Shown: positions 1 through 64,000, numbered from the stretch's first letter. The stretch is DNA of 64,000 nucleotides from Bacillota bacterium (GCA_023394875.1 JAEXAB010000003.1:431895-495894); one strand, 5' to 3'. Made by a program: numbers and translations. The notes: generated by a model not told the origin, from the letters alone.

Positions 1-3000
1 GCGGCATAGGCGCCGTGGTAAATATAAAGGGTATAGCGTCACACAAAATTGTGGACGACGCTTTGCATATCGTGGAAAAATTAGAGCACCGCGCAGGTAA
101 AGACGCGTCAGGCGAAACAGGCGACGGAGTAGGTATAATGCTACAGATTTCTCACGAATTTTTCTTATCTGAGGCAAAAAAAATCGATATCGACCTCAAA
201 GAAAAAAGAGGTTACGGCATTGGTATGTTCTTCTTTTCTCAAGACGCTTTGGAAAGAAACCGCGCCATGAAAATGTTGGAAATTATTACGAAAAAAGAAG
301 GTTTGGAGTTCCTCGGTTGGAGAAAAGTACCCACTAATGAAGAAATTTTGGGCAAAAAAGCCAGAGAATGTATGCCGTCTATTTTTCAATGCTTTATTGC
401 CCGCCCCAAAGACAAGTCCATAATGGACTTCGAACGGAAACTTTACGTAATAAGAAGAGTTTTCGAAAAAAGCGACGATATGGCGTACACCGTTTCTTTG
501 TCGGCTAGGACGATTGTTTATAAGGGAATGTTTTTGGTTTGTCAATTAAGGAACTTTTATCCCGATTTAATAAGCGAAAACTACACCTCGGCTATTGCCA
601 TGGTACACTCCAGATTTTCCACCAACACCAACCCCAGTTGGGAAAGAGCCCACCCAAACAGAATTATTCTTCACAACGGAGAAATAAACACCATCCGCGG
701 CAACGTCGACAGAATGCTTACCCGCGAAGAATCCATGAAATGCGACGCTTTAGGCGAAGATTTGGAAAAAGTTCTGCCTTGCATTAACGCATCGGGCTCC
801 GACTCGGCAATGCTGGATAACGCTTTGGAATTCTTGATGATGAGCGGTATGCCTTTACCTTTGGCTATGATGATTACCGTGCCCGAACCTTTCCGCAACA
901 GAGAGGATATAAGTAGAGAAAAGAGAGATTTTTATCACTACTATTCCACAATGATGGAGCCTTGGGACGGCCCCGCCGCGATACTGTTTTCCGACGGCGA
1001 TATTTTGGGAGCAACATTAGACAGAAACGGTCTGCGCCCTGCAAGATACTACGTTACCGAAGACGACACTTTGATTCTTTCTAGCGAAGTGGGCGTTCTG
1101 CCTGTGCCCGAAGAAAAGATTATTCAAAAATCCAGGCTTACCCCGGGAAAAATGCTGCTTATTGACACAATAAACGGCAAAATTATTTCCGATGAGGAAT
1201 GTAAAAGTTACTATTCCCAAAAGAACCCGTACGGAGAATGGCTAAGCGATAATTTAATCAAGTTGTCTTCCCTAAAAATCCCCAACAAAAAAGTGGAAAA
1301 GCACGACCAAATTACCCGCGACAAGCTCTATAAAGCCTTCGGTTATACTTACGAATGTATCAAAAACCAAATTATACCCATGGCGAAAAACGGCTCGGAG
1401 CCGATAACCTCTATGGGCGTTGACGTACCTTTGGCGGTGCTTTCGGAAACACATCAACCCTTGTTTAACTACTTCAAACAGATGTTTGCTCAGGTAACCA
1501 ACCCGCCTTTGGACGCTATAAGGGAAGAAATTGTTACCGATACCGCCGTATATTTGGGTACAGACGGCGATTTGTTGAACGAAAAACCAGCAAACTGCAA
1601 CGTTTTGGAAATTAATAATCCTATTTTAACCAACGTTGACATGATGAAAATAAAAAATATGAGCCATCCGAATCTAAAGACGGAGACTATTTCTCTACTT
1701 TATTATATCGGCACACCCATAGAAACGGCTTTGGAACAGTTATTTGTTTCCTGCGAAAAAGCCTATAAAAAAAGTTGCAATATCCTAATTCTATCCGACC
1801 GCGGAGTGGATGAAAACCATCTTGCCATACCTTCCCTTTTGGCGGTATCGGCTATGGAACAATACTTGATAAGAACCAAAAAAAGAACGGCTGTTTCGGT
1901 AATATTGGAGAGTGCAGAACCCAGAGAAGTTCATCACTTTGCCACCCTTTTAGGCTACGGCGCAAGGGCAATTAACCCATATCTTGCGTTGGAGTGTATT
2001 GAAGAAAGCATAGAAAAAGGCATGCTGAATAAGGATTATTACACGGCGGTAAACGACTATGCCAACGCTATTTTGCATGGAATAGTAAAAATTGCTTCCA
2101 AAATGGGCGTTTCTACCCTTTCGTCCTATCAATCGGCGCAGATTTTTGAGGCGGTGGGTATTTCTAAAGCGGTAATCGAACCGTATTTTACCAACACGAT
2201 AAGCAGAATAGAGGGTATCGGCTTAAAGGAAATTTCCGACGGAGTGAAATACCGCCACGCCCAAGCCTTTGACCCAATTAACTTAAACGTTGACCTTACT
2301 ATAGAAAGCGGCGGCTCCCATTGTTTGCGCTCCCTTAAAAACAGCGAAGACCATATGTATAATCCCCAAACGATTACTGCTTTAAGAGAGGCGGTGCAAA
2401 ATGGGGACTATGGTAGGTTTAAGGAATATACCGCTATGGTGGACGATGAAACAATCCCCCATACCTTACGCGGTTTATTAACTTTTAACAAAATTAATCC
2501 TTCCATATCACTTGACGAAGTGGAAAGCGTGGAAAGTATTTTGCAACGCTTCAAAACGGGAGCGATGAGCTACGGCTCAATATCTAAAGAGGCGCACGAA
2601 TGTATGGCGTTGGCTATGAATGCAATCGGCGGCAAATCCAATTCCGGCGAAGGCGGAGAAGAAACCGAAAGACTGCATACCGACCGCGCAAGCTCCATTA
2701 AGCAAGTGGCGTCGGGAAGATTCGGCGTAACCGAAGAATATTTACTCAGCGCAACAGAAATTCAGATAAAAATGGCGCAGGGCGCAAAACCGGGCGAAGG
2801 CGGACACTTACCAGGTAATAAAGTATATCCTTGGATAGCAAAAACACGCCACTCTACCCCCGGCGTGTCTCTTATTTCTCCCCCGCCTCATCACGATATA
2901 TACTCAATTGAGGACTTGGCGCAGCTTATTTACGACCTGAAGAACGCCAACAGAAAGGCAAGAATATCGGTAAAACTAGTTTCCGAAGCGGGTGTTGGCA

Positions 3001-4475
3001 CCATTGCTTCGGGTGTGGCTAAGGCAGGGGCGCAAGTTGTGCTGATTTCGGGCTATGACGGCGGCACGGGCGCAGCTCCGGCAAGCTCAATTCACAACGC
3101 AGGCTTACCTTGGGAACTAGGTTTGGCAGAAGCCCACCAGACACTTATTAAAAACGGTTTGCGCTCTAAAGTGGTTTTGGAAACGGACGGCAAACTTATG
3201 AGCGGAAGAGACGTTGCCATAGCCGCAATGCTTGGCGCCGAAGAATTCGGCTTTGCCACTGCTCCGTTGGTCGCTATGGGCTGTCTTATGATGCGTGTCT
3301 GCGACAAAGACAACTGCCCTGTCGGTATTGCCACACAAAACGCTGTTTTGCGCAAGCGCTTTGCGGGTAAGCCAGAATACGTAGTCAACTTTATGCGTTT
3401 TATTGCTCAGGAAGTTCGCGAAATTATGGCTTTCTTAGGAATTAAGACGATTGACGACCTTATCGGCCGCACCGAATTTTTGAAAATCTGCGACAAGAGT
3501 ATTAAAGTCTGCTCAAAATCGGTGGATATTTCGGGCATACTAAATCAGCATGCAAATAATACCGTACATTTCCGCAAGGGCGACGTTTTTGACTTCAAAC
3601 TTAACGAAACAGTTGACGAAAGCGTATTAATCCCGCAGTTTGGCGAAGCTATAGAAAAGAAGGAAAAGAAAGAAATCAGTATTAAAGTTTCCAGCACCAA
3701 CCGCGCTTTGGGCACTATATTAGGTTCGGTTATCTGCGAAAAATATAAGAATACCTTACCCGAAGACACTTACGTTATTAACTGCGAAGGCGGTGGAGGT
3801 CAATCCTTCGGCGCGTTTATGCCAAACGGACTTACCTTACGCTTAAACGGTGACAGCAACGACTATTTCGGCAAAGGTCTGTCGGGCGGCAAACTGGTAG
3901 TTAAGGTGCCCAAAAATAGCAAACTGGTTGCCGAAGAGAACATTATTATCGGCAACGTAGCTCTTTACGGCGCCACAAGCGGTCAGGCTTATATAAACGG
4001 CGTAGCGGGCGAACGCTTCTGCGTAAGAAACTCCGGAGCGACGGCTGTAGTTGAGGGCGTGGGCGACCACGGCTTAGAATACATGACGGGCGGTATTGTT
4101 TGCGTGTTAGGTAAAACCGGCAAAAACTTTGCTGCTGGCATGAGCGGCGGCGTTGCCTTTGTACTGGATGAAAAACACGATTTATACACCAGACTCAACA
4201 AAGAAATGGTAAAAAGTATGCCAATTCGTCAAGAAACGGATATTAACACTCTAAGAGAACTTATAGAAAAGCACACCAAAGAGACAGGCTCTAAGTTGGG
4301 TCAAAGAATTTTGGATAATTTTACTACTTATCTACCAAAATTCAAGAAAATTATACCTATCGACTACAGCGAAATGATGGAGCTGACACAAAAATACCAA
4401 AGCGAAGGTTATTCCAAGTCAGAAGCCCAAGATAAGGCTTTCTATGAGCTCCAAGGAATAAAGGGAGGCAAGTAA
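1..4475 (+). CDS. gltB: Glutamate synthase large subunit, 5' end truncated by the window edge
   Basis: 1486-aa ORF. The frame stays open back to nt 3 (GIGAVVNIKG..., the segment right after the Ntn-amidotransferase Cys1), so the GTG at 15 is not the true start. Conserved GltB motifs are present: GKSNSGEGGE, AKPGEGGHLPG and the C-terminal GXGXG-type domain. Confidence 0.95.
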   Translation, partial: GIGAVVNIKGIASHKIVDDALHIVEKLEHRAGKDASGETGDGVGIMLQISHEFFLSEAKKIDIDLKEKRGYGIGMFFFSQDALERNRAMKMLEIITKKEGLEFLGWRKVPTNEEILGKKARECMPSIFQCFIARPKDKSIMDFERKLYVIRRVFEKSDDMAYTVSLSARTIVYKGMFLVCQLRNFYPDLISENYTSAIAMVHSRFSTNTNPSWERAHPNRIILHNGEINTIRGNVDRMLTREESMKCDALGEDLEKVLPCINASGSDSAMLDNALEFLMMSGMPLPLAMMITVPEPFRNREDISREKRDFYHYYSTMMEPWDGPAAILFSDGDILGATLDRNGLRPARYYVTEDDTLILSSEVGVLPVPEEKIIQKSRLTPGKMLLIDTINGKIISDEECKSYYSQKNPYGEWLSDNLIKLSSLKIPNKKVEKHDQITRDKLYKAFGYTYECIKNQIIPMAKNGSEPITSMGVDVPLAVLSETHQPLFNYFKQMFAQVTNPPLDAIREEIVTDTAVYLGTDGDLLNEKPANCNVLEINNPILTNVDMMKIKNMSHPNLKTETISLLYYIGTPIETALEQLFVSCEKAYKKSCNILILSDRGVDENHLAIPSLLAVSAMEQYLIRTKKRTAVSVILESAEPREVHHFATLLGYGARAINPYLALECIEESIEKGMLNKDYYTAVNDYANAILHGIVKIASKMGVSTLSSYQSAQIFEAVGISKAVIEPYFTNTISRIEGIGLKEISDGVKYRHAQAFDPINLNVDLTIESGGSHCLRSLKNSEDHMYNPQTITALREAVQNGDYGRFKEYTAMVDDETIPHTLRGLLTFNKINPSISLDEVESVESILQRFKTGAMSYGSISKEAHECMALAMNAIGGKSNSGEGGEETERLHTDRASSIKQVASGRFGVTEEYLLSATEIQIKMAQGAKPGEGGHLPGNKVYPWIAKTRHSTPGVSLISPPPHHDIYSIEDLAQLIYDLKNANRKARISVKLVSEAGVGTIASGVAKAGAQVVLISGYDGGTGAAPASSIHNAGLPWELGLAEAHQTLIKNGLRSKVVLETDGKLMSGRDVAIAAMLGAEEFGFATAPLVAMGCLMMRVCDKDNCPVGIATQNAVLRKRFAGKPEYVVNFMRFIAQEVREIMAFLGIKTIDDLIGRTEFLKICDKSIKVCSKSVDISGILNQHANNTVHFRKGDVFDFKLNETVDESVLIPQFGEAIEKKEKKEISIKVSSTNRALGTILGSVICEKYKNTLPEDTYVINCEGGGGQSFGAFMPNGLTLRLNGDSNDYFGKGLSGGKLVVKVPKNSKLVAEENIIIGNVALYGATSGQAYINGVAGERFCVRNSGATAVVEGVGDHGLEYMTGGIVCVLGKTGKNFAAGMSGGVAFVLDEKHDLYTRLNKEMVKSMPIRQETDINTLRELIEKHTKETGSKLGQRILDNFTTYLPKFKKIIPIDYSEMMELTQKYQSEGYSKSEAQDKAFYELQGIKGGK

Positions 4476-4476
4476 T

Positions 4477-5943
4477 ATGGGCAAGCCTACAGGATTTTTA
4501 GAATATCAACGTAAAAATAACGGCTCTCTTCCCGTCAAAGAACGGATAAAGAACTATAACGAATTTCATCCCGAAGTGGACGAGGAAGAAAGAAAGAGAC
4601 AAGGCGCGCGCTGCATGAACTGCGGTGTTCCTTTCTGCCAATCGGGAATGATGCTGGATAACATGATAAGCGGTTGTCCTTTGCATAATCTAATCCCCGA
4701 ATGGAATGACGAACTTTATAACAATATACCAAAACAAGCCTTATCCAGGCTTCTTAAAACCAACAACTTCCCAGAGTTTACGGGCAGAGTCTGCCCTGCT
4801 CCGTGCGAAGCGGCTTGCACCTGCGCCCTTCACGGCGATGCGGTAACCATTAGAGAAAATGAACTTTATATAATAGAAAATGCCTTTGAAAAAGGCTTTA
4901 TCAAGCCTAAAGATATATTGGCGCGTTCAGGAAAAAAAGTTGCGGTAGTAGGCTCAGGCCCCGCCGGACTTGCCGCCGCCGATTCTCTTAACTTCCGCGG
5001 TCATGATGTCACCGTTTTTGAAAGAGAAGATCGCTTAGGCGGACTACTTATGTATGGCATACCCAATATGAAGATAGAAAAAAGCGTTATCGACAGAAGA
5101 ATAGACCTCATGAAAAAAGAAGGGGTAAAATTTGTTACCAACGCCGATATAGGTAAAAATTATCCCGTACAAGATTTGCTTAATAATTTCGACGCCGTAG
5201 TTCTTGCCTGCGGAGCAAAAAAACCCAGAGATTTGCCCGCAAATAAAGACAAAGCCCCCAACGTGTATTTCGCGGTGGATTTTCTAACGTCTACTACTAA
5301 GAGTCTGCTTGATTCCAATATGAGCAACACATATATTAGCGCAAAGGACAAAAAAGTTGTCATAATCGGCGGCGGAGATACCGGTAACGACTGTGTGGCA
5401 ACCTCAGTAAGGCACGGTTGCAAGTCGGTTGTTCAGATAGAAATGCTCTCCTGTCCCCCCATTAAACGAACTTTGGATAATCCTTGGCCGCGCTTCCCGA
5501 AAACTCTCAAAACCGATTACGGTCAACAGGAAGCCATAGAAGTTTTCGGCAACGACCCCAGAGTTTTTTCCACTACGGTAAAGGAATTTATCAAAGGAGA
5601 AGACGGGCTGGTTAATAAAGTTGTCACCGTGGAATTAAAATGCGAATGCGATATTTCGGGAAAAAGAACTCTAACAGAAGTTACTGACAGCGAAAAAGTT
5701 CTGGACGCTGATTTAGTTATTATCGCGGCAGGTTTTGTTGGTTGTGAGGAGTATATTGCCAAAGCTTTCTGCATATCTATAAATTCTAGAGGGGTAATTC
5801 CTACCGATTGTAACTACAACGTTAATAACTCCAAAATCTTCTGTTGCGGAGATATGCGTATAGGTCAATCCCTTATTGTAAGGGCAATTGCAGAGGGTAG
5901 AGAATGCGCGGAGAATGCAGATAGGTTCTTAACCGCAAAATAA
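4477..5943 (+). CDS. gltD: Glutamate synthase small subunit (NADPH-dependent)
   Basis: 488 aa. The ATG lies 1 nt after the gltB stop. Cys clusters CMNCGVPFCQ and CPAPCEAAC. Two dinucleotide-binding motifs, VVGSGPAGLAAA and IIGGGDTGND. Confidence 0.93.
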   Translation: MGKPTGFLEYQRKNNGSLPVKERIKNYNEFHPEVDEEERKRQGARCMNCGVPFCQSGMMLDNMISGCPLHNLIPEWNDELYNNIPKQALSRLLKTNNFPEFTGRVCPAPCEAACTCALHGDAVTIRENELYIIENAFEKGFIKPKDILARSGKKVAVVGSGPAGLAAADSLNFRGHDVTVFEREDRLGGLLMYGIPNMKIEKSVIDRRIDLMKKEGVKFVTNADIGKNYPVQDLLNNFDAVVLACGAKKPRDLPANKDKAPNVYFAVDFLTSTTKSLLDSNMSNTYISAKDKKVVIIGGGDTGNDCVATSVRHGCKSVVQIEMLSCPPIKRTLDNPWPRFPKTLKTDYGQQEAIEVFGNDPRVFSTTVKEFIKGEDGLVNKVVTVELKCECDISGKRTLTEVTDSEKVLDADLVIIAAGFVGCEEYIAKAFCISINSRGVIPTDCNYNVNNSKIFCCGDMRIGQSLIVRAIAEGRECAENADRFLTAK

Positions 5944-5979
5944 TTTTAGTTAAGAGTAAAAAAAGCTATCAAAAAATCG

Positions 5980-6008
5980 TTGACATGCTTTTTACGGAAT
6001 TGTATAAT
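5980..6008 (+). promoter_or_regulatory. Consensus sigma-A type promoter for the glutamine synthetase leader
   Basis: TTGACA (5980-5985), exactly 17-nt spacer, TATAAT (6003-6008). Predicted TSS near 6015. Confidence 0.6.
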
Positions 6009-6020
6009 TATTCTAATAAA

Positions 6021-6070
6021 CGGCAAAGGTGTCGCAGAGTAATCTGTAAATCTGTGTCGTTTCTTTTTTT
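6021..6070 (+). promoter_or_regulatory. Leader element copy A: hexaloop hairpin overlapping a weak GU-rich terminator-like hairpin
   Basis: CGGC-AAAGGT-GTCG (6021-6034) folds as a 4-bp stem with a hexaloop. Nt 6029-6038 can instead pair with 6051-6060 (several G-U pairs, one mismatch), followed by TTCTTTTTTT. Confidence 0.35.
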
Positions 6071-6101
6071 AGCTATATAATGTAATAAAAACAAATATAA
6101 T

Positions 6102-6151
6102 ATGCGGCAAAGGCGTCGTCGAAGGTATTCGGGCGCCTTTGCCGCATTTTT
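6102..6151 (+). terminator. Intrinsic terminator in the GS leader, containing hexaloop hairpin copy B
   Basis: ATGCGGCAAAGGCG (6102-6115) pairs perfectly with CGCCTTTGCCGCAT (6134-6147), followed by TTTTT. It lies about 30 nt upstream of the glnA RBS. Nt 6105-6118 (CGGC-AAAGGC-GTCG) can form the alternative small hairpin. Confidence 0.7.
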
Positions 6152-6183
6152 ATATTAAAAAATAAAAAAGGAGAAAGAAGAGT

Positions 6184-8277
<2,094 letters not shown>

Positions 8278-8333
8278 TCAAAACTTGAGGAAGTAAAACA
8301 GTACTAATAGAAAAATTAAAATTACAAAAACCG

Positions 8334-8365
8334 CTCAGCTATTTCGGAAAATCGGGATAGCTGAG
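8334..8365 (+). terminator. Hairpin downstream of glnA (possible weak terminator)
   Basis: CTCAGCTAT (8334-8342) pairs with ATAGCTGAG (8357-8365) around a 14-nt loop. The following T tract is poor (TAGTATTT). Confidence 0.35.
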
Positions 8366-8392
8366 TAGTATTTAATTAGGAGGCAACAATAT

Positions 8393-9973
8393 ATGTGTTC
8401 AATAATGGGTTATATAGGCGACAGTATTTCTGTCGAAGAGTTCAAACAAGGTTTTTTGGAAACGGTATCCAGAGGTCCCGATATGTCGGAAATTTTTATG
8501 GACGGCAACGCTATCTTAGGTTTTCACCGTCTTGCTATTATGGGTCTTTCTCCCAATGGTATGCAGCCTTTTTATTTCAATAATAACGCGGTGGTTTGCA
8601 ACGGCGAATTGTACGGCTTCCGCGCGTTGAAGAATGAGCTTATTAATAAAGGCTACACCTTCCATAGCGAATCCGACTGCGAACTTTTGCTTCCCCTTTA
8701 TAATGAACACGGTCTTGATATGTTCAATATGCTAGACGCCGAATTTGCCTTAATTATCTACGATAAAACCACTCATTCCTTAATTGCCGCGCGCGACCCT
8801 ATAGGGATAAGACCCCTTTATTACGGCTATGACAAGGACGGCAAAATAATATTTGCCTCCGAAGCTAAGAACCTAGTAAAATTATGTACTAAGGTTATGC
8901 CTTTCCCGCCGGGACATTATTATTCAGACGGCAAGTTTACAATGTACCGCGACATCACCAAAGTTAATAAGTTCACTACCGAAAGTATCGACGAAGTTTG
9001 CAAAAAAATCAAAGAAAAGTTGGATGCCGGTATCATTAAGAGACTGGACGCCGACGCTCCTTTGGGCTTTTTGTTGAGTGGCGGACTTGATTCTTCTTTG
9101 GTTTGCGCCGTTGCCGCAAAGTACCTTAAAAAACCCATAGAAACCTTTTCTATCGGTATGAAGACTGACGCAATTGACCTAAAATACGCCCGCGAAGCGG
9201 CAGACTATATTAAGTCAAATCATCACGAAATAATAATCACCGAAGAAGACGTAATTGAGTATCTGCCCGAAGTCGTTCATATTTTGGGAACCTACGATAT
9301 TACCACGATAAGAGCTTCTATGGGTATGTATCTTATTTGCAGAGCAATTCATCTTCAGACCGATATAAGAGTGCTTTTAACGGGAGAAATTTCCGATGAG
9401 TTGTTCGGCTATAAATACACCGACTACGCTCCCTCACCTACTGAATTCCAAAAAGAAGCGGTAAAAAGAATAAGTGAAATCCATATGTATGACGTACTGA
9501 GAGCGGACAGATGTATAAGTTCTAACTCCTTGGAAGCCAGAGTGCCTTTCGGGGATTTGGATTTTGTCAGCTACGTTATGAGCATTGCTCCCGAAATGAA
9601 AATGAACACCTACGGAATAGGAAAATACCTTCTAAGAAAAGCCTATGAGGGTGATTATTTGCCTCAATCACTTTTAATGCGTGAAAAAGCGGCTTTTAGC
9701 GACGCGGTGGGTCATTCTCTGGTTGACCACATAAAAGCCTACGCCGAAGCAAAATATACCGACAGTGATTTTGCCGAAAAAATAAAGAAATACGACTTTG
9801 CAAGACCCTTTACCAAAGAGAGTTTGTTGTATAGGGAATTATTCGAACAATTTTATCCGGGACAAGCCGAAATGGTAAAAGACTTTTGGATGCCCAATAA
9901 GTGTTGGGAAGGCTGCAACGTCAACGACCCGTCGGCGAGAGTGCTTTCTAACTACGGCAAGAGCGGAGTATAG
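8393..9973 (+). CDS. asnB: Asparagine synthetase (glutamine-hydrolysing), short E. coli AsnB-like form
   Basis: 526 aa. Begins MC (Cys2 Ntn nucleophile). PP-loop SGGLDSS. SD AGGAGG is upstream. Confidence 0.9.
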   Translation: MCSIMGYIGDSISVEEFKQGFLETVSRGPDMSEIFMDGNAILGFHRLAIMGLSPNGMQPFYFNNNAVVCNGELYGFRALKNELINKGYTFHSESDCELLLPLYNEHGLDMFNMLDAEFALIIYDKTTHSLIAARDPIGIRPLYYGYDKDGKIIFASEAKNLVKLCTKVMPFPPGHYYSDGKFTMYRDITKVNKFTTESIDEVCKKIKEKLDAGIIKRLDADAPLGFLLSGGLDSSLVCAVAAKYLKKPIETFSIGMKTDAIDLKYAREAADYIKSNHHEIIITEEDVIEYLPEVVHILGTYDITTIRASMGMYLICRAIHLQTDIRVLLTGEISDELFGYKYTDYAPSPTEFQKEAVKRISEIHMYDVLRADRCISSNSLEARVPFGDLDFVSYVMSIAPEMKMNTYGIGKYLLRKAYEGDYLPQSLLMREKAAFSDAVGHSLVDHIKAYAEAKYTDSDFAEKIKKYDFARPFTKESLLYRELFEQFYPGQAEMVKDFWMPNKCWEGCNVNDPSARVLSNYGKSGV

Positions 9974-10011
9974 AAAAAATGCCATAACTAAGGATTTTTT
10001 GCCATTTAGTA

Positions 10012-10040
10012 TTGAAATTTCATAAATACAATAGTATAAT
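10012..10040 (+). promoter_or_regulatory. Sigma-A type promoter for the esterase/GtrA/lipase operon
   Basis: TTGAAA (10012-10017), 17-nt spacer, TATAAT (10035-10040). Confidence 0.55.
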
Positions 10041-10073
10041 ATTATTTGGTATTAATTTTTTAGGAGGCATTTA

Positions 10074-11003
10074 ATGACCCGTTCCGAATTCTTATTTGCG
10101 GCTATTGACGTTCTGTTTCATCCGTCACAAAATTATCGCAGATATCCCAATATTGTAAGAGAGCCCGATTTTGTCTATGACGAGACCAAACCGGATGACT
10201 GCCGCGCAGAGTTCTATTATGACCCTGCTTTACTAAAAGAAAACAAAAAACTTCCCGTTGTTGTCAATATCCACGGCGGAGGCTTCGTAAAAGGCGACAA
10301 GTGCCACAGAAGAAGTCTTTGTAAGCGGTTTGCCAGCCACGGGTATTTTACTATGAACATAAATTACACGTTGAGCCCGAAAGCCTCTTTCCCCACAGCT
10401 ATATACGACTGTATTAACGCTCTTAATTATTTGAAAAAGGTTGAGGAAAAATACAATCTGGATTTATCCAAGGTTTGCATAACGGGCGACAGCGCAGGCG
10501 CATATTGCGCTACATACCTTGTTGCGGTTGCTAACGATGAAACACTATCCAAAGCAATAAACGCCCCCGAAATGATCGTTAAGCCCAGTCTTTTGGTAAG
10601 CTTCTGCGGCCCTTACGACTTGGTGGCAGCATTAAAACTTGCCAAGCTGCCGTTTAATCTTGTTTGGGATATCGGAAGATGCTTTTTAGGCATTGATTTC
10701 GGCTTGAAGAAAGATTTCAGCAACATTAATGAATATAAATATCTTAATGAAATTTCCCCCAGTAACTACGTCAACTCCAATTGGTGTCCGTCGTTTTTAG
10801 TAATGTCGGCTCAGGACGTATTCTGCAAAGGACACGGAGATATATTAAATGAAAAGCTAGTAGACTGCAACGTAGAAGTGGAGACTTTCTCCAGTACCAA
10901 ACTAATTGACAACCACTGCTTCCATATGAATATGTTTACCAAAGTATCCAAAGATTGTTTCAAAAATGTATTCGCGTTTATGGATAAACACCTAAAAGGA
11001 TAA
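10074..11003 (+). CDS. Alpha/beta hydrolase, hormone-sensitive-lipase (family IV) type esterase
   Basis: 309 aa. HGGGF oxyanion motif and GDSAG nucleophile elbow. C-terminal His is in DNHCFHM. Confidence 0.8.
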   Translation: MTRSEFLFAAIDVLFHPSQNYRRYPNIVREPDFVYDETKPDDCRAEFYYDPALLKENKKLPVVVNIHGGGFVKGDKCHRRSLCKRFASHGYFTMNINYTLSPKASFPTAIYDCINALNYLKKVEEKYNLDLSKVCITGDSAGAYCATYLVAVANDETLSKAINAPEMIVKPSLLVSFCGPYDLVAALKLAKLPFNLVWDIGRCFLGIDFGLKKDFSNINEYKYLNEISPSNYVNSNWCPSFLVMSAQDVFCKGHGDILNEKLVDCNVEVETFSSTKLIDNHCFHMNMFTKVSKDCFKNVFAFMDKHLKG

Positions 11004-11008
11004 TTATT

Positions 11009-11563
11009 ATGGAAAAAGAAACCGCTCCAAAGAAAAAGTTAAGCGCTAAAGAAAATTTTACTCAAGTTGTTAAGTTCGTGTTATTTTCTTGCGGGGCGGG
11101 GATAATCCAGTTTGGTTCATTCACCCTTCTAAATGAACTGCTCCACCTAAACTATTGGGTTTCTTATCTGATAGCCTTGGTACTTAGCATCCTTTACAAT
11201 TTTACCGTTAACAGAAGATTTACCTTCAAATCAGCCAATAACATACCCGCCGCTATGGCTTTGGTATTTTTGTTTTATTGCGCCTTTACCCCCTATTCCA
11301 CTTGGCTAACCGACTTTTTGACAGTCAAAAAGGGCTGGAACGAATATTTGGTACTTATTGTTTGTATGGTACAAAATCTTATTTTGGAATTTTTGTGGTG
11401 TAGGTTCGTTGTTTACCGTAAGAGTATTAACAGCAACTCTTTAGCTAAAAAACAGGAAGAAAATGGAAATAAGACCGAAGTAAACGTAGTGGTAAACATT
11501 GAAAACAATATAAATAACGTTATAGAAAATAAATCTGAGAATAACACGGATATTATAGAATAA
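11009..11563 (+). CDS. GtrA-family membrane protein with a low-complexity Asn/Glu-rich tail
   Basis: 184 aa. Four predicted TM helices and an NRRFTF-type GtrA motif. Starts 5 nt after the upstream gene. Confidence 0.7.
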   Translation: MEKETAPKKKLSAKENFTQVVKFVLFSCGAGIIQFGSFTLLNELLHLNYWVSYLIALVLSILYNFTVNRRFTFKSANNIPAAMALVFLFYCAFTPYSTWLTDFLTVKKGWNEYLVLIVCMVQNLILEFLWCRFVVYRKSINSNSLAKKQEENGNKTEVNVVVNIENNINNVIENKSENNTDIIE

Positions 11564-11589
11564 AAAAATTATATGAGGGAGATATAACT

Positions 11590-13101
11590 GTGAGAGAAAA
11601 ACAAATCTCGCCTGAACTAAGGCGGCAAAAAACCTTTGCGATTATTTCCAAAATTGTTTCTGTATTTATCATCGTTGCCGTAGTTTTCGGCATTCTTGCG
11701 GTTTCTTTCGGTATTTATACCAACCAAACGAAAAAGAAAAAGGCGGTTATTATTCTGCCCGGACTTTTTGCAAGCGGACTTTATGATACCGCGACCGGGA
11801 AAGGCGTCTGGGACCCGTTTGAACATCTGGACGTATATTTTTCGGACTTTATTAACCATACCGGATTGCCCTTAGGTGTGATTTTGTCACTACTTAGCGA
11901 TAACGAACTGCAAAATCAATTAAATCATATCACCGCCAATAACAGTAGAGGCGACGGACTAAGCTTTCTTAGTCAGATGGGAATGAACGAAGACGGTACC
12001 CCCATGGTAAAAACCATTAAGCCTGTACCTTTTGACAGCGACAGCCGTTTGAAATACGGAGTAATAAACGCCCAAACCGATATGTACGCAGCCATGGAAG
12101 AAGCCTACGGCGATACTCACGAAGTCCAAGTCTATAACTATGACTTCAGATTGGATAACCGTGACAGCGCAGAACTTTTGGAACAATACATAAATTCCAA
12201 AGGATATAAAGAAGTTATTTTGGTTTCCCACAGCAACGGCGGAGCCGTTGCCGCTTGTTATCTTGCCAGAAGTCAAGCAAACCGCGATAAGGTAAAGCTA
12301 AATTTAAGTTTAGATACCCCATATTACGGCTCCTTTTCGGCAATTAATATTTTGGAAAACATCAACGGCATGATTGACGGACTTGTGGATACTTTAAGTA
12401 AAAACGCGGCTACCTCTGGTCTTGCCAATATTATTTCCACCGCTTTTGAACATCAGTTTAAGCCCCTTGTCAATATGTGGGCGGTTTATCAGCTGCTCCC
12501 GTCTTACGGCTTACTGACAACCCAACACTATTATTATAAATGGAATGAAGAGGTAAAAGGGCTTTCGGGTAATATTACTTACAAAACCGGCGAAATCCAA
12601 AAATCCTTTATAAATATCGATGGAGAAGACGTTTTCTTTGAAGATGCAGAAGAGTTATGGGACTTTTACTGCAGCCGTCCATGGGCAAAAACCTCCACAG
12701 GAGAATTACGAATACAGCTTAAACAATGGCTTGATTTTCAAGAGGCTATGATGGTTACCCTTCCCGACGGTACCAAAGTTCACTCTACGTCTTTGGTTAA
12801 CTCCCAATACTTTTCGGGTATGGGGTATAGAAACGTATCAAAAGTCTATTATGTAACCGACGAATTTGGAGACCTTGTCCAGGACCGCGATAATTTTGAA
12901 TACACAGAACAAGGTGACGGAACGGTTTTGTTATTCTCTGCAACTGCAGGAACTACCGACAGCGAAAGAATACATATCGTGCCTTACGCTAATCACTACG
13001 ATATGGCGCAACGCTTCAACGAATTCAGTAAAGATGCGGTAATGAAAGTAATTTCCGAAAGTATAGATAACTGGGATCATACGTTAAACAAAATTTTATA
13101 A
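11590..13101 (+). CDS. Membrane-anchored LCAT-like (lecithin:cholesterol acyltransferase family) lipase/acyltransferase
   Basis: 503 aa. GTG start with SD GAGGGAG. N-terminal TM helix. Motifs ILPGLFASGL, YDFRLDN and the nucleophile elbow SHSNGG. Paralogous to 45483-46805. Confidence 0.7.
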   Translation: MREKQISPELRRQKTFAIISKIVSVFIIVAVVFGILAVSFGIYTNQTKKKKAVIILPGLFASGLYDTATGKGVWDPFEHLDVYFSDFINHTGLPLGVILSLLSDNELQNQLNHITANNSRGDGLSFLSQMGMNEDGTPMVKTIKPVPFDSDSRLKYGVINAQTDMYAAMEEAYGDTHEVQVYNYDFRLDNRDSAELLEQYINSKGYKEVILVSHSNGGAVAACYLARSQANRDKVKLNLSLDTPYYGSFSAINILENINGMIDGLVDTLSKNAATSGLANIISTAFEHQFKPLVNMWAVYQLLPSYGLLTTQHYYYKWNEEVKGLSGNITYKTGEIQKSFINIDGEDVFFEDAEELWDFYCSRPWAKTSTGELRIQLKQWLDFQEAMMVTLPDGTKVHSTSLVNSQYFSGMGYRNVSKVYYVTDEFGDLVQDRDNFEYTEQGDGTVLLFSATAGTTDSERIHIVPYANHYDMAQRFNEFSKDAVMKVISESIDNWDHTLNKIL

Positions 13102-13111
13102 CAAAAAAATA

Positions 13112-13136
13112 ACGGCTGCGGATAACCCGCAGCCGT
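13112..13136. terminator. Bidirectional intrinsic terminator between convergent genes
   Basis: ACGGCTGCGG (13112-13121) pairs with CCGCAGCCGT (13127-13136). An A tract lies on the left and a T-containing tract on the right. Confidence 0.8.
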
Positions 13137-13143
13137 CTTACTT

Positions 13144-14616
13144 TTATTCAACTATTCTTGATTTCGGCTTCTTATTAAAATGCCATATAACAAAGCCTAC
13201 GGCGCCTCCGACAATCAGCGCAAGGGCTCCAATTATTATTCCCAAAACTACCCAATTGTCGCGCTCTCCGAATGCCTTTATTCTTTCCCACATCTCAACG
13301 ATTTTTTCGTTTTCATCTCCGAAATCGTTCATCATACCTAGGTTAGCTTCAAAGTCGGGATAACGGCGGGTATCTTCAAAGAACTCTTCGTAGAACTCTT
13401 CTACAGCCAAAAGATAGTCTTCTTCGGTATCAAAGTCTTCCAAATAAATCTCATAGCAGTCAAGCAAGGCTGCTCTAGCTTCCAAACTGTATTCATAATT
13501 AATATCGTTTTCGTCCTCAATAAAATAACTGCTGTTATCAACCGCCGCGGAGTAACCTATCTCCAAAGTGTTATACATAGCGATATCGGGGCGGCAAAGG
13601 TAATTCATAAATAAGTATGCGGCATCCTTATTTTTTGCGTTTTTCGGCATAACCCAGCCGTCAAACCAAATGTTGCTGCCTACGCTAGGTACATAATAAT
13701 CAAGATAAGAGTTTCCGTCCTCGTCCATAGCTTCTTCTATAGCATACATAGCATCTCCGCTCCAGGCAAGGTCGACAAGGGCGATTTCGTTAACCATATC
13801 GTCTTTACCGAAGTCTACTTCATAGCCTTTTAGATATTGTCTTTGGTCTTTTAATACCTCTTCTACAAGATTGACCATCTCATCATCGGTACAGTTAATG
13901 AGTTCTTCTACCGTCAAGTCCGCATATTCTTCGGGCAACAATTCGTATGCATAAAGATACATTACCGCAGCGGCATAGGTGTCTCTTATGGAATCCTTTA
14001 TTAGGATTTTATTTTGAATGTCAGTATTACCCAAACTGTTCCAGAAGATTCCCCAGCCCTCTGCCTCCACTTCTTCGGCGGAAATATAATTGGTGTTATA
14101 CAAAACTCCCAATGTTCCGTACATATAGGGTAGGAAATAATCGGACATATTGACAGTTTCTCCGTTTTTGGTTTCTATATCAACGAAAACTTCATTGATT
14201 TTATCCAAAATGTTGGCATTAATGTTACCGATATAGCTATCCACACCGTAATCGTCTAAGATACTCCAGTCCAGTCTATCAAGGGCGTTATTGCGGAGCA
14301 GTCTTTCGATAGCGTATTCCGATGGGCAAATAAGGTCAATATTGCTGTCGCCTTTTATTATTTCGGTAATCATCGTTTCGTTAGTGTCGAAGTTACTGTA
14401 CACTATTTTTATAGTTCTGCCCGTTACTTCCTCATAATATTCGGCAAAGCTGTCAAGAACTGTAAGGTCAATATAGTCCGCCCAGTTGTAAATAATCAGT
14501 TCGTCATCATATTTTTGAGTAATTAACGGAGGTATAAGGAAGGCAAGTAACGATGCAATAACTATTACTGCCACAAGCACAATGGATATTGTCTTTTCGG
14601 CTTTATCGCGCTTCAT
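13144..14616 (-). CDS. potD: Spermidine/putrescine ABC substrate-binding protein with TM helices at both termini
   Basis: 490 aa. PotD/PotF-like core (IYNWADYI...). N-terminal TM anchor without a lipobox Cys. Acidic insert. C-terminal TM helix (VVLGIIIGALALIVGGAVGFVIW) followed by a basic tail. Confidence 0.8.
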   Translation of the reverse strand: MKRDKAEKTISIVLVAVIVIASLLAFLIPPLITQKYDDELIIYNWADYIDLTVLDSFAEYYEEVTGRTIKIVYSNFDTNETMITEIIKGDSNIDLICPSEYAIERLLRNNALDRLDWSILDDYGVDSYIGNINANILDKINEVFVDIETKNGETVNMSDYFLPYMYGTLGVLYNTNYISAEEVEAEGWGIFWNSLGNTDIQNKILIKDSIRDTYAAAVMYLYAYELLPEEYADLTVEELINCTDDEMVNLVEEVLKDQRQYLKGYEVDFGKDDMVNEIALVDLAWSGDAMYAIEEAMDEDGNSYLDYYVPSVGSNIWFDGWVMPKNAKNKDAAYLFMNYLCRPDIAMYNTLEIGYSAAVDNSSYFIEDENDINYEYSLEARAALLDCYEIYLEDFDTEEDYLLAVEEFYEEFFEDTRRYPDFEANLGMMNDFGDENEKIVEMWERIKAFGERDNWVVLGIIIGALALIVGGAVGFVIWHFNKKPKSRIVE

Positions 14617-15430
14617 TGTTCTTAACCTCCTTGTTATGATTTTTTTCGTCCAATGCTTTTTTAAGATTGATTAACAACACAATTGCAAGCACCGCCACGA
14701 ATATTATACTGAATATCGCAAACCAGAAGGGAGAAAGTCCTTTTAGTCTTGCATCTTCGTAAATATACGTTGATAAGGTGTTGATACCCGTTGCCGCGCC
14801 CTTGTTTATCTGGGTAATAATAAAGTCGTCCATCGACAAGGTAAAACTCAATACAAAACCGCTTATTATCCCGGGAATCAACATAGGGAACATAACTTTT
14901 ACTAAGGCTTGCGTGGGGCTTGCGCCTAAGTCTAACGCCGCCTCATAGATATTGGGGTCCATTTGTTGAAGTTTTGGCATAACGCTTAATACCACGTAAG
15001 GGGTGCAAAACGCAATATGACCGATTATTATGCGGATATAACCTGCGGGGAACTTGAACGTCACAAAGAACAGCATTAAGCTAACCGCCATTACTATTTC
15101 CGAATTGATTATGGGCAGTTGGTTTACGTTTTCCACTATTCTGCGTGAACGCTTGGACAAACTGAATATTCCTACCGCCGCTACGCTTCCTAACACTGTA
15201 GCTATTACAGAAGAAATTATGGCTATAAGGAAGGTGTTTTTTAAGGCTTCCAACAATTCGGGAGTTTTGCTTGATGTAAATATCGATTTATACGCTTCCA
15301 AACTGAAACCTTCGTCAAAGCTGAACGTGGCGCTGTTGGAAAAAGAATATATGATAATAAGCACAATAGGAGCGTATAACAGGGCAATTATTATTGCTAA
15401 ATAGCTTTTTTCTAAAATTTTTCTTACCAT
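14603..15430 (-). CDS. potC: Spermidine/putrescine ABC permease
   Basis: 275 aa, 6 TM helices, EAA loop EAALDLGASP. Overlaps both neighbouring genes. Confidence 0.88.
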   Translation of the reverse strand: MVRKILEKSYLAIIIALLYAPIVLIIIYSFSNSATFSFDEGFSLEAYKSIFTSSKTPELLEALKNTFLIAIISSVIATVLGSVAAVGIFSLSKRSRRIVENVNQLPIINSEIVMAVSLMLFFVTFKFPAGYIRIIIGHIAFCTPYVVLSVMPKLQQMDPNIYEAALDLGASPTQALVKVMFPMLIPGIISGFVLSFTLSMDDFIITQINKGAATGINTLSTYIYEDARLKGLSPFWFAIFSIIFVAVLAIVLLINLKKALDEKNHNKEVKNNEAR

Positions 15431-16245
15431 AAGTTCCTCCCGATATTTTCTCCTTTGTTTACTTTGGACATTACCGTATTGCTGATTAGTACAAGAATAA
15501 TCATAATAAGGCTCATTACGCTACCTACACCGTACATATTGTTACTGAACTTGGTCTGAATAGAGTCACCGAATAGGAATATGGTGTAGTCACTTAAAAA
15601 CTGGCTTATTGCAAAGGTAGAAATGGTAGGTATAAATACCATCGTCATTCCGCTAATTATCCCCGGTATCGACAAGGGAAGAACTGTCTTTACAAACACA
15701 GTCAATCTGTCGGCTCCTAGGTCTCTTGCCGCTTCCATATAGCTCTTGTCAAGACTGCTAATCGTGGTATGAAGGGGCAGTATCATAAAGGGTAAGAAGT
15801 TATAAACCATACCGAAAAGCACGGTGCCCATACCAAGGGAAATATCCAACGCCACAAAAATAGCTTTGGTAGCCAACGTTCTTATAAGGAAGTTAACCCA
15901 CATGGGAAGAACGAATAACAAAACCAATACTCTCCCCGAACGGTATTTACTAAGAATATAAGCTACTGGATAGCCAAGGATAAGGCAAAGGGTTGTGGTA
16001 ACTACTCCGACAAGCAGGGAAGTTAGTAGTACCTTTATGCTGGCTCCGTCGGCAAACAGCGCGACAAAGTTGTGGACGGTCAAATTGTTCTGCGCGTCTA
16101 AAAAGGCATAGACAAGTACAAGCACAAGGGGAATAACCACAAACAGTACCAGAAACAAAATATACGGATAGGAAAAAACTTTTCTCGTCATACGAAAGTT
16201 TTTATAGCTCTTTCCTATGTTTTTTAATCTGACTTTTTTATTCAT
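15424..16245 (-). CDS. potB: Spermidine/putrescine ABC permease
   Basis: EAA loop EAARDLGADR. Start revised to the ATG at 16245 (MNKKVRL...), 1 nt after the potA stop and preceded by GAGGTGGAAGG. The ORF-track start at 16266 is a TTG inside potA. Confidence 0.85.
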   Translation of the reverse strand: MNKKVRLKNIGKSYKNFRMTRKVFSYPYILFLVLFVVIPLVLVLVYAFLDAQNNLTVHNFVALFADGASIKVLLTSLLVGVVTTTLCLILGYPVAYILSKYRSGRVLVLLFVLPMWVNFLIRTLATKAIFVALDISLGMGTVLFGMVYNFLPFMILPLHTTISSLDKSYMEAARDLGADRLTVFVKTVLPLSIPGIISGMTMVFIPTISTFAISQFLSDYTIFLFGDSIQTKFSNNMYGVGSVMSLIMIILVLISNTVMSKVNKGENIGRNLW

Positions 16246-16246
16246 C

Positions 16247-17719
16247 TTAACCTTCCACCTCAACAATTTCTTCGACTATTATTTTGTCTTTAGCAACGCT
16301 AAGTCCTACGCGGTCGCCTTTCAACCAATCGTCGTCGGTATCTACAAAGAAATCGTAATAATTGTCGGTACGCACTACGCATTGATAGTAGCTTCCCTTG
16401 TAGATGGAAGAAACAACGGTACCGCTTATTATTCCGTCGGCTTCGTCGTCAAGTATTTCTATATCGTCAAAGTCGATTTTTACTTTTACTTTGGTTCCGG
16501 AGGGTTTGTCAAAGTTGCATTCGAATTTTCCGCCGAATATTTCCACAACGTTGTTATCCCACATCTCCGTCACTATTTCGTTTATTATACGACTCTTGTG
16601 CATAATATGGAGGTCGTTGGGTTTGATAAACAAGCCTATCGTTTCGTCGGTTTCGCATTCCACATTGTCGTGAATTAAGATTTCGTTGCCCTCTTCGCCC
16701 TCAATAATAGCAAAGGTCTGATAGTGATCGCCCTTGAATACGCAGGAGGTTACTTTGGCTTTTACCATAGCTTTGCTGAGCATATTTTCGTCGCCCTTTA
16801 GTACATAAATGTCTTCGGGACGGACGATAACGTCAATGGGTTCGTTCTTTTTGAAGCCCTTGTCAACGCAGGCAAAAGTGTGTTCACAGAAGAGAACTTT
16901 CTCATCTTCAAGCATAATTCCGCTGAAAATATTGCTCTCTCCGATAAAGTCGGCTACAAAAGCGTTGGCAGGCTCGTCATAGACCTTTTCCGGAGTGCCT
17001 ATCTGCTGAATTTCTCCGTTACGCATTATTATTATGGTGTCGCTCATAGTAAGGGCTTCTTCCTGGTCGTGAGTAACGTAAACGAAAGTTATTCCTAACT
17101 TTTTGTGCATACTCATAAGCTCGATTTGCATATCCTTACGCATTTTTAGGTCCAAGGCTCCCAAAGGTTCGTCTAGAAGTAGAACTTCGGGTTCGTTTAC
17201 TATGGCTCTGGCTATGGCAACTCTCTGTTGTTGTCCGCCGCTTAGGCTGTTTACATTGCGGTAGCCGTAGTCTTCAAGATCTACAAGCTTAAGAACACCG
17301 TTTACTTTCTCTTCTATTTCGGCTTTGGTGTATTTACGCATTTTTTCCATTTTATTGCCGTGTTTATCGGTATAAAACTCTCCCGTGGGAACGGCTTTTA
17401 ACTTCAAACCAAAGGCTATATTGTTATATACGTTTAAGTGAGGGAACAGAGCGTATTTTTGAAAAATGGTATTGATATGGCGTTTATGGGGAGGTATATT
17501 CGTCAAATCCTCTCCGTTAAATAAAATCTGCCCGTCTGTAGGCATCTCAAAACCCGCCAACATACGGAGCATTGTGGTTTTTCCGCAGCCTGACGGCCCC
17601 AGAAAAGTAACAAATTCACCTCTTTTGATAGTAAAGCTAACATTATTGACTGCAGGTTTGCTGCCGTCAAAAACCTTACTGACCTTTTTTACTTCGATAA
17701 TCTTGTCTAGTCCTGCCAT
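16247..17719 (-). CDS. potA: Spermidine/putrescine ABC ATPase, elongated form
   Basis: 490 aa. Walker A GPSGCGKTT, signature LSGGQQQR, Walker B LLLDEP. An insert of about 18 aa lies after the Q-loop region. The C-terminal region is long enough for two TOBE-like domains. Confidence 0.9.
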   Translation of the reverse strand: MAGLDKIIEVKKVSKVFDGSKPAVNNVSFTIKRGEFVTFLGPSGCGKTTMLRMLAGFEMPTDGQILFNGEDLTNIPPHKRHINTIFQKYALFPHLNVYNNIAFGLKLKAVPTGEFYTDKHGNKMEKMRKYTKAEIEEKVNGVLKLVDLEDYGYRNVNSLSGGQQQRVAIARAIVNEPEVLLLDEPLGALDLKMRKDMQIELMSMHKKLGITFVYVTHDQEEALTMSDTIIIMRNGEIQQIGTPEKVYDEPANAFVADFIGESNIFSGIMLEDEKVLFCEHTFACVDKGFKKNEPIDVIVRPEDIYVLKGDENMLSKAMVKAKVTSCVFKGDHYQTFAIIEGEEGNEILIHDNVECETDETIGLFIKPNDLHIMHKSRIINEIVTEMWDNNVVEIFGGKFECNFDKPSGTKVKVKIDFDDIEILDDEADGIISGTVVSSIYKGSYYQCVVRTDNYYDFFVDTDDDWLKGDRVGLSVAKDKIIVEEIVEVEG

Positions 17720-17746
17720 TTTTTCATCCTTTACAAATTTATTTTT

Positions 17747-18286
17747 TTAGAAATTGCTGGGTGTGGTTACCCAGAGTATTTTGCTTTGACCTTTATTGAC
17801 GTTCTTTATATAGTGTTCGTATTTTCCGTCAATATAAAAAGCCTCTCCCTTTTTTGCGTTGGAAACGTATTTTCCCTGCTGATAAACAATGGCAACTTTT
17901 CCTTCCAGACAATAGCCGAATTCCTCTCCCTCAAAAGGAGTGCGGATTTCGCTCTGCCCCTCTTCGGGCAGAATAAGAATAATAGGCTCCATTTCGTTCT
18001 TCTGACTGTTGGGAATAAGCCAGATATTTTTGCCGTCGCCGTTTGCCGACTCAAAATAATCGTTCTTGCCAAAAACAATCTGTTCTTTCTTGTTTTCTGT
18101 GAAAAATTCCTGCAGAGTAACCCCGAGGATATTGAGTATGTCCACAAGAGTTGCTATCGAAGGACTGGCAAGATCGTTTTCCAATTGGCTGATATAACCT
18201 TTTGTAAGTTCGCAGCGGAGCGCAACCTCTTCTTGGGTCAGCCCTCTCTGCAGTCTTATAGCCTTTATTTTTGCTCCTATATCCAT
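17747..18286 (-). CDS. XRE-family HTH regulator with C-terminal cupin domain (PuuR-like)
   Basis: 179 aa. HTH segment RGLTQEEVALRCELTKGYISQLEN. Cupin-like C-terminus. First gene of the pot operon. Confidence 0.85.
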   Translation of the reverse strand: MDIGAKIKAIRLQRGLTQEEVALRCELTKGYISQLENDLASPSIATLVDILNILGVTLQEFFTENKKEQIVFGKNDYFESANGDGKNIWLIPNSQKNEMEPIILILPEEGQSEIRTPFEGEEFGYCLEGKVAIVYQQGKYVSNAKKGEAFYIDGKYEHYIKNVNKGQSKILWVTTPSNF

Positions 18287-18357
18287 TTATTTCTCCTCAC
18301 TGCGGTTTAGTTAAAACAATTATTAAGGTTAATATTACTAAACTAAACGCAAAAACA

Positions 18358-18386
18358 ATTATATAAAAACACTTTACTGATGTCAA
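18358..18386 (-). promoter_or_regulatory. Consensus sigma-A type promoter for the regulator-potABCD operon
   Basis: On the minus strand: TTGACA (18386-18381), 17-nt spacer, TATAAT (18363-18358). Confidence 0.55.
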
Positions 18387-18420
18387 ACATTTTAATTAAT
18401 ATTATTAAACTTTTTTTAAC

Positions 18421-18451
18421 AAAAAAACCGACGGGCTTCCGTCGGTTTTTT
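18421..18451. terminator. Intrinsic terminator downstream of the giant LRR gene
   Basis: CCGACGG (18428-18434) pairs with CCGTCGG (18439-18445) around loop GCTT. It is flanked by an A7 run and a T6 run, so it could work in both directions. Confidence 0.85.
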
Positions 18452-18468
18452 CCTAATTAAAATTTGAT

Positions 18469-21400
18469 TTATTGGGCTTTCAATAATGTATAATCGAAGT
18501 CTAAGATTAGTAGCGTATAATTGGTTCCGCCCTGCTCGTATTTCTGATAAGCGAACGTTCCCAGGTCTTTGTTCAATCTTACATCGTCTGCGCTGGGCGT
18601 CTTTAGCACTTCGCCTGTGGAAGGATCTGTTTCGGGTAAGAAAGTATCGGGATTCAGACTTATTGTGCTTAATGTTATGTATTGCCAGGTAACATAGTTT
18701 GTAGCGCCCCACATAAAGCTAGGATTAATAATAATGTCGGCAGATATCTCTGGCGAATAGACGGTTTCTGTTACGCCGCCGGCTCCTGTGGTTTGTCTAG
18801 AGTACGTAACAACAGGCAGTTCGCCACGCTCAAAGATTTGGAAGCTGTAGCTTGTCCAAGCTCTCTGATAACTTCTCTTTACGTTATAGTTCAAGCTGTT
18901 ATTTACATAAATACGGAGCTTGAAATAAGCGTTAGCAGTAGCGGTATTTCTGGTAAAGGCATTGGAAGACAGAGCCGCAGGCGTTGAACTATAGATAGAA
19001 ATCTTTGCTAATCTTACACAACCTAAGAATACGTATGATTCAATAGTCTTGACGTTGTAATTTAGTTCTATTCCGTACATTCCGGAGCAGTTTTCGAAAG
19101 CATTTGCTTTTATGGTTTCCAGTCTGTTAGGCAATACTACGGTAATAAGGGACGGCGCGTTGAGATTTAATCTGCTTCCTAACAAAATACAGTTATAGAA
19201 TGCTCTTTCTGCAATAACTTTTAATTTGCTTTCGCTGATATTAAACTTAACTTCCAATAAGGCTTTACAGTTATAGAAAGTTTCTTGATTAATAATGGTT
19301 ACTTCATTAGGTATGGAAATTGTACTCAGTTGTTCGCAGTTGTAGAATACGCCCGAACCTAAGGTATGAAGCTTGCTGTACGTATCGATTCTTACCTCAA
19401 TGTTGCCGTTAACTTCCTGTGTAGTCATATAATCGAAAGTAACAGTCTTTAACTTTTTGCAGTTTAAGAACACTTCGTTACCAAGTACGGTTACGTAAGG
19501 CGGTATTTCTATTGACGTTAGGTTGTTGCAGTTACTAAACGCTTTGTCGCCGATAGTTACAGCTACAAAAGAGTTGTTGTTCTTTATTTGAGTTATCTTC
19601 TGTGTGTTGAGTATAAAGACAATCTTAGTTAAAGAGATGTTGTTTGCAAAAGCGTTCTTGCCGATGCTCTCAACCGACGCGGGGATTTTTGCCTCGCCGA
19701 CTACGCTAGAATTTATTGTGCTCAATCTGTCGCAACCATAGAAAGCGTTATCACCGATAGTTTTAAGGGTGCTAGGCAGGGTAAGGGAAATAAGCTGACT
19801 GCTTTCGAAAGCTTTGTTGCTTATAGCCACAATTCCTTCGGGCACAACAATGTTTGACGCCGTGCTTACGCATTTAATCAACACTTTACCCAAAATAAGC
19901 ATATTGGAGTTATCGTTTACGTAGAAATCAGTCTCGCTGAACACGCTGTCGGCTATATATATAAGGTTATTACCCGCTTCTATATTGGTAGTAATATTGA
20001 TATCCTTAAAGGCCAAAGTGTTTATCCTTTCTAGGTTTACCGGTAACTTGACGCTGACAAACTCCATAAATACGGTGTTGCTTTCGCTCCTGCTGTTATA
20101 GTTAAGGTTGCTTGCCAAAGACCTTATGGTAAAGCCTTTTATACTATCGGGTATAGCCAATCTGTTGGTCATTGCAATCTGGCGGTACTCAAGTAGCATA
20201 TTGCCTGCGCTGTAGAATACGCCCACTATTGCCGAAGCTTGCACGTATTCTTCTTTCGCGGCCGCTGTTTCGTACCAAGCGGTGTTGTTAAAGGAAGTGC
20301 TGTCGGCGTCTATAAGATTAATGCTTGTGCCGAATACTATTTGGTTAAGGCTGTTGTTAAAGGCGTGGTAACCTATCTTAGTAATGGTGTTAGCTATGGT
20401 TACCTTATTAAGTCCGCTGTTAATAAAGGCATAATCGAATATTTCGGTAACGCCGTTGGGAATAACAAACTCAGTAGCCTTAGTCTTGTTTTCTCCGTTT
20501 ACAACAAATCTGGCTACGTAGGCTACTATGCTCTTAAGAACGTTTGTACTGCCTACTTTCTCATAGAAATAAACCACACCGTCAGACACCATAAAGGTAG
20601 CTTCCACGTTATCGCTGCTAAGTAGTACCAATTCTTCCAAATTGGGGAAGAAACGGAAGATATTGTTGGTCATTCCGTTAAAGTTGCTGGCGTTGGTAAG
20701 AATTAACTTCTTAACGTTTACTGCGTTGGAAGCTAAATTAATGGAAGTAACTTTCCTGCCGTTTACTGTTGCGGGAATATATAACTCTTGTACAGCCGTT
20801 TCCACTCCGGTAACAGTGTAAACTGCTTTTAACGAATCATAGGTAAAGGATAGGTTTGCATCGCTGTTTACGTTGGGTATATCGTTCTGATACCACTTGG
20901 CATAAAGCTGTATAGAAGAAAAAACTTTATAAGGAAGAACAAGTTTTTGATTCTTGAGTGCATCTGTATACCAGCCTACAAAGGTGTTACCTGTCTTAGC
21001 CGGGGTGCCGATACTCTCTATTACTTCGGACTTGAAGGACTGCATATAATATCCTTGGTCGGTTTCGAAAGTAACTTCGGGATAATCTCCGTCCATAAAC
21101 AGAGTGAAGGATGTACCCCATCTAGACCAAGCGTTAACTTGTCTCTCTAAATCGGTTTCGTTCGGGTTGGAGTTATCAATATAGCGGTAAGCTTCACTGT
21201 TCATATAAATTCTTATCGCTTTGCCTGTGCTCTCACGTTCAAACAAACCATTCATTTTCTCACGGTAATTGGTAAAACTATAACTAGTAAGTAAGCTTAC
21301 TATGTATTCAGCCAGAGCGTTTATTTGCGCTTCGCTGGATGTCCACTCTACTTTATACAGTTCGTTACAGTTATAGAATGCCTGTTCTCCTATTTCAACT

Positions 21401-24400
21401 ACTCCCGAATACATTTTTAAGTACGTCAAAGAACTGTTGCCGTAGAAAGCTTGTCTTCCTATAGAAGTAACGCTCTGCGGTATAATAAGTTCTTTTATAG
21501 CGCAACCTTTGAAGGCTTCGGCTCCGATAACTTTGAGATTATCCTGTAAAACAATAGTTTCTAACCTATTACAGCTGAGGAACGCCTGTTCGCCTATAGA
21601 AATTAGCAAGCTGTTTGCCATAAATTCCACTGTAAGCAAGGACGCGCTGTTATAGAATGCCCTTCTTTCGATGTATTTTACGCTGCTAGGAATAATAACC
21701 TTGCTAATAACGCTGTTTTCGAAAGCACCGGTCAATATACTCTCAACTCCGTTAGGCACTGTTGCGATTATGCCTTCTTCTTGAATAACGTCGGAAGCGA
21801 TGTATTTTATCAATACGTTGCCGATAACAAGATACTGCGCAACGCTTAAATCTACGCTGCCTTGGTACCACTTAGTATCGATAAGTCCCGAACCGCCGCT
21901 TGCCACAGAGGAAGTAAGTTTTTCGGTTACTTTCAAGCCAGGCGCGATTATAGAGGCAAGTTTAACACAGCCTTGCAAACTTCCTTTCTTAAATTCCTTT
22001 ACAGCGTTATTGAGTCTCAACGTCTCAAGAGAACTGCAACCGCGGAACAAATCTTCGTTGAGGAATTCTACAGTGGCTGTTCCAAAGTCTACAGTCTTTA
22101 ATTCTGCACAATCCATGAATGCGCCTTTTCCTAGGAGCGTTACGGTATTTGGTAATATAATACCGGTAATTCCGCTTCCACTGAAGGCGTAATCGCCGAT
22201 TTTAACCAGGCGGGAATTGTTAGCAAACTGAACAGTCGACATATTTACGTTTTCGAAAGCGTATGCGCTTATTTCGGTAATATACGCAGGTATAATAACG
22301 GTGGAAGCGCCTGTATAGTCGTTATATTTAGCAAGAATGGTGCCAACAATTACCATATCCTGTGTAGCAAGCCAAGGAGTATTGGCAAAAGCCGCTAAAT
22401 CAAGTTCTTTAAGTTTGCTGTTGGAAGAATCGTTTCCGGAACTGTAAGTTACGAATTTCAAAGCCGAATCGGTAAAGCAATCTGTACCTATATATAATAG
22501 ATTATCGTTAATGACTATTTCTTCGACAACAGCATTGTCCATAAACAGCTCATCGTTAAGTTTAATAGCTTCGGCAGGAACTCTTACAATCTTTTCTTCG
22601 GTCAGAACGTATTCTATTGCCAATCTGCCCGCCATAATAAAGCCGTTATTGATTCCGGTTAATGCTTTGTTCCTTTGCGTTGTATACCACTTTGTGCCGG
22701 TGAAAGCCGCGGTGGGGGCGCTAACTAGATTACTGTTTGAGCCAAACTCTATATCCAGTCCTGCAATATTGTTAAATACATTGCCGATAATAGTTTCCAA
22801 AGAAGACGGCAGATAAATATAAGTAAGGTTACTGTTAAAGATTCCGTTTACGTTATCGCTACCGTTCGAATACTTGCCGCCGTGGGACAAAATCTTTACT
22901 CCGTCAGGCAGAACTATTTCAGTAAGGCTGTTGCATTCGCTGAAAGCACCTGCATAGACAGCCACAATGGGATAATTGTCTCCGCTGGCGTTGGTGTAGG
23001 TTGACGGAATAAAAATACTGTCAGCTGTCGGGCTACTGAATTTTACAAGCTCCCAACCTTTGAGAGTTTCGTTATAAATAAGGTCATCGTCAACCAAAGA
23101 ACCTTTCGTCAGGCTATAATACTTAGCATAAAGGGTAGTATCGGCGCTAATTAGCATCGGGAACTCCGCCTTTGCATAAGTTGTGCCGGTAATATTTATA
23201 TACCAACCGTCGAATAAATATCCGATATAAGCAGGAGCCGAAGGTGATTGGCTTATGTATGCTACATTGCTTAACCTATCCTTATTGAATGCGGCGTTTA
23301 CTGAGAAGTTTGGCATCGTAGCGAAGCTTACTGAAGGCAGATTTCTTCTAATGTTAGACAAATAATTATCTTGTAGGTTGCCTTGGTTTGCATTGGCATT
23401 TATATAGATATATGCGGTAATGGGGAAGACTCCTTCGTCAATAATAGATGCAGTCTCACTCAAAATTCCGCCAGTACCCATTATTCTTATGGTCTCAAGC
23501 AAGTCGCAACCACTGAAAGCATAACCGCCGATAGAGGTAATTATGTGGCTTATTACTACGTACTGTAAAGAAGTACAATTTTGGAATGCGCCCGCTCCTA
23601 TCTTTGTGGCAGCCGAAGCCGTCAAATCAACTACTTCTATAGATGCGCAATCTCTGAAGGCTTCGCCGGGTATTTCCGCCAAAGGAGCTATGATGTTGAC
23701 TATATCGGTTAGAGCTGAACAACCTGCAAATGCGTAGGAGTTTTGAATTTCGTCCACACCAAAACGGACAACGTAAGGCATATTCACCGACACAAGGCTG
23801 ATACAACCTTGGAAGGTAGCCAAATGCAATGTTCCGCCGTTAATTGCGTTGGGTATGCTTACCGATTCTAATTGAATACTGTTCTTGAACGCGCCGTTCT
23901 TTAATACTGTTACGTTGGTTAGAACTACGTTTACTAAACCGGAGTTTTCAAAAGCGCCTTCCTCAATGGAAATAACTTTATTAAGGTTAATACTTTCTAA
24001 GTCGGTGCAGTTTTGGAAAGCGAACTTTCCGATATATTTTACCGAATCAGGTAAGGTTATTTTGCTAAGGTTTGTATCCTTAAAGAAGTTATCGGGTATA
24101 GTTACTATTCCGCTTAGTTTATCGGCGCCCACTTCGGTTAGAGGCACGATTTCGTCTTCATCATTTATTGTGGTAGCGCTGTTGTTATAACCGATAAGCT
24201 TGCCGCCCAAAACGATGATGTTGTTATTTGCATAATACTTTGTATCCGCAAAAACTTCTTTAGAAACAACTGCGGTGCTTGCCCAATTTGCAACAACAAT
24301 GTTTGCCAAAGAGGTGCAACCGTCTACTACGTAATAATTAAAACCGTTTAGCGTGGCGTTAATAACAAGGCTTTCCAAATATATATAATTGCTGAACGCT

Positions 24401-27400
24401 CTTTGAACGAAGCCAACTACAGGATAACCGTTAAAGGTAGCTGGAACGGTGATTTCTTTTGCATACCTGTTGCCGAACACTACTCTTGCTCTGTCTTCTC
24501 CAACGGTAAATACCAAGTCGGAAACTGAGTCATAAACACTGTAATAGCCGTCTTCGGAAACAAGATAAACTTTATCCCAACTGTTGTCGGATACGATTTC
24601 CGCAAAGTTTACCACTGTGCCTTCTATATAATATCTGACGGTGTTGCCAAACAACGCAATCAAATCATTTACGTCGTCTTCAAAGTTATTAAGTACGTTC
24701 TCATTTACCGATACCGACTTAATAAAGGCTTTGGCAGTATAAGTAAGGCTGTCGGACGCATTTGCCAAAATATCAACAATTGTGGCAGGCAAATACAAAA
24801 TGTTAACGGTAGCGAAAGCAAACGCCGATTGGTCGATTGTCTTTACGGTAGAAGGTATAGTATAATTACCGTTCCTGTTGGACGGATAGTACAACAAAAC
24901 GCCGTCTTCTGTATCATAAGTAAATAAAACTCCGCTATTTACAAAATAAACTTCATTGTTATTTGCTACGTTTACGTTCTTTAGGAAAGCAAACATATAA
25001 CCAAGAACCGCAGCTTCATCAGACATTCCGACAGGCAGATTGTCAAATTCAAATTCCACAAGAGTAGCGGGCAAATAAATGTTCTCAACTAAATAATCTT
25101 TTCCTGCGGCGGTAAGATCGTCAATATTAAGATATATCTTTCCGAAACCTTCGCCCAAAGTTATGCTTGTAATCTTATAGCTTGCGTCAATAACCGACAT
25201 ATCGAAAGTCTTGGTTTCTTCCCCTGCGGAAAGTACCATCGCGCTTCCTATTGATAATTGTGTAAGAACGGACATCTGCGCGAAAGCATAACTTCCGATA
25301 GTCTTTAACTTCGGCATATTGATAGCGGTCAACTTGGTATTACGGAAGGCGTTTTCTCCCACAGAAACCACGTTTTGAAGTAAGCTTACGCTTTCTAGTG
25401 CGGAATTATAGAATGCATCCTTACCGATTGTGGTAACCGAAGTTATATTAACGGTCTTTACTCCGCTATCCTTAAACGCGCCTTCGCCAATGGTAGTAAC
25501 GGTGCTCGGGAACACTACTTCTATTATGTTTTGACTTTCGGCAAAGGTATATGCGGGGACGATAACAAGTTCGGAACCTGCGCCGAAAATAATCTTGACT
25601 TTGTTATTGTCTTTTGTCTTTGCTTTCCAGAAAACGTCTATCCCCAGTTCGTCAACGGAGGGAAGGAGTAAATCGCCAAGTAGCGTTGCGCCCTCAAAAG
25701 CGTTGCTGGATATTTTCGTTACTGTAGAGGGTATTGTTACGTTTACAATCTTGTTTTTGAATACGTCTGCGGCAATTTCGGTAACGTTCTTTCCTTCATA
25801 AGTTGATGGAATATAAACATTGACGGAAGTACCGGTATAATTGCTGACGGTGTAGTTATCGCCGTTTAAGGTAAATGCCAGTCCTACGGTAGGCTTGGAA
25901 GAGTCAACCGCACTGATAGTGAATTCATAAATTGCATTGCCTGTCTTAGGCTCCAATACTATCTTGCCGGTTGTGATATCGGTCGCTCCGTAAGAAACAG
26001 TGTCAATCTGATAATTGCTGACTGCGCCTTGCTGTCCGCCAAACTGCGCCCTTACAAGAGGCATAACAACGTTGTTGATAAAGTTAAGATTAATTTCGTC
26101 TTGATATTCGGTAGTATCGATAAATACTTCTTTCACTACGTCGTCAGGACTGCCTACGGCAACTTTATGTCCCACGAAAGTAACGTAGAACTTGGTACCG
26201 ATTTTTTGCTTTACGTATACCGGTTGAAGCCTCATATCCTTGGTTACGTTTACCGTACCCGAAACTTCTTTGTTATTGTCGTTAAGGTCCACCCATTTGC
26301 CGATAAAATTATAACCGGTTACGTTCTTAGCTCCGGTAGGCAAAGTATATTGTTCGCCTACGTTTATCATAACGTAGTCAAAAGAGCCGTCGGCAAAACT
26401 GACGGTAAACTGTCTGGGTTCTACTATTGCAACAATCTGAATGTCGGTGGTAACGGTAGCGGGCATAGACAGCCATCTTTCAAAGGTAAGATTAGCTCCG
26501 CTCTGATTGGACAAAAGGCTCTTGGCTTCCTCCGCCTTTTGCATAGGATTGTTTATTTTTACGTTTTCATAAAACTGTCTTCTGTTGCCGTCCAAAAGGG
26601 GATAAAGAATTTCCGTTCTGTGGGAATAAGCATAAAAGTACGTGACGGTTTTGGTCGCATACTCATAAGTCATATTGAATGTAACGTTGTTTGTAACGGT
26701 ATATGTGGAGAAATCAATACCCCAGCCGTAGCTGCTTAATTCTGCGGGTTTCTGCCAAGAGGGAGGGGTAATTTTGCTGCCGTGAGTTACCGTGGAGGTG
26801 GAAACTACACTGCCTTTATAGTCAACGAAGGTGACGGTATATGAAGATTGGTTGTCGGTATAGGTTGCGTATACAACGTAGGAATCGTTAATTGCGTTAA
26901 GGTTTATTGTGGCGCCGCCACTTACCCAGCCTGCGAAAATTTTGCCTGTCAAAACGGGAGGATTGGGAGCAGTAATAGAACCGCCCTTTACTGTATATTT
27001 TTTGGCAAGCTGTCCTCCGTCCTTGTCAAGGAAGGTTACGCTTACGGTTTCTGTGCCCGCGTCCACTAAGTATATCGATACTATCGCCGTCTTTTGGAGA
27101 TAATAAAGGGTAAGTGTTTTTTGTCCCGGAGTTTTTAACGATTCTCTGGACTCTGCGGTAAGCATAGAATTTTCGGCGGCAATTTTTACAACGGTGCGGT
27201 CTTCCATAGTAACCGAAAGGAATATATCGGAAATATTAAACTTGCCGACCACAGCGACTGCGGGAACCGTGTCTTCAATAACTTCCATAGATTCTATCTT
27301 CATGGCGTTATTGCACGCGGTCAGCGTAATCAGGGAAAATACAATAATCACTGCCAGCAAAGCAATGACGCTTGTTCTCTTTCCCCACGGTCTTGTTTTC

Positions 27401-27405
27401 TTCAT
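18469..27405 (-). CDS. Giant surface lipoprotein with BspA-type leucine-rich repeats and Listeria-Bacteroides (Flg_new-like) repeats
   Basis: Start revised to the ATG at 27405 (MKKTRPW..., SD GGAGG 9 nt upstream), giving 2,978 aa. Signal peptide ends in lipobox LTAC. At least six repeats of about 70 aa end in an aromatic-GW motif (FAGWVSG, IGKWVD, FDGWYI, FVGWYT). Many repeats of the type IPSTVTxIxxxAFxxC follow. No C-terminal sorting motif was seen. Confidence 0.85.
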   Translation of the reverse strand: MKKTRPWGKRTSVIALLAVIIVFSLITLTACNNAMKIESMEVIEDTVPAVAVVGKFNISDIFLSVTMEDRTVVKIAAENSMLTAESRESLKTPGQKTLTLYYLQKTAIVSIYLVDAGTETVSVTFLDKDGGQLAKKYTVKGGSITAPNPPVLTGKIFAGWVSGGATINLNAINDSYVVYATYTDNQSSYTVTFVDYKGSVVSTSTVTHGSKITPPSWQKPAELSSYGWGIDFSTYTVTNNVTFNMTYEYATKTVTYFYAYSHRTEILYPLLDGNRRQFYENVKINNPMQKAEEAKSLLSNQSGANLTFERWLSMPATVTTDIQIVAIVEPRQFTVSFADGSFDYVMINVGEQYTLPTGAKNVTGYNFIGKWVDLNDNNKEVSGTVNVTKDMRLQPVYVKQKIGTKFYVTFVGHKVAVGSPDDVVKEVFIDTTEYQDEINLNFINNVVMPLVRAQFGGQQGAVSNYQIDTVSYGATDITTGKIVLEPKTGNAIYEFTISAVDSSKPTVGLAFTLNGDNYTVSNYTGTSVNVYIPSTYEGKNVTEIAADVFKNKIVNVTIPSTVTKISSNAFEGATLLGDLLLPSVDELGIDVFWKAKTKDNNKVKIIFGAGSELVIVPAYTFAESQNIIEVVFPSTVTTIGEGAFKDSGVKTVNITSVTTIGKDAFYNSALESVSLLQNVVSVGENAFRNTKLTAINMPKLKTIGSYAFAQMSVLTQLSIGSAMVLSAGEETKTFDMSVIDASYKITSITLGEGFGKIYLNIDDLTAAGKDYLVENIYLPATLVEFEFDNLPVGMSDEAAVLGYMFAFLKNVNVANNNEVYFVNSGVLFTYDTEDGVLLYYPSNRNGNYTIPSTVKTIDQSAFAFATVNILYLPATIVDILANASDSLTYTAKAFIKSVSVNENVLNNFEDDVNDLIALFGNTVRYYIEGTVVNFAEIVSDNSWDKVYLVSEDGYYSVYDSVSDLVFTVGEDRARVVFGNRYAKEITVPATFNGYPVVGFVQRAFSNYIYLESLVINATLNGFNYYVVDGCTSLANIVVANWASTAVVSKEVFADTKYYANNNIIVLGGKLIGYNNSATTINDEDEIVPLTEVGADKLSGIVTIPDNFFKDTNLSKITLPDSVKYIGKFAFQNCTDLESINLNKVISIEEGAFENSGLVNVVLTNVTVLKNGAFKNSIQLESVSIPNAINGGTLHLATFQGCISLVSVNMPYVVRFGVDEIQNSYAFAGCSALTDIVNIIAPLAEIPGEAFRDCASIEVVDLTASAATKIGAGAFQNCTSLQYVVISHIITSIGGYAFSGCDLLETIRIMGTGGILSETASIIDEGVFPITAYIYINANANQGNLQDNYLSNIRRNLPSVSFATMPNFSVNAAFNKDRLSNVAYISQSPSAPAYIGYLFDGWYINITGTTYAKAEFPMLISADTTLYAKYYSLTKGSLVDDDLIYNETLKGWELVKFSSPTADSIFIPSTYTNASGDNYPIVAVYAGAFSECNSLTEIVLPDGVKILSHGGKYSNGSDNVNGIFNSNLTYIYLPSSLETIIGNVFNNIAGLDIEFGSNSNLVSAPTAAFTGTKWYTTQRNKALTGINNGFIMAGRLAIEYVLTEEKIVRVPAEAIKLNDELFMDNAVVEEIVINDNLLYIGTDCFTDSALKFVTYSSGNDSSNSKLKELDLAAFANTPWLATQDMVIVGTILAKYNDYTGASTVIIPAYITEISAYAFENVNMSTVQFANNSRLVKIGDYAFSGSGITGIILPNTVTLLGKGAFMDCAELKTVDFGTATVEFLNEDLFRGCSSLETLRLNNAVKEFKKGSLQGCVKLASIIAPGLKVTEKLTSSVASGGSGLIDTKWYQGSVDLSVAQYLVIGNVLIKYIASDVIQEEGIIATVPNGVESILTGAFENSVISKVIIPSSVKYIERRAFYNSASLLTVEFMANSLLISIGEQAFLSCNRLETIVLQDNLKVIGAEAFKGCAIKELIIPQSVTSIGRQAFYGNSSLTYLKMYSGVVEIGEQAFYNCNELYKVEWTSSEAQINALAEYIVSLLTSYSFTNYREKMNGLFERESTGKAIRIYMNSEAYRYIDNSNPNETDLERQVNAWSRWGTSFTLFMDGDYPEVTFETDQGYYMQSFKSEVIESIGTPAKTGNTFVGWYTDALKNQKLVLPYKVFSSIQLYAKWYQNDIPNVNSDANLSFTYDSLKAVYTVTGVETAVQELYIPATVNGRKVTSINLASNAVNVKKLILTNASNFNGMTNNIFRFFPNLEELVLLSSDNVEATFMVSDGVVYFYEKVGSTNVLKSIVAYVARFVVNGENKTKATEFVIPNGVTEIFDYAFINSGLNKVTIANTITKIGYHAFNNSLNQIVFGTSINLIDADSTSFNNTAWYETAAAKEEYVQASAIVGVFYSAGNMLLEYRQIAMTNRLAIPDSIKGFTIRSLASNLNYNSRSESNTVFMEFVSVKLPVNLERINTLAFKDINITTNIEAGNNLIYIADSVFSETDFYVNDNSNMLILGKVLIKCVSTASNIVVPEGIVAISNKAFESSQLISLTLPSTLKTIGDNAFYGCDRLSTINSSVVGEAKIPASVESIGKNAFANNISLTKIVFILNTQKITQIKNNNSFVAVTIGDKAFSNCNNLTSIEIPPYVTVLGNEVFLNCKKLKTVTFDYMTTQEVNGNIEVRIDTYSKLHTLGSGVFYNCEQLSTISIPNEVTIINQETFYNCKALLEVKFNISESKLKVIAERAFYNCILLGSRLNLNAPSLITVVLPNRLETIKANAFENCSGMYGIELNYNVKTIESYVFLGCVRLAKISIYSSTPAALSSNAFTRNTATANAYFKLRIYVNNSLNYNVKRSYQRAWTSYSFQIFERGELPVVTYSRQTTGAGGVTETVYSPEISADIIINPSFMWGATNYVTWQYITLSTISLNPDTFLPETDPSTGEVLKTPSADDVRLNKDLGTFAYQKYEQGGTNYTLLILDFDYTLLKAQ

Positions 27406-27473
27406 AAAGCGAAACCTCCACATTTCAGCAAAAATTTTACAAACCGTATACATACAAATGTACAGTTATATAA

Positions 27474-27502
27474 AGTATACATTAAAAAAGTCAAAATTGC
27501 AA
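27474..27502 (-). promoter_or_regulatory. Candidate promoter of the giant LRR gene
   Basis: On the minus strand: TTGCAA (27502-27497), 17-nt spacer, TATACT (27479-27474). About 70 nt upstream of the ATG at 27405. Confidence 0.4.
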
Positions 27503-27597
27503 TAGTGAATTAGCAATTTATTATATATATATAATACAAATTTTGGAGAATATGTAGGGTGGAAAAATTTTCTGCAAAAAATCAAGAAAATCACGCA

Positions 27598-27628
27598 AAA
27601 AAATACGCCCGAAAAGGGCGTAAAAAAT
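27598..27628 (-). terminator. Intrinsic terminator ending the ABC/Big_2 operon
   Basis: ACGCCC (27605-27610) pairs with GGGCGT (27616-27621) around loop GAAAA, followed by a T run on the minus strand. Confidence 0.8.
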
Positions 27629-27653
27629 TGATTTTTTCTTAATTTTTGACTTA

Positions 27654-28214
27654 TTATTTTTTATCGGTTTTTATCCTTTTTGGATAGGTTCTTATACGCT
27701 TTCTGAAGCGGAATTTTTCGGGCGGAATTACTTCCTGGAGCCTAAAATTAAGGTCGCTCCAGTCCTTTTCGGACAACGCGTTTTTTTTGATATAATAAAA
27801 AACAGCCACCCCCGCATAGATATAAATAAAGTCTCTTTTTATTACCACGTTCTCTAGTTTTTCATAATTGTGTGTTTCGCTGAAAATAGGCTCTCCACCC
27901 TTACCGTAGCTTGTGGCAATTAAAGCTTTATCTTCAAAAAGCAGCCTAATTTTTGCAATTTTTTTCTTTTCTATATCTACCTTATAGCCCGAAATAGACG
28001 TCCATAGAAACAACAGAAAGGTCAAAAATAACAAAGCGCAAGTTACTCCGAAAAGTACGAAAATAAGAATATTATTGGTAAAAACGAATAATAAAACTGC
28101 CGCCACCATCAATAAAAAAAGCAATATAATTTCCCGCAAACCAAAGTATTTGCGCATCAGATACATACTGCAATTAAAGTACTCCCGCTTGTCGGTATTA
28201 ATCATTATTTCCAT
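27654..28214 (-). CDS. Small membrane protein, possibly YcxB-like; function unknown
   Basis: 186 aa. Two adjacent TM helices followed by a soluble C-terminal region. SD GGAGA upstream. Overlaps the upstream gene by 17 nt. Confidence 0.5.
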   Translation of the reverse strand: MEIMINTDKREYFNCSMYLMRKYFGLREIILLFLLMVAAVLLFVFTNNILIFVLFGVTCALLFLTFLLFLWTSISGYKVDIEKKKIAKIRLLFEDKALIATSYGKGGEPIFSETHNYEKLENVVIKRDFIYIYAGVAVFYYIKKNALSEKDWSDLNFRLQEVIPPEKFRFRKRIRTYPKRIKTDKK

Positions 28215-30615
28215 TATTTTCTCCTCTCAGCCTTTCATATAATTCTTCACTCTCAAAATACTCTGTATCGGGCTGTATATCGGCTGTGTTTTCATATAAA
28301 TACAGTACGCAAATATCCAGTCCAAGACTGCTCAAAACGTCCAAAGGAAGTCTTATAAAGCGTTCGTCTTCTATTTCCACAATGGACGTGTTGGGATTGA
28401 TTGCTCCCGCTGTAACAATGCCTAGATGGATATAATCTACGTCGTTAATAGTAGCCCTTATATTGTCGTACCTTGCTTTTCTTACCTCTCCTTTGAGAGC
28501 CGAACTTATAAGCTTCTTTAGAGTATTGTTCATAGCGTCGTCGCCGGGGATTAGGTCTCTGTCAAGCATCCTCATTGAGGTAACGTCCTGCCAGTTATAA
28601 ATCTCCAAAAATCCGCGCGAATACAGGTTGCTCTGATTAGGAAGCGGTTTGTTTTTACCCAGTTTTGAATTGGTCGATATACCGATAGCGGTAGCGACTA
28701 TATTGCTCATAACGCAGTTGTTCATAGTAAGGTTACTATAGTCGCATTCTCCGTCATCGCGCAGGTTTGTTGGTAGCGATATACCGAAGTTACTGGTGTT
28801 TCTCAAAATACAGCCGTTTACGTATATATCTACATTGTGTAAATCTATTGCATAATAGCCGTTTTCGAAAATGCTGTATTCCACCGTAATGTTGGTAAAT
28901 CTTTGGGGCTGATTGATTTTTCCAACCAACAAAACGCAGCCTTTCAGACCATTGGACTTATTGATATTTATTATGTCGTCGCTTCTCCATTGGGTATTCG
29001 ATACCGTCACATTGTCGGAAACTATGCTGAACATTGGGGTATCTTGGCTCTTTTGAGCCTTGGTCGCGTCAATCATATAGCCGTTGCCGTAAAAACTGTT
29101 GCTGAGTTCTATCGTGGAGTCGTTTGTTCCGTATTCTACGTTGTTTTGCACCATTATAGCCAAAGAACTTTCGGCAGCTTTTTTCATATCCTGGTAAGTG
29201 TAGCAATTAACTCCGTTAACGATATAAATATTCCTCTTTGCCCTAACCGACATAGATTCATAAGCAGAATACTTTGCCGTGACCGAAATAGTAAGTTTGG
29301 TCAACTGCGCAACGTTGCCGTTTATAATTATCTGTGTGCCCGAAACAGTCGCAAAACTTTGGTCCACCGACAATTCATAGTCTTCCCAAACTGCATTGGT
29401 CGGATACTGAATTGAAATAGGTATTACGTAATCAACCAAAACTCCGTTATTGTTAACCTTAGTCCCATACACAGTCTTGTCGGCAATTCCGCGTTTATCG
29501 TCCCCGTCAACGGTGTTAAGACGGATAAAGTTAACCGGCTTAATGACAAAGTAATTTAGGCTGATTGTCTGTCCTGCCGCGTTTGCCGTTATTGTTACGC
29601 CGCCCCTATCTATAGCAACTACCGTTCCGTCGGCAGTTACCGTCGCTTTTCTATTGTCGCTGCTGGTAAAGTTGGTTTGCGGCAAATCTAAATTAAATAC
29701 GTCTTTATAAATTACGCTCAAATAAATAGGCAGTTTATCGACAGCTAGACTCTTGTTCTTAATAAACGACAAGTTCTCAAACTCTATCTCATTAATGCCG
29801 CATCTTGTTATTTTGACCGTTTCGGCGCCCACGCTTAGTAGAGCCTCATCGGAACTGAAAGTAAACACGCCTGCAATAATACTTCCCCCCGAAATTACGC
29901 TAACTTCCCCTTGCGCCTCTATAGTAGCTATATTAAAGCTGTCAAGGGAAGTGGAAAACTCTTTACCAAATTTAGTAACTCCGGTATTAACCGTTATTGT
30001 CTTGCTGTCGGTAAAAGTCCCGTCCACAGTGACGCTTACAATAGCGCTCCCCGCGCTTTTGGCAGTAACAATACCGTTACGGTCGATTTTTAGTACGTTT
30101 TCATTGCTACTAGTCCAAACAGCCTCGCTCGCTTCGGCATCCAACGGATTAAATACCGCTTTAAGCGCCATTTTTTCGCCCACTTTTAACGTATCTGTTT
30201 CGGCAAAAATACTTACACCTTCCATAACGTCGCATTTGATATAAAAGTTGGCTCTTGCCTTTTTGCTGGCCTCAACTGTCGTGACCACTACGTCAAAAGT
30301 ACAATATGTGTTAAAAGTAATCAGTCCGTCTTTACTTATGGTTACCGGGTTTTCTATTTCATCTCCGAAGCATTGGATATTCTCAAGCTTCCACTTTACC
30401 TTGCGGTTTTTCGCGCTGGTGGGGAAAACGGTAGCCTGCAACTGGAGCGTCTCCTCGCTCAGTCCCATAACTATGGTTTCGTTTTCGGGTACGTTAAGTT
30501 TTACCCCTTCCACGGCGATATACGCCTCATTGCTAATAATATTAGTAGCGACTAGTACCGTCGCAACGATAATTAAGGGTAAAATAAGAAGCATAGCAAT
30601 AACAATTTTCTTCAT
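28198..30615 (-). CDS. Membrane-anchored extracellular protein with Big_2 Ig-like domains and a C-terminal parallel beta-helix-like region
   Basis: 805 aa. N-terminal TM/signal anchor. Big_2 signatures (ATVFPTSAKNRKVKWK; AVWTSSNENVLKIDRNGIVTAKSAGSAIVSVTV; TSSDNRKATVTADGTVVAIDRGGVTITA). C-terminal repeats resemble PbH1 (NGYYAIDLHN..., CILRNTSNFGISL..., NNCVMSNIVATAIGI). SD GGAGGTG. Confidence 0.7.
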   Translation of the reverse strand: MKKIVIAMLLILPLIIVATVLVATNIISNEAYIAVEGVKLNVPENETIVMGLSEETLQLQATVFPTSAKNRKVKWKLENIQCFGDEIENPVTISKDGLITFNTYCTFDVVVTTVEASKKARANFYIKCDVMEGVSIFAETDTLKVGEKMALKAVFNPLDAEASEAVWTSSNENVLKIDRNGIVTAKSAGSAIVSVTVDGTFTDSKTITVNTGVTKFGKEFSTSLDSFNIATIEAQGEVSVISGGSIIAGVFTFSSDEALLSVGAETVKITRCGINEIEFENLSFIKNKSLAVDKLPIYLSVIYKDVFNLDLPQTNFTSSDNRKATVTADGTVVAIDRGGVTITANAAGQTISLNYFVIKPVNFIRLNTVDGDDKRGIADKTVYGTKVNNNGVLVDYVIPISIQYPTNAVWEDYELSVDQSFATVSGTQIIINGNVAQLTKLTISVTAKYSAYESMSVRAKRNIYIVNGVNCYTYQDMKKAAESSLAIMVQNNVEYGTNDSTIELSNSFYGNGYMIDATKAQKSQDTPMFSIVSDNVTVSNTQWRSDDIININKSNGLKGCVLLVGKINQPQRFTNITVEYSIFENGYYAIDLHNVDIYVNGCILRNTSNFGISLPTNLRDDGECDYSNLTMNNCVMSNIVATAIGISTNSKLGKNKPLPNQSNLYSRGFLEIYNWQDVTSMRMLDRDLIPGDDAMNNTLKKLISSALKGEVRKARYDNIRATINDVDYIHLGIVTAGAINPNTSIVEIEDERFIRLPLDVLSSLGLDICVLYLYENTADIQPDTEYFESEELYERLRGENNGNND

Positions 30616-30627
30616 AATTACACCTCC

Positions 30628-32286
30628 TTAATATCCCGCAAGCTTGTCATAGAGCTTGTCAGTTCTAAAGTAGAGAATTAACCCTACAATTACAGTCATG
30701 CCCAAACTGATTGCCGTAAGGACTATATAAACCCCGTAAATGCCCATATTTAAGGCTCCCATGGGGATGTAAGTAAATACCATGGCGATTATTCCGTAAA
30801 TTACCGAAATGGCAATTCCCAAAATCATACTGTTACTGACATTTTTATTGACCTGAACCAGTTCTCCGTCTCCGTTAACGTCAAAAGAGGGCGACTTTAG
30901 GTCGGCTAAAATGGCTATACAGGTCTGAGAAACAATAACCAATGAGGAAATTGAGAAGATACCCAGCACGTCCAAAACGCCTATATAGTTGCCGTATTTC
31001 TCTCCCCCGAAAATTATCCAAGTGGTAATACAGGACACAAGACTGCTTGCCCCCGCCACCATAAAATAGAGCGCCATTTTGGAAAAAATCTGGGTCTTAA
31101 AACTTACAGGAAAAATCTTGGTCAGATAAAAGCATTGACCGTTTCGACTTATTGTTGTCGATGCGAAACTTACTATAATGGTATCAAAAATCAACACAAC
31201 CATCATGGTAAGACCGGGTATTATTGCTCCGCCCACGCTACTGTCGCCGATTGCTACCGCAAGGTTGTTGCAGTAGTAGACCATAAAAGGGGCTGCAACC
31301 GCCATAGCAAGATATTGGAAGGCATAGTTAAAGGAACGGAAAATAATTGTAGCTTCGGTATGCAACATAGTTGCAAACTGACTTCTTAATTTGTTCTTTG
31401 TCTTTCTGGTAAAAGCCTCTCTGCCTTTTTCCACGCTTTTTAGTAAAGTCGGATAATAATATTTGCCCGCCATAAGTAAGCTTACCGCGCCAAACAGTAA
31501 GGTAATACCGGTAGTAAGCAGTACGCTTAATAGTATCTTCTTACCCGCTAAAATATTGGCATAATAACTTGCCGGAGCTAACGCAGAGGCAAATGATTTA
31601 ATTTTTAACAATACTTCGGGGCTGAAAAGGGAGGCTGTTTCCTGCGTTTCGTAATACTTTAATATGCCTTGGAGCAGTACCATATAGATTGAGAAGGACG
31701 CGACAATCAACACAATTATTGCCGTTAATTGAAAAGCGAACTTGTTTTTCATTAGGTTATTTAAGTGCATTACCGGCACCGCAATAAGGTTTGCAAGAAA
31801 GAACGGTATAAAACTTATAATCATACTTACCGCAACCGAAGCAAAATAATATCCCACGCCTTGATTTAGAAAAATGCCGTAATAAACGTAAAACGGCAAG
31901 GTAAGCACAACGGAAATAATAAGATTATTTAGATAAACGAAAGTTGCTTTCGACAAAAACAACTCCACTCCGCCTATGGGGAAGCGTAACAGTAGCTCAT
32001 TATCCACGTCGTGATAAAGAACTTTTATAAGCCTTCCTGTGCTTGTGCCAAGTTGCACCAGCATAGAAACAGCTGTGGCTATTACTAAAAATTCATATTG
32101 CATGGGAATTGAGCCTAACAGGACCATTTTGCTGACAAAATACATAGCCGCCAAAAAGATAAAATAAATTATGGCGTTAAATATCATATTCAGCGCAAAC
32201 AAGCCCCAATGTTTTTTCGTCGGGTTGCTACCAAGCTCGAACAACCCTCGGAACTCCATTTTGAGCGTTATCCAAAAGTTATTCAT
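30628..32286 (-). CDS. ABC-2 type exporter permease (large, about 12 TM)
   Basis: Start revised to the ATG at 32286 (MNNFWITLK...), which overlaps the ATPase stop (ATGAATAA). The ORF-track start at 32424 lies inside the ATPase gene. Polytopic membrane protein. Confidence 0.75.
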   Translation of the reverse strand: MNNFWITLKMEFRGLFELGSNPTKKHWGLFALNMIFNAIIYFIFLAAMYFVSKMVLLGSIPMQYEFLVIATAVSMLVQLGTSTGRLIKVLYHDVDNELLLRFPIGGVELFLSKATFVYLNNLIISVVLTLPFYVYYGIFLNQGVGYYFASVAVSMIISFIPFFLANLIAVPVMHLNNLMKNKFAFQLTAIIVLIVASFSIYMVLLQGILKYYETQETASLFSPEVLLKIKSFASALAPASYYANILAGKKILLSVLLTTGITLLFGAVSLLMAGKYYYPTLLKSVEKGREAFTRKTKNKLRSQFATMLHTEATIIFRSFNYAFQYLAMAVAAPFMVYYCNNLAVAIGDSSVGGAIIPGLTMMVVLIFDTIIVSFASTTISRNGQCFYLTKIFPVSFKTQIFSKMALYFMVAGASSLVSCITTWIIFGGEKYGNYIGVLDVLGIFSISSLVIVSQTCIAILADLKSPSFDVNGDGELVQVNKNVSNSMILGIAISVIYGIIAMVFTYIPMGALNMGIYGVYIVLTAISLGMTVIVGLILYFRTDKLYDKLAGY

Positions 32287-33055
32287 TTTTGTCACCCTTA
32301 TAGTTGGCATCCATTTCCAGTATTGACTGAATTTTTTCTCTATCCATACCGGTTGCGGTATAGAAGGTTTCTTCAAGTCTGTCCTGATTGGCTTTGTTGT
32401 TGGTAAGTTCCATAGTTTCCACAAGCTTACCGTCGTTAATTATGGCAACGCGGTGACAGAGTTTTTTAACCAGTTCTAAATTGTGGGAAGAAAAGAACAC
32501 CATATTCCCTTTACTGCAATGTTCCTGCATGTGCAAAACAATTTCCGCCATGGATTGGGGGTCAAGCCCCATCATAGGCTCGTCCAATACCCAAAGCTTA
32601 GGCTGATGAATAAGAGCGGCTATTATACAGATTTTTTGTTTCATACCGTGGGAATAACTCTTTATCTGTCTGTCTACGGCAAAGCCAAGATTAAAAAGTT
32701 CCAGGTATCTTTTTAGTCTTCCTTCCCGCTCTTTGCCTACCTTGTAAATGTCTGCTACGTAGTTTACGTATTCCCTACCCGTAAGTTTTTCTATTACAGA
32801 ATGGTTATCGGGCACGTAACCGATATTCATTTTTGCCTTAATGGGATCCTTTCTTACATCGTAGCCGCAAACGTTTATTTTGCCTTCCTCAAAGGGAAGT
32901 ATGCCTGTGATACATTTTATTGTTGTGGACTTACCTGCCCCGTTCTTACCCAAAAAGCCGAAAATCTCTCCTTCTCTTACTTTCAACGACAAACCGTCAA
33001 CCGAATATTTCTCACTGTTGGGGTATTTTTTCCTTAGATTGTCTATTATTAACAT
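32279..33055 (-). CDS. ABC transporter ATP-binding protein (ABC-2 subfamily)
   Basis: 258 aa. Walker A GKNGAGKST, signature SHGMKQK, Walker B WVLDEP. Confidence 0.9.
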   Translation of the reverse strand: MLIIDNLRKKYPNSEKYSVDGLSLKVREGEIFGFLGKNGAGKSTTIKCITGILPFEEGKINVCGYDVRKDPIKAKMNIGYVPDNHSVIEKLTGREYVNYVADIYKVGKEREGRLKRYLELFNLGFAVDRQIKSYSHGMKQKICIIAALIHQPKLWVLDEPMMGLDPQSMAEIVLHMQEHCSKGNMVFFSSHNLELVKKLCHRVAIINDGKLVETMELTNNKANQDRLEETFYTATGMDREKIQSILEMDANYKGDKNE

Positions 33056-33092
33056 ATTTTTCTCCTAATTAATCATGGTAAAGACGTATAAC

Positions 33093-33118
33093 GCAAAAAG
33101 CACTTTTTGTAAAAGCGC
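33093..33118 (-). terminator. Intrinsic terminator between the small membrane-protein gene and the ABC operon
   Basis: On the minus strand, GCGCTTTT-ACA-AAAAGTGC (33118-33100; 8 bp with one G-U pair) is followed by TTTTT. Confidence 0.55.
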
Positions 33119-33146
33119 ACGAAAACAAAAGTAATTATTCTAAAAT

Positions 33147-33584
33147 TTACTGCAATAGCGCCAAACTTGGCTTGTGAAACAGCAGCATAGGCTCTTTAAC
33201 GGGCGCGCTTTTTAATAAAGCGGTAGTGTCCGAAAGTCTGCTGCATTTGTTGTGGGAATGCAAAAAGTAATTAAAAATCATTAATAAGAAAGCGGCAAAC
33301 TCCATTAGCATAAGCACAATAACAGGCATTATGTGGTTCATGGCAAATTCGGCAAAGAAAATGCCGCCGCTTTGTCCCATGCTAAAAATAAGACCGCCAA
33401 ACGTCGCTATTACAAAGGACAGGAAGTTGGCGAAATTTTTGAAAACGTAACTAATAAGAATCACCCATCTATCGGTCATTTCCGATATCTGAGTACGGAA
33501 AAGAATCAGCGCGCAAAGCAAGAAACACACCGAAAGATTACCGTTTATTGTTGCATAAAAACCGTCCATTATTAGATTTTTCAT
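33147..33584 (-). CDS. Hypothetical polytopic membrane protein, probably translated from a leaderless mRNA
   Basis: Start set to the ATG at 33584 (MKNLIMDGFY..., 145 aa), because a consensus promoter places +1 on that A. The ORF-track start at 33653 is a TTG upstream of that promoter. About 4 TM helices. No family recognised. Confidence 0.45.
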   Translation of the reverse strand: MKNLIMDGFYATINGNLSVCFLLCALILFRTQISEMTDRWVILISYVFKNFANFLSFVIATFGGLIFSMGQSGGIFFAEFAMNHIMPVIVLMLMEFAAFLLMIFNYFLHSHNKCSRLSDTTALLKSAPVKEPMLLFHKPSLALLQ

Positions 33585-33590
33585 AGCATT

Positions 33591-33619
33591 ATTATACTTA
33601 ATATATACTTTTATGTCAA
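33591..33619 (-). promoter_or_regulatory. Consensus promoter positioned for a leaderless transcript
   Basis: On the minus strand: TTGACA (33619-33614), 17-nt spacer, TATAAT (33596-33591), then 6 nt (AATGCT), then the ATG at 33584. No SD is present. Confidence 0.5.
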
Positions 33620-33678
33620 ACAAAATCACATATAGTGGCATTTTCGCAGCCAATTTTCACAAAAATTTATAATTTTAC

Positions 33679-33707
33679 TTGACATAAATTTTCTATTATG
33701 ATATGAT
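33679..33707 (+). promoter_or_regulatory. Promoter of the Fur-family regulator / rubrerythrin operon
   Basis: TTGACA (33679-33684), 17-nt spacer, TATGAT (33702-33707). Confidence 0.55.
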
Positions 33708-33723
33708 AATGATAATCATTATC
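33705..33723 (+). promoter_or_regulatory. Fur box (exact 19-bp consensus) overlapping the -10 element and TSS
   Basis: GATAATGATAATCATTATC at 33705-33723 is identical to the classical Fur-box consensus. It contains TGATAAT-C-ATTATCA (33710-33724), the Bacillus 7-1-7 Fur motif. Confidence 0.75.
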
Positions 33724-33735
33724 AATAAGGATATT

Positions 33736-34104
33736 ATGAAGAACACACAGCAAAGGGAAGAAATATTCAGACACCTAACTAAAACTACCTCACATCCCAC
33801 TGCGGAGGAAGTTTATTTTGAAGTCAAAAAAGTCCTCCCCAACGTAGGAATAGCCACCGTTTACCGTAATTTGCGTAATCTTAGGTCAAATAATGAAATA
33901 AATTGCGTACAGTCAACTGACGGCAAAGAGCATTTTGACGCCAACCTTTCCCCTCACGCTCATTTTACTTGCGAAAGTTGCGGCAAAATTACCGACATTT
34001 TTCTTAGTGAAGAACAAAGCAAAATGCTGTATACTATAAGCGATGGAAGACTCCAGCTAAATTACTACGGACTGTGCCCCGATTGCGAAAAAACAAAAAA
34101 TTAA
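33736..34104 (+). CDS. Fur-family metalloregulator (Fur/PerR-like)
   Basis: Start revised to the ATG at 33736 (MKNTQQREE..., 122 aa; SD AAGGA). The ORF-track start at 33703 lies inside the -10/Fur box. [10 protein letters not shown] and CPDC structural-Zn CxxC pairs. Confidence 0.85.
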
Positions 34105-34129
34105 ACATATAAAAAGGAGAATATTTATT

Positions 34130-34660
34130 ATGAAGTATGTATGTTCCGTTTGCGGTTATACCACCGATTCTTTACCCGAAGCTTGCCCTATCTGCAAGGC
34201 AGTCAAAGAAAAATTCAACGCAGTCAGCGAAGAAGTGACTTTCGTAGCCGAACATAAAGTAGGCGAAGCCAAAGGCGTGGAAATGGATATTATCGACGAT
34301 TTGAGAATGAATTTCAACGGCGAATGCAGCGAAGTAGGCATGTACCTTGCTATGAGCAGAGTTGCCGACCGTCAAGGCTTCCCCGAAATTGCCGAAGCTT
34401 ATAAGAGAATTGCTTTCGAAGAGGCAGAACACGCCGCTAAGTTTGCCGAACTTCTAGGTGAAGTAGTTACCGACAGCACCAAAGAAAATCTTACTTTGCG
34501 CGTAAACGCAGAGAGCGGAGCCTGCATGGGCAAACTTGACCTAGCTATGAGAGCAAAACAAAGAGGCTACGACGCTATTCACGACACCGTTCACGAAATG
34601 GCAAAGGACGAAGCCAGACACGGCAAAGCCTTCCAAGGACTTCTAAAAAGATATTTCTAA
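34130..34660 (+). CDS. rbr: Reverse rubrerythrin (N-terminal rubredoxin-like domain, C-terminal diiron ferritin-like domain)
   Basis: 176 aa. N-terminal CSVCGY...CPICKA. Two ExxH diiron motifs ([18 protein letters not shown]). Confidence 0.9.
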
Positions 34661-34682
34661 AATTGATTTATAAAAAAATTAA

Positions 34683-34710
34683 CTCCCCCGTTTTTGCGGG
34701 GGGGTTTTTT
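34683..34710. terminator. Bidirectional terminator between rbr and the GH13 gene
   Basis: CTCCCCCG-TTTTTG-CGGGGGGG followed by TTTTTT. Confidence 0.85.
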
Positions 34711-34711
34711 G

Positions 34712-36472
34712 TTATTTGATTACTATTTCGTAGGTTATTTCTTTGGCGTTAACTTTTAACGTGATATTGCCCCTTTCTATAATTACTTCGTTTCCTGACC
34801 CTGTCACTTTGGCTTGGGCGCAGAAATCTTCTTTGTGCTCTCTGCGTAAATTACCTAAGTAGCGGTAATGCTCAAGCAATTGTTTGTCGATATTATCCCA
34901 ACTAAAGGGTCGGCGGTTAATTGGGTCTTCAAAGCCTTGCATACCTATTTCATCGCCGTAATAAAGGCTGGGCACTCCCGGTAAGAAGTATTGCAGACAG
35001 CTGGCAAGCTTTAGTTTCTTTCTGCCATCGGCGTACTGCTCTTTTGTCATGCGGAAATCCTTCTTTTCCTGCTTGGTCATACTGCAATGAGTTTTGGCGG
35101 CAAGGGCGTTTATGGCTCTTACCGTATCGTGACTGTCAATAAGAGTCATACAAACGTCTAGGCTCATTTTGGGATAATTTTCTATAATCGTCATAGTCTG
35201 GTCGGCGAAAAGTTCTCCGTCATGACCGTTAAGATATTCCAGTATGGAATCCTTAAAAACGTAGTTCATAACTCCGTCTAATTCTTTTCCGCGGAAATAC
35301 TCTCTTTCTTCGCCGTAGCTGTGTTTGGTGGTCGCATCCTCCCAAACCTCTCCGATTACCAAACAATCTTGGGAACATTTTTTGATCCGCGCCGTTATGG
35401 TTTTCAAAAATTCAGAGCTTAGTTCGTCAACTACGTCCAGTCTCCAACCCTTAACGCCCATATCCGTCCACTTGGATATAATGCCGTCTTCTCCTGCTAT
35501 TAGCTCATGATAGCCTTTGGCGTCTCTTGCTACCGTAGGCACTACGGTTATTCCCCACCAGCACTTATACGTGTCAGGAAAGTCGATAAAAGTAAACCAG
35601 TCGTAATAAGGACTTTTTTTGGATTGATATGCTCCAACGCTTTCAAAATGATTAAACTTGTTAAAATAAACACTGTCGGCGCCGGTATGGTTAAACACTC
35701 CGTCAAGTATTATAGAAATACCTTTTTCCCCCGCTTTATTAATTAGTGCCTGAAACTCCTCTTCCGTCCCTAGCATAGGGTCGATTTTTGTATAGTCGGC
35801 GGTGTCGTAGCGGTGGTTGCTGTTGGATAAAAATATCGGGGATAAGTAAATTGCGGTAACCCCCAGTTTGTATAGGTAATCCAATTTAGAAATTATACCG
35901 CGGAAGTTCCCGCCGTAAAAATCGTTGGCTCTGTACACTCCGTCGGGGTCTATTATAGTTACGTCCTCTTCCCATTTTTTGGCTGCGCCGTAGCGGGGCG
36001 GATAATACTCTCCCTCATGGCAAAACCTGTCGGCGAAGATATGATAAACCACTCCGCCCTTAAAATAATCGGGGGTGGAATAGGCTTTTTCGTATACCGA
36101 AAGTTGCCATTCGGGAAGCCAATCTCCCATTATAGCTTGTCCGTTGTAGCCTCTTCCCACAAAGCTTGTAGTGTTCCCGCGCTTGATTTCGAACCTATAA
36201 AAATATGTGCCTTCCCGTTCTACAGCAAACTCCAAAGAGAACATGTCATAATTACCCTCGCTATATTCCTTGGTAAGCTCAAAATTTTCGTGGTGGTCGT
36301 TGCGGCGAAGAATCATAATGACTCTCTCGGCGTTGAAAGTCTTCTTTACGGGAAAATAAATACTAACCCTTTGGGCAGTGGCTACTGCGCCAAAGGGCTG
36401 TTTGTATTTTATATCGCGGGAATTAAAAAGCAGGGTACTAGACCTTTGTGAGGTTCCAAATGCGGGTTGCAT
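34712..36472 (-). CDS. Glycoside hydrolase family 13 (neopullulanase/maltogenic-amylase-like alpha-glucosidase)
   Basis: GH13 regions I-IV are present: DGVFNHTG, GWRLDVVDE, IGEVWED, LIDSHD. Start provisionally set to the ATG at 36472, although GGAGG is only 3 nt upstream. The TTG at 36526 remains possible. Either start overlaps the 3' end of glgP. Confidence 0.85.
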   Translation of the reverse strand: MQPAFGTSQRSSTLLFNSRDIKYKQPFGAVATAQRVSIYFPVKKTFNAERVIMILRRNDHHENFELTKEYSEGNYDMFSLEFAVEREGTYFYRFEIKRGNTTSFVGRGYNGQAIMGDWLPEWQLSVYEKAYSTPDYFKGGVVYHIFADRFCHEGEYYPPRYGAAKKWEEDVTIIDPDGVYRANDFYGGNFRGIISKLDYLYKLGVTAIYLSPIFLSNSNHRYDTADYTKIDPMLGTEEEFQALINKAGEKGISIILDGVFNHTGADSVYFNKFNHFESVGAYQSKKSPYYDWFTFIDFPDTYKCWWGITVVPTVARDAKGYHELIAGEDGIISKWTDMGVKGWRLDVVDELSSEFLKTITARIKKCSQDCLVIGEVWEDATTKHSYGEEREYFRGKELDGVMNYVFKDSILEYLNGHDGELFADQTMTIIENYPKMSLDVCMTLIDSHDTVRAINALAAKTHCSMTKQEKKDFRMTKEQYADGRKKLKLASCLQYFLPGVPSLYYGDEIGMQGFEDPINRRPFSWDNIDKQLLEHYRYLGNLRREHKEDFCAQAKVTGSGNEVIIERGNITLKVNAKEITYEIVIK

Positions 36473-38852
36473 ATTCCTCCACGCTTCTGTCTGCGGCGAA
36501 GAATCCCGCCTTGGCAATATTAACAAGGCTCATTCTTCCCCAACGGTATTTGTCAAGGTAGGCGGCATTCAATCTGTCTTGCGCGTCTACGTAGCTGGAG
36601 AAATCGGCAAGGCACATATAGGGGTCGGCTTGAGAACCTCTTCCTATAGTAAGACTGTCGGCTATTTCGCTGAAAGTAACGTTGTTTATTCCGTTTCTTA
36701 GCATATCGATAATATTCTTTATGCGTCTGTCGGTGTTATAGTAGTTGGTAGGATTGTATCCGTCGCAATAGAGTCTTTCCACTTCGTCGGCGAACATACC
36801 GAAAATAAATATGTTTTCATCGCCCACTCTCTCGTGTATTTCTACGTTAGCGCCGTCCATTGTACCCATGGTAACAGCTCCGCTAATCATAAACTTCATA
36901 TTGCCGGTACCGCTAGCTTCTTTACCCGCAATGGATATTTGTTCGCTAACATCGCTTGCCGGCATAATGATTTCTGCCAAAGATACACGGTAATTTTCTA
37001 CAAACACAATTTTGATTTTGTCTTTTATGGACTTATCGTTGTTGATTAAATCTCCCATACAGCAGATAAGGCGTATTATTTGCTTAGCCATAAAATAACT
37101 GCTTGCCGCTTTGGCTCCGAAAATAAAGGTTCTCGGCACAATGTCTAAGTCGGGATTGGCTTTTAACCTATTATACAGTTCCAAAATGTGCAGCGCGTTA
37201 AGTAACTGACGCTTATATTCGTGCAGTCTCTTTACTTGCACGTCAAAAATAGAATCCGGGTCAATAAGAACGTTATTCTTATTCTTGATATACTCGGCAA
37301 GTTTAATCTTATTCTTTTTCTTAATCTCAAAAAGCTCGTCAACGGACTCTTTATTATGTTGGAATTTTAGCAGTTCTTCCAATTTTGACGCGTCTTTTAA
37401 CCAGCCGTCCCCTATCCTGTCGGTAATAAAATCAGCCAACAGCGGGTTAGCCTCGCCAACCCAGCGGCGGTGAGTAATGCCGTTGGTTACGTTAGTAAAC
37501 TTTTCGGGCGCAACTTTGTAATAGTCGGCAAAAACGCTGTTTTTAAGAATGTTACTGTGGAGCATAGAAACGCCGTTTATGGTGTGGGAAGCCGCCAAGC
37601 AGAGATTAGCCATTTTTACAATACCGTCACTCATAATAGCGTTTGCCGCAATTTTATCCCATTGATTAGGATAAACCTTCCAAAGTTCGGCGCAGTAACG
37701 TTGATTGATTTCGTTTACTATCTGGAAAATACGGGGCAACAAGGACTTAAACAAGTCTTGCGGCCAGATTTCCAAAGCTTCCTGCATAACGGTGTGGTTG
37801 GTGTAAGATATAGTTTCGTTAATAATCTTCCAAGCGTCGTCCCAAGTGTAGCCGTATTCGTCAAGCAAAATCCTTAATAATTCTGGGATACAAAGGGTGG
37901 GGTGGGTATCGTTTATGTGAATAGCCACTTTTTCTCCTAAGTTGTCCAAAGACTCGTTATACTTTAGGTGCTTTTTCAAGATACTTTGAATGGACGCGCT
38001 GACAAAGAAATATTGTTGGCGTAAACGAAGAGACTTACCTTCATAATGATTGTCGGCAGGGTAAAGAACCTTGCTTATAGCTTCCGCCATCGCTTTAGCC
38101 TCAATAGCTTTTACATATTCTCCGCGGCTAAATAAAGTCATATCAAAGCCCATCGGAGCCTTTGCGCTCCAAAGTCTTAGCGTATTTACCGCGTCACTTT
38201 CATAACCGCTTACGTTCATATCGTAAGGTACGGCAAGAATTATCGTCGCGTTCTTTTGAGTTATGGTAAGTTTATTGTCATTCCAAGTTTCTTCCACAGT
38301 CCCGCCGAATTTTACTTCGCAGGTGTCCTCTTCTCTGGGATTTAGCCATACGTCGCCTTGGTTAAGCCAATCGTCGGGCAATTCCATCTGCCAGCCGTCT
38401 ACTATTCTCTGTTTGAAAATACCGTAGTCGTATCTGATACTAAAACCGCCTGCGGCGTAACCGCAACTGGTTAAGCTGTCCATATAAGCGGCGGCAAGAC
38501 GGCCTAACCCGCCGTTACCTAAACCTGCATCGGGCTCGATTTCCATAAGCTTACTTATGTCAAAACCCATTTCCGATACTGCTTTTGTGGCTTCTTTTAA
38601 TATACCCATATTAAATAGGTGGTTGCGTAACGATCTTCCCAGCAAAAATTCCATAGACATATAATAAATTTGCTTTGTGCCGCTGCCGCGCACCTTTTTC
38701 TTAAAATCCAGTCTCTTTTGTGTCAGAACGTCTTTTACAACAAGGCAAACCGCCCTGTACATTATCTGTTCGCTAGCCTCTTCGACTTTAATACCGAACA
38801 TTTTGGCCAATTTTTGTTCAATCAGCTCTTGAAACTCCTTGCTGCTTACCAT
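36438..38852 (-). CDS. glgP: Glycogen/maltodextrin phosphorylase
   Basis: 804 aa. PLP-lysine motif EASGTGNMKFM. SD AGGAG. Confidence 0.93.
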   Translation of the reverse strand: MVSSKEFQELIEQKLAKMFGIKVEEASEQIMYRAVCLVVKDVLTQKRLDFKKKVRGSGTKQIYYMSMEFLLGRSLRNHLFNMGILKEATKAVSEMGFDISKLMEIEPDAGLGNGGLGRLAAAYMDSLTSCGYAAGGFSIRYDYGIFKQRIVDGWQMELPDDWLNQGDVWLNPREEDTCEVKFGGTVEETWNDNKLTITQKNATIILAVPYDMNVSGYESDAVNTLRLWSAKAPMGFDMTLFSRGEYVKAIEAKAMAEAISKVLYPADNHYEGKSLRLRQQYFFVSASIQSILKKHLKYNESLDNLGEKVAIHINDTHPTLCIPELLRILLDEYGYTWDDAWKIINETISYTNHTVMQEALEIWPQDLFKSLLPRIFQIVNEINQRYCAELWKVYPNQWDKIAANAIMSDGIVKMANLCLAASHTINGVSMLHSNILKNSVFADYYKVAPEKFTNVTNGITHRRWVGEANPLLADFITDRIGDGWLKDASKLEELLKFQHNKESVDELFEIKKKNKIKLAEYIKNKNNVLIDPDSIFDVQVKRLHEYKRQLLNALHILELYNRLKANPDLDIVPRTFIFGAKAASSYFMAKQIIRLICCMGDLINNDKSIKDKIKIVFVENYRVSLAEIIMPASDVSEQISIAGKEASGTGNMKFMISGAVTMGTMDGANVEIHERVGDENIFIFGMFADEVERLYCDGYNPTNYYNTDRRIKNIIDMLRNGINNVTFSEIADSLTIGRGSQADPYMCLADFSSYVDAQDRLNAAYLDKYRWGRMSLVNIAKAGFFAADRSVEEYATRIWNLTKV

Positions 38853-38872
38853 TATTACTCCTTAGTTTTGTA

Positions 38873-40288
38873 TTATAAATTTTTATAAAGCTGCATGTAC
38901 TCTTTAGCAGACGCCTTCCAGCTGTAATCAGCGGTCATGGCGTTGTTTATGCATGCGCTCCATTCTTCCTTTTTGTAGTACGTTGATACAGCTCTTCTGA
39001 TTGCGTCAAGCATATCATAAGCGTTGTAGCTCTTAAACGTAAATCCGCGCCCGCTTTTTTCCATAGGATTAAAGGGGATAACGGTGTCTTTCAGTCCGCC
39101 CGTCTCTCTTACTATCGGTATACTGCCATAACGCATAGCTATCATCTGGCTCAAACCGCACGGTTCGAACTTACTGGGCATCAAAAACATATCGCTGCCG
39201 GCATAAATCTTGCTGGCTATGTCCTGAGAAAAGTTGATTATAACGGCTAATTTGTTGGCATATCTATGTGCAAGCTCGGTTAAAGCCGTCTCATATTTCC
39301 AATCCCCCGTTCCCAAAATTACCATTTGGATATCAAAGGAAAGTATCTCTTCAATTACTTCCATAACCAAATCCATTCCCTTTTGGTTGGTAAGTCTTGT
39401 TACCATACCGATAAGGGGCATATTAAGGGAAGGAAGATTAACTAGCTCTTGCAGACCTTTCTTATTAGGCTCTTTCTTTGCAACAGTCTTTGCCGAATAG
39501 TTACTGAACAACGCTATATCGTGCAAGGGGTTGTAAAGTTTGGTATCTATGCCGTTAATTATACCACATATCTTATAGCTTCTTTTGCTGAGAATATTTT
39601 CCAAACCGTATGCAAAATATGGATGCAAAATCTCCTGAGCGTAGGTTTTGGATACCGTAGTGACCGCATTGGCACCCTCAATGCCCGCTTTCAGCATATT
39701 TGCGCAGTTGTTGTATTCCACTATGCTTGACTTGGCGGCAGGAATGCCGAATACGTCGCTAATACAACTTCTATCCATATTTCCTTGAAACTCTATGTTG
39801 TGTATAGTGAGTACGGTTTTTATATCGGTATAGCCTTTTTCACTGCGGTAGAAAGAATCAAGCATTACGGGAAGCAAACCTGTCTGCCAGTCGTTGCAGT
39901 GAATAACTTCGGGATAAAATTCAATTAGGGGTAGAACTTCCAACACAGCCTTACTAAAGAAAGCAAACCTTTCTCCATCGTCATAGTGACCGTAAACGCC
40001 GCCCCTCTTAAAATAATATTCATTATCGATAAAGTAATAAATTACTCCTTCGTAATTATAAGTAAACACTCCCGCGTATTGTTGGCGCCAACCTAAGGTA
40101 ACCACCTTGGAGCCAATAAACTGCATTGTTTGTCTGAAAGTACAACTTATGTTCTCATATAGAGGCATAATTACTCTTACGTCTTGTTTTTCTTTGCTGA
40201 GAGCCTGCGGTAGCGCGGCGCTGACGTCACCTAAACCGCCCGTTCTCAAAAAAGGTCCTGCTTCACTTGTAGCGAACAATATTTTCAT
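38873..40288 (-). CDS. glgA: Glycogen synthase (ADP-glucose type)
   Basis: 471 aa. N-terminal MKILFATSEAGPFLRTGGLGDV motif. Confidence 0.93.
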   Translation of the reverse strand: MKILFATSEAGPFLRTGGLGDVSAALPQALSKEKQDVRVIMPLYENISCTFRQTMQFIGSKVVTLGWRQQYAGVFTYNYEGVIYYFIDNEYYFKRGGVYGHYDDGERFAFFSKAVLEVLPLIEFYPEVIHCNDWQTGLLPVMLDSFYRSEKGYTDIKTVLTIHNIEFQGNMDRSCISDVFGIPAAKSSIVEYNNCANMLKAGIEGANAVTTVSKTYAQEILHPYFAYGLENILSKRSYKICGIINGIDTKLYNPLHDIALFSNYSAKTVAKKEPNKKGLQELVNLPSLNMPLIGMVTRLTNQKGMDLVMEVIEEILSFDIQMVILGTGDWKYETALTELAHRYANKLAVIINFSQDIASKIYAGSDMFLMPSKFEPCGLSQMIAMRYGSIPIVRETGGLKDTVIPFNPMEKSGRGFTFKSYNAYDMLDAIRRAVSTYYKKEEWSACINNAMTADYSWKASAKEYMQLYKNL

Positions 40289-40326
40289 TTTTTGTACCTC
40301 CTATTAGTTACTGACACCTTTTTTAG

Positions 40327-41439
40327 TTATACTTTTTTGCCTTTTACAATTACTATCGGGTAGGTAATAAAGCCCGAAATGTTTCTGTTGTCGGTAATAG
40401 TTACGTCCTTGTCGGTAATGGCATATTGTAAGGAAGAGTTCTTGCCCACAATGCCGTTTTCCATAACTATAGAATTCTTAACAACCGCCCCTTCTTCTAT
40501 TCTTACGTTACGGAATAGTATGGAGTTTTCTACCGTTCCGTTAATAATACAGCCGTCGGCTAGAAGAGAATTCGTTACTTTTGCCCCTGCCTTATAGACG
40601 GTAGGCACGCTGTCTTTAACCTTAGTATAAATCTTGCTTTCACCCTCAAACAGAGCGCATCTTGTTTCATAGTTAAGTAAGTTCATACTTTCCGAATAAT
40701 AAGTCTTTACGTCGTCGATTATAGCGGCGTAGCTCTCTACTTTATATGAATATACGCTCTTTTCTTCCACTAGTTTGAAAAGAATATCCTTTTCGAAGTC
40801 CACTAGTCCGCGCGCATAAGCCTTTTGAACCAGCTCTATTAACAAGTCCTTACTCATTACGTAGGCGTTAAGGGAGATTAGCTTTTCTTCGGTGCCGGCA
40901 AATTCGGTTTCGTAAATATCCGTTATAGCTTCGTCGGCATCGGTTTCTAATACTATTCTTCTTGAAGTTGTGGTATATCCGGTGTGGCTAAGTACCGTTA
41001 CTTTGGCTTTTTTGTCAAGATGGAATTTGAACACTTCGGAAATGTCAATATTCATAGCGATATTGCAGTTGCTTATAAATACGTATTCTTCCTTGGAGCG
41101 GGTCAAAAAGCTCATTATGCTATAAATAGCTTCTATTTTTCCCTTATAAACGTCGCGGGTGGAGTTATAAACAAAGGGAGGGAATACGCTTATTCCGCCG
41201 TTTTTCCTATTTAAGTCCCAGTCTCTACCTTGTCTGATGTGGTCCATTAATGACTGGTAGTTGCTTCTGGTTACTATGCCTATTTGAGTTACTCCGCTGT
41301 TAACAAGGTTACTTAAAGTAAAGTCAATTAGTCTATATCTTCCTCCGAAAGGAAGGGAGGCGGTGGTTCTGTGCAAAGTCAGTTCGTTTAATTTGCTTTC
41401 ATTGCCCGAAGCAAAAAGAATACTCATCATATTGTTCAT
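40327..41439 (-). CDS. glgD: Glucose-1-phosphate adenylyltransferase, GlgD (regulatory) subunit
   Basis: 370 aa. GlgC paralogue with a degenerate N-terminal nucleotide-binding motif. Left-handed beta-helix C-terminus. Its start overlaps the glgC stop (TAATG). Confidence 0.85.
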   Translation of the reverse strand: MNNMMSILFASGNESKLNELTLHRTTASLPFGGRYRLIDFTLSNLVNSGVTQIGIVTRSNYQSLMDHIRQGRDWDLNRKNGGISVFPPFVYNSTRDVYKGKIEAIYSIMSFLTRSKEEYVFISNCNIAMNIDISEVFKFHLDKKAKVTVLSHTGYTTTSRRIVLETDADEAITDIYETEFAGTEEKLISLNAYVMSKDLLIELVQKAYARGLVDFEKDILFKLVEEKSVYSYKVESYAAIIDDVKTYYSESMNLLNYETRCALFEGESKIYTKVKDSVPTVYKAGAKVTNSLLADGCIINGTVENSILFRNVRIEEGAVVKNSIVMENGIVGKNSSLQYAITDKDVTITDNRNISGFITYPIVIVKGKKV

Positions 41440-42641
41440 TATTTGTTTCCTCCTTTCATTTCCCCTTCTTTAACCACGCTGTTTCTTTCCAAAGTCACGT
41501 TAGGCCCCACAACGGCTATATTCCATTCTCCGTTAATAGGAGCTTTTTGCGGCGCGCCGATAACGCAGTTTTCTCCGATAGTGGCTCTCCAACCTACTAT
41601 GGCATGGCTTATTCTTACGTTAGGTCCGATTATGGCATTCGGCATTATTATACTGTCTTTAATTTCGGCATCTTTACTTACCGTTGCGCCGTGATAAATT
41701 ATTGAATTAACGATTTTGCCGTCAACGTCGCAGCCTTCGCTAATAATAGAATTACTGATACTAGCGTTGCTTCCCACAAAATGAGGTGGTTCGGCGGTGT
41801 TTCTTGCATATATCTTCCAGCCTCTTTCGTTAAGCTTCAAGCCCGATTCGGGATTAAGAATATCCATATTGGCTTCCCATAGAGAACTAATAGTTCCTAC
41901 GTCCTTCCAATAGCCGTTAAATTCATAGGCAAACAATCTTTGTCCGTCTTCCAGCATCATAGGAATAATATTCTTACCGAAATCGTTGCTGGAGTTTTTG
42001 TCGGCTTCGTCTCTTACCAAATAATCTCTCAGTTTTTCCCAGGTAAAGATATAGATACCCATACTTGCCTTAGTCGACTTAGGGCGCTTGGGTTTTTCTT
42101 CAAACTCAATTATTTGATTATCGTCTTTGGTATTCATAATACCAAAACGGGACGCCTCTTCTATATTAACGTTGAGTACGGCAATAGTGCAGTCGGCGTT
42201 TTTTTCTTTATGCTCTCTTAGCATGTCAGAATAATCCATTTTATAGATATGATCCCCGGAAAGTATCAAAACATATTCGGGGTTATAACGGTCTATAAAG
42301 TTGATATTTTGATAAATGGCGTTGGCTGTACCCTTGTACCACTCACCCGACTTACCTTTTTGATAGGGGGGCAAAACGAAAGCTCCTCCGTTTAGTCTGT
42401 CCAAGTCCCACGGTTGTCCGTTGCCTATGTACTGATTGAGTTCAAAGGGCTGGTATTGGGTCAAAACGCCGATTGTTTCGATGCCGGAATTGATAGTATT
42501 GGAGATAGGAAAGTCAATAATGCGGTATTTCCCCCCAAACGGAACTGCAGGCTTTGCTACTTCCTCCGTTAAAACGCCCAACCGAGTACCTTGACCGCCT
42601 GCAAGCAACATAGCTACACATTCTTTTCTTGTACTTAACAT
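41439..42641 (-). CDS. glgC: Glucose-1-phosphate adenylyltransferase
   Basis: 400 aa. LAGGQGTRL motif. Confidence 0.93.
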
Positions 42642-42706
42642 CTTCTCTCTCCTTGTTTCTTATTTTTCCTGATAATTTATTATTTTTATTTTTGAGAATT
42701 GACTTT

Positions 42707-44590
42707 TTATTTTTCAAACTTAACAAAAATAGCCGAATTGCCTCTTAAATCAAGTTGAATGCTCTGTTCATATCCGTGCATAGGTTCATCAATAGTTTCC
42801 AACGTTCTTCCCTCTATTACGGTACCGCCGAATTTAATATCTTCGCTGTTTAACGCCTCTACGTAAACGCCCTTTTTAGCTACGCCGATTTTGTAATCGG
42901 GTCTGTCCTTTGCCGAAAAATTAATAGCTACGATAACGCTGTTGCCTTGTTTGTCAAACCTTTCAAAAACTATGACGTTTTGAATTTTGTCATTGACAAC
43001 TATCCAACGGAAACCGTCATAGGAACAGTCCATTTCATATAAGGGCTTGTTTTTGAGATAAAAACGGTTGAGCTCTCTGACAAAATTATGTAAATTATTG
43101 TGAGCAGGATATTCAAGCAAGAACCAGTCTAATTGTTTTTGATAATCCCACTCTATAAACTGACCGAACTCATTGCCCATAAAATTGAGCTTTTTGCCGG
43201 GATGCGCCATCTGATAGGAAAGTAAAGCTTTAAGCCCGCCGAACTTTTCATCATAGCTACCCGGTATTTTACCGATTAAACTTGCTTTGCCGTGAACTAC
43301 TTCGTCATGAGAAAACGGCAAAACGTAGTTTTCCGAAAAAGCGTATGTTATTGAAAAAGTAAGTTTATCGTGGGCACCTTTACGGAAAAACGGGTCGATT
43401 TTTATGTAGTCTAGCGTATCGTTCATCCAACCCATATTCCATTTATAATTAAAGCCAAGACCGCCGATTTGCGGAGGCATAGTTACCATAGGGAAAGCGG
43501 TGGATTCTTCGGCTATCATAATAACGCCGTTGTGACGTGACAAAATTGCTTTGTTTAGAGTCTGCAAGAAGTAAATAGCTTCTAAGTTATACTCTCCGCC
43601 TTGTTCGTTAGGTCGCCATTCTCCGTTGGTACGGTCATAATTCAGATACAACATACTCGCAACGGCGTCCAGTCTCATTCCGTCAATATGGTACTTGGTC
43701 AGCCAAAAGTCAACTGCGCTTATTAGATAGCTTCTTACTTGAGGTTTGTTATAGTCAAAAACTCTGGTTCCCCAGGTTTTATGCTCCTGCTTGTACATAT
43801 CGCTGTATTCATAAAGACAAGTGCCGTCAAATTCATAAAGCCCGAAAGCGTCTTTAGGAAAGTGACTAAGTACAAAATCCATAATAACGCCAATCCCCTC
43901 GCTGTGGCATCTGTCCACAAAATACATGAAGTCATGCGGGGTGCCGTAACGGGATGTGGGAGCGAATAGTCCTGTTGTCTGATAACCCCAGCTGCCTTCA
44001 TAAGGATGCTCGGTTACCGGCATAAGCTCTATATGTGTATAGCCCATTTCTTTAACGTAAGGAACCAACGTATCTGCCATTACTTTATAAGAATAATGGT
44101 TGCCGTCGGGAAACATCTTCCAAGAGCCCAAATGAACTTCGTAAATGTTCATAGGCGAAGTATAGGTATTAGCGGAATTTCTTTTTTCTAAAAACTCTTC
44201 ATCAGTCCAGTTAAAATCGGCTATATCAAAAATTTTGCTGCCGTCTGAGGGCGCTGTCTCGCAGTGATAAGCATACGGGTCGGCTTTCAGTCTTATTACG
44301 TGGTCGGCTCCCTCTATGCTGTATTTATAAATATCATAACGCTTGACGTTTTTTACGTATGCTTCCCAAATTCCCGTGCTGCCTACAGGGGTCATGACGT
44401 CCACCGATCTGTCCCAGGAATTAAAGTCCCCTACTACCGATACGCTCTTTGCATTGGGCGCCCATACTCTGAAACGGCAAGTTTTTTTGTTATTTTTTTG
44501 GACGAATGCAGAACCCAACAACTTATATGCCTCAAAATTCGTGCCCTCGTTAAAAAGGTAAACGGGATAGTCATAAGTGTTTTTTATCAT
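42707..44590 (-). CDS. glgB: 1,4-alpha-glucan branching enzyme
   Basis: 627 aa. GH13 motifs DFVLSHF, GMRLDAV, IAEEST. SD AAGGAG lies inside the end of ispE. Confidence 0.93.
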   Translation of the reverse strand: MIKNTYDYPVYLFNEGTNFEAYKLLGSAFVQKNNKKTCRFRVWAPNAKSVSVVGDFNSWDRSVDVMTPVGSTGIWEAYVKNVKRYDIYKYSIEGADHVIRLKADPYAYHCETAPSDGSKIFDIADFNWTDEEFLEKRNSANTYTSPMNIYEVHLGSWKMFPDGNHYSYKVMADTLVPYVKEMGYTHIELMPVTEHPYEGSWGYQTTGLFAPTSRYGTPHDFMYFVDRCHSEGIGVIMDFVLSHFPKDAFGLYEFDGTCLYEYSDMYKQEHKTWGTRVFDYNKPQVRSYLISAVDFWLTKYHIDGMRLDAVASMLYLNYDRTNGEWRPNEQGGEYNLEAIYFLQTLNKAILSRHNGVIMIAEESTAFPMVTMPPQIGGLGFNYKWNMGWMNDTLDYIKIDPFFRKGAHDKLTFSITYAFSENYVLPFSHDEVVHGKASLIGKIPGSYDEKFGGLKALLSYQMAHPGKKLNFMGNEFGQFIEWDYQKQLDWFLLEYPAHNNLHNFVRELNRFYLKNKPLYEMDCSYDGFRWIVVNDKIQNVIVFERFDKQGNSVIVAINFSAKDRPDYKIGVAKKGVYVEALNSEDIKFGGTVIEGRTLETIDEPMHGYEQSIQLDLRGNSAIFVKFEK

Positions 44591-44593
44591 TTT

Positions 44594-45409
44594 TTACTCC
44601 TTTTCTTCCTGCAAAGCAATAAACCTGCCTAGCCCTAGCCTGATTAGTTTTGCCAATTTTGACTCGAATTCAATAAAGTCGTATTCTATCCCGAAGCAAG
44701 CGCTTCCGCTACCGGACATTCCGCACAAAAAGCCTACGCTTTTTAGGGTGTCTAGAGCTAACTTTATATCACCGTTTATTATGCAAGCGGCGCGCTGTAA
44801 TGCGTTAGCTTGCTTTATTTCCTTAGAAAACGGGTTCTTTATAAACCCCTCTATATCTCCGTTTTCTCCGCCTACTTCATCGTAAAGTTCATAACACTTA
44901 GTTGTGTCTACCCCTTTAGCGGGAAGCAGAACTACTTTATTAAACTTCGGTAAATTTATGCTCTCTACCTTTTCTCCTATTCCGCTTACTCTGCAGTCGC
45001 CGCCCTTGTACATATAGGGTACGTCACTGCCGATTTTTACTAATAAGTCATTATCTATATTTTCAAGGTCAAACAGTTCTCTTATTGCCCTTGCCACCCC
45101 TGCCGCATCGGCAGAAGAACCGCCCATACCGCTTTGAAGAGGGATTTTCTTTTCTATTACGATATCCATTCCGCCTAAGCCGTAATGCTTGGCAATAACG
45201 TTTGCGGCTTTTAAGGCTGTGTCGTTATCAAACTTAATAGCCTTATCGGTATAACTAAGGTTTATAACGTTGTCTTTCCGCTTATCGGCATATATAATAT
45301 CACACAAATTAAATGGTACGAAGACACCGTCAATAAGATGCATATTATTTGTTTTTCCGACAATGTTCAACATTAAGTTTAATTTTGCAGGGCTCTTAAT
45401 TGTTACCAT
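44594..45409 (-). CDS. ispE: 4-diphosphocytidyl-2-C-methyl-D-erythritol kinase
   Basis: GHMP kinase motif PLQSGMGGSSADAA and N-terminal SPAKLNL. Start revised to the ATG at 45409 (MVTIKSPAKLNL...), because the promoter -10 element ends only 4 nt from the ORF-track ATG at 45424. Confidence 0.85.
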   Translation of the reverse strand: MVTIKSPAKLNLMLNIVGKTNNMHLIDGVFVPFNLCDIIYADKRKDNVINLSYTDKAIKFDNDTALKAANVIAKHYGLGGMDIVIEKKIPLQSGMGGSSADAAGVARAIRELFDLENIDNDLLVKIGSDVPYMYKGGDCRVSGIGEKVESINLPKFNKVVLLPAKGVDTTKCYELYDEVGGENGDIEGFIKNPFSKEIKQANALQRAACIINGDIKLALDTLKSVGFLCGMSGSGSACFGIEYDFIEFESKLAKLIRLGLGRFIALQEEKE

Positions 45410-45428
45410 TTTATTCCTATTCATATTA

Positions 45429-45457
45429 ATTATAACCGCGCGGGCTATTTAGGTCAA
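45429..45457 (-). promoter_or_regulatory. Consensus-like promoter for ispE-glg operon
   Basis: On the minus strand: TTGACC (45457-45452), 17-nt spacer, TATAAT (45434-45429). Confidence 0.5.
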
Positions 45458-45482
45458 ATACTTTACGGCTTTTGCAAAATCA

Positions 45483-46805
45483 TTATTTTATGGCGTCTAT
45501 AAACTCAAATACTCTACTTTCCAATACGTCGTCAAATTTGTTTCCGCAGCCGAAATGGTCGCAATTTTCTATAACAGCAGCGTTTTTATAATCGATATCG
45601 TTACCTAGTAGCGCGCTGAACAATTGAACTGTGCCGTCTCCCTGATAACTAGTCTCCACTGTGGACATAGTCCCATTAACCATATTTACTACGTTTTCCG
45701 TCCTGTAGTCGTTGCCTGCGCAATACAAAGTGTTAATTAAAGTTGAGGCGTGAACCTTATTTCCGTTACTCTCAACGTAAAAGCTGTCCCAGTATTCTTC
45801 CAATTCCAAAACCACCTTTTTGAGGTTTCCGTCCTTTCTCTTTGCCCAGTCTCTTGACTTATAAAATTCGATAAGAGCTTCCCTTGTGGTAATGGGCGCT
45901 CCGTCAACGTTCAAAAATGAGGTATCAACCTGAGGCGTGGAAATAAGCTCTATGGTAGGTAAAAGTTGATAAGCGGTAGTAAGATTGGCAGCCAAAGGCA
46001 AAAATTGGTCTTCGGCTACGTCTTCTAAAGAATTTCTTACAAAGTCGGGCAGAGCCCCTAAAATATCAAATATAAGATTATCCAAAGTTTCCAAAACGGT
46101 AAGAGCCATCATGGAGCCGTAATAAGGAGCAGCAAGAGAAATATGCCCCAAAACCTTATCTCTGTTTTCCTGACTTCTTGCAAAATAATTGGTAGCGACA
46201 AGGTTGCCCATACTGTGGGAGGCAATTATTACTTTGTCGTACTTGTTTTCGTTTATGAACATCTCCAGTTTTTCGGCAGAAAGACGATTGTCCACACGCC
46301 AATCATAGTTAAAAACTATTACGTCAAATTCGCTGCCGTATCTTGCTTCCATATCCTCATAAATATCTCTGTAAGCCTGCAACGCGCCGTATTTTTGATT
46401 GCCCTCGTATGCCATCGTGGCTGGTACAATATGCTTATAAATGGGGTTGCCGTCCTCGTCTAAATGGAGCTTTTTTATTATACTGTCATCACTTTTATTT
46501 ACTATCTTACTTAAAATGCTTTCTTTGCCGCCGTTCATGGCTTGCAAGGCAAGGCTCAATACCATTTGTGTGGAAACGTCGGGATTAAAAAAGTCACCCA
46601 AAACGTAATCGGTATCAAAAGGCGCCCAAATAGCTTGGCCGGTAATTTCGTCAAGCAGACCGCTTGCGATAAGTCCGGGTAAAATAATAATGGCTTTTTT
46701 CTCGTTCAAGGCTATGGGTAAGGCAACTAACAAACTAAGTATAATAACCGCAATAATTATGATAGCTACAATAATAGCGATTGCTTTTTTTGAATAACCG
46801 TGCAT
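45483..46805 (-). CDS. Membrane-anchored LCAT-like lipase/acyltransferase (paralogue of 11590-13101)
   Basis: 440 aa. N-terminal TM helix. Motifs ILPGLIASGL, YDWRVDN and SHSMGN. Collinear similarity to the 503-aa paralogue. Confidence 0.7.
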   Translation of the reverse strand: MHGYSKKAIAIIVAIIIIAVIILSLLVALPIALNEKKAIIILPGLIASGLLDEITGQAIWAPFDTDYVLGDFFNPDVSTQMVLSLALQAMNGGKESILSKIVNKSDDSIIKKLHLDEDGNPIYKHIVPATMAYEGNQKYGALQAYRDIYEDMEARYGSEFDVIVFNYDWRVDNRLSAEKLEMFINENKYDKVIIASHSMGNLVATNYFARSQENRDKVLGHISLAAPYYGSMMALTVLETLDNLIFDILGALPDFVRNSLEDVAEDQFLPLAANLTTAYQLLPTIELISTPQVDTSFLNVDGAPITTREALIEFYKSRDWAKRKDGNLKKVVLELEEYWDSFYVESNGNKVHASTLINTLYCAGNDYRTENVVNMVNGTMSTVETSYQGDGTVQLFSALLGNDIDYKNAAVIENCDHFGCGNKFDDVLESRVFEFIDAIK

Positions 46806-46958
46806 TAAATAACACTCCTAAATATTATAATATAAACTCTATTAATAATAATAACACAGTTAAAGTTGAATTTCAATTACTTATATAGCAAAATAAATAC
46901 CGAACTTAGCGGCATTTATGGCAAATTATGAGAAAATACGACATTTGGAATTTTTTAA

Positions 46959-48287
46959 TTAATGCTCAGCCGAAATTCTTACGGTTTCTGCTAAAGTAGG
47001 ATGGGCGTGAATGGTTTTTTCTATATCTTCTCTTTTTAGTTTATTGGTTACCGCCAAAGCTAATTCGGCAATAATGTCGGTAGCTCTGCTGCACATAACC
47101 ACAGCGCCGACAATAACTTCTTCCTTATCGTAAACGGTCTTTACAAAGCCCGCAAAACAATCTTCAATAACGGCTTTTCCGTTACCGCCGAAAGGAATTT
47201 TACAAGCAGTAAAACCGTCGGTTGCTTCGGTTATCCCCACGCTTGCTATTTCGGGATAGGTATAAACGCAAGAAGGCACTACGCTTAAATCCATAGGGGG
47301 CTTTTTGCCTGCTATTATGTATGCAACGTTTTCGGCTTGGGCTTCTGCAAGGTGCGCAAGTTGAATTTTACCGGACACGTCTCCTACCGCATAGATATTT
47401 TTTTGCGACGTGGCAAAATTTTCGTCAACTATTATTCTTCTGTCATACTCAATCTTAGCGTTTTCCAACTTTAGGTTGGCAAAATTAGCAATTCTTCCTA
47501 CGCTTACTATCACTTCGTCACAATCAAGAGCTTTTATGCTACCCTTAATTTCTACGTTAACCGTCAGATTATTTTCATTTTTAGTTACAGACTGCACTTT
47601 TGCGCCTGTAAGAATTTCCACCTTATTTTTCCGAAAAGCTAAGCCTAAATAGTTAGACGCATCCCTGTCCATTTGGGGTAGTATTCTGCTTTCTGCTTCT
47701 ACTATCGTAACTTTTTTGCCTATTGAGGAAAAGAAGCAGGCAAACTCACAGCCAATAACCCCACCGCCTATTATCAATATGTTTTCGCCCACAATTCCTT
47801 TTTCCAAAACCTGATCGGAGTTTTTGGTATATTCTATTCCCTCAAGGTTTAATTTTGCAGGAACGGAGCCTGTGGCGATAATAATATTTTTTGCGGAAAT
47901 AACCTTATTTTCTCCGTCTTTTTCTATAGAAACGGTGTTTTTATCGATAAAACTTGCCTTTCCTTCAAAATAATCAAGTCCGCTCTTTTTTATTAAAAAC
48001 GCTATACCTTCTCTAAGCTTTTTTACAACGCTGTCTTTTCTTTGATATACTTTTTCCATATCAAAATACACGTTAGCAACGTCGACGCCGAACAAATTTC
48101 CGTTCTTTGCGCTTTCATATATTTCGGCGCTTTTCAGTAAACTTTTGGTGGGAATACAGCCTCTATTAAGGCAGGTTCCTCCAAGCTCTCTTTCTTCTAT
48201 AAGCGCCGTTTTTAAGCCTAGTTTTGCACATTTCAATGCTCCGTTATATCCGGCAGGACCGCCGCCTATCACTATTACGTCGTACAT
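46959..48287 (-). CDS. lpd: Dihydrolipoyl dehydrogenase (E3)
   Basis: 442 aa. GGGPAGY FAD motif, redox-active disulfide GGTCLNRGCIPTK, C-terminal HAHPTLAE. Confidence 0.87.
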   Translation of the reverse strand: MYDVIVIGGGPAGYNGALKCAKLGLKTALIEERELGGTCLNRGCIPTKSLLKSAEIYESAKNGNLFGVDVANVYFDMEKVYQRKDSVVKKLREGIAFLIKKSGLDYFEGKASFIDKNTVSIEKDGENKVISAKNIIIATGSVPAKLNLEGIEYTKNSDQVLEKGIVGENILIIGGGVIGCEFACFFSSIGKKVTIVEAESRILPQMDRDASNYLGLAFRKNKVEILTGAKVQSVTKNENNLTVNVEIKGSIKALDCDEVIVSVGRIANFANLKLENAKIEYDRRIIVDENFATSQKNIYAVGDVSGKIQLAHLAEAQAENVAYIIAGKKPPMDLSVVPSCVYTYPEIASVGITEATDGFTACKIPFGGNGKAVIEDCFAGFVKTVYDKEEVIVGAVVMCSRATDIIAELALAVTNKLKREDIEKTIHAHPTLAETVRISAEH

Positions 48288-48292
48288 AAATT

Positions 48293-49234
48293 TTACCCCT
48301 GTTTAATTAATTCCAAAATTTCTTTTGCTATCTCTTTTTCCCTTTCGTCCTCAAATTCAAGCTCTTTTCCTTTCTTTAATATTTCCACTTTTTGCATAAC
48401 TTTGGGATAAAGACAGTCGGTAGAATATGCCGCGATTTTACCTAAATTGTCCTTATGGAGAGTAACGCAACCCCATTCGTATCTGATTGTCGTTGCTTGC
48501 GTGTCTTTCGGCCATGCTCCGAAAATATACTCATCTGATGAATATTTTTGCCTTAGATTAGTAACTTCTTTATTTACTTTCAACTGTTCAAAATCAAGTT
48601 TTTTTGCGGTTCCGTATTCATTTTGAAAAGCCTCAATTAAGGCTTTTGTAAGCCCGATATAGTCTAGGTTCGGGTTAAGAGTCTGTAGATTTATTATTCT
48701 GCTTTCTACCGACTTAACCCCTTTTGCGTATAATTTTTCTTTGGAAACCGACAGATATTTTGCCATTAAAGCAGCGTTTAATTTAATAAGCACCGTACCA
48801 TGATGAAGACAGCATATATTGCCGTTAAGAAAGGCGTTGCCCGAAAACTTTTTGCCGTCGGTTATTATATCGTTACGTCCGTTGAACTCCGCTTCGATGC
48901 CGAAATTTTTTAGTGCGTCAATTATTACTTTTAGTTGCCTTTTTATATCATAGCTTTCTTTATCGATAATGAAAGAAAAATTGACGTTTCCTTCGTCGTG
49001 AAAAACCGCTCCGCCTCCCGTAGTTCTCCTTGCTATTTTTCCACCGTCACTTAGAAAAATATCCACGTTGCATTCGGCGAATGGATTTTGGTTTTTGCCT
49101 ATTACAACAGTGTTGGCGTTACGCCATAAATACAAGCCTATATCCCCTTTTTCGGCGGTGTTGACAAGATAATTTTCCACCGCCAAATTGAGATACGGGT
49201 CAAGTTCGGAGCTTATTATTACATACGGCTTCAC
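48293..49234 (-). CDS. lplA: Lipoate-protein ligase
   Basis: 313 aa. LplA/BPL catalytic-domain similarity (LYLWRNANTVVIGKNQNP...). Overlaps the upstream MFS gene by 1 nt. Confidence 0.85.
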   Translation of the reverse strand: MKPYVIISSELDPYLNLAVENYLVNTAEKGDIGLYLWRNANTVVIGKNQNPFAECNVDIFLSDGGKIARRTTGGGAVFHDEGNVNFSFIIDKESYDIKRQLKVIIDALKNFGIEAEFNGRNDIITDGKKFSGNAFLNGNICCLHHGTVLIKLNAALMAKYLSVSKEKLYAKGVKSVESRIINLQTLNPNLDYIGLTKALIEAFQNEYGTAKKLDFEQLKVNKEVTNLRQKYSSDEYIFGAWPKDTQATTIRYEWGCVTLHKDNLGKIAAYSTDCLYPKVMQKVEILKKGKELEFEDEREKEIAKEILELIKQG

Positions 49235-50580
49235 TAAACAGTCAGCTCCTTTTTTTGTTGCCTATACGCAAAATACAACGGTACGAAGGTAAGCACAGCT
49301 ACCGCCGCCGCGATAAAGAATAATTCGGAATTCGGCGCAAAACCGCTTTGCGCGCCCGTCGGATAAATTATAGTAACGGGTATGCCCATGCTCTTAATAA
49401 CCGGGTTGGCTATAGCGGGACCTACCACCATGGGTATGCAAACGTAGAAGAACAATCTAACTCCTTCTAACTGCCCTCTTTGGGTTTCGGGATACAGGTT
49501 CTTACACCAAATCATCAGTGACTGATATACCACCATATAGCCGCCGCCAACAAAAATTATACCGATTATAATAGTAATTATTTGTCCTATGCTCTTATCG
49601 GGGGAAAGTTTGGTAAGTCCCATTATAAGAAGACCAATAATATTGCCGCCAACCGCTATGGCTATGGTAGGAGCAAACTTTCCTTTGTTAATAAATTTAC
49701 TTGCAATAAAAGTAAACGGTACGGCAACTATTAAGCCTAATCCTAAGAAAACTCCCGCCAAACCTTCTTCAAAACCGCAACTATAAATAAAATAGTTGGT
49801 CATGTGCGGGAAGTAGACGTTAAAGCTGATAAAGAACATTGAGAAAATAAATAAAACCAGCATCAGCATTTTGTTTTTTGCAAGCAGCTTAAAATTAAAG
49901 GCGCTGCCGAACTGATGCCAAAAGCCTTTTTCGTCAATGCTGGGTTTAAGGGTTTCGGCATCTTTAAGTTTGAACATCGTATAAATGCCAACCAAAATAA
50001 CAAAACCGCCCATAATTAGGAAAAACCAAATATAGTCAAGTTTTTCTATAATAAAACCGCCCACAACGGAGCCTAAAATGGTTGCAATAACCGGCTGAAC
50101 GGCAATGACTGCGCCTAATCCACCGCGGTTATCTTCACTGCTTATATCCGTTGTCCAAGGGTTAAAACCTGCGTCGTTACCTAAAGAACCAAAGAAACTC
50201 ATAATAGCGTCGGCTACAACTACCATAGTGGCTATCGCCCAAAGATTACGCAAAGGTAAAAACTCTGTTAAACCAAATAAAATTGTGGTTACGCCCCACA
50301 TAAGATAGCCCACAATGATAAAAGGTCTTCTCTTACCCTTTCTGTCGCTCCAAGTGCCCGACAAGAACGTAGACAGGGTAGAAACAATAGCACTGACCGC
50401 CACCATCCAGGTGATTATGGAAGAATCTGGCGCGATTTTTGCGTATACGAAGCTATTAAACCACTGGTTTTCTATATTCCAGCATAGCTGTCCTGCTAAC
50501 CCTGCTATCCAAATAATAATCCAGTTGTTGATTGATATTTTTTTCTTTTCTTTAGTAATGGGTAAATTCGAATTGTCCAT
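49234..50580 (-). CDS. MFS transporter (GPH/MFS_2-like)
   Basis: 448 aa, about 12 TM helices, loop motif GTWSDRKGKRRPF. SD GGAGAT. Confidence 0.8.
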   Translation of the reverse strand: MDNSNLPITKEKKKISINNWIIIWIAGLAGQLCWNIENQWFNSFVYAKIAPDSSIITWMVAVSAIVSTLSTFLSGTWSDRKGKRRPFIIVGYLMWGVTTILFGLTEFLPLRNLWAIATMVVVADAIMSFFGSLGNDAGFNPWTTDISSEDNRGGLGAVIAVQPVIATILGSVVGGFIIEKLDYIWFFLIMGGFVILVGIYTMFKLKDAETLKPSIDEKGFWHQFGSAFNFKLLAKNKMLMLVLFIFSMFFISFNVYFPHMTNYFIYSCGFEEGLAGVFLGLGLIVAVPFTFIASKFINKGKFAPTIAIAVGGNIIGLLIMGLTKLSPDKSIGQIITIIIGIIFVGGGYMVVYQSLMIWCKNLYPETQRGQLEGVRLFFYVCIPMVVGPAIANPVIKSMGIPVTIIYPTGAQSGFAPNSELFFIAAAVAVLTFVPLYFAYRQQKKELTV

Positions 50581-50608
50581 AATATCTCCACTTTACTTAT
50601 TTGATATA

Positions 50609-50637
50609 AGTATACGCTTTTTGCGGTTTTTTTTCAA
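50609..50637 (-). promoter_or_regulatory. Candidate promoter for MFS-lplA-lpd
   Basis: On the minus strand: TTGAAA (50637-50632), 17-nt spacer, TATACT (50614-50609). Confidence 0.4.
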
Positions 50638-50850
50638 GCCTAAATCTTGCCGCAATTATTTTTGTTTGATACCTACGGTATTAGTTAAAATATAGAAAAG
50701 TTACTAAAAAATAAGTATATATTTTTATATATAAATAACCATATAAAGCGCCAAAGCTAATAAGAGTATTCTTGTTGGTTCAGACGTCAGAATTATCTGC
50801 ATATATTGTTATTAAGGGTAAAATAACCGAAAAAAACTATTAAAAAGTTG

Positions 50851-50880
50851 TTGACAAGGTTATTCTTGACGTGTTATGAT
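50851..50880 (+). promoter_or_regulatory. Candidate promoter of the ilv leader
   Basis: TTGACA (50851-50856), 18-nt spacer, TATGAT (50875-50880). Confidence 0.5.
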
Positions 50881-50906
50881 AAACAAAAATACAGAGGAGC
50901 TTAATA

Positions 50907-50996
50907 ATGTTTAGCACTATAATTAGCCTAATCGTCGTCCTAGTCATTGTCATTATTAGTGGCAGTGATTATTCGCGTTTTGCTAAAAAGTGTTAA
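50907..50996 (+). CDS. ilv leader peptide (29 aa, Ile/Val/Leu-rich), absent from the ORF track
   Basis: ATG at 50907 with SD GAGGAG (50894-50899). It encodes MFSTIISLIVVLVIVIISGSDYSRFAKKC and ends with TAA at 50994-50996. Residues 5-17 are 12/13 Ile/Val/Leu. Confidence 0.65.
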   Translation: MFSTIISLIVVLVIVIISGSDYSRFAKKC

Positions 50997-51041
50997 AATA
51001 TAGATAAACTAATCTAAATTAGAAGCCTTACAGCAAAACGC
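50975..51041 (+). promoter_or_regulatory. Predicted antiterminator helix of the ilv attenuator
   Basis: GCGTTTTGCT (50975-50984) is the perfect reverse complement of AGCAAAACGC (51032-51041). That target spans the end of the terminator 5' arm, its loop and the start of its 3' arm. Confidence 0.55.
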
Positions 51042-51058
51042 TGTAAGGCTTTTTTGTT
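51023..51058 (+). terminator. Intrinsic terminator (attenuator) upstream of ilvB
   Basis: AAGCCTTACAGC (51023-51034) pairs perfectly with GCTGTAAGGCTT (51040-51051) around loop AAAAC, followed by TTTTGTTT. It lies 20 nt before the ilvB SD. Confidence 0.8.
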
Positions 51059-51078
51059 TAGGAAAACAGGAGGTTAAC

Positions 51079-52725
51079 ATGATTTTATCGGGCGCTCAAA
51101 TCTTAATTGAGGAATTAAAACGTTTGAAAGTAAAGAACGTCTTCGGCTATCCCGGAGGCGCCGTTCTTAATATCTATGACGAACTTTATAAGAACTCCGA
51201 TAAGCTAAATCACGTAATATCCGCCCATGAGCAGGGCGCAGTTCACGCCGCAGACGGCTATGCAAGAGTAACGGGTGAAGTAGGAGTAGTTATCGCAACG
51301 TCGGGTCCCGGGGCTACTAACTTAGTTACCGGCATCGCAAACGCTTATTTAGATTCTGTTCCCCTGGTGGCCATAACAGGCAACGTGGCAAGCGATTTAC
51401 TGGGAAGGGATAGTTTTCAGGAAGTGGACATTGTTGGTATAACCTTGCCCATAGTTAAACACAGCTTTATCGTAAAGAATATCTGTGATTTAGAAAAAGT
51501 AATAAAAGAAGCCTTCTATATAGCATCCGAAGGCAGAAAAGGGCCAGTTCTTATCGACATACCCAAAGATATTCAGATGGCAAAGTATGAGTATCTCGGA
51601 TATGAGTTTTCGGAAATAAAGAAGTACGAAACCGACTTTGAGGCTATAGAAGAAGCCGCCGAACTTATTAATAATAGCAAAAAGCCTTATATATATTGCG
51701 GCGGTGGCGTTGTTTCTGCCAACGCGTCCGAACTGGTGAAAAAACTCTCCGAAAAATTGCAAGCGCCTATTGGGCTTAGCATGATGGGAATATCGGCAAT
51801 CCCCCACTCTTATCCCCTTAACTTAGGTATGACGGGTATGCATGGGAAAATTGAAGCCTCAATTTCCAAATCGGAATCGGACATGGTAATCGCAATAGGG
51901 GTTAGGTTTAGTGACAGAGCGACAGGCAACAAACAAGCCTACACCGAAAACCGCAAGTTCATTCACATCGATATTGACCCTGCCGAATTTAACAAGAATG
52001 TAACTTCCGACGTTGCCATATTCGGAGATATAAATACCGTTTTAACTTCTCTTTTGGAAAAAGTGAAACAAAAAGAGCCGGGCGACTGGTACAAAAAGAT
52101 AAATAAACCGACGCTTAATGAAAACAAAATGGTGTTTTCGCCAAAGAATATTATAGAAACGGTAAATTCTTATTGTAAAGAAGACACCGTTGTGGCAACG
52201 GACGTTGGTCAGCATCAGCTCTGGACTATGCAAAACTACAAGTTTTCTAAACCCCGCACTGCTCTTACTTCGGGCGGACTTGGCACAATGGGTTACGGCT
52301 TGGGCGCAGCTATAGGGGGCTGTATAGGCAACAACAGAGAACGCACCGTGCTTTTTACCGGGGACGGTAGTTTCGGAATGAATCTTAACGAACTGGCAAC
52401 GGCGGTAAGTCAGAATCTACCTATAATAATAGTAATTTTGGATAACGGCGTGTTGGGTATGGTAAGACAGTGGCAAAAGATTTTTTATGCCAACAGGTTC
52501 TCTCAAACGACGCTAAACCGCAAAACCGATTTTGCTATGCTTGCCAAAGCCTTCGGCGCAGACGGTTATCACGTTAGCTCTTTAGAAGAATTACAGCAGG
52601 CGTTGGATAGCGCGTTTAAGACAAATGATATGCCTATTGTTATTGATTGTCATATCGATATGGACGAAAAAGTTCTGCCCATGATTCCCCCGGGCGGGTC
52701 AATAAAAAATATAATACTGAATTAG
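51079..52725 (+). CDS. ilvB: Acetolactate synthase large subunit
   Basis: 548 aa. ThDP motif GDGSFGMNLNELAT. SD AGGAGG. Confidence 0.93.
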   Translation: MILSGAQILIEELKRLKVKNVFGYPGGAVLNIYDELYKNSDKLNHVISAHEQGAVHAADGYARVTGEVGVVIATSGPGATNLVTGIANAYLDSVPLVAITGNVASDLLGRDSFQEVDIVGITLPIVKHSFIVKNICDLEKVIKEAFYIASEGRKGPVLIDIPKDIQMAKYEYLGYEFSEIKKYETDFEAIEEAAELINNSKKPYIYCGGGVVSANASELVKKLSEKLQAPIGLSMMGISAIPHSYPLNLGMTGMHGKIEASISKSESDMVIAIGVRFSDRATGNKQAYTENRKFIHIDIDPAEFNKNVTSDVAIFGDINTVLTSLLEKVKQKEPGDWYKKINKPTLNENKMVFSPKNIIETVNSYCKEDTVVATDVGQHQLWTMQNYKFSKPRTALTSGGLGTMGYGLGAAIGGCIGNNRERTVLFTGDGSFGMNLNELATAVSQNLPIIIVILDNGVLGMVRQWQKIFYANRFSQTTLNRKTDFAMLAKAFGADGYHVSSLEELQQALDSAFKTNDMPIVIDCHIDMDEKVLPMIPPGGSIKNIILN

Positions 52726-52735
52726 GAGGTGCGTT

Positions 52736-55632
<2,897 letters not shown>

Positions 55633-55647
55633 CCTATAGGAGAAAAT

Positions 55648-56853
55648 ATGCTTAATTTAGACAGTGTGTACCGAGCCAAGCACGCTTTACGCGACGTAAT
55701 AAATAATACCGACCTTATCTATGCAAAGTCACTTTCTGAAGATAACGAAATTTATCTCAAAGCGGAGAATTTGCAAATTACCGGCTCTTTTAAGGTAAGG
55801 GGCGCATATTATAAAATATCCACTCTGAGCGAAGAAGAACGGGCAAAAGGAATAATCGCCTGTTCGGCGGGTAATCACGCCCAGGGTGTTGCTTTGGCAG
55901 GCGCAAAACTCAACGTAAAAACCAAGATTTTTATACCCAGCCTTGCTCCCCTTTCTAAAGTGGAGGCTACCAAGAAATACGGCGCAGAAGTGGTATTAAT
56001 TGACGGAATTTACGACGATGCCTACCTTGCCGCAAAAGAGGAAGCCGCCAAAACCGGCGCAATTTTTATTCATCCTTTCGACGATGAAGACATTATGGCA
56101 GGTCAAGGTACTATAGGTTTAGAACTTCTTGACGCCTTACCCAACATTGACGCCGTAGTAATCCCCATAGGCGGCGGAGGCTTAGCCAGCGGAGTAGCTT
56201 ATACCATAAAAGCCCTAAAGCCTACCTGTAAAATCTATGGTGTGCAAGCAGCAGGCGCGTCTTCTATGTTCCAATGGGTGCAGACAAAGAGCCGCAGTTG
56301 TAACGGCAAAGTTTCTACCTTTGCCGACGGTATCGCCGTAAAAAATCCCGGGGAACTTACCTGCTCTCTTTGCGAAAGGTATCTTGACGGCATAGTAACC
56401 GTCACCGAAGACGAAATTGCAACGGCAATTCTTACGTTAATGGAACAGCAAAAACTGGTTTCCGAAGGGGCGGGCGCGGTAAGCGTTGCGGCGGTAATGT
56501 TCAACAAACTGCCGATTAAAAATAAAAAAGTTGTCTGTGTTGTATCGGGAGGCAATATTGATGTTACAATATTATCAAGGGTAATCCACCGCGGACTTCT
56601 TACTTCTGGCAGACTGTCTGATTTAGGAATAGAATTATTGGATAAGCCGGGAGAACTCAAAAAAATATCTTCCATAATAGCCGACCTAGGCGCAAACGTA
56701 GTGCGCGTCAACCATAATTACGGCGGGGAAAACAGCGATATAAACGGTTGCTACCTGCAAATATCTCTGGAAACCAGAAATCACGAACATTTACGGCAAA
56801 TTAAAGAAGCATTAATAAAAGAAAAATATAAATTGATAGGAGGAATGATATGA
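55648..56853 (+). CDS. ilvA: Threonine ammonia-lyase (threonine dehydratase) with one C-terminal regulatory domain
   Basis: 401 aa. PLP-lysine motif GSFKVRGA. Confidence 0.9.
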   Translation: MLNLDSVYRAKHALRDVINNTDLIYAKSLSEDNEIYLKAENLQITGSFKVRGAYYKISTLSEEERAKGIIACSAGNHAQGVALAGAKLNVKTKIFIPSLAPLSKVEATKKYGAEVVLIDGIYDDAYLAAKEEAAKTGAIFIHPFDDEDIMAGQGTIGLELLDALPNIDAVVIPIGGGGLASGVAYTIKALKPTCKIYGVQAAGASSMFQWVQTKSRSCNGKVSTFADGIAVKNPGELTCSLCERYLDGIVTVTEDEIATAILTLMEQQKLVSEGAGAVSVAAVMFNKLPIKNKKVVCVVSGGNIDVTILSRVIHRGLLTSGRLSDLGIELLDKPGELKKISSIIADLGANVVRVNHNYGGENSDINGCYLQISLETRNHEHLRQIKEALIKEKYKLIGGMI

Positions 56854-57239
56854 AAAAAGTAATATCTACCGAAAACGCGCCCAAGGCGATAGGACCGTAT
56901 TCTCAAGCAATTCTAAACGGCGAAACTTTGTTTTGTTCGGGACAGATAGGTATCGTCCCCGACAGCGGAGAAATTGAAGGCAAAAATATTGCCGAACAGA
57001 CTTATCAGGTCATGAAAAACATCAGCGGGGTACTATCCGCTGCCGAAATGACCTTTGCCGACGTACTAAAAACCACGTGCTTTCTTACCGATCTAAAAGA
57101 CTTTGCAGAATTTAATAAAATTTATGGAGAGTTCTTTGTTTCAAAACCTGCAAGAAGCTGCGTAATCGTTGCGGCGCTACCAAAAAACGCCCTTGTGGAA
57201 ATAGAGGTAATAGCCTCTCACAACTTCGAAAAAGACTAA
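56850..57239 (+). CDS. ridA: RidA (YjgF/UK114) enamine/imine deaminase
   Basis: 129 aa. Its start overlaps the ilvA stop (ATGA). Typical RidA N-terminus (STENAPKAIGPYSQA). Confidence 0.9.
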   Translation: MKKVISTENAPKAIGPYSQAILNGETLFCSGQIGIVPDSGEIEGKNIAEQTYQVMKNISGVLSAAEMTFADVLKTTCFLTDLKDFAEFNKIYGEFFVSKPARSCVIVAALPKNALVEIEVIASHNFEKD

Positions 57240-57240
57240 T

Positions 57241-57270
57241 AAAAAAAGCCGTATCATACGGCTTTTTTTG
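57241..57270. terminator. Bidirectional terminator between ridA and fprA
   Basis: An A7 run, then GCCGTA-TCA-TACGGC, then a T7 run. Confidence 0.85.
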
Positions 57271-57271
57271 T

Positions 57272-58465
57272 TTATAAGGTTTTCACTATCTCTTTTGCCA
57301 GTTCCCGCAACTTTTCTATTGAAGAACTCTTTACCGCTGACTCTATGGTAACAAGCGGAGGTATGACGTTTAAGTTTTTCATCGTTGAAATTTGTTCGGT
57401 CATAAGTTTGCCCGAAGCAGGCGCCCAAGAGCCGTTTTCTATAATAGCGACGTAGCGGTTTTGGAAATTGTGCGCTTTCAGATCGATTATAAAGTTCTCC
57501 ATTTTGGTATAGATGCCGTTGTTATAAGTAGAACTTGCAAATACAATGTGAGAATAGCGGAAGGCTTCCGCCAAAATAACCGACACGTCGATTTTTGAAG
57601 AATCGTAGACTTTTACTACTTCCGCTCCTTCCTCTCTTAGCATCGTAGAAAGTATATCGGCGGCATAAGCGGTATTGCCGTAAATGGAGCCGTATATTAT
57701 TGCAACGCCCTTTTCTTCGGGCTGATAGCTTCCCCAAGTCTTATACTTATCTACAAAATAGCCGATATTGTTTCTCCAAACGTAACCGTGAAGAGGACAA
57801 AGTAAGCTTATTTCTAATTTTGCGATTTTGTTAAGAAGAGAAATAACCTGATTGCCGTACTTTCCTACAATATTAAAATAGTATCTTCTGGCTTCGTCCA
57901 GTTCTTCATTCCCAAAATCGACTTCGTCGTTAAACAGTCCGTTAAGGGAGCCGAAAGCGCCGAAGGCGTCGGCTGAGAACATAATTTTTTCTTTTACTTC
58001 ATACGTTACCATTACTTCGGGCCAATGCACCATCGGCGCGGTATAAAACTGCAAGGTATGTTCGCCTAAGGATATTTCGTCATTGTCTTTTACAACTATA
58101 AAGCTGTTTTCTATATCGGTTGTGAAAAACCGTTGAAACATTACCTTTGTTTTTGCCGTTCCCACAAGCTTAGCTTCGGGATAAAGTAGAAAAGTCCGCT
58201 CTAAAGTTGCGGCGTGGTCGGGTTCTATATGATTGACTATAATATAGTCCAATTTTTCTCTGCCAAGCGCCACTTCCAGGTTTTTGTAAAAAACAGAAGC
58301 TACCGCCTCGTCCACAGTATCGATTAGGGCGTTATATTTGTCTTTAATTAGGTATGAGTTATAGGACATACCGGTAGGCAAAGGGTAGATATTTTCAAAC
58401 AGGTTTATTTTTCTGTCGCTTGCGCCGACGTAAAATACATCTTTAGTAATTGCTCTGACGTTCAT
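57272..58465 (-). CDS. fprA: Flavodiiron protein (A-type flavoprotein; O2/NO reductase)
   Basis: 397 aa. Metallo-beta-lactamase-like diiron motif HIEPDH plus a C-terminal flavodoxin-like domain. Starts 9 nt downstream of dfx. Confidence 0.88.
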   Translation of the reverse strand: MNVRAITKDVFYVGASDRKINLFENIYPLPTGMSYNSYLIKDKYNALIDTVDEAVASVFYKNLEVALGREKLDYIIVNHIEPDHAATLERTFLLYPEAKLVGTAKTKVMFQRFFTTDIENSFIVVKDNDEISLGEHTLQFYTAPMVHWPEVMVTYEVKEKIMFSADAFGAFGSLNGLFNDEVDFGNEELDEARRYYFNIVGKYGNQVISLLNKIAKLEISLLCPLHGYVWRNNIGYFVDKYKTWGSYQPEEKGVAIIYGSIYGNTAYAADILSTMLREEGAEVVKVYDSSKIDVSVILAEAFRYSHIVFASSTYNNGIYTKMENFIIDLKAHNFQNRYVAIIENGSWAPASGKLMTEQISTMKNLNVIPPLVTIESAVKSSSIEKLRELAKEIVKTL

Positions 58466-58474
58466 TAAATCCCC

Positions 58475-58843
58475 CTAGTTCTTCCAAAGTCCATGCAAAT
58501 TGCAGTATTCATAAACGTTGAGAAGCTTTTCTCCGTCGTTAAGGATAAAACTGCATTCGGGTTTGCCGCCTACGGTGAGGGTCTTTTTGATAAAGCCTTG
58601 GTCGGTTTCTGCAACCACAAAAACAATGTGATGTTCGGGCAGCATGGGATGATCGATGCTTCCTACCTTCACTGTAATTTTGTTGCCGTCTGCTACGACT
58701 ACAGGTATATGCTTTTCATATGATGCCTCAACGGTATTGGCTACTAGTTCTTTCATGATGTCTCCGCAGCAGGTAAGTTGCGCGCCGCTTGCCCATAAAA
58801 AACTTACGATGTTACCGCAATGTTCACATTTGTAAAATTTCAT
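58475..58843 (-). CDS. dfx: Desulfoferrodoxin (2Fe superoxide reductase)
   Basis: Start revised to the ATG at 58843 (MKFYKCEHCGN..., 122 aa; SD AGGAG 6 nt upstream). Centre I is CxxC-x15-CC. Centre II His/Cys ligands are present (...CNLHGLW). Confidence 0.88.
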   Translation of the reverse strand: MKFYKCEHCGNIVSFLWASGAQLTCCGDIMKELVANTVEASYEKHIPVVVADGNKITVKVGSIDHPMLPEHHIVFVVAETDQGFIKKTLTVGGKPECSFILNDGEKLLNVYEYCNLHGLWKN

Positions 58844-58864
58844 AATAGTCTCCTTTTTAATAAA

Positions 58865-58894
58865 AAATTTACCCATTATTCAACAGGTAAATTT
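58865..58894 (-). promoter_or_regulatory. Perfect 9-bp inverted repeat abutting the dfx -10 element (operator or 5' stem-loop)
   Basis: AAATTTACC (58865-58873), 12 nt, GGTAAATTT (58886-58894). On the minus strand it begins immediately after an extended -10 element, TGATATAAT (58903-58895). Confidence 0.35.
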
Positions 58895-58949
58895 ATTATA
58901 TCATATTTTATAAATAAATCCATAGGATAACGAATTTTTTTCCTATAAA

Positions 58950-59525
58950 TTATTCTTTTGTCAGTACAGGCTGAATTTGTCTGCCTATTAACGCTTCCTC
59001 TGCAGCGCTAATTAACAAAGAATAATTTGCCACCAAAGAATGGATTTTCCCTATATGGTCGTCCTGAGTAAAGGGTACAAAATATATATTCTTTTTGTTG
59101 ATTAGTTCTCCTACGTTCTTAGCGTTTGCCGACAAGCCGTCGTTTGTCGATAAGGCAATAAGTAAAGGAAGGCTGTTGCGTAGATGGGCTTTGCACGCCA
59201 TAAGAACGGGGGTGTCGGTTATGGCGTGATTTAGTTTTGCCAAAGTGTTGCCGGTACATGGGGCAATTATCATTATATCCATTTTGTTTTTTGGACCAAA
59301 CGGTTCGGCTGATTCTATGCTTGTTATGGGTTTGTTGGAGGTTATTTCCCACACCTTTTCAAAAAAGTCCGCCGCCTTAAAAAATCTGGTATCCATTTTC
59401 GCCGCGTTAAACGACAGCACCGGAAAAACCTGGTTTTCCTCGGAAAGTTTCTTTAGTTCGGGCAGAATTCTTTCAAAAGTACAAAAGGAGCCCGTTATAC
59501 AAAATCCTATTTTTTTATTTTTCAT
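58950..59525 (-). CDS. dpaB: Dipicolinate synthase subunit B
   Basis: 191 aa. Flavoprotein-fold N-terminus KIGFCITGSFCTF typical of SpoVFB. Overlaps dpaA by 4 nt. Confidence 0.85.
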   Translation of the reverse strand: MKNKKIGFCITGSFCTFERILPELKKLSEENQVFPVLSFNAAKMDTRFFKAADFFEKVWEITSNKPITSIESAEPFGPKNKMDIMIIAPCTGNTLAKLNHAITDTPVLMACKAHLRNSLPLLIALSTNDGLSANAKNVGELINKKNIYFVPFTQDDHIGKIHSLVANYSLLISAAEEALIGRQIQPVLTKE

Positions 59526-60298
59526 AAATTTTTCAACCTTTCTAATATTGCTTCTTTAAGTATGAGAGCGGCAGCTTTGGGAGAGGCAGCCGCGGGCACG
59601 CTGGTAGCGTGAATAACGTTAAGGTTCCTTTCTCTGGCATAATCAAAATCCACACCGCCCGGATTGGACGCAAGGTCAAGTATAAAGCAGTCCTTATCAA
59701 CGTTTTTTATAACTTTACTGTCTATAACCAATTTCGGCACGGTGTTTATAATCGCTTTATAGCCTTTTACTTTAGCCTCAAGGTCATTGACGGCAAACAC
59801 TTTTTTGGAATAAATGGAAGACAGCGCAAATTCGTTTTTATCGTTTGTGGCTATACTTACCTCCATGTGATTGTCGTCAAAGACTTTGGCAAGGGCTTTG
59901 CCTACTCTGCCGTAGCCTACTATCAGAGCAGGCATATTTTTTAAGGAAGTATCGGTATTAAAAATAATATAGCCCAAAGCACCTTCGGCGGTAAGACAGG
60001 CATTTTTTATGACGTAACTTTCGTTATCGATTGCGTTATATAAAGTAATATTCTTTTCGGCAACAATCTTTTTGGCTTCCTCGGTTATTTTATTGCAAAA
60101 CAAAATGGATTTGTCTTTTAATTTTAACGCCTTTTCTTTGGTAACGACTTCCATAAGCGCCATAATATAAATTAAGTGGCAATCGGAAAAGGAATTTTCT
60201 TGACCGTAATCAAAAATTTGATATCCTTCCTCTCTTAGTAAATCGGCAAGCCAATAGTATCTTTTGTCGCTAAGCTCGATAAAAAAAACCTTTTTCAT
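59522..60298 (-). CDS. dpaA: Dipicolinate synthase subunit A
   Basis: Rossmann motif GYGRVGKAL. Position and similarity fit SpoVFA. The ATG at 60298 (MKKVFFIEL...) is preferred over 60310, but both are possible. Confidence 0.8.
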   Translation of the reverse strand: MKKVFFIELSDKRYYWLADLLREEGYQIFDYGQENSFSDCHLIYIMALMEVVTKEKALKLKDKSILFCNKITEEAKKIVAEKNITLYNAIDNESYVIKNACLTAEGALGYIIFNTDTSLKNMPALIVGYGRVGKALAKVFDDNHMEVSIATNDKNEFALSSIYSKKVFAVNDLEAKVKGYKAIINTVPKLVIDSKVIKNVDKDCFILDLASNPGGVDFDYARERNLNVIHATSVPAAASPKAAALILKEAILERLKNL

Positions 60299-60426
60299 AA
60301 ATATCCCCATGCTATTTCTATATGAAAGACCCGATTTTATTGTTACTTAGTAATTAAATGCCAAGGTCGATAATTTTTTGACGCTAAATTAGACATTTTT
60401 CTACAAAATCCCGCTTTTTGACACAT

Positions 60427-60455
60427 TTGCAAAATTCATATTTTTATGATAAAAT
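60427..60455 (+). promoter_or_regulatory. Candidate extended -10 promoter for the KamA-like gene
   Basis: TTGCAA (60427-60432), 17-nt spacer ending in TGA, TAAAAT (60450-60455). Confidence 0.45.
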
Positions 60456-60482
60456 GTATTTATAACGCTTGGAGGTAAATTG

Positions 60483-61613
60483 ATGCAATTAGAAGAAAAC
60501 AGAACATGGCAAAAAGACTTAAAGAACAACGTAACCTCGGTAGATGCCCTTATGGAAATGGGTTTCATCGAAAAAAAAGAGAGTGAGAAATTACAGGAAA
60601 TTACCGAAAAATATCCTTTGTCAATCCCTCAATATTATCTCAATCTTATAGAAAATAAATCATATTCCGATCCGATTTATAAGATGTGTATAGCTTCAAT
60701 TCGCGAAGGACAATTAGGTGGCAAGGAAGACACAAGCGGAGAGGCGTCCAACACCGTAATGGAAGGAATTCAGCATAAATACGACAGCACCGTACTACTT
60801 TTATCGACAAACGTATGCGCAATGTACTGTAGGCACTGCTTTAGAAAACGCCTGGTCGGGCAGTCCGAAGAGGAAATACTAAAATTCGCCGACGAAGCGG
60901 TAGAATACGTCAAAAATAATAAGAAAGCCAACAATATTTTGATTACCGGGGGAGATTCCTTACTCAATTCCAACAAAATTATAGAAAGATATTTATCAAA
61001 GTTTTCCGAAATCAAGCACGTTAAGTTTATACGCTTCGGCACAAGGACACCTGTTGTCTTGCCTCAAAGAATATATTCCGACCCTGAGTTAATAGAAATT
61101 TTCAGAAAATACAGCAAAAAGAAAACCATTTATATCGTCACTCAATTTAATCACCCCAAAGAACTAACCAAGGAAGCAATAACCGCAACCGATATGCTAA
61201 GGGAAGCGGGCGTACCTATCCTCAATCAGACGGTACTGCTTAAAGGAGTAAACGACAACGCCGACACTCTTTCTAGTTTGATTATTAAGCTTGTCGCAAA
61301 CGGCATTTCTCCCTACTACGTTTTCCAATGCCGTCCGGTAAAGGGAGTAAGGGATTTGTTCGCCGTACCTTTGTTAAAGTCCTCCGAAATAATAGACGAA
61401 ACGCGCAGCCGTTTGTCGGGCGTGGGTAAAAGATTCCGCTTTATTATGAGCCACACCAAGGGCAAAATAGAAATTATAGGTAAAACCGACGAAAATATTT
61501 TGGTATTAAAACAGCATCAAGCCAAAGACAAATCGGATATTAACAAAATTTTTACGGTAAAAGTGGACGAAAATTCCCTCTGGCTAAGCGAAGACCTAAG
61601 CAAAGGAATATAA
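60483..61613 (+). CDS. KamA-family radical SAM aminomutase-like protein; substrate unclear
   Basis: CAMYCRHC (CxxxCxxC) cluster, then GGDSLL, RFGTRTPVVLPQRI, QFNHPKE, NQTVLLKGVND and a C-terminal ...HTKGK lysine. The ATG at 60483 (SD GGAGG 7 nt upstream) is preferred over the TTG at 60480. Confidence 0.8.
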   Translation: MQLEENRTWQKDLKNNVTSVDALMEMGFIEKKESEKLQEITEKYPLSIPQYYLNLIENKSYSDPIYKMCIASIREGQLGGKEDTSGEASNTVMEGIQHKYDSTVLLLSTNVCAMYCRHCFRKRLVGQSEEEILKFADEAVEYVKNNKKANNILITGGDSLLNSNKIIERYLSKFSEIKHVKFIRFGTRTPVVLPQRIYSDPELIEIFRKYSKKKTIYIVTQFNHPKELTKEAITATDMLREAGVPILNQTVLLKGVNDNADTLSSLIIKLVANGISPYYVFQCRPVKGVRDLFAVPLLKSSEIIDETRSRLSGVGKRFRFIMSHTKGKIEIIGKTDENILVLKQHQAKDKSDINKIFTVKVDENSLWLSEDLSKGI

Positions 61614-61677
61614 ATAGCACCGAAACACCCGTTATCACATATCAATGTATATAAAAACTGTCCGTTAGGGAGGATAT

Positions 61678-63537
61678 ATGTGCGGGATAGCGGGATTTTG
61701 CGATTTTCAAAACGACTTTACCAAAGACGAAAATACATATAAAAAATGGCATGACGTTCTTATAAATATGCGCCTTAGTCTTATTCACAGAGGCAAAGAC
61801 CAGGACGGAGAATACCTCAAAAAATACGTAGGGCTAAGCCATGCCAGACTTTCTATAAGGGATATATTCATGGGCAAACAGCCTTTGGTAAGGAACTTGG
61901 ATTATGAATATTCCATTGTCTATAACGGTGAGATTTATAACACTTCCGAATTGAAAAACGAACTGCTTTTAGCGGGATATACTTTTCAGACCACCACCGA
62001 CACCGAAGTAATACTCTATTGTTATATCCATTATGGCATAGATTTTGTCAATAAATTAAACGGAATTTTTTCTTTCGCTATTTGGGATGAAAAATTTTCC
62101 CGCCTTATTTTGTACCGCGACCGACTGGGGGTTAAGCCCTTGTTTTTTACCTTAAACGAAGGTGCGCTTATATTCGGCTCCGAAATAAAGGCTCTATTTT
62201 GCCACCCAAAAATTTCTCCCACACTTAATATGGATAGCTTCCGTCAGGTTTTCGGACTGGGACCGGCAAGAAAGGGCGGTTTAGCCGTCTTTAAGGATAT
62301 TTATGAGATTAATTCGGGCTGCTACGCAATTTTTGATGAAAGCGGACTAAAGCATCACCGCTATTGGGATCTAGAAAGTAAAGAGCATATCGACAGTTAC
62401 CAAACTACCGTGGAAAAAACGCGGTATCTTGTTACGGACGCCATAATTAAGCAAATGGTTTCCGACGTGCCGGTTTGTTCCTTCCTGTCAGGGGGGATAG
62501 ACTCCTCTATCGTTACCAAAGTTGCTTCCGACTACCTATATGAAAACGGCAAAACTCTCAACACCTTTTCCTTTGACTTTACCGGCAACGACAAGAACTT
62601 TACTTCCAACTCCTTTCAACCCGAACAAGATAGACCGTACGTTGATATAATGCTAAAAACAATCCATTCCAACCACTCATACTTAGAATGCGACAAACTT
62701 TCTCTCATCGACTTATTAAAAGCGGCGGTTATTTCAAAAGACCTCCCGGGTATGGCGGATATTGATGCGTCATTGATGTATTTTTGTAATCTTGTATCTC
62801 AAAAAAATAAAGTTGCCTTAACGGGGGAATGCGCCGACGAAATTTTCGGGGGCTACCCTTGGTTTTATAGAGAAGAATTACTGAAAGGTTACGGCTTCCC
62901 TTGGTCAAAGAACCTAGATATAAGACAATCACTTTTACAGGATAATTTCATAAAAGACTTAGACTTAATTAACTACGTCAACAGCGCCTATGAAACTTCG
63001 GTAAAAGAAGCCGATATTTTAAGGAGCGAACCGCTAATAGAACAGGACCGCAGAAAAATAGCTTATCTCAATATAAAATGGTTTATGCAAACTCTCCTTG
63101 ACAGAATGGACAGAGCCAGTATGTACTGTGGCTTAGAGGCGCGCGTACCTTTCGCCGACCACCGCATAGTGGAATATATCTATAACGTACCGTGGGAATA
63201 TAAGTATAAAGACGGTGTGGAAAAGCATCTGTTACGGCAAGCTTGTTCGGACTTCGTACCCCAGGAAATTATGCATCGTAAAAAGAGCCCCTATCCGAAA
63301 ATTTATGACCCCGCCTACGGCAATTTATTAAAAGAGAAATTTTTAGACCTCATTAATACGCCCAACTCTCCCATAAATCAGTTTTTGGACAAGAACAAGG
63401 CGGAGGCTTTTTGGGATAATCCCTTGGAATACGGCAAGCCTTGGTTCGGTCAGCTTATGGCAGGCCCTCAGCTTATCGCGTATTTTATTCAGATAAATTA
63501 TTGGCTGGAAGAATATAAGCCCCTTATAATACTATAA
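61678..63537 (+). CDS. Asparagine synthetase family amidotransferase, long Bacillus AsnB/AsnO-like form
   Basis: 619 aa. MCGIAGF N-terminus (Cys2 nucleophile). PP-loop SGGIDSS. SD GGGAGG. Confidence 0.85.
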   Translation: MCGIAGFCDFQNDFTKDENTYKKWHDVLINMRLSLIHRGKDQDGEYLKKYVGLSHARLSIRDIFMGKQPLVRNLDYEYSIVYNGEIYNTSELKNELLLAGYTFQTTTDTEVILYCYIHYGIDFVNKLNGIFSFAIWDEKFSRLILYRDRLGVKPLFFTLNEGALIFGSEIKALFCHPKISPTLNMDSFRQVFGLGPARKGGLAVFKDIYEINSGCYAIFDESGLKHHRYWDLESKEHIDSYQTTVEKTRYLVTDAIIKQMVSDVPVCSFLSGGIDSSIVTKVASDYLYENGKTLNTFSFDFTGNDKNFTSNSFQPEQDRPYVDIMLKTIHSNHSYLECDKLSLIDLLKAAVISKDLPGMADIDASLMYFCNLVSQKNKVALTGECADEIFGGYPWFYREELLKGYGFPWSKNLDIRQSLLQDNFIKDLDLINYVNSAYETSVKEADILRSEPLIEQDRRKIAYLNIKWFMQTLLDRMDRASMYCGLEARVPFADHRIVEYIYNVPWEYKYKDGVEKHLLRQACSDFVPQEIMHRKKSPYPKIYDPAYGNLLKEKFLDLINTPNSPINQFLDKNKAEAFWDNPLEYGKPWFGQLMAGPQLIAYFIQINYWLEEYKPLIIL

Positions 63538-63642
63538 ATTATTGATAATAATCAACTTTGAACTTCTTATGTGAGAATGTCACAGTAAAATTAAAAGTTT
63601 TGCTGTATAATGTAAACAAAGAAGAAAAAAAGGAGATATATT

Positions 63643-63951
63643 ATGAAACCGATTATTATAACCAGTGAAAACTTCGAAAACGAAGTAATGAAAAGTACAA
63701 AGCCTGTGTTGATTGATTTTTACGCCGATTGGTGCGGACCGTGCAAAATGTTGGGTCCGGTCATAGAAAAGCTAGCCGAAGAAATAGACTACGCTAAGGT
63801 AGGCAAAATTAACGTCGACAATGAAAACGCTCTTGCATCAGCCTTCGGCGTAATGAGCATACCCACCGTAGTGGTAATGAAAAACGGTCAAGTTGTCAGC
63901 AAAGCCGTTGGAGTACAATCAAAAGAAAAATTAATCAGCATGCTTGGTTAA
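63643..63951 (+). CDS. trxA: Thioredoxin
   Basis: 102 aa. WCGPCK active site. SD AAGGAG. Confidence 0.93.
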   Translation: MKPIIITSENFENEVMKSTKPVLIDFYADWCGPCKMLGPVIEKLAEEIDYAKVGKINVDNENALASAFGVMSIPTVVVMKNGQVVSKAVGVQSKEKLISMLG

Positions 63952-64000
63952 TCTATAAAATCAGCTAAGCCTCCCATACTTAAGACGGTAACTTTCCCTC

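Follow-up and report, generated by a model that had tools for sequence, protein, structure and literature searches.

The glnN locus and its leader

The window, i.e., the whole 64-kb stretch of DNA analysed here, opens within a gltBD operon. This operon is followed by glnN, the gene for a type III glutamine synthetase (GS-III) and the predicted regulated gene of this study, and then by a gene for a glutamine-hydrolysing asparagine synthase. The region upstream of the window was read from L081, a 54.8-kb metagenome scaffold that overlaps the window (window position = L081 position minus 5524). The main genes in the window are:

1-4475, plus strand: gltB, entered by the window 49 nt into the gene
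4477-5943, plus strand: gltD, in an operon with gltB
6184-8277, plus strand: glnN, type III glutamine synthetase (Pfam GSIII_N, 3.8e-82; Gln-synt_C; Gln-synt_C-ter)
8393-9973, plus strand: asparagine synthase, glutamine-hydrolysing (Pfam Asn_synthase, 3.6e-70)

Since the window begins inside gltB, the GTG at position 15 is an artefact as the start of an open reading frame. Divergent from gltB lies another operon, which consists of a type I glutamine synthetase (GS-I) gene, an ANTAR gene and pyrG, in this order. The type I enzyme has 397 aa and intact catalytic motifs, and its closest structures are the GSI-alpha enzymes of archaea and Bacillus.

The intergenic region upstream of the asparagine synthase gene at 8393-9973 showed no ANTAR-type hairpin when the sequence was read, and gave no match to the covariance model of the hairpin described below. 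The gene is therefore probably co-transcribed with GS-III or located behind a weak terminator. The gap between the two genes holds a structure at 8330-8372 (GCTCAGCTAT...ATAGCTGAG), a hairpin with a poor T tract and not of the ANTAR type, which might act as a leaky terminator. The window also encodes another glutamine-hydrolysing asparagine synthase (61678-63537, 619 aa). This gene has neither a hairpin nor a terminator leader upstream, and hence the two paralogues are apparently under different regulation. Elsewhere in the window, the minus strand at 18469-27453 encodes a protein of 2994 aa that consists mostly of BspA-type leucine-rich repeats and Listeria-Bacteroides repeats. The neighbouring gene encodes a Big_2-domain protein (28198-30615), and the region looks like a surface or adhesin locus.

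Upstream of glnN, the promoter and the leader contain the following elements:

5980-6008, plus strand: sigma-70-type promoter TTGACA-17-TATAAT, with a predicted transcript start near 6015
6021-6034, plus strand: hairpin A, CGGC-AAAGGU-GUCG (CGGCAAAGGTGTCG), stem of 4 bp closed by C-G, loop of six nucleotides with A1, A2 and G4
6104-6119, plus strand: hairpin B, GCGGC-AAAGGC-GUCGU (core CGGCAAAGGCGTCG at 6105-6118)
6168-6183, plus strand: ribosome-binding region AAAGGAGAAAGAAGAG, read from the sequence, with the GS-III start codon at 6184

The promoter is as perfect as a preliminary description of this DNA had claimed, with 12 of 12 consensus positions matched. Equivalent promoters lie 10–20 nt 5' of the hairpin in orthologous leaders. 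Both 14-nt copies that had been described, at 6021-6034 and 6105-6118, are found at these positions. The repeat as a whole is longer than was described, however, and spans 21 nt (6014-6034 versus 6098-6118; 86% identity, 84 nt apart).

Folded alone, hairpin A reaches -4.3 kcal/mol and hairpin B, as a hexaloop, -5.0 kcal/mol. In ANTAR targets as defined by Ramesh (2012), the stem has 3 bp or more and ends in a conserved closing pair, and the hexaloop carries A1 and G4. The stems of A and B, with 4–5 bp, and their loops AAAGGU and AAAGGC show all of these features. The 14-nt pattern has two exact matches in 64 kb. If up to two mismatches are allowed it has eight, against 0.71 expected, a number reached by none of 100 shuffled sequences. 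A covariance model of the hairpin, with a seed that included A and B themselves, scored the two at 23.9 and 23.2 bits, respectively. All other matches in the window scored 15.9 bits (the next best) or lower, and were located within coding regions. A match at positions 2-15 (CGGCATAGGCGCCG) lies inside the gltB coding sequence, and was taken as a chance occurrence. Mirror matches were seen on the opposite strand, at 6131-6144 of the window (minus strand) and in other loci (L020, 8537-8550; L021 and L056, minus strand). These are not extra copies, because the 3' arm of the terminator complements the hairpin loop, so that the opposite strand reads as C-AAAGG-like sequence.

The preliminary description had proposed a search for more copies before other nitrogen genes. 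This search was successful in the 280-nt region between the divergent operons, where two further copies were found, each with a terminator:

-110 to -97 (L081 5414-5427), plus strand: gltB leader hairpin CGGCAAAGGCGTCG, the same as copy B, and its terminator; 24.8 bits; behind a TTGACA-17-TATAAT promoter
Upstream of the window, opposite strand: hairpin GAGCAATGGCGTTC of the GS-I/ANTAR operon leader, and its terminator (-27 kcal/mol)

Together with A and B, these two copies bring the locus to four hairpin-terminator units, whose hairpins score 20–24.8 bits. The ANTAR regulator thus appears to control its own operon.

Terminators and competing hairpins

In the fold of the 172-nt leader (-60 kcal/mol, z = -8.7) there are two stem-loops, with a U tract after each:

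6018-6070, plus strand: terminator 1, interrupted stem (6018-6025/6055-6062, 6027-6030/6050-6053 and 6034-6038/6043-6047), then TTTCTTTTTTT
6102-6151, plus strand: terminator 2, 16-bp outer stem (perfect over the 14 bp 6102-6115/6134-6147) and 4-bp inner helix, then TTTTT

Both have the G+C-rich stem-loop and the directly following U tract of intrinsic terminators. The best fold of terminator 1 lies at -17.1 to -17.4 kcal/mol (z = -5.3; U tract UUUCUUUUUUU). Terminator 2 reaches -33.3 kcal/mol (z = -7.5), and was also detected as an inverted repeat. Its perfect 14-bp stem followed by TTTTT, as given in the preliminary description, was recovered as part of a 16-bp stem that also encloses an inner helix. 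For terminator 1 the earlier account stands only in part. Its existence and its overlap with copy A are upheld, whereas the proposed pairing register (6029-6038/6051-6060) had to be abandoned, because it reaches only -5.9 kcal/mol and is far weaker than the best fold.

Like the terminator-proximal hairpin of ANTAR targets, both copies overlap the 5' arm of an intrinsic terminator: the 5' arm of terminator 1 contains all of hairpin A, and that of terminator 2 contains hairpin B. When hairpin A was enforced in the folding model, no pairing was left within 14 nt of the U tract of terminator 1. Enforcing hairpin B reduced the pairing beside the U tract of terminator 2 to a remnant of 3 bp. These modelled structures show each small hairpin and its terminator to be mutually exclusive, in agreement with the earlier claim that either hairpin precludes its terminator. 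For hairpin A and terminator 1 the exclusivity holds because the corrected fold encloses all of copy A. Since each terminator greatly exceeds its small hairpin in stability, the default would be termination, twice. Relief from this default would therefore require a factor that keeps the small hairpins closed during passage of the polymerase.

An 18-codon Arg-rich open reading frame (MRQRRRRRYSGAFAAFLY, 6102-6158) begins at an ATG before hairpin B, overlaps this hairpin and continues through terminator 2. We considered leader-peptide attenuation through this reading frame and rejected it. It has no Shine-Dalgarno sequence and its ATG is missing from orthologous leaders, so that its presence is probably just a side effect of the G+C-rich stem.

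Conservation of the hairpin and the genes behind it

Our comparison covered 80 loci encoding GS-III relatives with 65–91% identity, nearly all from metagenome-assembled genomes (MAGs) of Clostridia, of which the nearest are labelled Christensenella. A further 23 loci encoding relatives of the ANTAR protein were included. In a search of the 260 nt upstream of GS-III at 79 loci, which presupposed no stem, the pattern C-AANGNN-G occurred 70 times, compared to ~20 expected occurrences. The flanks of these occurrences form pairs 2–4 in 54–56 of the 70 cases. Their covariation score of 0.376 exceeded that of shuffled flanks (0.218; none of 500 shuffles reached the observed value), and fell to 0.168 or lower when the partner strand was slid. 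Stem pairs 2–5 covary, with swaps between C-G and A-U (28/20) and between G-C and A-U (39/17), and the closing C-G pair is invariant. At pair 2, G-U was found in 30 of 72 hairpins; such frequent G-U pairs argue for an RNA rather than a DNA element. Hence, the motif is indeed found in orthologous GS-III leaders, as loop and closing pair in 52 of the 79, with flanks that covary as a stem.

The same hairpin stands out when all hexaloop hairpins are compared whose loop and 3' strand are taken up by a downstream terminator. We sorted such hairpins from 104 loci into 384 classes according to their closing pair and the bases at loop positions 1, 2 and 4. Hairpins closed by C-G with an AA.G loop formed a class of 131 members, compared to 37 in the runner-up and a median of 10. 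In total, 125 non-redundant units of a hairpin and an overlapping terminator, for which the gene downstream could be identified, were found in ~100 Clostridia loci, with the loop consensus AANGRN. The genes behind them, with counts biased to GS-III and ANTAR neighbourhoods because the loci were gathered by GS-III and ANTAR homology, encode GS-III (61 units), GS-I-like enzymes, including GS-I(-ANTAR) operons (20), a split archaeal-type glutamate synthase (18), amtB (8), asnA (6), gltB (6) and asnB (3), and in one case each guaA, purF and the ANTAR gene. That unrelated genes are almost missing downstream is not due to the choice of loci. The hairpin is conserved and covaries, and it is confined to the leaders of nitrogen genes: almost all of the 125 units precede genes of nitrogen assimilation, which together make up a coherent regulon.

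Nine further units were found outside the 125, among them units before pyrG (2) and gdh (1). In relatives, units before guaA, purF, pyrG and the glutamate dehydrogenase gene are located at L033 11691-11708, L072 10019-10036, L095 8564-8581 and L039 3021-3040. As judged from sequence, these units extend the predicted regulon to glutamine-consuming nucleotide synthesis. The split glutamate synthase operon is present in many relatives with GATase, FMN, 4Fe-4S, NAD(P)H and GXGXG subunits, and its leader carries the variant GAAC-AAAGGC-GUUC. In these relatives the operon is followed by GS-I, as at L060 4599-5699 (minus strand), with equivalents in L008, L020, L066 and L080.

The canonical ANTAR target consists of two adjacent hexaloop hairpins, P1 and P2, which are separated by a linker of 5–12 nt in the eut leaders (Ramesh 2012; PMC3369931). 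By contrast, hairpins A and B are 70 nt apart. A second A1/G4 hairpin within 36 nt was found next to only 13 of the 125 units on each side, which is chance level (8.7% in random windows). Therefore, the unit is a single hairpin with its terminator, and the departure from canonical spacing that the preliminary description had pointed out is a conserved difference. The sequence features of the minimal motif of Walshe (2022; PMC8934654), a single hexaloop hairpin with G at position 4 that suffices for an ANTAR dimer to bind, are present in both A and B. A candidate P1 in the present leader, an AU-only hairpin at 6076-6087 (UAU/AAUGUA/AUA, with A1 and G4), has only 3 bp. It lies 16 nt before hairpin B and was rejected as very weak, and the list of adjacent hairpins from other tandem leaders contains no counterpart of it.

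Of 48 GS-III leaders, 13 have tandem units, typically 64–83 nt apart; among the leaders of other genes, a single one has them. In these tandem leaders the first terminator is usually weak (mostly -9 to -19 kcal/mol, up to -31 kcal/mol) and the second is strong (mostly -25 to -41 kcal/mol). The leader in the window is typical of this set, with a distance of 83 nt and terminators of -13.9 and -32.0 kcal/mol as computed in the survey. This pattern favours two independent checkpoints over one stretched P1–P2 site. It also bears out the earlier suggestion that the two copies represent two tandem attenuators, each with its own terminator.

The ANTAR protein and proposed control of the attenuators

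The preliminary description had made the presence of an ANTAR protein in the genome a test of its reading. The contig does encode one, 1.5–2.1 kb upstream of the window start, where its gene is co-transcribed with the type I glutamine synthetase, as in the glnA-nitR arrangement of clostridia:

-2130 to -1534, outside the window (L081 3394-3990): ANTAR protein, 198 aa (Pfam PF03861, E = 1.3e-16, 60.5 bits versus a cutoff of 27.3)

No ANTAR domain was detected by Pfam in the window itself, where the scan covered GS-III, the next four genes downstream and five open reading frames of 168–191 aa elsewhere. The nearest solved structures (PDB) of the protein are Rv1626, AmiR, NasR and EutV. Its subfamily carries the motif AKWIL instead of the usual AKGxLM, and a regular expression for AKGxLM missed the ANTAR proteins in all loci. 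A phmmer search with the L081 protein found ~40 homologues among the fetched loci. These homologues lie within 6 kb of GS-III in ~20 of 80 loci. In 35 of 40 cases the homologue is located directly behind a GS-I gene, and the hairpin is present in the leader of 20 of 34 such operons.

Read against the EutV structure (PMC8934654), the position that stacks on G4 (Y164 in EutV) is His in our protein, as in AmiR, and the hexaloop-plugging Met172 is conserved. The N-terminal domain is receiver-like, but its Response_reg score of 20.8 bits is under the cutoff of 30.2. The phospho-acceptor Asp is replaced by Asn (FDILIINTPL versus DLVIMDVKMP in Rv1626), as it is in most aligned homologues, and the N-terminal DD acidic pair is absent. 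The protein thus lacks both the phospho-acceptor and the acidic pocket of two-component receivers of the EutV and Rv1626 type, and no kinase gene is adjacent to its gene. This is similar to AmiR, which is controlled by AmiC, and NasT, which is controlled by NasS: these proteins also have a receiver-like domain without the phospho-acceptor Asp and no adjacent kinase gene. A receiver domain of this kind points to a protein partner, and the ANTAR protein is probably controlled in this way, like AmiR, and not by a kinase. As a partner, the co-transcribed GS-I is the most plausible candidate, and it would report glutamine, because the ANTAR gene is almost constantly paired with a GS-I gene. In this respect it would differ from AmiR and NasT, whose sensors are periplasmic-binding-protein-like. 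The GS-TnrA/GlnR circuit of Bacillus offers an analogy for glutamine synthetase as a sensor.

How do these results compare with known systems? The targets of EutV (eutP, eutG, eutS and eutA), NasR (nasF) and AmiR (amiE) share with our hairpins the stem of at least 3 bp, the A1/G4 hexaloop and the conserved closing pair. Moreover, in all of them the 3' strand of the hairpin forms part of the 5' arm of the terminator, an ANTAR gene is nearby and the genes are nitrogen-related. In contrast to these targets, there is one hairpin per terminator here, with no conserved partner 5–12 nt away. Position 2 of the loop is also an invariant A, and where hairpins are paired they are 64–83 nt apart and each has its own terminator.

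A further parallel is NitR of C. saccharobutylicum, an ANTAR antiterminator that induces the GS/GOGAT genes upon nitrogen limitation (Stutz 2007, as cited in PMC6316151 and PMC4676874). There, the glnA-nitR and gltAB region likewise has a type I glutamine synthetase gene followed by an ANTAR gene, beside glutamate synthase genes, and the proposed control is antitermination under nitrogen limitation. Our system differs in its main target, which is a type III glutamine synthetase with a tandem attenuator. It also differs in the organism, a Christensenellales-like gut or rumen clostridium. Furthermore, ANTAR-like RNA hits before genes for glutamine synthetase, glutamine synthetase plus ANTAR protein, glutamate synthase, asparagine synthase and ammonium transporters were listed for several Firmicutes in 2012 (PMC3369931, Table S2). 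ANTAR antitermination of nitrogen genes is thus established, and with these glutamine synthetase hits already on record the basic reading of the leader is not new: it belongs to a known regulatory system, the ANTAR control of nitrogen metabolism. The architecture of one hexaloop per terminator, arranged in tandem before GS-III, was not found described in the literature surveyed, which covered NitR through citing papers.

At the gathering threshold no Rfam family was found in the whole window, and a permissive search of the leader gave sub-threshold terminator-like matches and narK, a motif of nitrate transporter leaders, only. The narK model (RF03032) aligned to 6022-6119, but its score of 18.1 bits falls far short of the gathering threshold (43.2 bits), and the leader is not a member of this family. 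Its consensus has a conserved 3' end (CGACAAAGACGUCGC) that differs little from hairpin B (GCGGCAAAGGCGUCGU), whereas the rest of the model has no match, and gene context and phylum differ. This similarity in sequence suggests that the narK motif itself may be an ANTAR (NasR/NasT) site.

We consider it likely that glnN is controlled by NitR-like ANTAR antitermination at two serial attenuators, under nitrogen limitation. By default, each terminator would form, and transcripts would end near 6066-6070 or 6150-6152. Under nitrogen limitation, each hexaloop hairpin would be bound by the NitR-like ANTAR protein on leaving RNA polymerase, and would thereby be kept closed. Because the hairpin loop and 3' strand are part of the terminator 5' arm, a closed hairpin would block the terminator and the polymerase would read into glnN. 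The two attenuators would multiply, so that basal expression would be low and the response steep. Further targets of this protein would be the gltBD leader and the leader of its own operon. In this scheme we infer the ANTAR protein as the binder of the hairpins, the direction of control and the signal. Tandem riboswitches and attenuators, e.g., tandem TPP and T-box elements, also have two sensor-terminator units in series in one leader, and such an arrangement is expected to reduce leakiness and to sharpen the response. Our leader differs in its predicted sensor, a protein-binding hairpin and not a ligand aptamer or a tRNA-binding leader. The interpretation of the A1/G4 hexaloops over terminators as ANTAR targets, as put forward in the preliminary description, gains support from the linked ANTAR gene, the four copies in the locus and the 125 related units, all of which suggest it from sequence.

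Other explanations might account for part of these results. Possibly, A and B are the recruiting P1 and the antiterminating P2 of a single canonical site that has been stretched, with a dimer moving from A to B and terminator 1 incidental. A and B do share the stem and nearly the same loop, the canonical model requires two hexaloops (PMC3369931), and the narK model covers both hairpins at 18 bits. Yet, the gap of 70 nt far exceeds the eut linker, where shortening, or lengthening by 20 nt, abolishes the action of EutV (PMC3369931; PMC8934654). Hairpin A moreover has its own terminator and U tract, which are conserved in 13 tandem GS-III leaders (-9 to -31 kcal/mol), and most leaders of the regulon, including those of gltB and GS-I/ANTAR in the same genome, have a single hairpin. 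A stretched site is therefore improbable. The single-hairpin layout is at odds with the requirements of EutV, which would fit a different trans-acting factor, e.g., another RNA-binding protein of the nitrogen regulon or a small RNA, with the ANTAR gene as a mere regulated neighbour; ~60 of the 80 GS-III loci also have no ANTAR gene within 6 kb. However, short MAG contigs readily explain these absences. The A1, A2 and G4 positions, the hexaloop size and the C-G closing pair fit the recognition rules of ANTAR proteins, the narK motif has a nearly identical CGACAAAGACGUCG, and the hairpin recurs in the leaders of the ANTAR operons themselves. We regard another factor as slightly less probable still than a stretched site.

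The least probable explanation, and a very unlikely one, is that there is no regulation at the RNA level, so that the leader contains constitutive terminators or attenuators, or a palindromic DNA operator of a repressor. The terminators are indeed far more stable than the small hairpins, and the hairpin lies near the promoter. However, the element is strand-specific with respect to the gene that follows, and its pairing is often kept by G-U, which would be a mismatch in DNA; a DNA operator was rejected on the grounds of the G-U pairs and the strand specificity. Furthermore, the loop is invariant while the stem varies, the 5' arm of the terminator is always overlapped, and with no means of relief two strong constitutive terminators ahead of an essential assimilation gene would be senseless.

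A more specific version of this mechanism is put forward only tentatively: the clostridial ANTAR protein might antiterminate through a single hexaloop without a recruitment hairpin, its RNA binding might be set by the co-transcribed glutamine synthetase as glutamine sensor, and the tandem duplication might tune the stringency. The 2022 structure of EutV with RNA showed that the dimer grips one hexaloop at a time and that the minimal binding motif is a single hexaloop, but an upstream recruitment hairpin was still argued to be necessary for co-transcriptional antitermination (PMC8934654). Our survey reveals a large, covarying family of single-hexaloop attenuators before the genes for GS-III, GS-I/ANTAR, both kinds of glutamate synthase, amtB, asnA, asnB and a few amidotransferases. 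This family bears on a question left by the structural study, namely how far ANTAR function through single hexaloops extends, and is a candidate for a natural counter-example to the need for a second, recruiting hairpin. If true, single-hexaloop antitermination would be unexpected under current EutV-based models of the co-transcriptional process. The hairpin-terminator motif could be used to annotate the nitrogen regulons of gut and rumen Clostridia, which are mostly known as MAGs. The glutamine synthetase that is co-transcribed with the pseudo-receiver ANTAR protein may be the sensor in these organisms and, if so, an ANTAR protein under its control would parallel, at the level of RNA, the GS-TnrA/GlnR circuit of Bacillus.
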